Assembly: GCA_963699255.1 (NCBI GenBank) | Contig: OY969425.1 | Location: 1,230,001 to 1,262,000, forward strand | Direction: 5' to 3' | DNA: 32,000 nucleotides | Source: an uncultured bacterium | GTDB taxonomy: Bacteria; Margulisbacteria; WOR-1; CAVSGV01 | Shown: positions 1 to 32,000 of the stretch, piece by piece | Layout of the letters: every line of letters begins with the position of its first letter | How positions within the stretch are numbered: the stretch's first letter is position 1 | The notes under the pieces: model-generated | Database searches by the model: none | What the model was told of the DNA's origin: nothing | The model's input: only the letters and a program-made list of their open reading frames with translations | Translations under genes and position numbers: made by a program

Positions 1-1
1 G

Positions 2-1018
2 TCGAAAACCGGCGTCAAAGACATAGTACTGTTTGAAAAGGAAAAGCTGCTGGGCACAGGCGCTACTCAATATTGCTCCGGCGGAGTAAGATATCAGTTC
101 TCGACCCCCATCAATGTCAAGTTCTCCATAGCCGCGTTCCCGGAGCTTGAGAAGTTCGACATCGGGATGCACAGATACGGATACCTCATCCTGGACATGA
201 AAGACGATTCGATGTCGAGGGTAAAAATGCAGAACGACCTGGGGGTAAAGAGCGAATATCTGACCCCGGCGCAGCTTAAAGAACGATTCCCGTATATCAA
301 TATTGAAGGAGTTAAGAGCGCTTCTTTCCACAAGCTTGACGGGATTGCCGAACCGGCGAAACTCATGGAGATCTATGAAAAAGGCGCGAAGGCTAACGGG
401 GTAAAGGTCAGATATGGGGTTAAGGTTAAGAGATTGGTCAAGGATGGGGATAGAGTTATTGGTCTGGAAACAAATGAAGGGATTATCAAGGCTGGTAAGG
501 TCATCCTAGCCGCCGGACCTCAATCCCCCGAACTCGCAAAGACCATCGGGTTGGACATCAAGATCGTTCCGAGAAGAAAATACATACTGGCCGTCACGGG
601 ATTCGACTTTGATTTTCCCGTCGTCATGGAAGTTCCTACGGGCTGGTACATAAAGAAGGAAGGCGCGGACGCCCTAGTTGGAATGTCCGGCAAGGAAGAG
701 AAGGCGGACTTCGAGAAAAAAGAAGAAAGCGTTACCGAAACCCTTGAGGCATCGCTGAAGAGATTCCCGCTGACCGAGAGCTCGAGCATAAAGAAAGTGA
801 ACAGCACCATGAGCGATGAGACCCCGGATAAGCACGCGGTGATCGATGACCACACGCCGGGGCTTATAATCGCAACGGGATTCTCCGGGCACGGTTTCAT
901 GCACTCGCCTGCTGTCGGCAGGATCGTGACAAACCTGATAAAGAATGAAAAGCCGGAACTGGATGTTTCTGAGCTTAAACTTCATCGAAGCCACATCAAA
1001 GAACCGATAGCGATCTGA
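2..1018 (+). CDS. FAD-dependent oxidoreductase (DAO / sarcosine-oxidase-beta-like), 5' end outside the window
   Basis: The frame of the 167..1018 ORF stays open back to nt 2 (SKTGVKDIVLFEKEKLLGTGATQYCSGGVRYQF...), so the gene is truncated by the window edge. The C-terminal ...IIATGFSGHGFMHSPAVGR... is typical of DAO-family flavoenzymes. Confidence 0.75.
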   Translation, partial: SKTGVKDIVLFEKEKLLGTGATQYCSGGVRYQFSTPINVKFSIAAFPELEKFDIGMHRYGYLILDMKDDSMSRVKMQNDLGVKSEYLTPAQLKERFPYINIEGVKSASFHKLDGIAEPAKLMEIYEKGAKANGVKVRYGVKVKRLVKDGDRVIGLETNEGIIKAGKVILAAGPQSPELAKTIGLDIKIVPRRKYILAVTGFDFDFPVVMEVPTGWYIKKEGADALVGMSGKEEKADFEKKEESVTETLEASLKRFPLTESSSIKKVNSTMSDETPDKHAVIDDHTPGLIIATGFSGHGFMHSPAVGRIVTNLIKNEKPELDVSELKLHRSHIKEPIAI

Positions 1019-1104
1019 TCTAAAATCCCCCGCTCGCTTCACTCGCGCCAACTCCTCATCCCCGGTTTGAGAACTATCATTATCTACTAATTCTGGCTAC
1101 ATAA

Positions 1105-1141
1105 CTCCCCTCTCCTTACAGGAGAGGGGCAAGGGGTGAAG
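1105..1141. repeat. GC-rich palindromic element, copy 1 (CTCCCCTCTCCTtacAGGAGAGGGGcaAGGGGTGAAG)
   Basis: Perfect 10-bp stem (1107-1116 pairs with 1120-1129) with a 3-nt loop, followed by GGGGTGA. A second, degenerate copy lies at 9299-9388. Confidence 0.7.
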
Positions 1142-1201
1142 TGCATTTCCAAGTTTACACAGTGCTCATATTAATGTAGAATTGGCACTTCGAGGCAGTA
1201 A

Positions 1202-1909
1202 ATGCTATCAATTATCGTTCCAACATATAATGAGAGCAGGAATATAGAGGCGCTTTTAACGCGTATTTTTACCGCGCTTAAGCCAAATTATACCCCTTAT
1301 GAAGTCATCGTTGTAGATGACAACTCCCCCGACGGAACAGCCCAGATAGCGGAAGCGCTTAAGTCCAAGTTCGACCTCAGGGTAGTGAAACGACCCCGCA
1401 AGATAGGGCTTGCCTCAGCGGTATTGAACGGCTTCAAGCTTGCGACAGGCGATATCCTGTGCGTGATGGACGCTGACCTGAGCCATCCTCCTGAAGCGAT
1501 ACCGGAAATGTACAAGGCGATCAGCAGCGGCGATTTCGAAGTGGTCATAGGCAGCAGGTGCGTTGAAGGAGGCGGGGCCACGAACTGGCCTTGGTACAGG
1601 CGGTTCGGTTCAACCTTTGCGCAGCTGCTCGCAAAGCCCATAACACATGTCAATGACAACACATCAGGATTTTTTATCATCAAAAGAAGCGTCCTTGAAG
1701 GCGCGGACATAAATCCGATAGGGTTCAAGATCCTCCTTGAGATCATCGCTAAGGGGAACTATTCAAAGATCAAAGAAATCCCCATAGTGTTCAATGATCG
1801 CGGCGGCGGCAAGAGCAAACTGGGCATGAAGCAGACAATGGAGTACCTGAAGCAGCTCGGCCTAATTTATTACGGGATATTTTCAGGCAAAATAAAAAGG
1901 AGGAAATAA
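1202..1909 (+). CDS. Family-2 glycosyltransferase, polyprenyl-phosphate sugar transferase type (DPM1/ArnC-like)
   Basis: 235 aa. Motifs IIVPTYNE, VIVVDDNSPDGT and DADLSHPP (DxD), with a short C-terminal amphipathic/basic tail. GAGG lies 6 nt upstream of the ATG. Confidence 0.85.
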   Translation: MLSIIVPTYNESRNIEALLTRIFTALKPNYTPYEVIVVDDNSPDGTAQIAEALKSKFDLRVVKRPRKIGLASAVLNGFKLATGDILCVMDADLSHPPEAIPEMYKAISSGDFEVVIGSRCVEGGGATNWPWYRRFGSTFAQLLAKPITHVNDNTSGFFIIKRSVLEGADINPIGFKILLEIIAKGNYSKIKEIPIVFNDRGGGKSKLGMKQTMEYLKQLGLIYYGIFSGKIKRRK

Positions 1910-1910
1910 T

Positions 1911-2270
1911 TTGGTTAATGTTCTTTTGCTGTTCGTTTCCATATCTCTTGCGGTCGCGGGCCAGCTGCTCATGAAACAGGGAATGATGATGTTCGGGAAG
2001 TTCCCCGTTACTCAGCTCCTGGCCAAAATGATCCCTATGATCTTTCAGCCTTACGTGTTCCTTGGCATAATTTGTTTTGGCGTGAGTTCCATTTTCTGGC
2101 TTGTGGTACTTTCACGCATAGATCTCAGCCTGGCATACCCTCTGGTGAGCATAGCTTATATAGTAGTGGCGATATTTTCTTATTATGTGTTCAAGGAGAA
2201 TGTTTCCCTGCTCAGGTGGATAGGAATAATAACTATTTGCCTGGGGGTGCTGCTGATATCCAGGAGTTAA
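1911..2270 (+). CDS. Small 4-TM EamA/SMR-like membrane protein (ArnE/ArnF-like candidate lipid-linked sugar flippase)
   Basis: 119 aa and strongly hydrophobic. TTG start 1 nt after the GT2 stop, suggesting translational coupling. The pairing with a polyprenyl-phosphate GT2 is a known arrangement. Confidence 0.65.
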   Translation: MVNVLLLFVSISLAVAGQLLMKQGMMMFGKFPVTQLLAKMIPMIFQPYVFLGIICFGVSSIFWLVVLSRIDLSLAYPLVSIAYIVVAIFSYYVFKENVSLLRWIGIITICLGVLLISRS

Positions 2271-2373
2271 TTAACAATGAACAATGACCCAATTAAACAA
2301 CAATGAAGAAATATTATTAATCGCCGAAGGCGACACCTTGTTGTTAATTGTTAATTGTGAAATTGTTAATTAA
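2267..2373. repeat. AT-rich about 105-bp inverted-repeat element, copy 1, between convergent genes (likely bidirectional terminator)
   Basis: TTAATTAACAATGAACAATGACCCAATTAAACAACAATG ... TCGCCgaaGGCGA ... CTTGTTGTTAATTGTTAATTGTGAAATTGTTAATTAA. The terminal TTAATTAA palindromes supply the stop codons of both flanking genes. It is homologous, in inverted orientation, to 4061-4160. Confidence 0.75.
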
Positions 2374-2861
2374 TCTTTCTTGTAGTACTTTGTGAAATCT
2401 TCCGGCTTCAGGTTGTCGACGAATTCCTTGAATTTCTTTGTCTCTTCGGCGTCCTTTTCCGCGTTGACCAGCTTTGCCTGCATCATAACGACTTCCGACA
2501 CGAATATCGGCGCCGATGCGCGTATCGCAAGAGCTATCGCGTCGGATGGCCTTGAATCAATGGTGATCTTTTCATTTTTTTCCTTCTCTATCTCTATTAC
2601 GGAGTAGAAGGTGCCTTCCTTGACGTCATTTATTATGATCCGTGAAACCTTCGCGTTAAACTTGTCGATCACGGACTTCAAAAGGTCATGCGTCATCGGG
2701 CGAGGCGGTCGAAGTCCCTGCAGTTCCATGGCAATGGACGCGGCCTCGAATATTCCTATCCATATGGGAAGAAAGTTCATCTCATCATGGTCCCTTAGCA
2801 GAACAAGTGGGGACAGGTTCCGGGGGTCAAATCCAAGCCCGCCGACTTCCATCTGGATCAT
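2370..2861 (-). CDS. Bifunctional nuclease family protein (DUF151/BFN domain)
   Basis: 163 aa. LPIWIGIFEAASIAMELQGLRPPRPMTHDLL matches the conserved BFN core. The ATG directly abuts the rplT stop (TAA-ATG). Confidence 0.8.
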   Translation of the reverse strand: MIQMEVGGLGFDPRNLSPLVLLRDHDEMNFLPIWIGIFEAASIAMELQGLRPPRPMTHDLLKSVIDKFNAKVSRIIINDVKEGTFYSVIEIEKEKNEKITIDSRPSDAIALAIRASAPIFVSEVVMMQAKLVNAEKDAEETKKFKEFVDNLKPEDFTKYYKKD

Positions 2862-3281
2862 TTACTTTTTTCCTGCTTGTCCGCCTTCGGAGGACCTGGC
2901 AGTCTTTGTGCTTTTGCCCGCTTTACCGGCAGGCGCGGCCTTTACGCTTTCAACAAGCTTATTGAATGTCTCACTGTCGTTAAGGGCCATTTCCGCAAGC
3001 ATTTTCCTGTCGATCAATATGTTCGCATTTTTTAAGCCGTTCATCAGCTTTCCATAGGTCAACCCTATTTTCCTGGCCGCCGCGTTTATCCTGGTGATCC
3101 ATAGAGCCCTCATATCCCCCTTGCGTTTCCTCCTGTGGGCAGTTGCATAGGACATGGCCCTGATCACGGCCTGATGCGAAGGCCTGAAAAGCTTTGATAA
3201 TGAACCGCGGAAACCCTTCGCCCTCTTAAGCAGTTTTTTTCTTCTATTGCGGGCTACATTGCCCCTTTTTACCCTGACCAT
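2862..3281 (-). CDS. rplT: 50S ribosomal protein L20 with a Lys/Ala/Gly-rich C-terminal extension
   Basis: MVRVKRGNVARNRRKKLLKRAKGFRG... is canonical L20. About 20 extra C-terminal residues. The ATG abuts the rpmI stop. Confidence 0.95.
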   Translation of the reverse strand: MVRVKRGNVARNRRKKLLKRAKGFRGSLSKLFRPSHQAVIRAMSYATAHRRKRKGDMRALWITRINAAARKIGLTYGKLMNGLKNANILIDRKMLAEMALNDSETFNKLVESVKAAPAGKAGKSTKTARSSEGGQAGKK

Positions 3282-3500
3282 CTATATTCCTCCCCGCCCC
3301 GCTTTGTAGCCGGGCATCATATGTCTTATTCTGTCCCTGTCGGAATGTGAAACCTCAACGCGCTTTCCGAGCTTCCTTTTCGTTGACTTTGCTTTGTGTT
3401 CGAGCAGATGTTTTTTCTTCGCCCTGTAACGGAATATCCTTCCGGACTTCCGTATCTTGAACCTTTTTGCCGCTGCTTTCCTTGTTTTTATTTTTGGCAA
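3282..3500 (-). CDS. rpmI: 50S ribosomal protein L35
   Basis: (M)PKIKTRKAAAKRFKIRKSGRI... is canonical L35. TTG start with GAGAGGGA upstream. Confidence 0.93.
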   Translation of the reverse strand: MPKIKTRKAAAKRFKIRKSGRIFRYRAKKKHLLEHKAKSTKRKLGKRVEVSHSDRDRIRHMMPGYKAGRGGI

Positions 3501-3529
3501 TTTAATATCCCTCTCAATCTATTCTGTGA

Positions 3530-4063
3530 TCATTTCGGGCTAAGGAGCATGAAATAAAGCTTGCCTTCGAGTTTCGGCCTGGTCTCAGGAGCGCCGCAAC
3601 TTGAAACGTCATCTATCAGCCGCTGCAACACATTTAAACCGAGCTGCGGATGCGTCACTTCCCTGCCTTTGAAACGCAGGGATATCTTCACTTTATGCCC
3701 TTTCTTCAAAAAATCGACCGTCTTGTTAAGGACAACTTGATAATCATGTTCGCCGATCTTTGATGAAAGCTTGAGTTCCTTCAGTGTCGTGGCTTTTTGC
3801 TTTTTTCGGGCTTCCTTTTCCTGCTTCATCATTTCATACTTCATTTTCCCGAAATCGGTGATCTTGCAAACCGGATTGTTACTATCCGCCGAGACCAGTA
3901 TCAGGTCGAATCCGCCCTCTCTCGCGATCCTTAGGGCCTCATCCCTTGACATTATTCCAAGCTGTTTCCCGTCCGCATCAATGACCCTGACGTTTCCCGG
4001 ACGGATCCTCTCGTTGATGATGTAATTTTTTATCCTTCTCGAACCCCCTTTTTCAATGACCAA
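3530..4063 (-). CDS. infC: Translation initiation factor IF-3
   Basis: INERIRPGNVRVIDADGKQLGIMSRDEALRIAREGGFDLILVSADSNNPVCKITDFGK is canonical IF-3. The exact start is uncertain: TTG at 4063 (ORF track), or in-frame non-canonical ATT (4057) or ATA (4033). A non-canonical start would fit the known AUU-type autoregulated infC start. Confidence 0.9.
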   Translation of the reverse strand: MVIEKGGSRRIKNYIINERIRPGNVRVIDADGKQLGIMSRDEALRIAREGGFDLILVSADSNNPVCKITDFGKMKYEMMKQEKEARKKQKATTLKELKLSSKIGEHDYQVVLNKTVDFLKKGHKVKISLRFKGREVTHPQLGLNVLQRLIDDVSSCGAPETRPKLEGKLYFMLLSPK

Positions 4064-4160
4064 TTAACAATTATTCAATTAACAACAATGCGTCGCTTCG
4101 CGACATATTATTAAATATTTTTCATCGTTGTTAATTGTGTCATTGTTCATTATTAATTAT
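4061..4160. repeat. AT-rich about 100-bp inverted-repeat element, copy 2 (inverted relative to copy 1), between thrS and infC
   Basis: The reverse complement reads ATAATTAATAATGAACAATGACACAATTAACAACGATG ... GTCGCgaaGCGAC ... CATTGTTGTTAATTGAATAATTGTTAATTG. Same arms, same 5-bp GC stem and same GAA triloop architecture as 2267-2373. Confidence 0.75.
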
Positions 4161-4168
4161 ATATTTAT

Positions 4169-5896
4169 TTACCGTTTCTTACCAGCAATTTCTTTTTTGA
4201 TCAGAGAGACGAAATCTTCAAGCTTGCTTGAACCAAGGTCGCCCTTTCCCCTCGCCCTTATTGAAACCGTGTTCGAACCTATTTCTTTGTCGCCTATTAT
4301 CATCATATATGGGGTTTTTTGGGTCTCGGCATCCCTGATCTTAAGCCCGATCTTTTCCCTTCGGTCATCCACTTCCACCCTGATATCGTTGCCAAAAAGC
4401 TCGTCCCTCACCTTTTTTGCGTAATCAAGGTGCCTGTCAGCTATCGGAAGTATCTGGACCTGAACAGGGGAAAGCCACACAGGGAAAGCCCCCGCGTAAT
4501 GTTCTATCAGGGCGCCTATGAACCGCTCCATAGATCCCAGCACTACCCTGTGGATCATTGCCGGGCGGTGCTCTTTCCCGTCCTCGCCGGTATATTTCAG
4601 GTCGAACCTCTCGGGAAGCTGAAAATCCACCTGTATGGTAGGCCCCTGCCAGAGGCGGCCTATCGCATCTTTCAGTTTTATATCGATCTTGGGTCCGTAG
4701 AAAACGCCCGCGCCCTCATCTATCTTATAGGTTTCGCCTTTCGACTTAAGCGCATTGACCAGGGCTTCGGTCGCGTGTTCCCAGTTCTCTTTTGTCCCGA
4801 CATATTTTTCAGGCCTAGTTGAAAGATTTATCTCATAGTCAAATCCGAAAACTTTCATCATATCGAACACAAAATCTATTACCTTAATGATCTCGTCCTT
4901 CAGCTGCTCATGCGTGCAGAAGATATGGGCGTCATCCTGAGTGAAACCCCTTACTCTCAGCAATCCGTGAAGGACCCCGGATTTTTCATGACGATATACG
5001 GTGCCGAGTTCAAAGTATTTTATAGGCAGATCGCGGTAGCTCCTGAGCTTTCTCTTGAATATCAGGATATGCCCTGGGCAGTTCATCGGTTTTAACACGT
5101 ACTCCTGCTCCTCAATTTTCAAGTAATACATAAATTCCCGATAATACCCCGAGTGTCCCGAGGTGTTCCACAGATCCGCCTTGGCAATGTGAGGGATAAC
5201 GACTGTTTCATATCCCCGCTTTCTGTGTTCCGCCTTCAAGAAAGTCTCTATTGTCTCTCTCAGAACGGCGCCCTTCGGATAATAATATACGAGGCCCGCC
5301 CCGGCTTCTTCCTGGAAAATATTGAAAAGGTCTAGCAGCTTGCCCAGTTTCCTGTGGTCGCGCTTCCCGGCCTCTTCGATGAGCTTAAGATGATCATCCA
5401 GATCTTTCTGGGATTCAAAAGCTGTTCCGTAGATCCTCTGTAGCATCTTGTTCTTTTCGGAACCCCTCCAATAAGCTCCCGCTATTGACAGAAGCTTGAA
5501 CGCCTTGATGTCCTTTGTCGACCCGACATGCGGACCGCGGCACAGGTCGGTGAACGCGCCGTTCTTGTAAAAAGTGACATTTTCGTCGGGGATGTCGTTC
5601 AGGATCTCAACCTTGTATATTTCACCCTCGTTTTTCATGAGCTTTATCGCTTCGGCCCTGCTTATTTCCTGACGTTCGAATTTCTCTCCGCGGGCGATGA
5701 TCTCCCTCATTTTCTCCTCGATCTTCGGGAGGTCGTCCTCGACCAGCGTGTGGGGCATGTCGAAATCATAATAAAAACCCGTTTCAATGGAGGGGCCTAT
5801 CGCAAGGAGAACATTGGGAAAGAGCTCCTTTACGGCTTCTGCCATTATGTGCGATGTTGAGTGACGAAGTGTTTCCAGTTTAGACGGCTCTTTCAA
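4169..5896 (-). CDS. thrS: Threonine--tRNA ligase lacking the N-terminal TGS domain
   Basis: 575 aa. It begins at the editing-domain HxxxH motif (RHSTSHIMA, aa 11-18). Class-II core and anticodon-binding domain are present. TTG start with GAGGAG 6 nt upstream. Only 9 nt separate it from the upstream ORF. Confidence 0.93.
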   Translation of the reverse strand: MKEPSKLETLRHSTSHIMAEAVKELFPNVLLAIGPSIETGFYYDFDMPHTLVEDDLPKIEEKMREIIARGEKFERQEISRAEAIKLMKNEGEIYKVEILNDIPDENVTFYKNGAFTDLCRGPHVGSTKDIKAFKLLSIAGAYWRGSEKNKMLQRIYGTAFESQKDLDDHLKLIEEAGKRDHRKLGKLLDLFNIFQEEAGAGLVYYYPKGAVLRETIETFLKAEHRKRGYETVVIPHIAKADLWNTSGHSGYYREFMYYLKIEEQEYVLKPMNCPGHILIFKRKLRSYRDLPIKYFELGTVYRHEKSGVLHGLLRVRGFTQDDAHIFCTHEQLKDEIIKVIDFVFDMMKVFGFDYEINLSTRPEKYVGTKENWEHATEALVNALKSKGETYKIDEGAGVFYGPKIDIKLKDAIGRLWQGPTIQVDFQLPERFDLKYTGEDGKEHRPAMIHRVVLGSMERFIGALIEHYAGAFPVWLSPVQVQILPIADRHLDYAKKVRDELFGNDIRVEVDDRREKIGLKIRDAETQKTPYMMIIGDKEIGSNTVSIRARGKGDLGSSKLEDFVSLIKKEIAGKKR

Positions 5897-5905
5897 AGTA
5901 TCTCC

Positions 5906-6166
5906 TCAGTTCAGGCTCAGCGGAAGTTTTGTCATCATGAACGGAACGTTTATCGATCCGCTAGAAGATAGTTTTGCGTGTATGTCCTTGAAGGATCCCT
6001 TAAGGCTTATCTTTATGTTTTCTGCCACTATTTCAGAGATCTTTTCTATCATGTCATCAAGCGCTTCCTCAATGCTTGCGCCTTCGCTTTCGCAGTTCGG
6101 GAAATTTGGGCAGGAAACTATGAAGCTACCGTCATCTTTCGGTTTAACTATTATGTCCAGATTCAT
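5906..6166 (-). CDS. Small HicB-like / UPF0150-fold protein, with no HicA partner in the window
   Basis: 86 aa. The N-terminus DGSFIVSCPNFPNCESEGASIEEALDDMIEKI matches the HicB-N/UPF0150 pattern (x-CP-x-PGC-x-G-x-T-x-EEAL). Confidence 0.5.
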   Translation of the reverse strand: MNLDIIVKPKDDGSFIVSCPNFPNCESEGASIEEALDDMIEKISEIVAENIKISLKGSFKDIHAKLSSSGSINVPFMMTKLPLSLN

Positions 6167-6188
6167 GCTCTAATTATACCATCTGGGC

Positions 6189-7340
6189 CTATGCCATGCT
6201 AGTTATTATCTCTTTTTTTGCCCACAGATCGGCCGCCAGGATATCTTCAAGGGTCGGCTCGCTTGTATTGAAATGCTTATCCATAGCCTGTTTTACAAGC
6301 AGCGGGATATCCGTGAACTTTATCCGCCCTTCAAGGAACAACCTTACCGCTTCGTTGTTCGCGGCGTTCAGCACAGCGGGCACGGTCCCGCCCCGTCTTC
6401 CCGCGATATAGGCGTAATCGAGGCATGGGAATTTTTCCCTGTCCGGCGCTAAAAAAGTGAGTGCCTCTACCTTTGTAAGGTTGATCAGATCGAATTTGTT
6501 CTGGGCCCTTTCTCCATCAAATAATGCATATTGAATTGGTATCCTCATGTCCGGTGCGGCCATCTGGGCGATTATCGAGCCGTCAAGGAATTCGACCATC
6601 GAATGGATCACGCTCTGGGGATGTATTACAACATCTATTTTTGAATAATCCAATCCGAACAGATGATGCGCTTCGATCACTTCAAAACCCTTATTCATAA
6701 GGCTGGCGGAGTCAACGGAGATCTTATCCCCCATGCGCCACCTCGGGTGAGCCAGGGCATCACTAACGGAAACCCTGGAGAACTTATCGGCTGAAAGCGT
6801 AAGGAACGGCCCGCCGGAAGCCGTTAAGATCACTTTTTTTATCTTTGAGAGATCCTCGGATCTCAAGCACTGCGCGACACCCGAATGCTCGCTGTCTATG
6901 GGGGCCAATCTTATTTTCTTTTTTTTGACCTCCCTCATTATTATATCGCCCGCCGCAACAAGCACCTCCTTGCTTGCAAGAGCGATGTTCTTTTTAAGAC
7001 CGATGGCTTCCATCGTCGGGATTATCCCTGTTGAGCCCGGGATAGCGACCACAACCGTATCAGAATCCTTATGGGTAGAGACCTTGATAAGCCCTTCGCT
7101 TCCGAAGTACACAACGGTAGTGGTTTTCCCCAGTTTTCCCTGAAGTATCTCGGCGGACGCTTCCGTATCCACCGAAACTATTTTTGGCGAGAATCTTTTT
7201 ACCTGCTCCGCGAGGACGTTCAGGTTGTCTTTTGCGGCAAGCCCAATGACCTTGAACCTGTTCGGGAACGAGGAAATGACGTCCAGCGTTTGAAGGCCAA
7301 TAGAGCCGGTCGAGCCTAGAATAGAGATGTTCTTTCTCAA
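6189..7340 (-). CDS. dxr: 1-deoxy-D-xylulose-5-phosphate reductoisomerase
   Basis: 383 aa. ISILGSTGSIGLQTLDV (NADPH site), ...DSEHS..., ...HPRWRMG... TTG start. Confidence 0.95.
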   Translation of the reverse strand: MRKNISILGSTGSIGLQTLDVISSFPNRFKVIGLAAKDNLNVLAEQVKRFSPKIVSVDTEASAEILQGKLGKTTTVVYFGSEGLIKVSTHKDSDTVVVAIPGSTGIIPTMEAIGLKKNIALASKEVLVAAGDIIMREVKKKKIRLAPIDSEHSGVAQCLRSEDLSKIKKVILTASGGPFLTLSADKFSRVSVSDALAHPRWRMGDKISVDSASLMNKGFEVIEAHHLFGLDYSKIDVVIHPQSVIHSMVEFLDGSIIAQMAAPDMRIPIQYALFDGERAQNKFDLINLTKVEALTFLAPDREKFPCLDYAYIAGRRGGTVPAVLNAANNEAVRLFLEGRIKFTDIPLLVKQAMDKHFNTSEPTLEDILAADLWAKKEIITSMA

Positions 7341-7372
7341 ATCAGTTCACCCGAAGGATACGGAGGGACTTA

Positions 7373-8368
7373 TCATTTTTTCTTCAGCCAGCTCATCATT
7401 TTGCGCAGCTGTGCGCCGACAATCTCGATAAGATGTTCCCTGTCTTTTCTCATTAGAGCGTTGTAAACCGGTCTTCCCGCCTGATTTTCCGTGATCCATT
7501 CTTTCGCGAATGAGCCGTTCTGAATACGATTTAAAGCGTACTGCATCCTGGCCCTGACCGAATCGTCGATAATATACGGGCCTACGGTGATATCGCCGTA
7601 TTTTGCCGTAGTGCTTATACCATCTCTCATTCCGGAAATCCCTCTTTCATACATAAGATCAACGATCAACTTCAGCTCATGCATGCATTCAAAATAAGCG
7701 ATCTCCGGCTGGTAACCGGCGTTGACCAGTATCTCAAATCCGGATTTGACCAGTGAGGTCGTCCCGCCGCAAAGAACGCACTGTTCGCCAAAAAGGTCGG
7801 TTTCGGTCTCTTCTTTGAAAGTTGTTTCAAGGACGCCGGCCCTTGTCGCGCCGATGCCTTTTGCGTACGCGAGTGCGACATCTTTTCCTTTGCCTGTCGG
7901 ATCCTGCTGGACGGCAAATATAGCCGGGACGCCGCTTCCTTCCGTATAAAGTTTTCTAACAAGCGGGCCTGGTCCTTTCGGCGCCACCATTATCACATCC
8001 ACGTCCGCGGGCGGTAGTATCTGGTTGAAATGGATATTGAAGCCGTGCGAGAACATTAGGGTTTTTCCCTTTGTCATATTCTTCGCTATGGATTGTTTAT
8101 ATACCCCCCCCTGAAGTTCATCCGGCACCAGCATCTGGACTATGTCCGCCTGCTTGGATGCTTCTTCAGCTGACATAGGCTTATATCCGTCCTTCTTCGC
8201 TCTATCCCAATTCGGACTCCCCTCCAATTCCGAAACAATAACGTTCACCCCGCTGTCCTTTAGGTTCATTCCCTGGGCCCCTCCCTGACTGCCGTACCCT
8301 ATCATCGCGACCGTTTTCCCCTTCAAAATATTCAGATCCGCATCCTTATCATAATATACCTTTGCCAT
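7373..8368 (-). CDS. ilvC: Ketol-acid reductoisomerase (class I)
   Basis: 331 aa. [12 protein letters not shown]...[18 protein letters not shown]...FSHGFNIHF... is canonical KARI. Confidence 0.96.
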
Positions 8369-8369
8369 A

Positions 8370-8822
8370 TCAACCCCTCCTTTTCTTTTTATTCAATCCA
8401 CACCACAAATTATCGCAGCTTGAACAGGCCGTCATCCCGTGCAGGAAAAACCAGCCCCAAAAGAGCGCTATAGAGACCGCCGCTAACAAATAATCCTCGT
8501 AATAAAGCAGGAACGGCACCGGGAACACGGCGACCATAAGCCAGAGAGACGCCAGTAATGCATCCTCCGGATCGGACGGCCCCTCATGCCTCCCATCAAA
8601 AAAATACTTCGAGATCAACCCCCCGAATATATAACATTCTTTTCCAAAATACACGCACCTTGTGCAATAGAGGTACGTGTGAGCAAAAATGACTCCGCCC
8701 GCAAAAATGAAATAAATATACGGCAGAAGGTTGTTGTGCACATACAGCGTAAAAGTCCCGAACAATACGCATATTGCCAGCCCGGGAACGTTCACCAGAC
8801 GGTTAAGATCGCACCTATTCAT
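8370..8822 (-). CDS. Hypothetical Cys-rich polytopic membrane protein embedded in the ilv operon
   Basis: The start is taken at the internal ATG at 8822 (MNRCDLNRL...), which overlaps the ilvN stop as ATGAATAG. The stop lies 1 nt from the ilvC ATG. Several hydrophobic segments, plus CTRCx7C and CSSCx4C motifs. No family recognised. Confidence 0.55.
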
Positions 8823-9297
8823 TTGCTCCTCTTTGCAGGGCGATCTTCCCGGTCCTGACAAGTTCCTTTATGCCGAATTTTCGCAACAGTTTTTCTATGC
8901 CGTCCACCTTGTTCTCTTCTCCGGTCATCTCGATCGTGACCGCTCCCTCGCTCACATCGACTATCCTGCCCCTGAAAATGTCGACGATTTCTATGATCTC
9001 GGGGCGGGTTTTCTCATTGCAACTCACCTTCATCAGCACAAGCTCCCTCTCAACTGCCACGTCATGAGGTATGTCAAATACCTTTATAACGTCTATCAGC
9101 TTGTATAGTTGCTTTGTTATCTGTTCAAGCACAAAGTCATCACCGGAGGCAACTATGGTCATCCTTGATACCGATTCATCCTCCGTAGTCCCGACCGCAA
9201 GGGATTCAATATTATAACCTCGACGCGAGAACAGTCCGGCAACCCTGGCCAGGACGCCGGGTTTATTTTCAACCAGAACTGAAATGGTATGCTTCAT
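8815..9297 (-). CDS. ilvN: Acetolactate synthase small (regulatory) subunit
   Basis: MKHTISVLVENKPGVLARVAGLFSRRGYNIESLAVG... shows the canonical ACT domain of IlvN/IlvH. Confidence 0.94.
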   Translation of the reverse strand: MKHTISVLVENKPGVLARVAGLFSRRGYNIESLAVGTTEDESVSRMTIVASGDDFVLEQITKQLYKLIDVIKVFDIPHDVAVERELVLMKVSCNEKTRPEIIEIVDIFRGRIVDVSEGAVTIEMTGEENKVDGIEKLLRKFGIKELVRTGKIALQRGANE

Positions 9298-9298
9298 A

Positions 9299-9388
9299 TC
9301 CTCACCCCAAAATTAGCGCTGTCATAATCTACCCCAGTCCCTACTTTACTCCCCTCTCCTATTTTAGGAAAGGGGCGCAGGGGTGAGG
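9299..9388. repeat. GC-rich palindromic element, copy 2, filling the ilvB-ilvN spacer
   Basis: CCTCACCCC (9299-9307) pairs with GGGGTGAGG (9380-9388). The inner CTCCCCTCTCCTattttAGGAAAGGGGcgcAGGGGTGAGG is homologous to 1105-1141. Confidence 0.65.
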
Positions 9389-11062
9389 TTAATCCACCAG
9401 CATTTCGTTTATAGCCTGACCGGCAGGCACGAATGGGAACACGTTCTCTCCCTTTGCCACCTTAAAGTCGATCAAAACAGGCCTGTCCTTTATGGTCAAT
9501 GATTCTTCAATGGCCGGCCTTACTTCCTCGATCTTAGTTACCCTGATACCTTTTGCCCCATATGCTTCCGCGACCTTTACAAGGTCGGGGTTCCCTTCAA
9601 GGTCCGTCTGGGAATACCTTTTCCCGTGGAGGAGTTCCTGCCACTGACGCACCATTCCGAGGCAGGCATTATCGAGCACAGCGATCTTGATGGGGAGTTT
9701 GTTGTTCACCGCGGTCGTAAGTTCCTGTATGTTCATCTGGATGCTTCCGTCGCCCGCGATGTCAAAAACTATTTTATCGGGACAGCCGAACTGGGCGCCT
9801 ATCGCGGCCGGCAGCCCGTACCCCATTGTCCCGAGCCCGCCGGACGATATCATGGTCCTCGGTTTGGTGAATTTATAGTACTGCGATGCCCACATCTGGT
9901 TCTGTCCCACCTCGGTAGTTATTATCGCTTCACCGCCGGTCGCCTCGTATATTTGTTCGATGACATACTCCGGCTTGATCTCGTCGGTCTTTTTATATGA
10001 CAGCGGATACTTGTTCTTCCATTCCTCCACCTGAGCAAGCCACGGCGCGTGGTCGTCCTTTGCGGAAACTTTTCCGATAAGTTCTTTTAGGACTTTCATG
10101 ACGTCGCCAACGATCGGGATATCGGCCTTAACGTTCTTTCCGATCTCCGCCGGATCGATATCGATATGGATATGCTTTGCTTTCGGAGCGAATTTCGCGA
10201 TGTGGCCGGTTACACGGTCGTCAAATCTCGCGCCTATCGCAATAAGAAGATCGCATTCCTGAATGGAATAGTTGGCGTAAACCGTACCATGCATACCCGG
10301 CATTCCAAGTGAGAGCTTGTTAGTTTCCGGAAAGCCTCCTTTTCCAAGCAGCGTTGTTGTGACCGGTATGCTGCACTTTATCGCAAGCTCTGTCAGCTCT
10401 TTGGCCGCACCTGATGCGATGACGCCTCCGCCGGAATATATGACCGGTCTCTTCGAATCCATGATCGCTTTCGCCGCAGCGGATATCTGCCTGGGATGAC
10501 CTTCGTACTTCGGTTTATAGCTGGGGATATCTATCTTCTCCGGATATTTAAAGTTTAGCTTGTGCGTCTGAATATCTTTCGGGATATCTATGAGCACGGG
10601 GCCTGGCCTTCCAGACCTGGCGATATAGAACGCCTCTTTGAACACCCGGGGAATATCCTTTATGTCCTTAATAAGGTAGTTATGTTTTGTGATGGGGATC
10701 GTTATCCCGGTTATGTCGGCTTCCTGGAATGAATCTCTTCCAAGAAAAGTTGTCCCGACCTGACCGGTTATTGCCACCACAGGTATCGAATCCATATATG
10801 CCGTGGCTATTCCGGTCACGAGGTTCGTCGCGCCGGGTCCTGATGTCGCAACACACACGCCTACCTTGCCGGTAGCGCGCGCAAAGCCGTCCGCAGCATG
10901 AGCCGCTCCCTGCTCATGGCGCACAAGGATATGCTTTATATCTTTCTCATAGTAAAGCGCGTCATAGAGAGGCAATACCTGACCACCGGGATAGCCAAAT
11001 ATCAGATCTACCCCTTCTTTTTTGAGACATTCGAGTATCGCCTGCGCGCCTGTCAGTTCCAT
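9389..11062 (-). CDS. ilvB: Acetolactate synthase large (catalytic) subunit
   Basis: 557 aa. [23 protein letters not shown]..., plus the TPP-binding GDGS...N motif region. Confidence 0.96.
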
Positions 11063-11063
11063 T

Positions 11064-12716
11064 TTATTTAAGCACCGCTCCCGTGTTCGCGCTAGTCACA
11101 AACCTAGCGTATCTCGCCAGCCACCCGCTCTTTGCCTTTGGCTCCGGCGTTTTCCACTGGGACCTTCTTTTGGCAAGTTCGGCATCAGAGACCTTCATGT
11201 TTATCTTTCTTGCCGGAATGTTGATCTCTATCATATCCCCTTCTTTGATCAGGGCAATCGGTCCGCCCTCCATTGCTTCCGGAGATATATGGCCTATGCA
11301 GGGACCCTGCGTTCCGCCGGAAAATCTTCCATCGGTGATCAGAGCCACGGAATCAGACAAGCCCATTCCGGTAAGCGCGGAAGTCGGTGAGAGCATTTCC
11401 CTCATTCCCGGGCCGCCTTTGGGGCCTTCGTAACGGATAACAACAACATCGCCGGATTTTACCTTCCTGTCCATGATCGCCTTCATGGCATCCTCTTCAC
11501 AGTCATAGACCTTTGCGCACCCGGTGATCCTCTGCGCCGCTTCCGAAACTGCTGTTTGTTTCACGACACAGCCATCGGGCGCGATGTTACCCTTTAGAAC
11601 GGCTATCCCGCCTTCCTTGTGGTAAGGATTATCAAGCTTTCTAATAACATTGTCATCGAATATGATGCCGTCTTTCGCGATGTCCCGGATGTTCCTTCCG
11701 TTGACGGTATCCGCGCCAAGTAATCGATCTTTAAGCACGTGCAGCACTCCCGGTATTCCCCCCGCGTATTCCAGGTCTTCCAGAAAGAATGGGCCTGACG
11801 GCCTTAAATTGGTGATATGGGGTATCTCACGGCTCAGCTTATCGAAGTCGTCCAGGCATATTTCGATCCCGAATTCGTGCGCGATCGCCGGCAGATGCAA
11901 AGCCGTGTTCGACGATCCGCCTATGGCCATGTCGACCATTATCGCGTTATGGATGGCGTTATTTGTGACAATGTTCCTCGGGGTCACATTATGCCTGACG
12001 AGTTCGACAATCCTTTCACCGGAAGAGTACGCTATCCTTTTTTTCTTGGCGGAAACCGCAAGGGCGGTCCCGCAGCCGGTCAGCGACATTCCCATCGCTT
12101 CAGTAAGACATGACATGGTGTTGGCCGTGTAAAGCCCGGCGCATGAGCCCGCTCCGGGGCAGATATCCTCTTCCATGCAGTTCAGTTCCTGCTCGGATAT
12201 CCTTCCGGCCCTCACGGCTCCGGACGCTTCAAAGCCGTCCTTGACCAGGTCGCGCTTCACCATTTTATATCTTCCGGTCATCATGGGGCCTGCGGTCACC
12301 ACGATAGCGGGGACATTCAACCTTCCCGCCGCCATAAGCATTCCGGGGGTTATCTTGTCGCATGCGGTAAGAAGTATCATCCCGTCAAGCTGGTGCGCTT
12401 CCACCATTGATTCTATCATGTCAGCTATCAGTTCTCTGGAAGCAAGCGAGTAATGCATGCCCTTGTGGCCCATCGCAATGCCGTCGCAGATCGCCGGCAA
12501 ACCGAAAACGAAAGGCACGCCTCCGCCGGCCGATATGCCGTTCTCAGCGGCTCTTTCGAAGTCCCTCATATTCACGTGGCCGGGAACAAGATCGCTGAAG
12601 CTGGAAGCTATGCCGATGAAAGGTTTACTCATGGACGACCTTGTCACGCCGGTCGCATACAGGAGCGCCCGGTGACCAACTCTCTCGATCCCCTTTTTTA
12701 TCTCATCGCTTCTCAT
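11064..12716 (-). CDS. ilvD: Dihydroxy-acid dehydratase
   Basis: 550 aa. ...[16 protein letters not shown]..., ...[12 protein letters not shown]... AGGAGG lies 8 nt upstream of the ATG. The stop is 1 nt from the ilvB ATG. Confidence 0.96.
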
Positions 12717-12753
12717 TTATTACGCCTCCTATAAGTTGGATTAGTGGAAGTTT

Positions 12754-12781
12754 ATTATAACATGAATTTTACGATTTTTAA
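12754..12781 (-). promoter_or_regulatory. Candidate sigma70-type promoter for the ilvD-led gene train
   Basis: On the minus strand: TTAAAA (12781-12776), 16-nt spacer, TATAAT (12759-12754), about 38 nt upstream of the ilvD ATG. Sequence match only. Confidence 0.35.
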
Positions 12782-12846
12782 TGGGATTTTTAAGCTGTTT
12801 TATCGATATAACTATAGTAGGAGATCGGGAAATAAGAAATAATATT

Positions 12847-12946
12847 TGGAATTTTGGATTTGGGTCATTGGAATTTGTTTGGTAATTGGAAATTGGAAAT
12901 TGGTCATTCTTGCGTAGCAAGCGCTGGGTTGTTCGTGACTTGTTAA
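12847..12946. repeat. AT-rich simple-repeat element with a short GC hairpin (probable divergent relative of the 2267/4061 elements)
   Basis: GGAATTTTGGATTTGGGTCATTGGAATTTG...GGTAATTGGAAATTGGAAATTGGTCATT, then CTTGCgtaGCAAG (12909-12921). It shares the 11-mer TTGGGTCATTG with the reverse complement of 2267-2373. Confidence 0.45.
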
Positions 12947-13061
12947 AGATCTATAGACTATCTTCTCTGATTAAGTTCGGAGAATCCTTTTAGTACTATT
13001 TAACTTTAACTTGACGGCAACCCAGTTTTTTATTCTGTAAAGATATCTTATCACATATCCT

Positions 13062-13093
13062 CAAAAAAATCAAGAAGGCATTCTAAGTCTTGA
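13062..13093 (-). terminator. Weak candidate intrinsic terminator downstream of giant gene A
   Basis: On the minus strand: TCAAGA-12 nt-TCTTGA hairpin (13093-13070) followed directly by T7 (13068-13062). The stem is short and AT-rich. Confidence 0.3.
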
Positions 13094-13126
13094 GATTCAA
13101 ATGATTTTTCAACTCATCCCTTGTCC

Positions 13127-16100
13127 CTACTTAGCTTCCAGCTTATCCAGACGGGCTTTCAGCTCTTCATTGATCTTCTTCTGTTCATCGATCTGCCTTT
13201 GCTGCTCTTTTACCGCTTCAACAAGTATGGGTATTAACGTATCGGTATAAAGTGTGGTAGCATAAACTCTATCTTTTCCGTCCTTGCCTGTATAATGATT
13301 CTCGAGTTTTGTACTATCATCATATTTTACCGCTTCCGGCACTTGCTCTCCCACATCTTCGGCGATAAAACCAAGTGTATGCCCGCCGCCATGTTTTTCA
13401 TCCCAATCAAAAGAAACTCCTCTAAGGTTAAGTATCTTATCCAGGGCATCTTTTATTCCCACAACGTTCTTCTTCCATCTTATTGATGAACCTTTCCCGT
13501 AAGTACCGTGGACAGCATAAAAATCGCTACCTGGACTTTCAGCATATACACCATAAGCACTGCCGTAACCATAAGTACCAACATAGCCTACGCCATAGAC
13601 ACCCGCACTCCAGTTAGTATAGTCAGTATTCATACCGCTAACACCGCAGCCATTTGCCCCATGACCTATACCCAAGACACCGGTGCCCAATTTTCCGTTT
13701 TCGCCGATGATGGTTTCCGCTCCTTCGCGATAAGCATAGATGCAACGCCCGGTCTGATAAATGGCGGTTCCACTCCCGCTCAGCCCCGTTCCCATTACAG
13801 TTATTTGAGACTGCGGATTCGTCGTCCCGATACCGACATTGCCGTTATTATCAATGACCATTGATGTATTTGTAATACCAGTAGTGTAGTTATTTGAGGT
13901 TCCAAACATCAATTTTGAACCGCTATTATCAAAATAGGCAGCGATCCTGGCGTTTGGATTAGATCCAGAGCTGTACAGGAAATCTATAGGTGTATAACGT
14001 CCAGCGGTATAAGCACCGCTCAAAGAAAGCATACCTCTTGTTGCACCGGTAAATGTTGAAATTTGACTTCCTTCTACATTTAGTTTGGATGCCGGATTTG
14101 TCGTCCCGATGCCGACATTGCCGTTGTTTAGAATTGTTACTCTATCCGAATAATTATCTATATTGCCTTGCGAACTCAGTGTGCGCAAATAAAGATTACC
14201 GCCTGAAGAACCTCCCCAATCGATCACGCCGTTAGCAGAATTATAAACTAAATGGGTCCCGGAAAGCCGAACATTACCGGCAACATCTAATTTAGTTCCT
14301 GGACCAGTCGTACCGATGCCGACATTGCCGCCTGAAACAAACAAATCATTTGTGTCAACTTTTAAACCGCTTGAGTTCAAATAATACCCCGTGCCGGAAC
14401 ATGCGGTAGCTGTCGCTGATAAAATAGCATAATTTGCGCGTACAGAACACACGGTCGATGTTCCACTCAAATCTGCATAGTTAGCATCCCTCGCGTGACC
14501 CGTACATATGGAAGCTACCGATGATAATATTGCGTAATTTGCCTGCTTGGTACACAGGGTCGATATTCCACTAAGATCCGCATAGTTAGCATCTTTCGCA
14601 TGACCGGTACTGCAATCGCTGGCTGTCGCTGCTAATAATGCGTATGTCGCCTGCTTCGTACACATGGTCGATGTCCCGCTCAATGCCGCATAGTTAGCAT
14701 CTTTCGCATGGCCGGTACTGCAATCGCTGGCTGTCGCTGCTAATAATGCGTATGTCGCCTGCTTCGTACACATGGTCGATGTCCCGCTCAATGCCGCATA
14801 GCTCGCACTATTCGCACTGCCTGTACAGACACTCGATGTGCCTGATAAAGCTGCATATGGCGCTGATCCTGTACAGCTGGATGATGTTCCACTCAATGCC
14901 GCATAGCTCGCGCTATTCGCACTGCCTGTACATATACTTGATATCCCTGATAGGTTTGCATACTTGACTGATCCAGTACATGCCGATGATATCCCGCTAA
15001 GATCCGCGTACTTTACTGATCCTGTACAGGCACTGGATGTTCCTGATAACTCCGCATACTTTACAGATCCGGTACAGCTGGATGCTGTTCCACTCAATGC
15101 CGCATAGCTCGCGCTATTCGCGCTGCCCGTACATATACTTGATATCCCTGATAGTGTTGCATATATAGCATTAGTGCTCGTGGTCGATGTCCCGCTTAAT
15201 ACTGCGTAGCTGACGGTTCCTGTACACCTGGACGATGTTCCGCTTAGATCTGCATACTTTACAGAGCCGGTACAAGTGGATGCGGTTCCACTCAATACTG
15301 CATAATTAACAGTCCCTGTACATGTAGATGCGGTTCCACTCAATACTGCATAATTAACAGTCCCTGTACATGTAGATGCGGTTCCACTTAATACTGAATA
15401 GTTGGAAGTATTCGCGCTACCCGTACAAACACTCGATATCCCTGATAGTGTTGCATAGGAAACCGATCCAGTACAGCTGGATGATGTTCCACTCAATACC
15501 GCGTAGTTAACGGTCCCGGTACACATGGATGCTGTCCCGCTCAACACAGAGTAGTTGGAAGTATTCGCGCTACCCGTACAAACACTTGATGTCCCAGATA
15601 GATTTGCATAAATAGCATTAGTGCTGGTGGTAGATGTCCCGCTCAATACAGCGTAGTTGGATGTGTTCGCATTGCCTGTACAGACACTGGATGCCCCTGA
15701 CAGTGCCGCATAATTGGTTGATCCTGTACAGACAGATGCTGTTCCACTCAATGCTGCATAGTTGGATGTATTAGCGCTACCTGTACACACACTTGATGTC
15801 CCTGACAGTGCCGCATAATTGGTTGATCCGGTACAAATAGATGCTGTCCCGCTCAATGCTGCATAGTTCGCACTATTCGCACTGCCTGTACATACACTTG
15901 ATATCCCTGATAAATTTGCATACTTGGTTGATCCGGTACAAGTGGATGCGGTTCCACTCAATACTGCATAGTTAACAGTCCCGGTACAAGTAGATGCTGT
16001 TCCGCTCAACACAGAGTAGTTCGATGTATTAGCATTACCTGTGCATACACTTGATATACCTGATAGAGCTGCATAATTAGTTGATCCAGTACAGACAGAT

Positions 16101-18199
16101 GCTGTTCCACTCAATACCGCATAATTAACGGTCCCGGTACACATGGATGCGGTCCCACTTAATACTGAATAGTTGGAAGTATTCGCGCTACCCGTACAAA
16201 CACTTGATGTCCCAGATAGATTTGCATAAATAGCATTAGTGCTGGTGGTAGATGTCCCGCTCAATACCGCGTAATTGACGGTCCCTGTACACAGGGATGC
16301 GGTCCCGCTCAACACAGAGTAATTCGATGTATTCGCGTTGCCTGTGCATACACTGGATGTACCTGATAGCGCTGCATAAGTGACAGGCCCTGTACAACTG
16401 GATGCCGTTCCACTCAATACTGCATAGTTTGATGTATTCGCATTTCCTGTACACACACTTGATGTCCCTGACAGTGCCGCATAATTGGTTGATCCGGTAC
16501 AAATAGATGCTGTCCCGCTCAATGCTGCATAGTTCGCACTATTCGCACTGCCTGTACATACACTTGATATCCCTGATAAATTTGCATACTTGGTTGATCC
16601 GGTACAAGTGGATGCGGTTCCACTCAATACTGCATAGTTAACAGTCCCGGTACAAGTAGATGCTGTTCCGCTCAACACAGAGTAGTTCGATGTATTAGCA
16701 TTACCTGTGCATACACTTGATATACCTGATAGAGCTGCATAATTAGTTGATCCAGTACAGACAGATGCTGTTCCACTCAATACCGCATAATTAACGGTCC
16801 CGGTACACATGGATGCGGTCCCACTTAATACTGAATAGTTGGAAGTATTCGCGCTACCCGTACAAACACTTGATGTCCCAGATAGATTTGCATAAATAGC
16901 ATTAGTGCTGGTGGTCGACGTTCCACTCAATGCTGCATAGTTGGATGTATTCGCACTGCCTGTGCATACACTTGATATACCTGATAGTGCTGCATAATTG
17001 GTTGATCCGGTACAAATGGATGCTGTTCCACTCAATACAGCATAGTTGGATGTATTAGCGCTACCTGTACACACACTTGATGTCCCTGACAGTGCCGCAT
17101 AATTGGTTGATCCTGTACAGACAGATGCTGTTCCACTCAATGCTGCATACTTTACTGATCCCGTACAGACAGATGCTGTTCCGCTCAACACAGAGTAGTT
17201 CGATGTATTAGCATTACCTGTGCACACACTGGATATACCTGATAGAGCTGCATAATTAGTTGATCCGGTACAGCTTGATGCTGTTCCACTTAATGCTGCA
17301 TAGTTGGATGTACTCGCGCTACCTGTACATATACTGGATATACCTGATAGATTTGCATAAGTGACAGACCCTGTACAACTGGATGCTGTTCCACTCAATA
17401 CTGCATACTTTACTGATCCCGTACATGCGGATGATGTTCCGCTTAACACTGCATAGTTAACAGTCCCTGTACAGGCTGATGCTGTCCCACTCAATACCGC
17501 ATAGTTTGATGTATTCGCACTGCCTGTGCATACACTTGATATCCCCGATAAAGCTGCATACTTTACCGATCCCGTACACGCGGATGATGTTCCGCTCAAT
17601 GTCGCATAGTTCGCGGTTACTGATACTGATGTGGAGGTCACATTGATAAGCGCCGAGCCATCTCCGTAATATTTACCTGTCGACCCCTCTATGGATGCTC
17701 CCATAGCTCCCACCTTAAGATTCCCTGTTATATTGGCGTTTGCCGTCTGCGCTTCCGTTGTGTTCATGATGTACCTTAGATCCGCATCTCCCTCTGAGAT
17801 ACCTCCTCCGCCTCCACCCATCCCCGATTCTGATGATATCGCCCTGAACGCGTACGGTGCCGCCGCCAGCAGCTGGTGCGGCGTCATGTCTTCTCCCCCA
17901 ACGTTCAGCCCGATCTCATATTGATTGCTGAAATCTACGCTAGTGGGAATAGGACCCAGCATTTCATTGATGTTCCCCTGACTGTCAGGAGTAACCGTTG
18001 ATGTCTGCGACCACAGCGATGTCCCGCTGGATGAATCGTACAGCGTGAAGATTATCACCTTGGGGTCTGTGATAGGCAGGCCGCTTGTTTTGTCCAGTAA
18101 CCTACCTTGAAAATATATGGTGCGGGGGATAGCTGCAAGAACGGAGAAAGATAATATCGTCAGGAAAACAAAGAAAAAGAAAAACACCTTTTTTTGCAT
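13127..18199 (-). CDS. Giant secreted repeat protein A (1690 aa): conserved N-terminal module, about 63 single-Cys repeats, GNVGIGTT joints, C-terminal Peptidase_S74-like chaperone tip
   Basis: 5.07-kb uninterrupted ORF. GGAGG RBS. Sec-type signal peptide (MQKKVFFFFFVFLTILSFSVLA|A). The C-terminus SSIRWKKNVVGIKDALDKILNLRGVSFDW...GFIAEDVGEQVPEAV...coiled-coil matches the intramolecular-chaperone auto-processing domain of endosialidase/tail-fibre proteins. Confidence 0.88.
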   Translation of the reverse strand: MQKKVFFFFFVFLTILSFSVLAAIPRTIYFQGRLLDKTSGLPITDPKVIIFTLYDSSSGTSLWSQTSTVTPDSQGNINEMLGPIPTSVDFSNQYEIGLNVGGEDMTPHQLLAAAPYAFRAISSESGMGGGGGGISEGDADLRYIMNTTEAQTANANITGNLKVGAMGASIEGSTGKYYGDGSALINVTSTSVSVTANYATLSGTSSACTGSVKYAALSGISSVCTGSANTSNYAVLSGTASACTGTVNYAVLSGTSSACTGSVKYAVLSGTASSCTGSVTYANLSGISSICTGSASTSNYAALSGTASSCTGSTNYAALSGISSVCTGNANTSNYSVLSGTASVCTGSVKYAALSGTASVCTGSTNYAALSGTSSVCTGSANTSNYAVLSGTASICTGSTNYAALSGISSVCTGSANTSNYAALSGTSTTSTNAIYANLSGTSSVCTGSANTSNYSVLSGTASMCTGTVNYAVLSGTASVCTGSTNYAALSGISSVCTGNANTSNYSVLSGTASTCTGTVNYAVLSGTASTCTGSTKYANLSGISSVCTGSANSANYAALSGTASICTGSTNYAALSGTSSVCTGNANTSNYAVLSGTASSCTGPVTYAALSGTSSVCTGNANTSNYSVLSGTASLCTGTVNYAVLSGTSTTSTNAIYANLSGTSSVCTGSANTSNYSVLSGTASMCTGTVNYAVLSGTASVCTGSTNYAALSGISSVCTGNANTSNYSVLSGTASTCTGTVNYAVLSGTASTCTGSTKYANLSGISSVCTGSANSANYAALSGTASICTGSTNYAALSGTSSVCTGSANTSNYAALSGTASVCTGSTNYAALSGASSVCTGNANTSNYAVLSGTSTTSTNAIYANLSGTSSVCTGSANTSNYSVLSGTASMCTGTVNYAVLSGTSSSCTGSVSYATLSGISSVCTGSANTSNYSVLSGTASTCTGTVNYAVLSGTASTCTGTVNYAVLSGTASTCTGSVKYADLSGTSSRCTGTVSYAVLSGTSTTSTNAIYATLSGISSICTGSANSASYAALSGTASSCTGSVKYAELSGTSSACTGSVKYADLSGISSACTGSVKYANLSGISSICTGSANSASYAALSGTSSSCTGSAPYAALSGTSSVCTGSANSASYAALSGTSTMCTKQATYALLAATASDCSTGHAKDANYAALSGTSTMCTKQATYALLAATASDCSTGHAKDANYADLSGISTLCTKQANYAILSSVASICTGHARDANYADLSGTSTVCSVRANYAILSATATACSGTGYYLNSSGLKVDTNDLFVSGGNVGIGTTGPGTKLDVAGNVRLSGTHLVYNSANGVIDWGGSSGGNLYLRTLSSQGNIDNYSDRVTILNNGNVGIGTTNPASKLNVEGSQISTFTGATRGMLSLSGAYTAGRYTPIDFLYSSGSNPNARIAAYFDNSGSKLMFGTSNNYTTGITNTSMVIDNNGNVGIGTTNPQSQITVMGTGLSGSGTAIYQTGRCIYAYREGAETIIGENGKLGTGVLGIGHGANGCGVSGMNTDYTNWSAGVYGVGYVGTYGYGSAYGVYAESPGSDFYAVHGTYGKGSSIRWKKNVVGIKDALDKILNLRGVSFDWDEKHGGGHTLGFIAEDVGEQVPEAVKYDDSTKLENHYTGKDGKDRVYATTLYTDTLIPILVEAVKEQQRQIDEQKKINEELKARLDKLEAK
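13130..13489 (-). other. Peptidase_S74-like intramolecular chaperone (auto-processing) domain of giant A
   Basis: It shows the S-x-R-x-K-x-N...L..L..V.F.W...GFIA(E/Q).V....PE.V pattern, ending in a heptad-like DEQKKINEELKARLDKLEAK. Recognised from memory of the family; not verified by HMM. Confidence 0.7.
14387..17608 (-). repeat. In-frame tandem array of about 63 units of 48/57 nt (16/19 aa) in giant A
   Basis: Units counted by hand from the translation: YAxLSG[T/I]xSxCTG plus a 3-aa or 6-aa linker. Four Cys-less 15-aa units (YAVLSGTSTTSTNAI). Confidence 0.9.
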
Positions 18200-18260
18200 A
18201 ATAACCCTCCTGTGAATATCATGAATATCAATGGATTCCTTACTTGATCCCTAGCGGTAC

Positions 18261-18288
18261 ATTATATTATATAGGTGCGGAATTACAA
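18261..18288 (-). promoter_or_regulatory. Promoter copy 1 (giant A): TTGTAA-16-TATAAT
   Basis: Minus strand: -35 TTGTAA (18288-18283) and -10 TATAAT (18266-18261). The about 55-nt 5'UTR contains the tandem TGATATTCA x2 (18230-18213) and a GGAGG RBS. Near-identical copies lie upstream of giants B and C. Confidence 0.6.
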
Positions 18289-18361
18289 ATGACTAATTTC
18301 ATGCTTAAAGTATAACTGAAAAGATTTTCGCTAATTACCCCTGGACTAAATCCCTTTATAT

Positions 18362-19355
18362 TTACGGATTCCAAATATCGCTTGAAGAGGACCAGACATC
18401 GTGAAGATAACTCCCCCCCATTACCCACATCTTATTCTTATAAACAACTGAACCAAGGCCATCACGGGCTGCCCAGCCGGCGGCGGCAGTTGCCTGGGTC
18501 CATGTAATTCCGTCAGTAGAATACCAGACATCATTCCTCTCCCATTGTCCAACAACATTCCCGTATCCCCCCATCACCCACATTTTATTATCAAAGACCT
18601 GTGCGGTGTGCCACGCCCGTCCCGGCCAGTTGGCAGCAGCTGTTACCTGTCATCCAGGTAACGCCGTCTGAAGATGACCATACATCGTTCCGATAGCCGG
18701 TACTAAGCCCCCCATACCCACCTCCAAGCAGCCACATTTTATTGTTAAAGACCAATGATCTGCTCCCCTCACGGTTGTACCATTCAACAGAGGTTTCCGG
18801 TTTCCAAGTAACACCGTCCGTAGAGGACCAGACAGGATTAGTTTGGGCGGTTGAATGGTCCGTCATCATCCACATTTTATTATTAAAAACCAATACTGAA
18901 GGACCTTGCATTAGTCCCCAACCGGCAGCAGCTGTTACCTGTGTCCAGGTAACGCCGTCCGAAGAAGACCAGACATCGTTCAAAGCTTTCGTGTTAGAAT
19001 CATATCCTCCCAATACCCACATTTTGTTGTTAAAGACCACCGCAGCGAAGTTAGTTCGGGCTGTCCAACCGGCAGCAGCTGTTGCCTGTGTCCAGGTAAT
19101 GCCGTCTGAAGATGACCATACATCGCTCTTGTAGTTAGAACTACCAACACGCCCACCGATCACCCACATTTTATTGTTAAACACCAATGTGGAAAAACTT
19201 TCGCGGCCTGGCCAGCCGGCGGCAGAAGTTACCTGAGTCCAGGTGGATCCGGCTGCGGCAAATACCGTTCTTGCTACAAGAAGTTGGAAAAGAAAGAGCA
19301 AAAACAATATTAAGATGTGAGATGAGAAATGAGAGATGAGAGTGGGTTTTCGCAT
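18362..19355 (-). pseudogene. Secreted six-blade Kelch-type beta-propeller protein, interrupted by a 1-nt frameshift near 18651-18653
   Basis: ORFs 18591..19376 and 18362..18583 carry the same about 47-aa repeat (DVWSSSDG[VI]TWTQ.TAAAGW.....VFNNKMWV.GG). Intact blades read ...acctgtGTccagg, while blade 5 reads ...acctgtCATccagg (one extra nt). The likely start is the ATG at 19355 (GAGG RBS, signal peptide). This could be a real pseudogene or a sequencing error. Confidence 0.75.
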
Positions 19356-19384
19356 CCCATACCTCACACTTTGCATCTCTTGTT

Positions 19385-22300
19385 TTACTTTCCTTTCTTT
19401 TTATCTTGCACAGGAACCAGCGGAGGAATATCCGCGCGCACGGCTTCAACTCTCCAGTAGAATTTCTGGGAGGGGTTTCCGTCGGAGGTGGTGCTGACTG
19501 TAAATTTGCAGTTCTCGATCTTGCCTGCAACATAGAGCGGGGAATATCCGTCCACACAGGTCAGCTGGACAGTTCGCCCTTCTTTTCTGGTGAGGGCTTC
19601 AAAATATTCCGGCAGCTGTATTTCTTTCTTTGAACCGGACAGTTGGTCCTCACCCCGATAAAAGACCGCGTGTTCCGGACCCTCCAATGCGCCGTGAACT
19701 AATGTTTTGTTTTTCGGATCCAGCGGGTCAGGTATCTCAAAGTTCTTGTAGGTCGCGGCAAATCCGCCGGCAACCTGAAGCGTGTATTGTGGATTTGTCG
19801 TCCCGATGCCGACGTTGCCGCCTACAAAATAAGAATTACCGGAACGATTCAAAACAAATTTATCAACACCAGTTTGACCAATGGTAAGGCCACCTAGACC
19901 ATCGTAAACCATTTCATAATAGTTGGTGCCGCCATCAGTCAAACGAATACCATATCCGTAATTAGCTCCTGACCCGTTGACAGTTAGCTTCGCTCCCGGA
20001 CTCGTCGTCCCGATGGCCACGCGGCCGCTGTTGTAGTAAATATCACTTCCGCTCGTGCCCCATTGACCTGAAGGCCAAGAAGTTCTAGGAACCCCGCCAA
20101 GGGTAAGACCGTTTGTGTCAATTTTAACTGTGCCAGTGGTATTTGCACAGTTACTCGCAATTCTACACAGATCCGCATAGTTCGCGTCCCTCGCATGACC
20201 CGTACATGTGCTAGCTACCGATGATAATATTGCGTAATTTGCCTGCTTGGTACACAAGGTCGATATCCCGCTCAATACTGCATAGTTCGAGTCATTTGCA
20301 TGACCCGTACATGTGGTAGCTACTGATGATAATAACGCGTATGTTGCCTGCTTGGTACACAAGGTCGATATCCCGCTCAATACTGCATAGTTCGAGTCAT
20401 TTGCATGACCCGTACATGTGGTAGCTACTGATGATAATAACGCGTATGTTGCCTGCCTGGTACACATGGTAGATGTTCCACTCAGATCTGCATAGTTTGC
20501 ACTCTTAGCATTACCTGTACAGACACTTGATATCCCTGATAGGGCCGCATACGGTGCTGATCCTGTACATACAGATGCTATGCCACTCAACGCCGCATAG
20601 TTCGCACTCTTCGCACTACCTGTACAGACACTTGATATCCCTGATAGGGCCGCATACGGTGCTGATCCTGTACATACAGATGCTATGCCACTCAACGCCG
20701 CATAGTTCGCACTCGTCGCATTACCTGTACAGACACTTGATATCCCTGATAGGGCTGCATACGGCGCTGATCCACTACAGCTGGATGCTATTCCACTAAG
20801 ATTTGCATAGTTCGCACTCGTCGCATTACCTGTACAGACACTTGATATCCCTGATAGGGCTGCATACGGCGCTGATCCACTACAGCTGGATGCTATTCCA
20901 CTAAGATTTGCATAGTTCGCACTCTTCGCGCTACCCGTACAAATACTTGATATTCCTGACAGTGCTGCATACGGCGCTGATCCACTACAGCTGGAGGCTG
21001 TTCCACTCAATGCCGCATAGTTCGCGCTATTCGCGCTGCCTGTACATATACTTGATATCCCTGATAGTGTTGCATATATAGCATTAGTGCTCGTGGTCGA
21101 TGTCCCGCTCAATACTGCGTAGCTGACGGTTCCTGTACACCTGGACGATGTTCCGCTTAGATCTGCATACTTTACAGAGCCGGTACAAGTGGATGCGGTT
21201 CCACTCAATACTGCATAGTTAACAGTCCCGGTACAAGTAGATGCTGTTCCGCTTAACACTGCATAATTAACAGATCCCGTACAAGTGGATGCGGTCCCAC
21301 TTAATACTGAATAGTTGGAAGTATTCGCATTACCTGTACATACACTTGATATTCCTGATAGTGCTGCATACGGCGCTGATCCTGTACATATAGATGCTGT
21401 TCCACTCAATGCGGCATAGTTCGCACTATTCGCACTGCCTGTGCATACACTTGATGTCCCAGATAGATCCGCATACTTAGTCGATCCTGTGCAGACAGAT
21501 GCGGTCCCACTCAATACCGCATAATTGGATGTATTTGCACTACCTGTACAAATGCTTGATGTGCCTGATAGTGTTGCATACGGCGCTGATCCGGTACATA
21601 CAGATGCTGTTCCGCTCAATGCGGCATAGTTCGCACTATTCGCACTGCCTGTACAAATGCTTGATGTCCCTGATAGTGTTGCATAAACAGCATTAGTGCT
21701 GGTGGTCGATGTGCCACTCAATACTGCGTAGCCAGCTGTTTTAGCATTGCCTGAACATGTACTTGATATCCCAGACAGATCCGCATACTTAGTCGATCCT
21801 GTACAGACAGATGCGGTCCCACTTAATACTGAATAGTTGGAAGTATTCGCATTACCTGTACATACACTGGATGTCCCTGATAGTGCTGCATACTTGGTTG
21901 ATCCGGTACAGCTTGATGCTGTCCCGCTCAATACTGCATAGTTTGATGTATTCGCATTTCCTGTACAGACACTTGATGTCCCCGATAGATTTGCATAAAT
22001 AGCATTAGTGCTGGTGGTCGACGTCCCGCTCAATACCGCATAGTTGGATGTATTAGCATTACCTGTGCAGACACTTGATGTACCTGATAGTGTTGCATAA
22101 GGGACAGATCCTGTACATGTAGATGCTGTTCCACTCAATACCGCGTAATTGACGGTCCCTGTACACAGGGATGCGGTCCCGCTCAACACAGAGTAATTCG
22201 ATGTATTCGCGTTGCCTGTGCATACACTGGATGTACCTGATAGTGCTGCATACTTGGTTGATCCGGTACAGCTTGATGCTGTCCCGCTCAATACTGCATA

Positions 22301-24430
22301 GTTTGATGTATTCGCGCTACCCGTACAAACACTTGATGTCCCAGATAGTGTTGCATAAATAGCATTAGTGCTGGTGGTCGATGTACCACTCAATACTGCG
22401 TAGCCAGCTGTTTTAGCATTACCTGTGCAGACACTGGATGTCCCCGATAGATCCGCATACTTAGTCGATCCTGTACAGACAGATGCTGTTCCACTCAATA
22501 CTGCATAGTTAACAGTCCCGGTACACAGGGATGATGTCCCGCTCAACGCAGAGTAGTTTGATGTATTCGCATTTCCTGTACAGACACTTGATGTCCCTGA
22601 CAGTGCCGCATAATTGGTTGATCCCGTACAGACAGATGCTGTGCCGCTCAACACAGAGTAGTTCGATGTATTAGCATTACCTGTGCACACACTGGATATA
22701 CCTGATAGTGCTGCATAAATAGCATTAGTGCTGGTGGTCGATGTACCACTCAATACTGCGTAGCCAGCTGTTTTAGCATTACCTGTGCAGACACTGGATG
22801 TCCCCGATAGATCCGCATACTTAGTCGATCCTGTACATGTGGATGCTGTTCCACTCAATACTGCATAGTTAACAGTCCCGGTACACAGGGATGATGTCCC
22901 GCTCAACGCAGAGTAGTTTGATGTATTCGCATTTCCTGTACAGACACTTGATGTCCCTGACAGTGCCGCATAATTGGTTGATCCCGTACAGACAGATGCT
23001 GTGCCGCTCAACACAGAGTAGTTGGATGTATTAGCATTACCTGTGCACACACTGGATATACCTGATAGTGCTGCATAAATAGCATTAGTGCTGGTGGTCG
23101 ATGTCCCGCTCAATACCGCATAATTGACAGTCCCTGTACACAGGGATGCGGTCCCGCTCAACACAGAGTAATTCGATGTATTCGCACTGCCTGTGCATAC
23201 ACTGGATGTACCTGATAGTGTTGCATAAGGGACAGATCCTGTACAAATAGATGCTGTCCCACTCAACGCAGAGTAGTTTGATGTATTCGCATTTCCTGTA
23301 CAGACACTTGATATACCTGACAGTGCTGCATAATTGGTTGATCCGGTACAAATAGATGCTGTTCCACTCAATGCTGCATACTTTACTGATCCCGTACAGA
23401 CAGATGCTGTTCCGCTCAACACAGAGTAGTTCGATGTATTAGCATTACCTGTGCACACACTGGATATACCTGATAGAGCTGCATAATTAGTTGATCCGGT
23501 ACAGCTTGATGCTGTTCCACTTAATGCTGCATAGTTGGATGTACTCGCGCTACCTGTACATATACTGGATATACCTGATAGATTTGCATAAGTGACAGAC
23601 CCTGTACAACTGGATGCTGTTCCACTCAATACTGCATACTTTACTGATCCCGTACATGCGGATGATGTTCCGCTTAACACTGCATAGTTAACAGTCCCTG
23701 TACAGGCTGATGCTGTCCCACTCAATACCGCATAGTTTGATGTATTCGCACTGCCTGTGCATACACTTGATATCCCCGATAAAGCTGCATACTTTACCGA
23801 TCCCGTACACGCGGATGATGTTCCGCTCAATGTCGCATAGTTCGCGGTTACTGATACTGATGTGGAGGTCACATTGATAAGCGCCGAGCCATCTCCGTAA
23901 TATTTACCTGTCGACCCCTCTATGGATGCTCCCATAGCTCCCACCTTAAGATTCCCTGTTATATTGGCGTTTGCCGTTTGCGCTTCCGTTGTGTTCATGA
24001 TGTACCTTAGATCCGCATCTCCCTCTGAGATACCTCCTCCTCCTCCACCCATCCCCGATTCTGATGATATCGCCCTGAACGCGTACGGTGCCGCCGCCAG
24101 CAGCTGGTGCGGCGTCATGTCTTCTCCTCCAACGTTCAGCCCGATCTCATACTGATTGCTGAAATCTACGCTAGTGGGAATAGGACCCAGCATTTCATTG
24201 ATGTTCCCCTGACTGTCAGGAGTAACCGTTGATGTCTGCGACCACAGCGATGTCCCGCTGGATGAATCGTACAGCGTGAAGATTATCACCTTGGGGTCTG
24301 TGATAGGCAGGCCGCTTGTTTTGTCCAGTAACCTACCTTGAAAATATATGGTGCGGGGGATAGCTGCAAGAACGGAGAAAGATAATATCGTCAGGAAAAC
24401 AAAGAAAAAGAAAAACACCTTTTTTTGCAT
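19385..24430 (-). CDS. Giant secreted repeat protein B (1681 aa): same N-terminal module, about 72 single-Cys repeats, distinct C-terminal 'FEIPDPLDP...YFEAL' tip
   Basis: 5.05-kb uninterrupted ORF. The first about 359 aa are identical to giant A in the supplied translations. After the array come two GxVxIGTT joints and then a unique about 118-aa terminal domain. Confidence 0.88.
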   Translation of the reverse strand: MQKKVFFFFFVFLTILSFSVLAAIPRTIYFQGRLLDKTSGLPITDPKVIIFTLYDSSSGTSLWSQTSTVTPDSQGNINEMLGPIPTSVDFSNQYEIGLNVGGEDMTPHQLLAAAPYAFRAISSESGMGGGGGGISEGDADLRYIMNTTEAQTANANITGNLKVGAMGASIEGSTGKYYGDGSALINVTSTSVSVTANYATLSGTSSACTGSVKYAALSGISSVCTGSANTSNYAVLSGTASACTGTVNYAVLSGTSSACTGSVKYAVLSGTASSCTGSVTYANLSGISSICTGSASTSNYAALSGTASSCTGSTNYAALSGISSVCTGNANTSNYSVLSGTASVCTGSVKYAALSGTASICTGSTNYAALSGISSVCTGNANTSNYSALSGTASICTGSVPYATLSGTSSVCTGSANTSNYSVLSGTASLCTGTVNYAVLSGTSTTSTNAIYAALSGISSVCTGNANTSNYSVLSGTASVCTGSTNYAALSGTSSVCTGNANTSNYSALSGTSSLCTGTVNYAVLSGTASTCTGSTKYADLSGTSSVCTGNAKTAGYAVLSGTSTTSTNAIYAALSGISSVCTGNANTSNYSVLSGTASVCTGSTNYAALSGTSSVCTGNANTSNYSALSGTSSLCTGTVNYAVLSGTASVCTGSTKYADLSGTSSVCTGNAKTAGYAVLSGTSTTSTNAIYATLSGTSSVCTGSANTSNYAVLSGTASSCTGSTKYAALSGTSSVCTGNANTSNYSVLSGTASLCTGTVNYAVLSGTASTCTGSVPYATLSGTSSVCTGNANTSNYAVLSGTSTTSTNAIYANLSGTSSVCTGNANTSNYAVLSGTASSCTGSTKYAALSGTSSVCTGNANTSNYSVLSGTASVCTGSTKYADLSGISSTCSGNAKTAGYAVLSGTSTTSTNAVYATLSGTSSICTGSANSANYAALSGTASVCTGSAPYATLSGTSSICTGSANTSNYAVLSGTASVCTGSTKYADLSGTSSVCTGSANSANYAALSGTASICTGSAPYAALSGISSVCTGNANTSNYSVLSGTASTCTGSVNYAVLSGTASTCTGTVNYAVLSGTASTCTGSVKYADLSGTSSRCTGTVSYAVLSGTSTTSTNAIYATLSGISSICTGSANSANYAALSGTASSCSGSAPYAALSGISSICTGSAKSANYANLSGIASSCSGSAPYAALSGISSVCTGNATSANYANLSGIASSCSGSAPYAALSGISSVCTGNATSANYAALSGIASVCTGSAPYAALSGISSVCTGSAKSANYAALSGIASVCTGSAPYAALSGISSVCTGNAKSANYADLSGTSTMCTRQATYALLSSVATTCTGHANDSNYAVLSGISTLCTKQATYALLSSVATTCTGHANDSNYAVLSGISTLCTKQANYAILSSVASTCTGHARDANYADLCRIASNCANTTGTVKIDTNGLTLGGVPRTSWPSGQWGTSGSDIYYNSGRVAIGTTSPGAKLTVNGSGANYGYGIRLTDGGTNYYEMVYDGLGGLTIGQTGVDKFVLNRSGNSYFVGGNVGIGTTNPQYTLQVAGGFAATYKNFEIPDPLDPKNKTLVHGALEGPEHAVFYRGEDQLSGSKKEIQLPEYFEALTRKEGRTVQLTCVDGYSPLYVAGKIENCKFTVSTTSDGNPSQKFYWRVEAVRADIPPLVPVQDKKKGK
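19388..19741 (-). other. C-terminal tip domain of giant B (uncharacterised family; FEIPDPLDPKNKTLVHGALEGPEHAVFYRG...LPEYFEAL...)
   Basis: I recall the F-x-I-x-[HD]-P-L-D-P...E-[GS]-P...Y-[RN]-G...LP-[DE]-YFEAL pattern from the C-termini of fibre-like hypothetical proteins in other bacteria. No named family can be assigned without an HMM search. Confidence 0.45.
20132..23839 (-). repeat. In-frame tandem array of about 72 units (16/19 aa) in giant B
   Basis: Same unit consensus. Six Cys-less units. Contains 360-bp, 105-bp and 108-bp higher-order tandem duplications. Confidence 0.9.
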
Positions 24431-24491
24431 AATAACCCTCCTGTGAATATCATGAATATCAATGGATTCCTTACTTGATCCCTAGCGGTAC

Positions 24492-24519
24492 ATTATATTA
24501 TATATATGTGGAATTACAA
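24492..24519 (-). promoter_or_regulatory. Promoter copy 2 (giant B): TTGTAA-16-TATAAT
   Basis: -35 at 24519-24514 and -10 at 24497-24492. The 5'UTR direct repeat is at 24444-24461. Homology with copy 3 extends upstream to about 24553. Confidence 0.6.
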
Positions 24520-24750
24520 TAGACTTTTGGCTCAAAGAAAATAATAAAAACTGTGGGGAAATAATGGTAACCTAGAAGGTTATACATGTCACTAACACAA
24601 TAATAACGATAGGGGGAAATGATTTATTGCTGATGCTATCACTTTTCCCCATGATCTACCATCAAATATCAGTTAAACAGCCACCGCCAGAATGTGTGAG
24701 AGCTATCGCAAGGTATAAGGTGTGTTGACTATGATCCTTATCCCTTGGTT

Positions 24751-24814
24751 CTATTTCGCCTCCAGCTTATCCAGACGGGCTTTCAGCTCTTCATTAACCG
24801 TCTTCTGTTCATCA
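24751..24814 (-). pseudogene. Relic of an S74-type gene 3' end (encodes ...DEQKTVNEELKARLDKLEAK*), stranded downstream of giant C
   Basis: CTATTTCGCCTCCAGCTTATCCAGACGGGCTTTCAGCTCTTCATTAACCGTCTTCTGTTCATC aligns with 13127-13190, the last 20 codons plus stop of giant A. It lies 30 nt beyond the giant C stop codon. Confidence 0.85.
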
Positions 24815-24843
24815 CAAGCAATTCAATTAAATTCTGAAATTCA

Positions 24844-27800
24844 CTAATATTCCACAAGCACAAATCCTTGCGTGCCATTGCCGGCATTATGTTGATAGCC
24901 GCCGGAACCGCCGCCACCGTAGCCATAGGCAGCAGTAACGCTACCATCCTCAAAGTAGAAGCCGCCACCACCAAAAGCGCTTCCGCCGCCTCTACTTGTA
25001 TTTGCGCCGCAAGTATCCTGTCCTCTCCCGCCATTAACGCCGCCGGTACAGTTAGTGCATGTGCCACCATTACCGCCATGGCCACCGTTGCCGCCGGTAT
25101 AGCCGGAGTAGCCAGCGCTACCGCCACCAGCCACATAACTCCCAAAAGATGAATCACCGCCGGGATTCCCCCACTCAGTAGCGCCAAGTTGACCGCCGGT
25201 GCCACCCTGGCCAACACCTACCGAAATACTTGCTCCGGGAGTTACACTCACACTTTCTGCTATAACAGCGGCCCCGCCGCCGCCACCGCCACCGTAATAG
25301 TTGCGGCCTGTGCCGCCGCCACCACCACCACCGCACATTGTAACCCATACTGTTTTCACTCCACTGGGTACAGTGAATGTTCCGCCAGATATGAAACGCT
25401 GTTTGCCGTGTGAAGAAATAAGTGTGCCATTATTATAGATTCCACCTGATGCATTTATCGCTCCGCCCTGAACATCTACTTTATATCCTGGATTCGTCGT
25501 CCCGATTCCGACATTGCCAACAGAATCTATGACCATTGATGTATTTGTAATACCAGTAGTGTAGTTATTTGAGGTTCCAAACATCAATTTTGAACCGCTA
25601 TTATCAAAATAGGCAGCGATCCTGGCGTTTGGATTAGATCCAGAGCTGTACAGGAAATCTATAGGTGTATAACGTCCAGCGGTATAAGCACCGCTCAAAG
25701 AAAGCATACCTCTTGTTGCACCGGTAAATGTTGAAATTTGACTTCCTTCTACATTTAGTTTGGATGCCGGATTTGTCGTCCCGATGCCGACATTGCCGTT
25801 GTTTAGAATTGTTACTCTATCCGAATAATTATCTATATTGCCTTGCGAACTCAGTGTGCGCAAATAAAGATTACCACCTGAAGAACCTCCCCAATCGATC
25901 ACGCCGTTAGCAGAATTATAAACTAAATGGGTCCCGGAAAGCCGAACATTACCGGCAACATCTAATTTAGTTCCTGGACCAGTCGTACCGATGCCGACAT
26001 TGCCGCCTGAAACAAACAAATCATTTGTGTCAACTTTTAAACCGCTTGAGTTCAAATAATACCCGGTGCCGGAACATGCGGTAGCTGTCGCTGATAAAAT
26101 AGCATAATTTGCGCGTACAGAACACACTGTCGATGTTCCACTCAAATCTGCATAGTTAGCATCCCTCGCGTGACCCGTACATATGGAAGCTACCGATGAT
26201 AATATTGCGTAATTTGCCTGCTTGGTACACAGGGTCGATGTCCCGCTCAATGCCGCATAGTTAGCATCTTTCGCATGACCGGTACTGCAATCGCTGGCTG
26301 TCGCTGCTAATAATGCGTATGTCGCCTGCTTCGTACACATGGTCGATGTCCCGCTCAATGCCGCATAACTCGCACTATTCGCACTGCCTGTACAGACACT
26401 CGATGTGCCTGATAAAGCTGCATATGGCGCTGATCCTGTACAGCTGGATGATGTTCCACTCAATGCCGCATAGCTCGCGCTATTCGCACTGCCTGTACAT
26501 ATACTTGATATCCCTGATAGGTTTGCATACTTGACTGATCCAGTACATGCCGATGATATCCCGCTAAGATCCGCGTACTTTACTGATCCTGTACAGGCAC
26601 TGGATGTTCCTGATAACTCCGCATACTTTACAGATCCGGTACAGGCGGATGATGTTCCACTCAATGCCGCATAGCTCGCGCTGTTCGCACTGCCTGTACA
26701 TATACTTGATATCCCTGATAGTGTTGCATATATAGCATTAGTGCTCGTGGTCGATGTCCCGCTTAATACTGCGTAGCTGACGGATCCTGTACACCTGGAC
26801 GATGTTCCGCTTAATGTCGAATAAGAAACAGCCCCAGTACAGCTGGATGATGTTCCACTCAATACTGCATAGTTAACAGTCCCGGTACAAGTAGATGCTG
26901 TTCCGCTTAACACTGAATAATTAACAGATCCCGTACAAGTGGATGCGGTCCCACTTAATACTGAATAGTTGGAAGTATTCGCGCTACCCGTACAAACACT
27001 TGATATCCCTGATAGTGTTGCATAGGAAACCGATCCAGTACATGTGGATGCTGTTCCACTCAATACCGCATAATTAACGGTCCCGGTACACATGGATGCT
27101 GTCCCGCTCAACACAGAGTAGTTGGAAGTATTCGCGCTACCCGTACAAATGCTTGATGTCCCTGATAGTGTTGCATATATAGAATTAGTGCTGGTGGTCG
27201 ATGTCCCGCTTAATACCGCATAGTTAACAGTCCCTGTACACATGGATGCTGTTCCACTTAACACTGCATAGTTGGCACTATTCGCACTGCCTGTACAAAT
27301 GCTTGATGTCCCTGATAGTGTTGCATAAACAGCATTAGTGCTGGTGGTCGATGTGCCACTCAATACTGCGTAGCCAGCTGTTTTAGCATTGCCTGAACAT
27401 GTACTTGATATCCCAGACAGATCCGCATACTTAGTCGATCCTGTGCAGACAGATGCGGTCCCACTCAATACCGCATAATTGGATGTATTTGCACTACCTG
27501 TACAAATGCTTGATGTGCCTGATAGTGTTGCATAAATAGAATTAGTGCTGGAGGTTGATGTCCCGCTCAATACCGCATAGTTAACAGTCCCTGTACACAT
27601 GGATGCTGTTCCGCTTAACACTGAATAATTAACAGATCCCGTACAAGTGGATGCTGTCCCACTCAACACAGAGTAGTTGGATGTATTAGCGCTACCTGTA
27701 CAGACGCTTGATATACCTGATAGTGCTGCATAATTGGTTGATCCGGTACAGACAGATGCTGTTCCACTCAATGCTGCATAGTTGGATGTATTAGCGCTGC

Positions 27801-29400
27801 CTGTGCATACACTTGATATCCCTGATAAATTTGCATACTTGGTTGATCCGGTACAAACAGATGCGCTCCCACTCAATACCGCATAATTGGAAGTATTCGC
27901 ATTGCCTGTACACACACTTGATATACCTGATAGTGCTGCATAATTGGTTGATCCGGTACAGCTTGATGCTGTCCCACTCAACGCAGAGTAGTTGGATGTA
28001 TTAGCGCTGCCTGTGCACACACTTGATATCCCTGATAAATTTGCATACTTGGTTGATCCGGTACAAATAGATGCTGTTCCACTCAATGCTGCATAGTTGA
28101 CGGTCCCGGTACATATAGATGCTGTCCCACTCAACACAGAGTAGTTCGATGTATTAGCGCTGCCTGTGCATACACTTGATATACCTGATAAAGCTGCATA
28201 ATTGGTTGATCCGGTACAAATGGATGCTGTTCCACTCAATGTGGCATAGTTCGCACTATTCGCACTGCCTGTGCACACACTTGATGTCCCTGACAGTGCC
28301 GCATAATTGGTTGATCCGGTACAAATAGATGCTGTTCCACTCAATGCTGCATACTTTACTGATCCCGTACAGACAGATGCTGTTCCGCTCAACACAGAGT
28401 AGTTCGATGTATTAGCATTACCTGTGCACACACTGGATATACCTGATAGAGCTGCATAATTAGTTGATCCGGTACAGCTTGATGCTGTTCCACTTAATGC
28501 TGCATAGTTGGATGTACTCGCGCTACCTGTACATATACTGGATATACCTGATAGATTTGCATAAGTGACAGACCCTGTACAACTGGATGCTGTTCCACTC
28601 AATACTGCATACTTTACTGATCCCGTACATGCGGATGATGTTCCGCTTAACACTGCATAGTTAACAGTCCCTGTACAGGCTGATGCTGTCCCACTCAATA
28701 CCGCATAGTTTGATGTATTCGCACTGCCTGTGCATACACTTGATATCCCCGATAAAGCTGCATACTTTACCGATCCCGTACACGCGGATGATGTTCCGCT
28801 CAATGTCGCATAGTTCGCGGTTACTGATACTGATGTGGAGGTCACATTGATAAGCGCCGAGCCATCTCCGTAATATTTACCTGTCGACCCCTCTATGGAT
28901 GCTCCCATAGCTCCCACCTTAAGATTCCCTGTTATATTGGCGTTTGCCGTCTGCGCTTCCGTTGTGTTCATGATGTACCTTTGGTCCGCATTCCCTTGGG
29001 CGATACCTCCTCCTCCTCCCATCCCCGATTCTGATGATATCGCCCTGAACGCGTACGGTGCCGCCGCCAGCAGCTGGTGCGGCGTCATGTCTTCTCCCCC
29101 AACGTTCAGCCCGATCTCATATTGATTGCTGAAATCTACGCTCGTGGGAATGGGACCCAGCATTTCATTGATGTTCCCCTGACTGTCAGGAGTAACCGTT
29201 GATGTCTGCGACCACAGCGATGTCCCGCTGGATGAATCGTACAGCGTGAAGATTATCACCTTGGGGTCTGTGATAGGCAGGCCGCTTGTTTTGTCCAGTA
29301 ACCTACCTTGAAAATATATGGTGCGGGGGATAGCTGCAAGAACGGAGAAAGATAATATCGTCAGGAAAACAAAGAAAAAGAAAAACACCTTTTTTTGCAT
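24844..29400 (-). CDS. Giant secreted repeat protein C (1518 aa): same N-terminal module, about 54 single-Cys repeats, same pre-tip region as A, glycine-rich tail-fibre-type tip
   Basis: 4.56-kb uninterrupted ORF. The N-terminus is identical to A and B except for a short patch (GMGGGGGIAQGNADQRY). The C-terminus RFISGGTFTVPSGVKTVWVTMCGGGGGGG...VSVTPGASISVGVGQGG...GFVLVEY matches the glycine-rich domain seen at phage tail-fibre C-termini. Confidence 0.88.
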   Translation of the reverse strand: MQKKVFFFFFVFLTILSFSVLAAIPRTIYFQGRLLDKTSGLPITDPKVIIFTLYDSSSGTSLWSQTSTVTPDSQGNINEMLGPIPTSVDFSNQYEIGLNVGGEDMTPHQLLAAAPYAFRAISSESGMGGGGGIAQGNADQRYIMNTTEAQTANANITGNLKVGAMGASIEGSTGKYYGDGSALINVTSTSVSVTANYATLSGTSSACTGSVKYAALSGISSVCTGSANTSNYAVLSGTASACTGTVNYAVLSGTSSACTGSVKYAVLSGTASSCTGSVTYANLSGISSICTGSASTSNYAALSGTASSCTGSTNYAALSGISSVCTGNANTSNYSVLSGTASVCTGSVKYAALSGTASICTGSTNYAALSGTSSVCTGSANSANYATLSGTASICTGSTNYAALSGISSVCTGSANTSNYSVLSGTASICTGTVNYAALSGTASICTGSTKYANLSGISSVCTGSANTSNYSALSGTASSCTGSTNYAALSGISSVCTGNANTSNYAVLSGSASVCTGSTKYANLSGISSVCTGSANTSNYAALSGTASVCTGSTNYAALSGISSVCTGSANTSNYSVLSGTASTCTGSVNYSVLSGTASMCTGTVNYAVLSGTSTSSTNSIYATLSGTSSICTGSANTSNYAVLSGTASVCTGSTKYADLSGISSTCSGNAKTAGYAVLSGTSTTSTNAVYATLSGTSSICTGSANSANYAVLSGTASMCTGTVNYAVLSGTSTTSTNSIYATLSGTSSICTGSANTSNYSVLSGTASMCTGTVNYAVLSGTASTCTGSVSYATLSGISSVCTGSANTSNYSVLSGTASTCTGSVNYSVLSGTASTCTGTVNYAVLSGTSSSCTGAVSYSTLSGTSSRCTGSVSYAVLSGTSTTSTNAIYATLSGISSICTGSANSASYAALSGTSSACTGSVKYAELSGTSSACTGSVKYADLSGISSACTGSVKYANLSGISSICTGSANSASYAALSGTSSSCTGSAPYAALSGTSSVCTGSANSASYAALSGTSTMCTKQATYALLAATASDCSTGHAKDANYAALSGTSTLCTKQANYAILSSVASICTGHARDANYADLSGTSTVCSVRANYAILSATATACSGTGYYLNSSGLKVDTNDLFVSGGNVGIGTTGPGTKLDVAGNVRLSGTHLVYNSANGVIDWGGSSGGNLYLRTLSSQGNIDNYSDRVTILNNGNVGIGTTNPASKLNVEGSQISTFTGATRGMLSLSGAYTAGRYTPIDFLYSSGSNPNARIAAYFDNSGSKLMFGTSNNYTTGITNTSMVIDSVGNVGIGTTNPGYKVDVQGGAINASGGIYNNGTLISSHGKQRFISGGTFTVPSGVKTVWVTMCGGGGGGGTGRNYYGGGGGGGAAVIAESVSVTPGASISVGVGQGGTGGQLGATEWGNPGGDSSFGSYVAGGGSAGYSGYTGGNGGHGGNGGTCTNCTGGVNGGRGQDTCGANTSRGGGSAFGGGGFYFEDGSVTAAYGYGGGGSGGYQHNAGNGTQGFVLVEY
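24847..25398 (-). other. Glycine-rich C-terminal tip domain of giant C
   Basis: G-x-F-T-V-P-x-G-V...V-x-x-x-G-G-G-G-G-G...V-T-P-G...V-G-x-G-G pattern, recognised from memory of 'glycine-rich domain-containing' tail-fibre proteins. Not verified by HMM. Confidence 0.6.
26061..28812 (-). repeat. In-frame tandem array of about 54 units (16/19 aa) in giant C
   Basis: Same unit consensus. Four Cys-less units (STSSTNSI / STTSTNAV / STTSTNSI / STTSTNAI variants). Confidence 0.9.
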
Positions 29401-29461
29401 AATAACCCCCTGTGAATATCATGAATATCAATGGATTCCTTACTTGATCCCTATGCGGTAC

Positions 29462-29489
29462 ATTATATTATATATATGTGGAATTACAA
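29462..29489 (-). promoter_or_regulatory. Promoter copy 3 (giant C): TTGTAA-16-TATAAT
   Basis: -35 at 29489-29484 and -10 at 29467-29462. The 5'UTR direct repeat is at 29413-29430. The RBS variant is GGGGG rather than GGAGGG. Confidence 0.6.
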
Positions 29490-29570
29490 TAGACTTTTGG
29501 CTCAAAGAAAATAATAAAAACTGTGGGGGGAAAATAAGGAAGAAGATGTCTTTGCTTGTCATAAACAAAA

Positions 29571-29607
29571 AATAATGGCGCGGCCATCTGCTTGCCGCGC
29601 CATTATT
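29571..29607 (-). terminator. Rho-independent terminator after the PorV-like gene
   Basis: Perfect 13-bp stem AATAATGGCGCGG / CCGCGCCATTATT with an 11-nt loop. On the minus strand the GC core is followed by AUUAUUUUUUGUUU. Confidence 0.8.
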
Positions 29608-29625
29608 TCGCCAATTAATTTGGCC

Positions 29626-30633
29626 TTATATTATTTCCGATGCCTGTTTTACCGGCTCCTCAGGACCGCCCGTGTAACAGATCGAGAAATAATGCGTTGA
29701 TAGCTCAGAAAAATTAGGATCCTGCCTGTACGCGTAATCGAACCTGAACCCGTCCAGCGTAAGGCCTATGCCAAGCAGATAATTCGTTGATGTCCCTGTG
29801 GTCCCCTCGTCGATCGACGCCGCTTTCTGGTCGATCCCGGCCCTCAGCGCGAGAAGTGGTATTACCTGCCATTCGGCTCCGCCGTGTGCCACCATATCCC
29901 TTCCTCCGTCCAGGTCGAAGTCCGTGTCCAGCGCGACCAGCACATTTTCAATAGCTTTATATGAACATCCCAGCTTGAACAGCCTGGGAAGCGTTTCTTT
30001 CTCCCCGGTGGACCAATCAAGCGATCCAGCCACATTTTGAAGTGTGGCTCCAACGGTCAACCTGCTGGTCGGTGCATACATCGCCCCAAGGTCCAGCTCC
30101 ATTCCGCTTGCGGTCGGTGCATTGCTTATGCTCCCCGAAAGCCCCTGTGAAAGAAACTTTACGTTAGCCCCTACCCCGACTTGCTCGCTGATATCTTTAC
30201 CATATGAGAGGATGAACATCTGGTTCGTATAATCCATTGCTCCGCCTTCGGTTGTTACTCCCCCTACATAATATATATGTGAGCCTGCCGGTGTTGATGC
30301 CCCAACATATCCGATCCCTAAATGACCGTATTGCGTCGGATATGAAAATCCGATCAGCTTGTAGTCTACGGTGTTCAATATCTGTGAACTCATGCTTACA
30401 AAAGAGAGGCTGTTCTGCCTGGCAAGCCCTGCCGGATTCGTGAATATGGCCGATGCGTCATCAGCAAGGCCCGTGTATGCTCCCCCAAGCGCTATCGGGC
30501 GCGCTCCCATCCCTACTTCTGTTATGTCTACCGAGGGTGCGTTGACTGAGCCGTCATCAGCAAAGGATGCGGATATCATCAATATTACCAATGATACCGC
30601 TAAAAATGTTAACTTTAGAACCGTATTCCTCAT
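29626..30633 (-). CDS. Outer-membrane beta-barrel protein, PorV/PorQ-like (FadL-fold) family
   Basis: The start is taken at the ATG at 30633 (GGGGGGAG RBS; signal peptide MRNTVLKLTFLAVSLVILMISASFA). VGMGARPIALGGAYTGLADDASAIFTNPAGLA matches the conserved N-terminal motif of PorV/PorQ and UPF0164-type barrels. Alternating beta-strand pattern and a C-terminal aromatic-rich end. Confidence 0.55.
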   Translation of the reverse strand: MRNTVLKLTFLAVSLVILMISASFADDGSVNAPSVDITEVGMGARPIALGGAYTGLADDASAIFTNPAGLARQNSLSFVSMSSQILNTVDYKLIGFSYPTQYGHLGIGYVGASTPAGSHIYYVGGVTTEGGAMDYTNQMFILSYGKDISEQVGVGANVKFLSQGLSGSISNAPTASGMELDLGAMYAPTSRLTVGATLQNVAGSLDWSTGEKETLPRLFKLGCSYKAIENVLVALDTDFDLDGGRDMVAHGGAEWQVIPLLALRAGIDQKAASIDEGTTGTSTNYLLGIGLTLDGFRFDYAYRQDPNFSELSTHYFSICYTGGPEEPVKQASEII

Positions 30634-30836
30634 TTGCTCCCCCCTAAAAACCGAAAAGAACATTGCCACCTCTAGCTTTGTTCTTTTCTTGCAGATGGCT
30701 GCCCCGCTTTCCGGGGCCTTACACTTATATAATCGGGTTATGGGGGATCAAACTTGCATGAATTTCATGGAATATAGAGAGGGATTCTATTGATAAAAAC
30801 AGGAAAAAATGAAAAAAACGCAGAACTAGAGAAGGG

Positions 30837-31736
30837 TTAGTCCATTACCGCCATCTGGCCTTTGGAAAGTATCTTGCTGCTCGAGGTTATCAGATATATG
30901 TAAGCTCCATTCGACACATATTCTCCGAAATCGTTCTTACCATCCCAGTAGACATTGTTCAGGCCCGCTTTTCCGCCTTCTTCTCCGGGATCAAATGACT
31001 TCTGACACACCGCTTTGCCGGTTATGTCATAAATGATCAGCTTTGTGCCGGTATCGGAAGAAAGAGTGTACATTATCGTTGTTCCTTCACCATGCCTCGG
31101 CCTGAATGGATTCGGCACGTTCTTTGGCCTGCTTGTGATAGAAAGTATGCCGGTATGCTTAAGCTGCTTGATCCCGAAGTAGTCGGCTGAACCTCCAAGA
31201 TTTGTGGCTCGGATCCCTACCTCATGGGTTACACCGCTAAGTTCTGTCGCCGGGCTGAACGAAAAATGGTATTTCTTAGGTCCGGTCTTTATCAGGCCTA
31301 CAAGATATTTGCTGCCGTCAACATAGACCTCAACGCTTGTTGAACCCGGTGCCAAGCACTCGTCAAGTATATCAGCTGAAATAACAGGTCTTTCGGAAAT
31401 GGACGTTATCGATGAGGCGGTGCTGCCATCTATGTTGACGTCATAGATGTAGATATCATCGAAAAGCGTGTAAACACAGCCTGAACGCAGCGAATAGCTA
31501 CTGCTCTCCGATGTCCCTACGGGGGATACCTGCCCGACACTGGAATAAAGTTGATAGCTTGATGAAGATGAACTCCCCATGGTGCCTCCGCTGCTAACGG
31601 TTCCTGCCGGCATTGTATAATTTGGGGTTGGCGCTACTGTCGCAAAAGAACCTGTCACGCCAGCGAAGGAAAAAAGGAACAGTAAAAGGCCTGGAATTAT
31701 AAATGATATTAATTTGTGGTTCGATGTTTTTAACAT
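30837..31736 (-). CDS. Secreted protein with a C-terminal FlgD-Ig-like / T9SS-type sorting domain
   Basis: 299 aa with a signal peptide. The C-terminal [35 protein letters not shown]...[22 protein letters not shown] matches the FlgD_ig / Por_Secre_tail pattern. The N-terminal two-thirds are unrecognised. Confidence 0.6.
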
Positions 31737-31875
31737 AAAATTTTTATCATTCTACCTGCCAAAACATTTGGATTTCCTGGACACTCGGAATGCATTATAC
31801 AGAATACGCCCGAAATATCAAGGGGAATTAGCCGATGGTCAGTATCCGGGAAAAAGCGAAATTTCAATCAAGTTG

Positions 31876-31884
31876 TGCTATAAT
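31876..31884 (+). promoter_or_regulatory. Extended -10 (TGCTATAAT) only 6 nt upstream of the aroC ATG; candidate leaderless transcript
   Basis: TGCTATAAT at 31876-31884 and the ATG at 31891. No Shine-Dalgarno in the 15 nt upstream. Confidence 0.4.
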
Positions 31885-31890
31885 TTTCAC

Positions 31891-32000
31891 ATGCTCAGAT
31901 ATTTAACTGCTGGAGAATCGCACGGAAAAGCAATAATCGCCATATTGGAAGGTATGCCCGCGAACTTAGTGGTTTCTTCACAGGATATAGATAAGGAACT
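31891..32000 (+). CDS. aroC: Chorismate synthase, 3' end outside the window
   Basis: It translates to [37 protein letters not shown], the canonical AroC N-terminus ([10 protein letters not shown]). It is open to the window edge and so is absent from the ORF track. Confidence 0.88.

Follow-up and report, generated by a model that had tools for sequence, protein, structure and literature searches.

Three giant open reading frames (ORFs), here called A, B, and C, lie side by side in the 32,000-nucleotide stretch of bacterial DNA analyzed in this study (the window), and their predicted products are best explained, from their domain content, as Sec-exported, paralogous cell-surface fibers. Most of the length of each protein is a tandem repeat of 16 or 19 residues with one conserved cysteine, which is a very rare, unnamed fiber-shaft repeat. 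Taken as a whole, we read A, B, and C as exported, phage-tail-fiber-like surface fibers whose shaft, made of the cysteine repeat, would be beta-structured and trimeric with a buried cysteine ladder, and we assign this reading a probability of roughly 0.55. The bacterium has a small genome (contig of 1.77 Mb) and devotes about 15 kb to three fibers whose stalks are identical and whose phage-like tips differ. The locus looks like a cell-surface attachment system built of tail-fiber parts, in which a common shaft bears swapped tips. The coordinates of the relevant features are collected in Table 1.

Table 1. Features of the fiber locus (positions are those of the window)
Feature	Position	Strand	Description
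Giant ORF A	13127..18199	-	1690 aa; signal peptide, conserved N-terminal domain, Cys-repeat shaft, GNVGIGTT modules, Peptidase_S74 C terminus
Signal peptide and ~125-aa N-terminal domain	17825..18199	-	Common to A, B, and C
Repeat array A	14384..17608	-	63 units, aa 198-1272 (segmentation, composition)
Last 8 divergent units of A	14384..14800	-	aa 1134-1272; carry K/Q/H/D/R; spacing C-x15-C-x2/3-H; weak EsV_1_7_cys match
Peptidase_S74 domain of A	13325..13489	-	aa 1571-1625; Pfam PF13884, 46.4 bits versus cut-off of 22, full profile (1-58)
Kelch-repeat gene between B and A	18362..19376	-	Split: 261-aa ORF with signal peptide plus 73-aa continuation in another frame
Giant ORF B	19385..24430	-	1681 aa; N terminus as in A, C-terminal tip different
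Repeat array B	20132..23839	-	72 units
Giant ORF C	24844..29400	-	1518 aa; N terminus as in A, glycine-rich C-terminal tip
Repeat array C	26059..28812	-	54 units
PorV/PorQ-family outer-membrane beta-barrel gene	29626..30669	-	Directly upstream of C; NCBIfam NF033709, 102.6 bits versus cut-off of 90
299-aa protein with FlgD-Ig-like/T9SS type A C-terminal sorting domain	30837..31736	-	Pfam FlgD_ig; TIGR04183, 24.5 bits versus cut-off of 23

Anatomy, rarity, and history of the cysteine repeat

Segmenting the minus-strand ORF translations with a regex gave 63, 72, and 54 units, counts that presuppose correct assembly of the arrays and match the approximate ones in a preliminary description of this DNA, whose coordinates agree with ours within 3 nt. 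The unit consensus is Y-A-x-L-S-G-T-a-S-x-C-T-G followed by a linker of 3 or 6 residues. Measured from one unit start to the next, the 186 intervals are 16 aa (n = 100), 19 aa (n = 69), 15 aa (n = 14), or 20 aa (n = 3) long. The column composition over 186 units (Y1, 186; L4, 186; S5, 183; G6, 178; C11, 172; T12, 176; G13, 159) bears out the two glycines said to lie 7 positions apart in each unit. The statement that every unit has exactly one cysteine stands insofar as no unit contains two, but 14 of the 186 units contain none; all of these are of the 15-aa YAVLSGTSTTSTNAI type, in which serine (codon AGC) replaces cysteine. Cysteine is restricted to the repeats, with none in the 197-aa N-terminal part and 2 to 4 residues in the C-terminal parts. 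The near-absence of charge was likewise described correctly, as K, R, D, and E together amount to 2.5% of the repeat region, and about half of these residues fall in the last 8 divergent units. N-x-S/T sequons number 22 to 34 per protein and are found mainly within the 19-aa linkers. The repeat constitutes a new family of tandem 15- to 22-aa units with Y1, L4, S5, G6, S/T9, C11, and G13, represented by 186 units in the window and by 213 distinct units across 10 proteins.

The repeat proved as unfamiliar as it had first appeared. It had no match in Pfam, even at an E value of ≤10, and none in NCBIfam, PHROGs, or the PDB (sequence profile search), and literature searches with motif strings returned nothing relevant. 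An exhaustive search of 1.84 billion representative proteins with the unit profile matched 9 proteins, and the repeat is also present on metagenome contigs L009 to L012; the metagenome matches L013 and L014 were spurious, lying out of frame in a high-GC formate dehydrogenase region. A tblastn search against 50,697 phage genomes gave no match to the repeat. Word-indexed homologue searches returned 2 matches for the repeat query, 1 for the Cys-poor repeat of the distant relative P0007, and 0 for the N-terminal domain; since the latter has real relatives, this kind of search is insensitive for such low-complexity sequences. One distant homologue of the repeat, P0002, is a phage tail fiber; it directly follows baseplate genes on a phage contig, and its nonrepeat part matches annotated phage tail fibers. 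If the structural reading is true, the repeat would be an undescribed fiber-shaft repeat known from about a dozen sequences among billions.

EsV_1_7_cys (PF19114) was considered as the identity of the repeat and rejected, as its matches are restricted to the divergent terminal units and are at or below threshold. With a cut-off of 25 bits, ORF B as a whole reached 27.3 bits although none of its stretches passed singly, and the terminal units of A stayed below it at 24.2 bits. The terminal units hold just C-x15-C-x2/3-H and lack the first cysteine of the EsV-1-7 motif, C-x4-C-x16-C-x2-H, to which the main repeat has no match.

At the DNA level, the units comprise 119 distinct 39-nt cores that encode 57 distinct peptides, with a mean nucleotide identity of 65%. 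The Nei-Gojobori method gave a pS of 0.66 versus a pN of 0.23 among units (pN/pS, 0.35), and the invariant serine columns use both AGY and TCN codons, in agreement with the earlier proposal that the units have diverged synonymously while selection kept the peptide consensus. On a larger scale, whole blocks have been copied recently: A, B, and C are 94 to 97% identical over their first ~1.25 kb and ~95 nt of upstream sequence. Some internal blocks are 90 to 94% identical, and the arrays show DNA periods of 105, 153, 258, and 360 nt (105, 153, and 258 nt in A).

Given such repetitiveness, the array lengths and the triplication might be assembly artifacts, or the genes might be decaying and unexpressed, but we find this scarcely credible. 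Related metagenome contigs are indeed short and end inside the repeats, with frameshifts in one of them (L012), the adjoining Kelch gene is split, and short-read contigs from the same sample (Logan run ERR10755942) span just 1.4 to 2.3 kb. Nonetheless, the arrays lie on a 1.77-Mb source contig, and intact homologous ORFs exist elsewhere, of 1298 aa (L002) and 2760 aa (P0006, on a 613-kb contig). Decay is further opposed by the pN/pS ratio of the units and by the ORFs themselves, which are uninterrupted over 1518 to 1690 codons, encode a signal peptide, and are preceded by a ribosome-binding site (AGGAGG, 8 nt 5′ of the ATG in ORF A).

Protein ends and genomic neighborhood

The N-terminal 197 aa of A and B are identical, and those of C show a few differences after aa ~128. 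The N-terminal domain is shared with P0004 (52% identity), P0006 (37% identity), and the proteins of loci L003 and L004, and its nearest MAG relatives, one labeled “uncultured bacterium” and the other Candidatus Margulisiibacteriota, show 29 to 32% identity. In L003, this domain heads a 2292-aa fiber-module protein, and in L004 it is followed by a collagen G-X-Y array. The collagen triple helix is an obligate trimer. We infer that the N-terminal domain is the cell-proximal end; it may work with the adjoining PorV/PorQ-family outer-membrane protein, and adhesion or reach would be the function of the fibers.

The opposite ends of the proteins have an affinity to phage tail fibers. Peptidase_S74, which terminates A, is the intramolecular chaperone of endosialidases and tail fibers and marks trimeric fibers in known proteins; the residues SSIRWKK at the start of the domain in A resemble the Ser...Lys dyad region. 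The S74 region of A also matches phrog_33119 (“long tail fiber protein distal subunit”; E = 1.6e-7), and the tip of C matches phrog_6202 (“tail fiber protein”; E = 1.1e-10). The tip of B matches phrog_28536 and phrog_17490, two PHROGs of unknown function (E = 1e-15 and 1e-13, respectively). These PHROG matches concern the tips only, the repeat regions of A, B, and C having none. The idea of a fiber shaft or beta-roll-like structure, already put forward in the preliminary description, fits this context, i.e., the S74 domain in A, the tips matching phage families, the phage-fiber homologue, and the collagen in L004.

The fiber genes are chromosomal, with ilv, dxr, thrS, and infC around them; neither Rfam families nor tRNA genes were detected in the window. 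The PorV/PorQ gene occupies the corresponding place in L003 (101.3 bits), where the equivalent of the 299-aa protein scored 22.8 bits with TIGR04183, just under the cut-off of 23. The three-gene module consisting of the T9SS-CTD protein (first gene), PorV/PorQ, and a giant fiber is kept in L003. No T9SS CTD family, either type A (TIGR04183) or type B, was detected in A, B, or C in the NCBIfam scan.

The neighborhood also bears on the notion that the S/T/C-rich units are substrates of modification, either by lanthionine-like thioether cross-links between Ser/Thr and Cys or by dense glycosylation of N-x-S/T and S/T sites, with the modification defining the structure. Each unit has Ser/Thr 2 to 4 residues from the cysteine, the sequons counted above are available, and a GT2 glycosyltransferase gene is present in the window (1202-1909). 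However, this gene lies 11 kb off, on the opposite strand and amid housekeeping genes, no lanthipeptide synthetase or dehydratase gene occurs in the window, and Sec-exported giants are unlike known RiPP precursors, which makes modification a highly improbable explanation.

Proposed shaft structure and role of the cysteine

Monomer structure prediction of the repeat, which the preliminary description had recommended, returned an all-beta fold in two AlphaFold models but with low confidence (pLDDT of 67.2 and 58.9; pTM of 0.57 and 0.48) and without a significant neighbor in the PDB (best Foldseek E values of 0.24 and 2e-3, respectively; TM-scores ≤0.3). The nearest, nonsignificant neighbors were solenoids such as left-handed beta-helices and TAA heads, consistent with the beta-roll-like idea. 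We favor, as an inference from these models and the unit pattern, a beta-structured shaft in which each unit would make about one beta-solenoid-like rung. The shaft is probably trimeric, although trimerization is directly suggested for A only, by its S74 domain, which B and C lack.

In the proposed structure, a unit would consist of two short beta-strands, each closed by a glycine turn, and then the variable 3- or 6-residue loop. A2 and L4 in strand 1 and S9 and C11 in strand 2 would point to one tightly packed interior or interface, and x3 and x10 would face outward, since they are the sole positions free to vary. C11 would be the structural equivalent of the invariant leucine, and stacking of the units would yield a buried Cys ladder, as in the InlJ leucine-rich repeat (LRR). 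The invariant tyrosine may form an external or interface ladder.

Several features of the units bear on the place of the cysteine. Position 11 is Cys in 204 and Ser in 9 of the 213 distinct units from 10 proteins, no other residue being found, and the Cys is accompanied by Gly at position +2 in all cases. Positions 2, 4, 9, and 11 are near-invariant, and high entropy within the core is limited to positions 3 and 10, which accept D, E, K, R, and N. Moreover, the unit has an internal half-unit symmetry, the pattern [A/S]-x-[L/C]-[S/T]-G occurring twice, with C11 as the counterpart of invariant L4. Because only Ser replaces Cys in Cys-type units and because of this symmetry, packing is favored over disulfide, metal, or redox chemistry, and the conserved cysteine most likely sits in a packed core rather than in a reactive site, as judged from the aligned units.

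Conservation of the cysteine in other genomes, a prediction made at the outset, was found in close relatives, where Cys-bearing units make up 52/52, 14/14, 13/14, and 8/9 of the total, but only partly in distant ones, with Cys-type units accounting for 21/49 in P0006 and 3/19 in P0007. The Cys-less units of these two proteins are shorter (mostly 12 to 15 aa), and in most of them Ala stands in place of the Cys. Units of the C-[ST]-G type are found again in P0002, P0008, and P0009, which are distant homologues from phage and bacteria. The near-total fixation of the cysteine in the clade exceeds what packing alone requires, and a specific chemical role could explain why C-[ST]-G units recur so far away.

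Such a role would be provided by an intertwined trimer (triple beta-spiral or beta-helix) in which the cysteines of three chains meet at or near the three-fold axis and form Cys3 metal sites or inter-chain or inter-layer disulfides that staple the fiber, an arrangement we regard as possible, if rather unlikely. It would agree with the S74 domain in A and the collagen at the same position in L004, as well as with the very strong conservation of the cysteine in the clade and the C-[ST]-G units of distant homologues, including a phage fiber. Low pLDDT values of monomer models are expected where the real fold needs three chains, and the terminal units add a histidine in a C-x15-C-x2-H spacing. Nevertheless, half or most units of the long P0006 and P0007 arrays have no cysteine, which would leave gaps in a continuous metal or disulfide chain, and the 14 Cys-to-Ser units of the window are tolerated and duplicated. 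The half-unit symmetry places the cysteine where leucine, a packing residue, stands, and no thiol-oxidoreductase or metal-handling gene occurs in the window. That the 54 to 72 in-register cysteines per chain of a trimeric shaft make up a continuous Cys3 metal chain or a redox-active thiol/disulfide ladder along its axis is quite improbable; an analogy for a Cys3 chain is offered by the T4 gp37 tip, whose His-coordinated iron ions are axial metal sites of a phage fiber.

The interest of the repeat would be much higher if its cysteines bind metal or form disulfides, and a true metal or redox chain would mean an extracellular metal-loaded or redox-switchable filament of tens of nanometers, not described for any fiber protein. 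In the preferred structure with a packed, buried ladder, the cysteines would take the place of half the hydrophobic core. A shaft of this structure might also be used as a regular scaffold that offers an addressable thiol every ~0.5 to 1.3 nm.

Comparison with known systems

The preliminary description had likened the unit to the YadA-head 14-mer, but no sequence relation is detectable (alignment to the YadA-like repeats of P0006 gave an hhalign probability of 0.03). A, B, and C have no YadA_head (PF05658) or Hep_Hag match at an E value of ≤0.01, and repeat fragments have none at ≤10. Pfam and NCBIfam scans found no YadA-type membrane anchor family in the three proteins, whose C termini are tail-fiber-like. 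In layout, the YadA-head/Hep_Hag repeat, a left-handed parallel beta-roll with 14 to 16 residues per rung, is similar to the Cys repeat in unit length, in its two glycine turns ~7 residues apart, and in its alternation of small and hydrophobic residues. The TAA heads of CbpF, BoaA, and BpaC are among the top nonsignificant Foldseek neighbors of the repeat models, and P0006 carries YadA-like and Cys-type repeats in one protein. The YadA repeat, however, is without the invariant Tyr and Cys.

The ice nucleation protein (INP) has been modeled as a solenoid of ~65 rungs, each of 16 residues, that bears a Tyr ladder on its outside (PMC3196904, PMC9418140). Its central domain (PF00818; 65 16-residue coils of consensus AGYGSTQTAGEESSLT) is comparable to the Cys repeat in period and in copy number (54 to 72 here), and both are rich in S, T, G, A, and Y, with few charges, an invariant Tyr, and last repeats that are divergent and more charged (PMC9418140). 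INPs differ in that they lack Cys, a signal-peptide/tail-fiber architecture, and 19-residue variants, and the INP is reportedly modeled as a solenoid by AlphaFold, whereas the Cys-repeat models are of low confidence. Comparison of the Cys repeat with 10 copies of AGYGSTxTAxxxSxLT, the consensus of the 8/16/48-residue INP repeat, gave an hhalign probability of 0.01, and no Pfam Ice_nucleation match was found. Beetle antifreeze proteins, in turn, have T-C-T rungs with the Cys inward. We consider it very unlikely that the array is a water- or ice-organizing or otherwise surface-patterning beta-solenoid like these. The unit length, copy number, composition, and tyrosine shared with INPs, the divergent and more charged last 6 to 8 units, and the T/V/S/I-C-T at positions 10 to 12 would suit such a function, but sequence similarity to INP is absent, the high variability of the putatively outward position 10 leaves no regular T-x-T array, and the tail-fiber-like tips and S74 domain indicate a fiber with a binding end.

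For the cysteine itself, the nearest precedent is the Cys ladder in the leucine-rich repeat of Listeria InlJ (Bublitz et al. 2008, as presented in PMC3196904). According to that account, one Cys per rung replaces a core hydrophobic residue and forms a stacked, reduced ladder, which is the role proposed for C11; the fold is different, with LRRs of 21 to 22 residues and ~15 rungs versus 54 to 72 here. No LRR family match was found in A, B, C, or the repeat fragments with Pfam.

The triple beta-spiral of the adenovirus fiber and reovirus sigma1 (15 to 20 residues) has a similar unit length with a variable loop, as well as two short strands with a conserved Gly/Pro turn in a trimeric fiber. Its consensus is different and without Cys, and neither A, B, and C nor the repeat fragments match Pfam Adeno_shaft.

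Phage tail fibers and endosialidases, such as the T5 L-shaped tail fiber and the K1F endosialidase, end in an S74 domain, as does A, and tail fibers have a long repetitive shaft and then an exchangeable tip, a layout like that of A, B, and C. Unlike phage fibers, however, the latter are chromosomal and have a Sec signal peptide and a nonphage N-terminal domain, and their shaft repeat matches no phage family and no deposited phage genome. If the proposed structure is true, the Cys repeat would stand as an extra building block beside the triple beta-helix, the beta-spiral, the YadA roll, and the INP solenoid.

Composition and copying history of the arrays

A, B, and C, the three giant ORFs of the window, are arranged in tandem on the minus strand, and each has a typical signal peptide and an AGGAGG motif 8 nt upstream of its ATG. 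Segmentation and column counts confirmed the Cys-containing repeat of the preliminary description and placed the array boundaries within 3 nt of those first proposed. Over 186 intervals from unit start to unit start, unit lengths were 16 aa (n = 100), 19 aa (n = 69), 15 aa (n = 14), and 20 aa (n = 3). Because a 19-aa unit never directly follows another, the commonest DNA period is 105 nt (16 + 19 aa), accompanied by super-repeats of 153, 258, and 360 nt. Across the same 186 units, Y1 and L4 were each present in 186, S5 in 183, G6 in 178, C11 in 172, T12 in 176, and G13 in 159. The claim of exactly one Cys per unit thus holds for 92% of units but fails for 14, every one of the 15-aa "YAVLSGTSTTSTNAI" type, in which Cys gives way to Ser encoded by AGC, a codon a single change away from TGC. 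Outside the arrays, the 197-aa N-terminal part has no Cys and the C-terminal parts have only two to four.

K, R, D, and E together account for 2.5% of array residues, and half of these lie in the last 8 divergent units. The few K, Q, H, D, and R residues of each array are gathered in its last 6 to 8 units, where a C-x15-C-x2/3-H spacing also arises; these units may cap the shaft or form a small metal site where it meets the tip. The 6-residue linkers (S/N-A-N-T-S-N) of the 19-aa units create 22 to 34 N-x-S/T sequons per protein, and a GT2 glycosyltransferase gene is found in the window at 1202-1909 (+), not adjoining A-C.

Coordinates of the ORFs, arrays, and associated features (window positions unless a contig is named)
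Feature	Position (nt)	Strand	Remarks
ORF A	13127-18199	-	Giant ORF, 1690 aa
ORF B	19385-24430	-	Giant ORF, 1681 aa
ORF C	24844-29400	-	Giant ORF, 1518 aa
Repeat array of A	14384-17608	-	63 units, segmented at Y-[AS]-x-L
Repeat array of B	20132-23839	-	72 units, segmented at Y-[AS]-x-L
Repeat array of C	26059-28812	-	54 units, segmented at Y-[AS]-x-L
Last 6-8 divergent units	14384-14800 (A), 20132-20500 (B), 26059-26370 (C)	-	Sequence ...MCTKQATYALLAATASDCSTGHAKDAN...
Near-identical 5' blocks	16950-18295, 23180-24525, 28150-29495 (approx.)	-	94-97% DNA identity
Kelch ORF, 261 aa	18591-19376	-	Signal peptide
Kelch ORF, 73 aa	18362-18583	-	Continues Kelch repeats in another frame
FlgD-Ig-like/T9SS type A small protein and PorV/PorQ-family gene	29626-31736	-	Profile matches
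Giant protein of contig L004	7403-16780		>3100 aa, running off contig

The 39-nt unit cores include 119 distinct sequences that code for only 57 peptides, with a mean nucleotide identity of 65%. With a pS of 0.66 against a pN of 0.23, and with invariant Ser columns encoded by AGY in some units and by TCN in others, the repeat is a protein under selection, as first argued; an assembly artefact or gene decay is the least probable reading that we considered. At the DNA level, A, B, and C are 94-97% identical over their first ~1.25 kb and ~95 nt upstream, and the N-terminal 197 aa of A and B are identical. This pattern suggests that the promoter, the N terminus, and the first ~17 units underwent gene conversion or were duplicated very recently. 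Some internal array blocks share 90-94% identity. The arrays therefore mix old and young duplications and evolve in concert.

Genomic setting and tail-fibre-like architecture

The locus is chromosomal, on a 1.77-Mb contig, with ilvD, ilvB, ilvH, ilvC, dxr, thrS, and infC downstream. The nearest upstream neighbours of the fibre genes are a PorV/PorQ-family gene, which scores 102.6 bits (cut-off 90), and a gene for a small protein that carries a T9SS type A sorting domain. The same order of small sorting-domain protein (FlgD-Ig-like/T9SS type A match in L003 of 22.8 bits, just under the cut-off of 23), PorV/PorQ-family outer-membrane barrel, and giant fibre protein is kept in L003, an unrelated MAG (3184-12175), where the giant protein has the N-terminal domain of A-C. 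Neither A, B, and C nor the giant protein of L003 carried a T9SS sorting domain when scanned. Between B and A, a Kelch-repeat gene is split into two ORFs (18362-19376, -), the sign of a sequencing error, a frameshift, or a pseudogene. Another ORF (8370-8861, -; 163 aa, TTG start), situated between ilvC and the gene for the small subunit of acetolactate synthase, has no Pfam match. It runs 47 nt into the 3' end of the small-subunit gene and is possibly not genuine.

A, B, and C have the signal peptide and N-terminal region in common but not the C terminus. A ends in GNVGIGTT modules and a Peptidase_S74 domain (46.4 bits; cut-off, 22), a region also matched by the PHROG "long tail fiber protein distal subunit", and C in GNVGIGTT modules and a glycine-rich tip matching the PHROG "tail fiber protein"; the tip of B differs from both, and its two PHROG matches are phage families of unknown function. 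On a phage contig, the gene of homologue P0002 directly follows Dit-like, Pam3_gp18, and E217_GP41 baseplate genes, and its non-repeat part matches annotated tail fibres of deposited phages. A fibre-like ORF from IMG/VR (L006) has a simpler, Cys-less Y-A-x-x-A-G repeat. The N-terminal domain recurs in P0004 (52% identity), in P0006 (37%), and at the head of a 2292-aa protein in L003. In the Candidatus Margulisiibacteriota MAG L004, it precedes a collagen G-X-Y array, which takes the place held by the Cys repeat in A, B, and C, and then GNVGIGTT modules. A collagen G-X-Y array is an obligate trimer. Dozens of GNVGIGTTxP modules, broken up by "GTGKYYGDGSALTGI" motifs, are present in the L004 protein. 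We read A, B, and C as surface fibres put together from components of tail fibres, in which a common stalk bears three different tips.

Rarity of the repeat and its Cys in relatives

The main repeat had no match in Pfam, even at E<=10, in NCBIfam, or in PHROGs, its unit profile matched no PDB chain at E<=10, and its motif strings were not found in the literature searched, so the impression of an unfamiliar repeat was borne out. By contrast, the proposed likeness to YadA heads had no counterpart at the sequence level (hhalign probability of 0.03). EsV_1_7_cys, the only Pfam signal, was rejected as the identity of the repeat, being at or below threshold (B, 27.3 bits, with no single stretch passing; A, 24.2 bits) and limited to the divergent terminal units with their C-x15-C-x2/3-H spacing. 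The unit HMM search suggested earlier, run in HMMER with a 35-column profile of the 16+19-aa double unit (alignment A2), matched 9 proteins at E<=0.001 among 1.84 billion representative proteins; four further short contigs (L009-L012; 46-63% identity) came from a metagenome scan.

Conservation of Cys in homologues, scored at unit position 11, stood for close relatives (the 1298-aa ORF of L002, 52/52 units; P0004, 14/14; P0003, 13/14; P0005, 8/9) but not for distant ones, namely P0006 (2760 aa; 21/49, with Ala in 23) and P0007 (3/19, with Ala in 13). P0009 had 3/4 and the phage tail fibre P0002 2/5. Cys is accompanied by Gly at +2 in every case (C-[ST]-G), and the Cys-less units of relatives are shorter (12-15 aa). 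The Cys-type unit is therefore a subtype within a broader Y-A-x-L-[SA]-G fibre repeat, and the shafts of the window's clade consist almost entirely of it. In P0004 (850 aa), P0003, and P0005, the repeat also occurs as short blocks, 4 to 5 units long, that are interspersed with "GNVGIG…" and "GAGKVLTSDANGLATWQ" modules; the repeat block thus behaves like a transferable module. These proteins carry yet other C-terminal tips; tip swapping seems general in the family.

Predicted fold and proposed role of the repeat Cys

Among 213 distinct units from 10 proteins, positions 1, 2, 4, 5, 6, 9, 11, and 13 of the 13-residue core are near-invariant, and only x3 (2.9 bits) and x10 (3.2 bits) vary, both accepting D, E, K, R, and N. 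This variability points to a core of two half-units, [A/S]-x-[L/C]-[S/T]-G, in which Cys11 would be the counterpart of Leu4; A2/L4 and S9/C11 probably lie on one strand face and x3/x10 on the opposite one. Within the window's clade, Cys11 is replaced by Ser only, and the shorter Cys-less units of distant relatives mostly have Ala at the matching position. This pattern of replacement has the signature of a packed, sterically restricted site, from which we infer that the Cys is buried; post-translational thioether or glycan chemistry is very improbable.

AlphaFold2 monomer models of A units 1-14 and of B aa 1119-1328 were all beta, with roughly one strand region of 12 to 14 residues in each unit and with the linkers forming loops, but at modest confidence (pLDDT of 67.2 and 58.9). 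Foldseek returned no significant neighbour for either. The non-significant tops of both PDB lists were beta-solenoids (the TAA heads CbpF, BoaA, and BpaC, the left-handed helices of GlmU/LpxD, Lolium ice-binding protein, HxuA, and tapirin); BFVD neighbours were uncharacterised phage proteins only. A solenoid ordering water, like those of ice nucleation or antifreeze proteins, is improbable, and hhalign found no similarity to the ice-nucleation consensus (probability of 0.01). The shaft would measure ~30 nm if one unit equals one solenoid rung, or ~80 nm if the rise is beta-spiral-like.

The poor monomer models, the trimer indicators, and the extreme Cys conservation in the window's clade speak for the main rival, an intertwined trimer whose Cys form axial Cys3 metal sites or disulfides; however, homologues with half or most of their units Cys-less and the tolerance of Cys-to-Ser units weigh against it, and we hold it to be unlikely. 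That the shaft is a metal-loaded or redox-active Cys filament is more doubtful still. The evidence tilts toward the Cys being an ordinary packing residue, and we favour, with a probability of about 0.55, an uncharged, beta-structured, probably trimeric shaft in which it is a buried ladder residue. Such a shaft would hold exchangeable tail-fibre-like tips out from the cell surface.

This is a genuine repeat, without a name and extremely rare, and it is unusual in its Cys ladder. Repetitive beta-structured shafts on tail-fibre-like surface proteins are, as a kind of object, already known. A precedent for the Cys stack proposed for the A-C shafts is the InlJ leucine-rich repeat, whose stacked Cys ladder is cited in PMC3196904. 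Ice nucleation proteins offer a second precedent: they are modelled as solenoids with 65 rungs of 16 residues each, in which Tyr forms an external ladder and the terminal rungs diverge (PMC3196904, PMC9418140).

Follow-up and report, generated by a model that had tools for sequence, protein, structure and literature searches.

Gene conversion among families of bacterial surface proteins is a well-known, textbook mechanism. In phages, the receptor-binding tips of tail fibers are exchanged as modules at conserved linkers. Rhs and CdiA loci carry displaced "orphan" C-terminal tips, and their variable toxin tip is paired with a cognate immunity gene; tufA and tufB are duplicated bacterial genes under concerted evolution. 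Concerted evolution has also been described for bacterial rRNA operons (PMC6002687), as has recombination of host-recognition modules (PMC10579305). In Helicobacter pylori, the outer membrane protein genes babA/babB/babC, sabA/sabB/hopQ, and homA/homB undergo RecA-dependent intragenomic conversion, giving chimeric genes and segmental concerted evolution (PMC3960876, PMC2795765).

Three neighboring genes, A, B, and C, all on the minus strand of the 32,000-nt stretch of DNA that we analyzed (the window), encode giant phage-tail-fiber-like surface proteins. Like the H. pylori adhesins, they appear to be expressed surface paralogues in which some segments are homogenized within the genome and others are divergent, with chimeras probably arising via homologous recombination without a dedicated recombinase. 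They differ in being tandem rather than dispersed, in their length (4.6 to 5.1 kb) and their 54 to 72 short repeat units, and in homogenizing the 5′ end with its promoter-like site, whereas bab and hom homogenize a 3′ segment; moreover, their products are fiber-like with phage-type tips, while the H. pylori proteins are β-barrel outer membrane proteins. Conversion in A, B, and C is read from the sequence pattern, in contrast to H. pylori. As in phage fibers, base, stalk, and tip follow one another, a short conserved motif lies at the tip border, and the tips fall into tail-fiber families (an S74 chaperone and a glycine-rich domain as in the Pam3 fiber); unlike in phages, whose genomes exchange tips with one another, the partners here appear to be paralogues within a single genome.

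Gene A (13127-18199; 1690 aa by ORF translation and unit parsing, as for B and C) encodes a signal peptide, an N-domain of ∼195 aa, 63 Cys-containing stalk units, three GNVGIGTT joints, and a tip that matches the tail-fiber Peptidase_S74 domain (PF13884, 46.4 bits versus a cutoff of 22, residues 1571 to 1625); among the three proteins, only that of gene A has this domain above the Pfam cutoff. It also matches PHROG tail-fiber families, and its S74 domain fits the intramolecular-chaperone type of tail-fiber tip, with putative self-cleavage and trimer formation. Gene B (19385-24430; 1681 aa) has the same base as A, 72 stalk units, and a different tip, which matches PHROG families of unknown function (phrog_28536, E = 1.6e-16). 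Gene C (24844-29400; 1518 aa) shares the base of A and B and has 54 stalk units and a glycine-rich tip of tail-fiber type (phrog_863, E = 1e-25; weak match to the Pam3 cyanophage fiber 7yfw, E = 0.0045). All three genes are complete ORFs and agree in their promoter-like site, Shine-Dalgarno sequence, start codon, and signal peptide. They are best described as tandem, apparently separately promoted paralogues for predicted exported, tail-fiber-like surface fibers that share a base but differ in tip and in the length of their Cys-repeat stalk.

The locus is chromosomal and lies among housekeeping genes. Between A and B is a Kelch-repeat gene (18591-19355, minus strand like all features located here; 254 aa from the second ATG; Pfam Kelch_1), which is unique and whose product was found exactly on an independent contig. 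Cluster look-up found no exact sequence of the A, B, or C proteins in the protein collection, and exact-protein look-ups led to a single other sample, in which the contigs are short. The ORF list contains no small ORF behind the tips of A, B, and C, except for the Kelch gene behind B.

The largest common block, of ∼1.15 kb, comprises the promoter-like site (TTGTAA-16-TATAAT), the 5′ untranslated region (5′UTR), the Shine-Dalgarno sequence, the N-domain, and the first nine stalk units (codons 1 to 359 in A). Our diagonal and alignment block map places it at 17123-18288 in A, 23354-24558 in B, and 28274-29528 in C. A 17123-18288 and B 23354-24519 differ at 7 of 1166 nt (4 in a 1151-nt core), C 28274-29489 matches both copies, and a 624-nt stretch (A 17123-17746) is the same in all three. 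An earlier note on this DNA had reported the block as present three times, and we recovered it, like the other two blocks listed in that note, within ∼30 nt of the coordinates given there; the ∼35 bp of further upstream homology that it had seen in B and C, and not in A, measure 39 nt (to 24558 in B and 29528 in C). Its description of the differences as few and mostly synonymous holds outside a single patch: up to nt 1077, all other coding differences are at third codon positions and synonymous, but C carries a divergent 41-nt patch (28982-29020, codons 128 to 141) with eight substitutions, a 3-nt deletion, and four amino acid changes. An outgroup shows the A/B state at this patch, and a genome-wide search found no donor for it. 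The 5′UTR of C also has two 1-nt indels, and the Shine-Dalgarno sequence of C is altered.

The edges of the 5′ block differ from pair to pair. Its 3′ ends are staggered (A-B at nt 1077, B-C at nt 1103, and A-C at nt 1130), such that A-C identity runs on to 17070 and B-C identity to 23328; its 5′ ends lie at −88 in A versus −132 in B and C. Selection at the protein level is excluded as the source of the 5′ identity, because synonymous sites are identical over 1.1 kb, and the N-domain is free to diverge, because that of a distant paralogue, D, has a dS of 1.8. Selection on the mRNA was also considered as a cause and rejected.

A second long block is shared by A (13854-15246) and C (25529-26813) and consists of two parts: A 13854-14564 and C 25529-26239 are 99.6% identical over 711 nt, and A 14666-15246 and C 26233-26813 are 98.5% identical over 581 nt. 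The 108-nt indel that separates them reflects two units duplicated in tandem in A (14578-14693 and 14686-14801, 99.1% identical). Identity between A and C ends ∼10 nt short of the third GNVGIGTTNP joint (13815-13853 in A; ∼25490-25528 in C); the motif itself is conserved at 28 of 29 positions, and beyond it the A and C tips are unrelated. To judge from the alignment, this joint is the point at which tips were exchanged. In support of such an exchange, a relic of an S74 tip (24737-24813) lies 30 nt behind the stop codon of C: 67 of its 77 nt are identical to A 13113-13189, which holds the last 20 codons, the stop codon, and 14 nt beyond. We infer that gene C, whose tip is now glycine-rich, formerly bore an S74 tip like that of A. 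No donor of the glycine-rich tip was found in the genome. The result recalls the Rhs and CdiA loci, in that the old C-terminal module gave way to a new one at a conserved junction and part of it persists downstream as a remnant; unlike in those loci, the remnant is only 77 nt long, the tips match fiber families rather than toxins, and there is no immunity gene.

The relic also bears on the order of events. This nonfunctional remnant differs from A at 10 of 77 nt (13%), whereas the adjoining A-C block differs at 3 of 711 nt (0.4%) and at 3 of 176 synonymous sites (Fisher tests, 1e-8 and 5e-4). Because the old tip of C is 13% diverged from that of A, the A/C split must be older than the near-identical blocks that the two genes share. 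This counts against a reading in which a few one-off events produced the locus, namely, a young A/C duplication, grafting of the 5′ end onto an old B, replacement of the C tip, and fast slippage within the arrays. Such a history would accommodate the presence of both 5′ and 3′ blocks in A and C at a dS of 0 to 0.035, the clear internal duplications in the arrays, and a tip replacement in C that is itself a single event; indeed, part of the A-C pattern could reflect one young duplication instead of conversion, since both ends are highly identical. However, the middle arrays of A and C are only 84 to 93% identical even at the best position, the A-like and the C-like tracts of B are distinct and lie on different diagonals, block ends are staggered among pairs, and tract ages spread from 0 to ∼7% divergence; in addition, a graft of this sort would itself be an exchange between paralogues. 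We therefore regard the one-off history as unlikely.

The stalk arrays contain further blocks, which we mapped by k-mer diagonal methods; self-comparison by megablast or blastn under-reports them, as matches that run on into less similar repeats are subsequently discarded. A 15084-15304 and B 20997-21217 are 98.6% identical over 221 nt. Both this block, given as ∼210 bp in the earlier note with coordinates ∼30 nt off, and the 3′ block with its 108-bp indel, which that note had ascribed to A and C only, are real. Five blocks were newly found: B 21633-21823 with C 27275-27465 (99.5%), B 21465-21580 with C 27419-27534 (100%), B 21198-21328 with C 26852-26982 (99.2%), A 16260-16369 with B 22134-22243 (100%), and A 15384-15582 with C 26951-27149 (97%). 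The first two, which together occupy 21465-21823 in B, lie on different diagonals; unit order has therefore been rearranged. Duplications internal to single genes are also evident. In A, 470 nt within 15780-16915 recur at 100% identity with a period of 666 nt (13 units); in B, within 20239-23104, there are duplications with periods of 360 nt (22352-23104, 99.6 to 100%) and 105 nt (20239-20456 and 20512-20924, 98.6 to 100%).

In one 570-nt stretch where arrays of all three genes align without gaps, the closest pair switches four times. In this mosaic (A 14958-15528, including the A-B block; B 20871-21441, including 20997-21217 shared with A and 21198-21328 and 20999-21159 shared with C; and C 26525-27095), the relationships in order are A=C, B=C, A=B, A=B=C, and A=C. 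The corresponding odd-one-out runs (b, a, c, none, and b) amount to 22 runs, whereas permutations gave 67 on average and never fewer than 49 (P = 5e-5). The identity pattern among A, B, and C is a mosaic, with pair-specific boundaries, tracts of differing age, and a switching closest pair.

The earlier note's reading would have been refuted by uniform identity along the three genes, but identity is far from uniform: in sliding windows of the three-way alignment it falls from 100% to 62 to 90% inside the arrays. Blocks are 98.5 to 100% identical at the DNA level and have sharp edges; the array background, scored as the best match at any position, lies mostly at 84 to 94%, with a separate spike at ≥99%. 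The longest mismatch-free runs (624, 655, and 650 nt) far exceed the maxima of 59 to 113 nt in 5,000 permutations (P ≤ 2e-4). The 1.77-Mb genome contains 72 exact repeats that are ≥80 nt long, and 31 of them are in the A/B/C locus; two other long inverted repeats gave no match in Rfam. Synonymous divergence varies 30- to 100-fold along one gene pair: dS between A and B is ∼0.006 to 0.02 in the 5′ block, 0.5 to 0.7 (0.68) in the stalk cap, and ∼1.6 (1.64) behind the stalk. More generally, dS inside blocks is 0 to 0.045, and in the positionally homologous stalk cap it is 0.53 to 0.68 for B versus A or C. The earlier note had argued from sharp identity transitions that simple old duplications do not fit, and the contrast between a block dS of 0 to 0.045 and values up to 1.64 elsewhere in the same genes points the same way. 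The spacers between A, B, and C are mutually unrelated (one contains the Kelch gene and the other the S74 relic), so recent unequal crossing-over of whole units fails to explain the blocks.

A highly repetitive locus of this kind, in a genome that, to judge from one weak hit to a relative, probably comes from an uncultivated organism, invites the suspicion that repeats were collapsed, chimerically joined, or homogenized by multimapped reads during assembly or polishing. We consider such an artifact very improbable. The genome is assembled as one 1.77-Mb contig that contains no N, the three ORFs are intact over 4.6 to 5.1 kb, and private single-base differences persist inside the blocks. An independent short-read assembly (run ERR10755942) reproduces 18244-20242 with one single-nucleotide polymorphism and 10706-13030 and 30736-32000 exactly; its contigs end exactly 30 nt (k − 1) into the A 5′ block and into the PorV block described below, as expected of true repeats. 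These short-read contigs bear on local sequence; which array each 5′ block is joined to comes from one assembly.

Relatives of these genes are distant. The N-domain occurs in 28 of 41 genomes (this one counted), at ≤42% identity in the relatives, which is too distant for an orthologue-versus-paralogue tree. When the 5′ 360 residues were used to look for homologues, only two proteins, both distant, came back; the better one is 47% identical, and its contig has no tandem triplet. Scans of genomes and metagenomes yielded one useful outgroup contig, L024, from the metagenome with contig Ga0209777_10052926. It shows 76% amino acid identity and conserved gene order, and ends at codon ∼145 of the giant gene, of which one copy is seen on this partial contig. 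A further contig, L027, is unrelated or chimeric.

Next to gene C, a PorV/PorQ-family gene with 96 nt of upstream sequence (29622-30765) has a duplicate at genome positions 203100-204243, inverted and 1.06 Mb away. The two copies are 100% identical over 1144 nt, with no differences at 252 synonymous sites. In contrast, the CTD-protein genes that flank them are 78.6% identical, with a dS of 0.70, compared to 0.73 and 0.84 for the two CTD genes against the outgroup contig; for the PorV pair, dS is 0 within the genome versus 0.87 to the outgroup. By these values, the PorV copies within the genome appear closer to each other than to their orthologue despite an old duplication, and we infer that this gene was homogenized with its distant inverted copy by the same process as A, B, and C. 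The pair resembles rRNA operons and tufA/tufB as dispersed copies apparently held identical by conversion; it differs from them in being a nonessential surface or export component, and in that neighbors from the same old duplication escaped homogenization. GC skew is uninformative on a PorV-mediated inversion, because an inversion that spans the terminus keeps skew polarity.

Taken together, heterogeneity in dS, switching topology, the S74 relic, and the unrelated spacers support the earlier note's reading of gene conversion or unequal crossing-over, and recurrent RecA-type gene conversion plus unequal crossing-over is, in our judgment, a probable explanation for A, B, and C and for the PorV pair. 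That exchange is ongoing is suggested by the spread of tract ages and by tracts with no differences. The genome encodes RecA (446.6 bits), as well as MutS and MutL. Direct repeats would pair out of register, on sister chromosomes or within one chromosome, and RecA-dependent strand invasion would copy tens to ∼1200 nt between paralogues without exchange of flanks (gene conversion). Within the arrays, 2, 7, or 13 units at a time would be duplicated or deleted by unequal crossing-over or slippage. Concerted evolution would thereby hold the promoter, 5′UTR, signal peptide, N-domain, and first nine units essentially identical and leave stalk length and the order of units to drift, and tips may be swapped at the conserved 29-nt GNVGIGTTNP joint. 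We speculate that the pay-off is a set of fibers that retain one base fitting one anchor or export partner, leaving the tips free to differ.

Surface exposure of the proteins, variability of the tips, and a short conserved joint motif at the tip border would also suit a programmed system, such as antigenic variation from silent cassettes, a site-specific shufflon, or a diversity-generating retroelement. We give this alternative almost no credence, as all three genes are complete with promoter-like site, Shine-Dalgarno sequence, and signal peptide, leaving no silent cassette; the A/B/C blocks are all direct repeats, without the inverted repeats of a shufflon; and, within the arrays, the borders of blocks are not confined to a single fixed site. 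Further, Pfam and NCBIfam scans covered the ORFs of ≥150 aa in the window, except for two that overlap annotated genes on the opposite strand, and detected no gene there for a recombinase or a reverse transcriptase and no further phage gene.

With recurrent conversion and crossing-over as the preferred explanation, a bolder extension is that the locus is a recombination-driven device for diversifying cellular tail-fiber-like fibers, with the 1.15-kb block and the 29-nt joint as its handles; this we put forward as a tentative and rather doubtful proposal. Populations would then keep shuffling stalk lengths and trading tips between expressed paralogues, and chimeras and copy number variants would segregate within one population. 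The donorless glycine-rich tip of C hints that tips may also be imported from outside. All bases would be kept matched to a single PorV-like partner, itself homogenized between two loci.

The conversion pattern is unusually clear here, in a genome that is probably from an uncultivated lineage (the phylum Margulisiibacteriota), and it has practical consequences. The giant fiber genes should not be treated as independent lineages; trees or divergence dates based on their 5′ ends would mislead, and short-read assemblies break or collapse at the A/B/C locus and at the PorV pair. For the organism, a homogenized base combined with variable stalks and exchangeable phage-type tips points to a modular surface-fiber system. 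Its variability could bear on attachment or on how cells escape phages and grazers.

The minus strand carries three giant tail-fibre-like genes in tandem: A (13127-18199, 1690 aa), B (19385-24430, 1681 aa), and C (24844-29400, 1518 aa). All three encode the same signal peptide followed by an N-domain of ∼195 aa; unit parsing divides their stalks into 63 (A), 72 (B), and 54 (C) units of 15, 16, 19, or 20 aa (YAxLSGTSSxCTG...). The tips, placed after GNVGIGTT joints, are each different: that of A is a Peptidase_S74 tail-fibre chaperone domain; that of C is a glycine-rich domain with matches in PHROG tail-fibre families and a weak one to the Pam3 phage fibre; and matches to that of B are confined to PHROG families of unknown function. 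On the upstream side are a PorV/PorQ-family gene and a gene whose small product bears a T9SS-type C-terminal domain (CTD); the ilv operon and further housekeeping genes lie downstream. We found no recombinase, reverse transcriptase, or phage genes within the window. The genome is a single 1.77-Mb contig, with two further, more distant giant-gene paralogues elsewhere; its ilvD is 64% identical to that of a distant relative. The first ATG of the Kelch-repeat ORF (18591-19376) is only 8 nt past the B stop; the probable start is the second ATG (19355), preceded by GAGG, and an independent gene call gives exactly the 254-aa product from this second ATG.

An earlier note, based on the sequence alone, claimed that gene conversion had produced a patchwork of near-identical blocks among A, B, and C. 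Our block maps (k-mer diagonals plus seed extension) recovered all three blocks it listed, as well as the extra upstream homology common to B and C (39 bases). The 5′ block starts at the −35 hexamer of a promoter-like TTGTAA-16-TATAAT site and runs through codon 359. Over its 1166 positions A and B show 7 differences; C agrees with both, and the three genes share an identical stretch of 624 nt. One correction applies: C carries a 41-nt divergent patch (28982-29020) with eight substitutions and a 3-nt deletion. The genome holds no donor for this patch, and an outgroup metagenome contig from a related organism (L024, Ga0209777_10052926) has the A/B state at this position; either conversion missed this remnant, or the patch was imported from another strain. 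In the shared 5′UTR, C alone has two 1-nt indels (about 29409 and 29454), one of which shortens the Shine-Dalgarno sequence by an A, from AGGAGGG to AGGGGG, and may lower translation of C.

The A-C 3′ block consists of a 711-nt part at 99.6% identity and a 581-nt part at 98.5%; the 108-nt indel in it arises from a tandem duplication of two units in A. The A-B block (A 15084-15304, B 20997-21217) covers 221 nt at 98.6%. There are more blocks than the three first listed: several B-C, A-B, and A-C blocks of 110 to 199 nt are 97 to 100% identical, some on different diagonals, and perfect or near-perfect within-gene duplications have a period of 666 nt in A and periods of 360 and 105 nt in B. Of the genome's 72 exact repeats of ≥80 nt, 31 fall in this locus. 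Other hot spots of such repeats, with 20 segments at ∼820-840 kb (about 822-826 kb) and 5 at ∼280-300 kb (about 280-297 kb), lie inside other fibre-like repeat genes.

Neither chance nor constraint accounts well for these blocks. As the patchwork claim implied, identity along the three-way alignment is not uniform, ranging in 100-column windows from 100% down to 62 to 90% inside the arrays. The longest exact runs are 624 to 655 nt, whereas 5000 column permutations gave a maximum of 59 to 113 nt. With each 75- or 99-nt window free to match anywhere in the other two genes, the arrays mostly reached only 84 to 94% at their best partner; a distinct spike stood at ≥99%, joined to the rest by a sparse continuum. 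Thus, the arrays are not recent rearrangements of one array. dS is 0 to 0.045 in the blocks; in the stalk cap, which is positionally homologous, B stands at 0.53 to 0.68 from A/C, and past the stalk dS is about 1.6. The N-domain can itself diverge: its dS to paralogue D, a more distant giant-gene paralogue, is 1.8.

No single tree fits a gap-free three-way stretch of 570 nt (A 14958-15528, B 20871-21441, C 26525-27095): along it, the odd one out passes, in long runs, from B to A to C to none and back to B, with 22 runs versus a permutation mean of 67 and minimum of 49. Each pair has its own 3′ limit of the 5′ block, at nt 1077 (A-B), 1103 (B-C), and 1130 (A-C), and the 5′ ends differ too. Recent unequal crossovers of whole repeat units cannot be the cause, because the intergenic spacers are mutually unrelated, one holding the Kelch-repeat gene and the other a tip relic; conversion-type tracts (non-crossover events) fit better.

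That relic (24737-24813, 77 nt) begins 30 bases past the C stop and is identical at 67 of 77 positions to the 3′ end of A (the last 20 codons, the stop codon, and 14 following bases), indicating that C once carried an S74 tip. A-C identity stops ∼10 nt short of the third GNVGIGTTNP joint; A and C agree at 28 positions of its 29-nt motif, and the tips past it are unrelated. The relic is 13% diverged versus 0.4% in the adjoining functional A-C block (3 differences in 176 synonymous sites; Fisher tests, p = 1e-8 and 5e-4), so the A/C split is much older than the present identity of the shared A-C blocks.

Genome-wide self-comparison showed that the PorV-like gene plus 96 nt upstream (29622-30765) matches, at 100% identity across 1144 nt, genome positions 203100-204243 (7100-8243 of genome stretch L034); this second copy is inverted, 1.06 Mb off, and beside paralogue D. 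The CTD genes flanking the two copies are just 78.6% identical (dS 0.70), about as distant from each other as each is from the outgroup contig (dS 0.73 and 0.84). PorV itself has a dS of 0.87 to the outgroup, and the pair shows 0 differences in 252 synonymous sites where ∼115 are expected. The pair is thus an unambiguous case of recent homogenisation between dispersed copies. It forms a clean conversion tract and is a possible substrate for a large inversion. Compared with window 29008-31688 and genome 201618-204198, the outgroup contig carries in one row a D-like giant 3′ end, CTD, PorV, and an A/B/C-like giant 5′ end, which argues that the two loci here descend from one ancestral arrangement, now split. 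Directly after the second PorV copy, a 164-aa ORF (L034 8263-8757; genome 204263-204757) with a signal peptide and only a CTD C-terminal sorting-type domain looks like a truncated third CTD copy. Two other long inverted repeats (1054069-1055360 and 1093516-1094807, 1292 nt, 100%; 868557-869475 and 886132-887051, 921 nt, 99.1%) have longest open frames of only ∼100 codons, and neither has an Rfam match.

Three short-read contigs of run ERR10755942, retrieved via exact-protein look-ups, match the window perfectly at 10706-13030 and 30736-32000 and with one SNP at 18244-20242. This SNP (G/A at 19478, in the B tip) indicates that the run holds a slightly different consensus. True repeats in a de Bruijn graph leave contig ends k−1 inside the repeat border; two contig ends lie exactly 30 nt (k = 31) inside such a border, one in the A 5′ block and one in the PorV block. 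The contig ends thus support the block borders, long-range linkage being outside their reach. The ilvD-bearing contig stops at 13030, 97 nt downstream of the A stop, where all 31-mers are genome-unique; this could be due to a gap in coverage or to a variant in the population directly downstream of A.

Segmental concerted evolution by gene conversion is well supported for the A-B-C locus. The pattern is directly observed, whereas we infer its enzymology, transfer direction, and current activity. The genome encodes RecA, MutS, and MutL; RecA-dependent ectopic recombination between direct repeats would move conversion tracts of about 100 to 1200 nt between genes, unequal crossing-over or slippage may act within arrays, and tips would be replaced through rare exchanges at the joint motif, either illegitimate or based on short homology. 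Concerted evolution is combined here with modular tip exchange in the style of tail fibres, and the relic behind C resembles the displaced-tip remnants of Rhs; a silent-cassette, shufflon, or retroelement system was rejected for this locus. Among the Helicobacter pylori bab, sab, and hom adhesin paralogues, gene conversion is known to drive segmental concerted evolution (PMC3960876, PMC2795765), and rRNA operons likewise evolve in concert through it (PMC6002687). The gene-conversion patchwork is real, but the mechanism itself is a familiar one.

Follow-up and report, generated by a model that had tools for sequence, protein, structure and literature searches.

An S74-type 3′-end relic beside a giant fibre gene suggests replacement of the fibre tip

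The window analysed here, a stretch of 32,000 nt, carries three tandem paralogues, the giant genes A, B and C, whose N-terminal regions are 97–99% identical at the DNA level and whose positions, together with those of the other features discussed below, are listed in table 1. A and C have a common stalk, which is absent from B. The neighbours of the three genes are of the housekeeping kind (ilv, dxr and thrS), with phage genes being absent nearby; a Kelch gene starts 8 nt after giant B, and a PorV-family T9SS protein is encoded next door. The last 89 nt of the conserved unit upstream of B match positions 18200–18288, upstream of A, and the unit contains a promoter-like sequence (TTGTAA-16-TATAAT).

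Table 1. Giant genes A, B and C, their parts and the sequences between them, in window coordinates.
Feature	Coordinates	Strand	Description
Giant A	13127..18199	(-)	1690 aa; architecture as in giant C, with Peptidase_S74 at the end
A 3′ end	13113..13189	(-)	last 20 codons, stop and 14 nt downstream; template matched by the relic
A segment without C counterpart	13190..13853	(-)	own copy of motif 3, Tyr/Gly-rich mature tip, most of the S74 chaperone domain (Pfam core ~13325-13489)
Stalk of A	13854..14692	(-)	counterpart of C 25529-26367
Giant B	19385..24430	(-)	1681 aa; N-terminus and array as in A and C, different stalk, third tip type (phrog_28536-like)
Conserved upstream unit of B	24431..24558	(-)	98% identical to 29401-29528, upstream of C
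Unique intergenic sequence, relic to upstream unit of B	24559..24736	(-)	~180 nt; no Rfam match, no unusual fold
Post-stop extension of the likeness to the A-downstream sequence	24737..24750	(-)	CAAGGGAT.AG; likeness to A ends here
S74 3′-end relic	24751..24813	(-)	20 codons and TAG, non-coding; no start codon, behind three in-frame stops
Spacer, C stop to relic	24814..24843	(-)	30 nt; no A counterpart; three GAATT(T/G) repeats
Giant C	24844..29400	(-)	1518 aa; signal peptide, MAT-like N-domain, array of Cys-containing ~35-aa repeats, stalk, Gly-rich tip
Tip cassette of C (putatively incoming)	24844..25528	(-)	third GNVGIGTTNP (25490-25518), neck YKVDVQGGAINASGGIYNNGTLIS, Gly_rich_2 (~24847-25383), stop
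Stalk of C	25529..26367	(-)	collinear with the A stalk at an offset of 11675; 98.8% identical; last 347 nt identical

The three genes probably encode secreted, trimeric surface fibres of the mosaic-adhesive-trimer (MAT) type, in each of which the N-terminal anchor domain is constant, the shaft is repetitive and the C-terminal module can be exchanged. The combination by which MAT proteins are recognized, one conserved end with variable C-terminal tips, was found here, the paralogues ending in S74 (A), Gly_rich_2 (C) and phrog_28536-like (B) tips. The N-terminal domain encoded in the window matched the Bdello_MAT_N profile (NF053851) with an E-value of 9e-4 and 19 bits, which is below the cut-off of 60. 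The same profile was matched by 5/5 members of the N-domain alignment A6 (best E 3.5e-11), and the structural model of the domain is beta-rich over residues 1–90 (pLDDT 65–86).

The tips of A and C differ in kind. That of A matches Peptidase_S74 (PF13884; cut-off 22) with 46.4 bits when the whole protein is searched and 50.3 bits when the tip is searched alone, as well as phrog_33119, annotated as ‘long tail fiber distal subunit’; a search by sequence retrieved no solved S74 structure matching it. The tip of C is a full Gly_rich_2 domain (PF21722, E 7.9e-12, 46.1 bits against a cut-off of 24.3), spanning profile positions 4–225 of 226 and ending at the C-terminus. Its predicted structure (pLDDT 78.9) was matched by Foldseek to a fibre protein of cyanophage Pam3 (7ypx_A, E 7.7e-9, TMq 0.68) and to a tail-tip protein of phage Bxb1 (9d93_Qb, E 7.6e-8), and phmmer gave an E-value of 0.004 against 7yfw. 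The two tip proteins are unrelated by BLASTP (E 9.8), and searches for remote homology between them found none. Each of 27 database relatives has a GNVGIGTT motif and a neck of its own before the Gly-rich domain, and the family consensus includes both; the motif and the neck are native to Gly_rich_2 cassettes and would belong to the cassette that came in.

Upstream of the tips, the stalks of A and C align without gaps, with 10 mismatches over 839 nt (14692–13854 in A, 26367–25529 in C) and none in the last 347 nt. The identical stretch is followed by seven mismatches in 13853–13832, six of them just before the motif, then by 17 identical bases in the core of the motif, and then by unrelated sequence. 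The original prediction of a near-identical stalk giving way to unrelated tips is therefore borne out; its placement of the break at the end of the third GNVGIGTTNP motif has to be shifted, since the left breakpoint lies at 25528/13853, ~10 nt upstream of that motif. The motif occurs in the window in eight copies whose DNA sequences hardly differ, which makes identity inside it uninformative on descent. A break 10 nt before the motif fits the fact that the Gly-rich relatives carry a motif and neck of their own. The common stalk is not a native ‘S74 stalk’, an idea that we considered and rejected: its database relatives end in S74, Cys-rich or other tips, and in many proteins from metagenome-assembled genomes this module is joined to S74, Gly_rich_2 or other tips.

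Past the stop codon of giant C lies a stretch that had been taken for a near-copy of the last 20 codons and stop of A, and a direct comparison of the A and C regions by blastn bears this out: positions 24813–24737 match 13189–13113 with 87% identity over 77 nt (E 6.7e-22). The boundaries given originally are right to within 1 nt, as is the distance of 30 nt from the TAG of C (24846–24844); the weak likeness noted past the relic's own stop is real as well, running for ~14 nt (CAAGGGAT.AG) and then ending. Within the relic, a core of 53 nt is 94% identical to A, and a 35-nt exact match (13137–13171 and 24761–24795) occurs at only these two places in the window, where none is expected (0 in 100 shuffles). 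The relic has the same orientation as gene C, is collinear with it and is in frame with it, yet separated from it by TAG, TGA and TGA. Its translation reads DEQKTVNEELKARLDKLEAK against DEQKKINEELKARLDKLEAK in A; six differences in 63 nt comprise three synonymous ones and three in two non-synonymous codons. A tblastn search with the whole S74 domain matched residues 101–120 at the relic and nothing else there. What survives is thus the terminal coil only (residues 101–120 of the 120-aa S74 region of A), which follows the Pfam core, the S74 domain itself being absent. Searches of the relic and the intergenic region for Rfam families, unusual folding (z = −0.54) and terminator-like sites returned no family, no unusual fold and no such site, and the region downstream of A shows no similarity to the ~180 nt after the relic or to the region after the Kelch gene.

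Two observations bear on the descent of the relic. It differs from A at 6/63 positions (9.5%), as against 0/347 in the last part of the stalk (Fisher p = 1e-5), and, the stalk as a whole being 0–1% diverged, either the stalks were homogenized later or the relic comes from a different S74 allele. In addition, DNA-level conservation of the terminal S74 coil extends to an unrelated contig (L006), where 59 nt agree with A at 93% identity, although as proteins the S74 domains of the two share only ~40% identity; the relic, therefore, need not descend specifically from an A-like copy. Because the relic is more diverged than its flanks, the sharp left boundary probably marks where heterology stopped gene conversion, and not necessarily the original crossover.

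We consider it probable that an S74 tip was replaced inside gene C, and this is the best reading of the locus. The best-supported history is that locus C formerly had an S74-type 3′ end and that the Gly-rich tip arrived later, as a complete cassette that includes a stop codon. As to the direction and mechanism of the event, we infer that gene C once ended like A, its receptor-binding region leading into a putatively self-cleaving S74 folding-chaperone domain, and that recombination would have brought in a foreign, self-contained cassette made up of the last GNVGIGTTNP motif, the neck, the Gly_rich_2 domain, a stop and ~30 nt, presumably the spacer at 24814–24843. On the left, the crossover may have relied on homology within the conserved stalk and motif or immediately ahead of them. 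The right end would be an illegitimate join 63 nt before the old stop, by which ~660 nt of the old tip would have been lost and the last 20 codons left untranslated; no recognizable microhomology was found at this junction. Later gene conversion between the paralogues A and C would have held the shared stalk near-identical up to the end of the homology, with the relic, outside any conversion tract, drifting to ~10% divergence; alternatively, it may already have been that different. Tip replacement thus needs an extra assumption on account of the relic's divergence, namely that the stalk was homogenized later or that the source allele was divergent.

The arrangement was originally described as a direct footprint of tip-cassette replacement, a wording that is too strong, since deletion of a neighbouring S74-tipped paralogue would leave the same sequence, and sequence alone does not tell the two apart. 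On this alternative, which we regard as unlikely, C would always have been Gly-rich, and a fourth, S74-tipped tandem paralogue between C and B would have been lost by one illegitimate deletion of ~5 kb; its putative limits, to which we give the same low credence, would lie 30 nt after the stop of C and 63 nt before the lost gene's own stop. Such a loss is likewise a single illegitimate event and would have taken place in a tandem array prone to rearrangement; the ~180 nt at 24736–24559, unlike the sequence downstream of A, could be the lost gene's flank, and a more distant paralogue would suit the 9.5% divergence of the relic. However, with kilobases of near-identical paralogue sequence at hand, a homology-driven hybrid gene would be expected rather than a clean non-homologous excision, the conserved upstream unit of the lost gene left no trace, and the stalk found in A and C but not in B makes these two natural sisters differing only in their tip. 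Less probable still is a course of events modelled on rhs loci, in which a donor molecule, circular or linear, brought in a stalk fragment and the Gly-rich tip through a single homologous crossover, and the old S74 tip, shunted downstream, was later trimmed to 63 nt. This would be a mechanistic variant of the main explanation, with the conclusion drawn originally still holding. Displacement with dissociated downstream tips has been documented at rhs loci (PMC2935791), and a conserved motif bounds the variable tip here too, but the relic is not preceded by any duplicated stalk or core fragment, the last 20 codons are all that survives, and two events are required where one suffices.

We attach very little probability to an artefact, in which a chimeric assembly or an ectopic patch copied from A would account for the relic and locus C would never have carried an S74 gene. 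Three highly repetitive genes do invite misassembly, and an exact look-up of the three giants and of the Kelch and PorV-like proteins in the protein collection returned no match, so the collection offers no independent assembly of the giants for comparison. Yet the relic differs from A on both flanks of the 35-nt exact core, which excludes a k-mer join onto A; a mere 13 nt are common at the 24813 boundary; had the 839-nt repeat led to the tips of A and C being interchanged, the relic would still follow the Gly-rich tip; and an independent Logan contig matches window positions 10706–13030, a stretch of 2325 nt in the ilvD region, with 100% identity. A different idea, which we regard as improbable, if somewhat less so than an artefact, is that the relic and the GNVGIGTTNP joint form a standing tip-switching system, with the 35-nt match as a downstream homology arm through which double crossover or gene conversion could move whole tips between paralogues or bring in external ones. 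The unusual conservation of the terminal S74 coil in the DNA of L006 would be in keeping with a shared 3′ joint of this kind, and the relic would then be a live homology arm, not a dead scar.

Returning to tip replacement in gene C, related sequences show that tips do turn over in this lineage. A contig from a related strain (L008), ~90% identical to the window across ilvD–thrS, differs in both stalk and tip at its orthologue of locus A and becomes homologous again ~50 nt past the stop of A; its tip has the neck common to C and a different terminal domain. The alleles that the original prediction had suggested looking for were thus found in part, in the form of a locus A with another tip, and searches of genomes, proteins and metagenomes yielded no locus C allele whose S74 tip is intact. 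The donor copy of the Gly-rich cassette that was likewise to be sought did not turn up, the best homologue of the C tip being 57% identical over 43% of the query. The highest identities in protein searches were 74% for the shared stalk, 57% for the Gly-rich tip of C, 53% for the tip of A and 41% for the N-domain. A scan of the genome collection for the N-domain found only two distant loci (L002 and L003), a metagenome scan for DNA encoding NEELKARLDKLE found four loci, all unrelated, and a scan of viral contigs gave no match; nor did tblastn with the C tip against phage genomes, where the low-complexity filter probably masks the query. No S74 remnants were found beside four other Gly_rich_2 fibre genes (L010–L013).

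Exchangeable tips on constant-ended fibres are the means by which phages, tailocins and predatory bacteria retarget, and tip swapping is well known in phage-like fibres; for bacterial MAT-type fibres, it has to our knowledge so far been proposed from protein structures only. Against this background, the locus reads as the footprint of a known kind of event and reveals no new mechanism. It would provide a nucleotide-level example of the step from a chaperone-dependent S74 ending to a self-folding Gly-rich tip, with both boundaries visible, and it adds evidence of later homogenization of paralogues and a sister strain with another tip at the neighbouring locus. The joints located at the GNVGIGTTNP motif and the neck could guide the engineering of chimeric fibres.

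Among the systems closest to the locus are the MAT fibres of Bdellovibrio bacteriovorus; ‘tip swapping’ was put forward as their route of diversification (Caulton et al. 2024, PMC10769870). In the sections of that paper considered here, a conserved domain of ~130 aa, rich in beta structure, comes directly after the signal peptide of these proteins, a Gly/Pro loop motif recurs along their long repetitive fibre, and some paralogues terminate in an S74 chaperone that cleaves itself, others in tips of a different kind. The present genes have a similar plan, with a candidate N-terminal domain of this type. The differences are that the shaft here consists of Cys-containing ~35-aa repeats, not described for Bdellovibrio, that three near-identical paralogues are adjacent, and that there is a PorV-family T9SS neighbour and no sign of a predator; a genomic scar of a swap goes unmentioned in the same sections of the tip-swapping proposal.

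Phage tail fibres and tailspikes with a C-terminal S74 intramolecular chaperone (such as endosialidase K1F and T5 pb1) exchange their receptor-binding domains modularly. The likeness extends to the tips themselves (PF13884 and phrog_33119 in A; the fold of Pam3 fibre and Bxb1 tail-tip proteins in C) and to exchange at conserved joints. Here, however, the genes are chromosomal, bacterial and signal-peptide-bearing, and the exchange would have removed the chaperone domain, which was not used as a downstream homology arm. At rhs and cdiA loci, a laterally acquired tip displaces the C-terminus, and the old tip remains silent downstream (Jackson et al. 2009, PMC2935791). There, as here, the conserved core ends at a short conserved motif, the new tip brings its own stop and the old one lies silent downstream; in the present case, the old tip comes without a core, stalk or motif fragment and is down to 63 nt, and replacement with deletion is likely, as opposed to single-crossover insertion. 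Toxin/immunity pairs and YD, PxxxxDPxGL or VENN motifs are absent here, and a Pfam search of A, B and C found no Rhs or CdiA domains; the protein encoded after B has Kelch repeats. Homologous recombination has also been described for the tail fibres of a tailocin (carotovoricin of Pectobacterium; PMC13195805). In the part of that study considered here, the fibre genes are chromosomal and of phage origin, and strains exchange their distal parts; they belong to a gene cluster for a tailocin particle, as against the free-standing secreted fibres encoded in the window.

A further observation concerns the S74 domain of A. In the account of S74 domains in the relevant section of PMC10769870, the catalytic motif at the cleavage site is SDxxxK, with Ser as the nucleophile and Lys as the base. 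The corresponding site reads S-S-I-R-W-K in A, versus S-D-I-R-L-K in the L006 paralogues, the Ser and Lys being kept and the Asp replaced by Ser.

The window lies in a bacterial chromosome, and its three giant fibre genes (A, B and C) stand in tandem between an ilv-rplT block and T9SS genes. All three share a signal peptide and an N-terminal domain (DNA identity 97-99%), followed by arrays of Cys-containing repeats, and each is preceded by a conserved unit of 89-128 nt carrying a promoter-like TTGTAA-16-TATAAT. The C-terminal part of giant A consists of a stalk bearing three GNVGIGTT(N/G)P motifs, then a region rich in Tyr and Gly, and lastly a chaperone domain of the Peptidase_S74 family (PF13884, 46-50 bits), in which the SDxxxK motif reads SSIRWK, the Ser and Lys being kept. 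Giant C carries the stalk seen in A and then a Gly_rich_2 domain (PF21722, 46 bits); the stalk of giant B is unlike that of A and C, and its tip resembles phrog_28536. A Kelch-repeat gene starts 8 nt after giant B. It is frameshifted: its 261-aa ORF stops at TAA TAA (18591), and the repeats (…QVTAAANW…NKMWVMGG…DVW.S.DG..W) run on in another frame to ~18363, the shift falling just past 'DGVTW'. This gene is either a pseudogene or bears a sequencing error.

Features of the locus in window coordinates.
Feature	Position	Strand	Remark
ilvD, ilvB, ilvN, ilvC, dxr, thrS, infC, rplT	2.8-12.7 kb
Giant A	18199-13127	-	1690 aa
Giant A shaft	14400-17640	-	repeat array
Kelch-repeat gene	18363-19376	-	after giant B
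Giant B	24430-19385	-	1681 aa
Giant B shaft	20160-23870	-	repeat array
S74 3'-end relic	24751-24813	-	downstream of giant C stop
Spacer	24814-24843	-	30 nt, between giant C stop and relic
Giant C	29400-24844	-	1518 aa
Giant C shaft	26075-28830	-	repeat array
PorV-family T9SS gene	29626-30669		directly upstream of giant array
Gene with T9SS sorting domain	30837-31736		directly upstream of giant array

The shaft arrays are built of ~105-nt (35-aa) units with one Cys per half-repeat (NYA.LSG.SS.CTG), and the number of NYA-type motifs is unequal among the paralogues (46, 41 and 37). EsV_1_7_cys gives a weak match in giant B. The unit occurs as single copies in two distant relatives (P0128 and P0129), and the distant locus L003 has collagen-like repeats at the position equivalent to the array.

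The N-domain (17630-18199; likewise in B and C) weakly matches NCBIfam NF053851 (19 bits, cut-off 60), the N-terminal domain of Bdellovibrio 'mosaic adhesive trimer' (MAT) fibres; nevertheless, all five members of an N-domain alignment match it (best E 3.5e-11). In the MAT study (PMC10769870) a signal peptide and a conserved N-domain are followed by a trimeric fibre, with 13 S74 and eight non-S74 tips, and the authors suggest that non-S74 tips which fold independently 'may aid tip swapping'. The architecture of the window giants fits this scheme, and judging from sequence they are best called MAT-like rather than MAT, since the threshold is not reached.

The original prediction, that the 3' end of an S74-type gene is stranded behind giant C, is borne out. 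A 13189-13113 aligns with 24813-24737 at 87% identity over 77 nt (blastn, E 6.7e-22), a 53-nt core reaching 94%, and an exact 35-nt match, of which none is expected by chance, is confined to the A 3' end and the relic. The relic starts 30 nt past the giant C TAG and translates as DEQKTVNEELKARLDKLEAK plus stop, its counterpart in A being DEQKKINEELKARLDKLEAK plus stop; of the six differences in 63 nt, three are synonymous and the other three fall within two codons that change the amino acid. It shares the reading frame of C, from which TAG, TGA and TGA separate it, and has no start codon; its similarity to A extends ~14 nt past the stop and no further. With the whole S74 region as tblastn query, only the last 20 residues were found at the relic, and no other S74 trace was found in the window. 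The relic is thus genuinely what is left of an S74-type 3' end, and it is non-coding.

On the other side, an ungapped alignment pairs A 14692-13854 with C 26367-25529 at an unvarying offset of 11675; of its 839 nt, 10 are mismatched, and the last 347 nt are free of mismatches. The next stretch, 13853-13832, has seven mismatches, six of them within the 10 nt directly before the motif (IDNN versus IDSV), and after 17 identical motif-core bases A and C become unrelated, as are their tip proteins (BLASTP E 9.8). The motif has eight copies across A, B and C, all nearly identical in their DNA, so motif identity is uninformative on descent. Gly_rich_2 is preceded by its own GNVGIGTTxPxxKLxVxG and neck in 27 database relatives, and in a related strain the same neck, YK[LV]DV.G..NASGG.Y.NGT.IS, stands before another terminal domain. 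Because the mismatches precede the motif and the relatives' domain carries its own motif and neck, the junction, predicted to follow the third motif, is better placed slightly upstream, before it, whereas the loss of similarity beyond a near-identical stalk stands. The incoming segment is thus 25528-24814 (715 nt: motif, neck, Gly-rich domain, stop and 30-nt tail), its counterpart in A being 13853-13190 (664 nt). Where the repeat array ends, still within the near-identical block, 14565-14577 and 26240-26252 differ at seven of 13 nt, as if a different repeat unit had donated a small conversion patch.

For the giant C tip, modelled from a 28-sequence alignment (pLDDT 78.9), Foldseek gives matches to the fibre of cyanophage Pam3 (7ypx_A; E 7.7e-9, TMq 0.68) and to tail-tip chains of Bxb1, with the ALK/LTK glycine-rich domain ranking lower. 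The phmmer match to Pam3 is full-length, to a common C-terminal ...VEY/...VQY. The C tip is a complete phage-type distal fibre domain without an S74 chaperone.

The relic is more diverged than the stalk, with 6/63 nt differing from A against 0/347 in the adjoining stalk (Fisher p = 1e-5) or 10/839 in the whole block (p = 4e-4). It is therefore older than its near-identical flanks suggest: either gene conversion homogenised the A and C stalks later, after the tips had become different, its tracts stopping at the limit of homology, or the relic stems from an S74 allele ~10% diverged from A, a figure that happens to equal the divergence of this genome from a related strain (L008). Under both readings the original crossover may have lain elsewhere than at the very sharp left boundary.

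Searchable collections contain no allele close to the giants. The contig of that strain (JGI 3300049914, Ga0494770_0002958), found via the neighbouring ilvD, matches the window at 89-92% identity across the ilvD-thrS stretch. At the giant A position (L008 2-946 and 1002-1154) it has a fibre-gene 3' end with a different stalk and tip; both the S74 domain and the relic are absent from this locus, and homology picks up again only ~50 nt beyond the A stop. Its tip shares a neck with giant C (YKLDVSGAMNASGGVYDNGTRIS) and has a different terminal domain. Tips at these loci thus do turn over between closely related genomes, with cassette boundaries at or near GNVGIGTT motifs. Many metagenomic proteins combine the A/C stalk module with S74, Gly_rich_2 or other tips.

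An unrelated bacterial contig (L006, Ga0315291_10000061) carries four tandem S74 fibre genes beside dnaX, in which 12587-12645 and 5849-5922 bear on the S74 terminal coil. The coil of one gene (DEQKKINEELKARLDKLE) is 93% identical to A over 59 nt of DNA, the S74 domains being only ~40% identical as protein. The coil is thus unusually conserved at the DNA level, and this likeness could mark either a 3' joint that is conserved or an end shared by horizontal transfer. The source of the relic therefore need not have been A-like in particular; its tie to A rests on the common stop position and post-stop bases.

We consider it reasonably probable that the tip of gene C was replaced. Giant C would formerly have ended like giant A, and a foreign motif-neck-Gly-rich cassette would have taken the place of ~660 nt, through a homologous left exchange within the conserved joint or immediately ahead of it and an illegitimate right junction 63 nt short of the old stop; gene conversion would later have homogenised the shared stalk. 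Displacement by a single crossover at the C-terminus, as described for Rhs (PMC2935791), after which the displaced tip was trimmed, is a decidedly less probable variant, with no surviving core fragment in its support. A fourth S74-ending paralogue between C and B, lost by a non-homologous deletion that left its last 63 nt, is compatible with the sequence itself and, if true, overturns the replacement conclusion. We hold it to be rather unlikely, as paralogues would be expected to rearrange via their kilobases of homology and the stalk is common to A and C, not B. An assembly artefact is very improbable: to either side of the 35-nt core the relic differs from A, only 13 nt are common at its 5' edge, and a tip swap via the stalk repeat still puts it behind the Gly-rich tip.

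The predicted replacement thus largely stands, with its left junction shifted, a layer of gene conversion added and the lost paralogue as a remaining rival. Both C-terminal displacement and the exchange of modules in phage-type fibres are well-known processes, which makes the locus another example of a familiar event and no new mechanism. Its value lies in a clean footprint, readable at the nucleotide level, of an S74 tip swapped for a non-S74 one in a MAT-like bacterial fibre, and it points to where fibre joints are.

Downstream of A, a hairpin and T7 run (~13055-13085) were noticed by eye, neither being called in a scan. Scanning 24400-24900 revealed no terminator-like site between the C stop and the B promoter-like site; transcription of giant C may run on into B or end at a non-canonical terminator. 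Three GAATT(T/G) units spaced 9-10 nt apart (TGAATTTCAGAATTTAATTGAATTG) lie in the spacer between the C stop and the relic.
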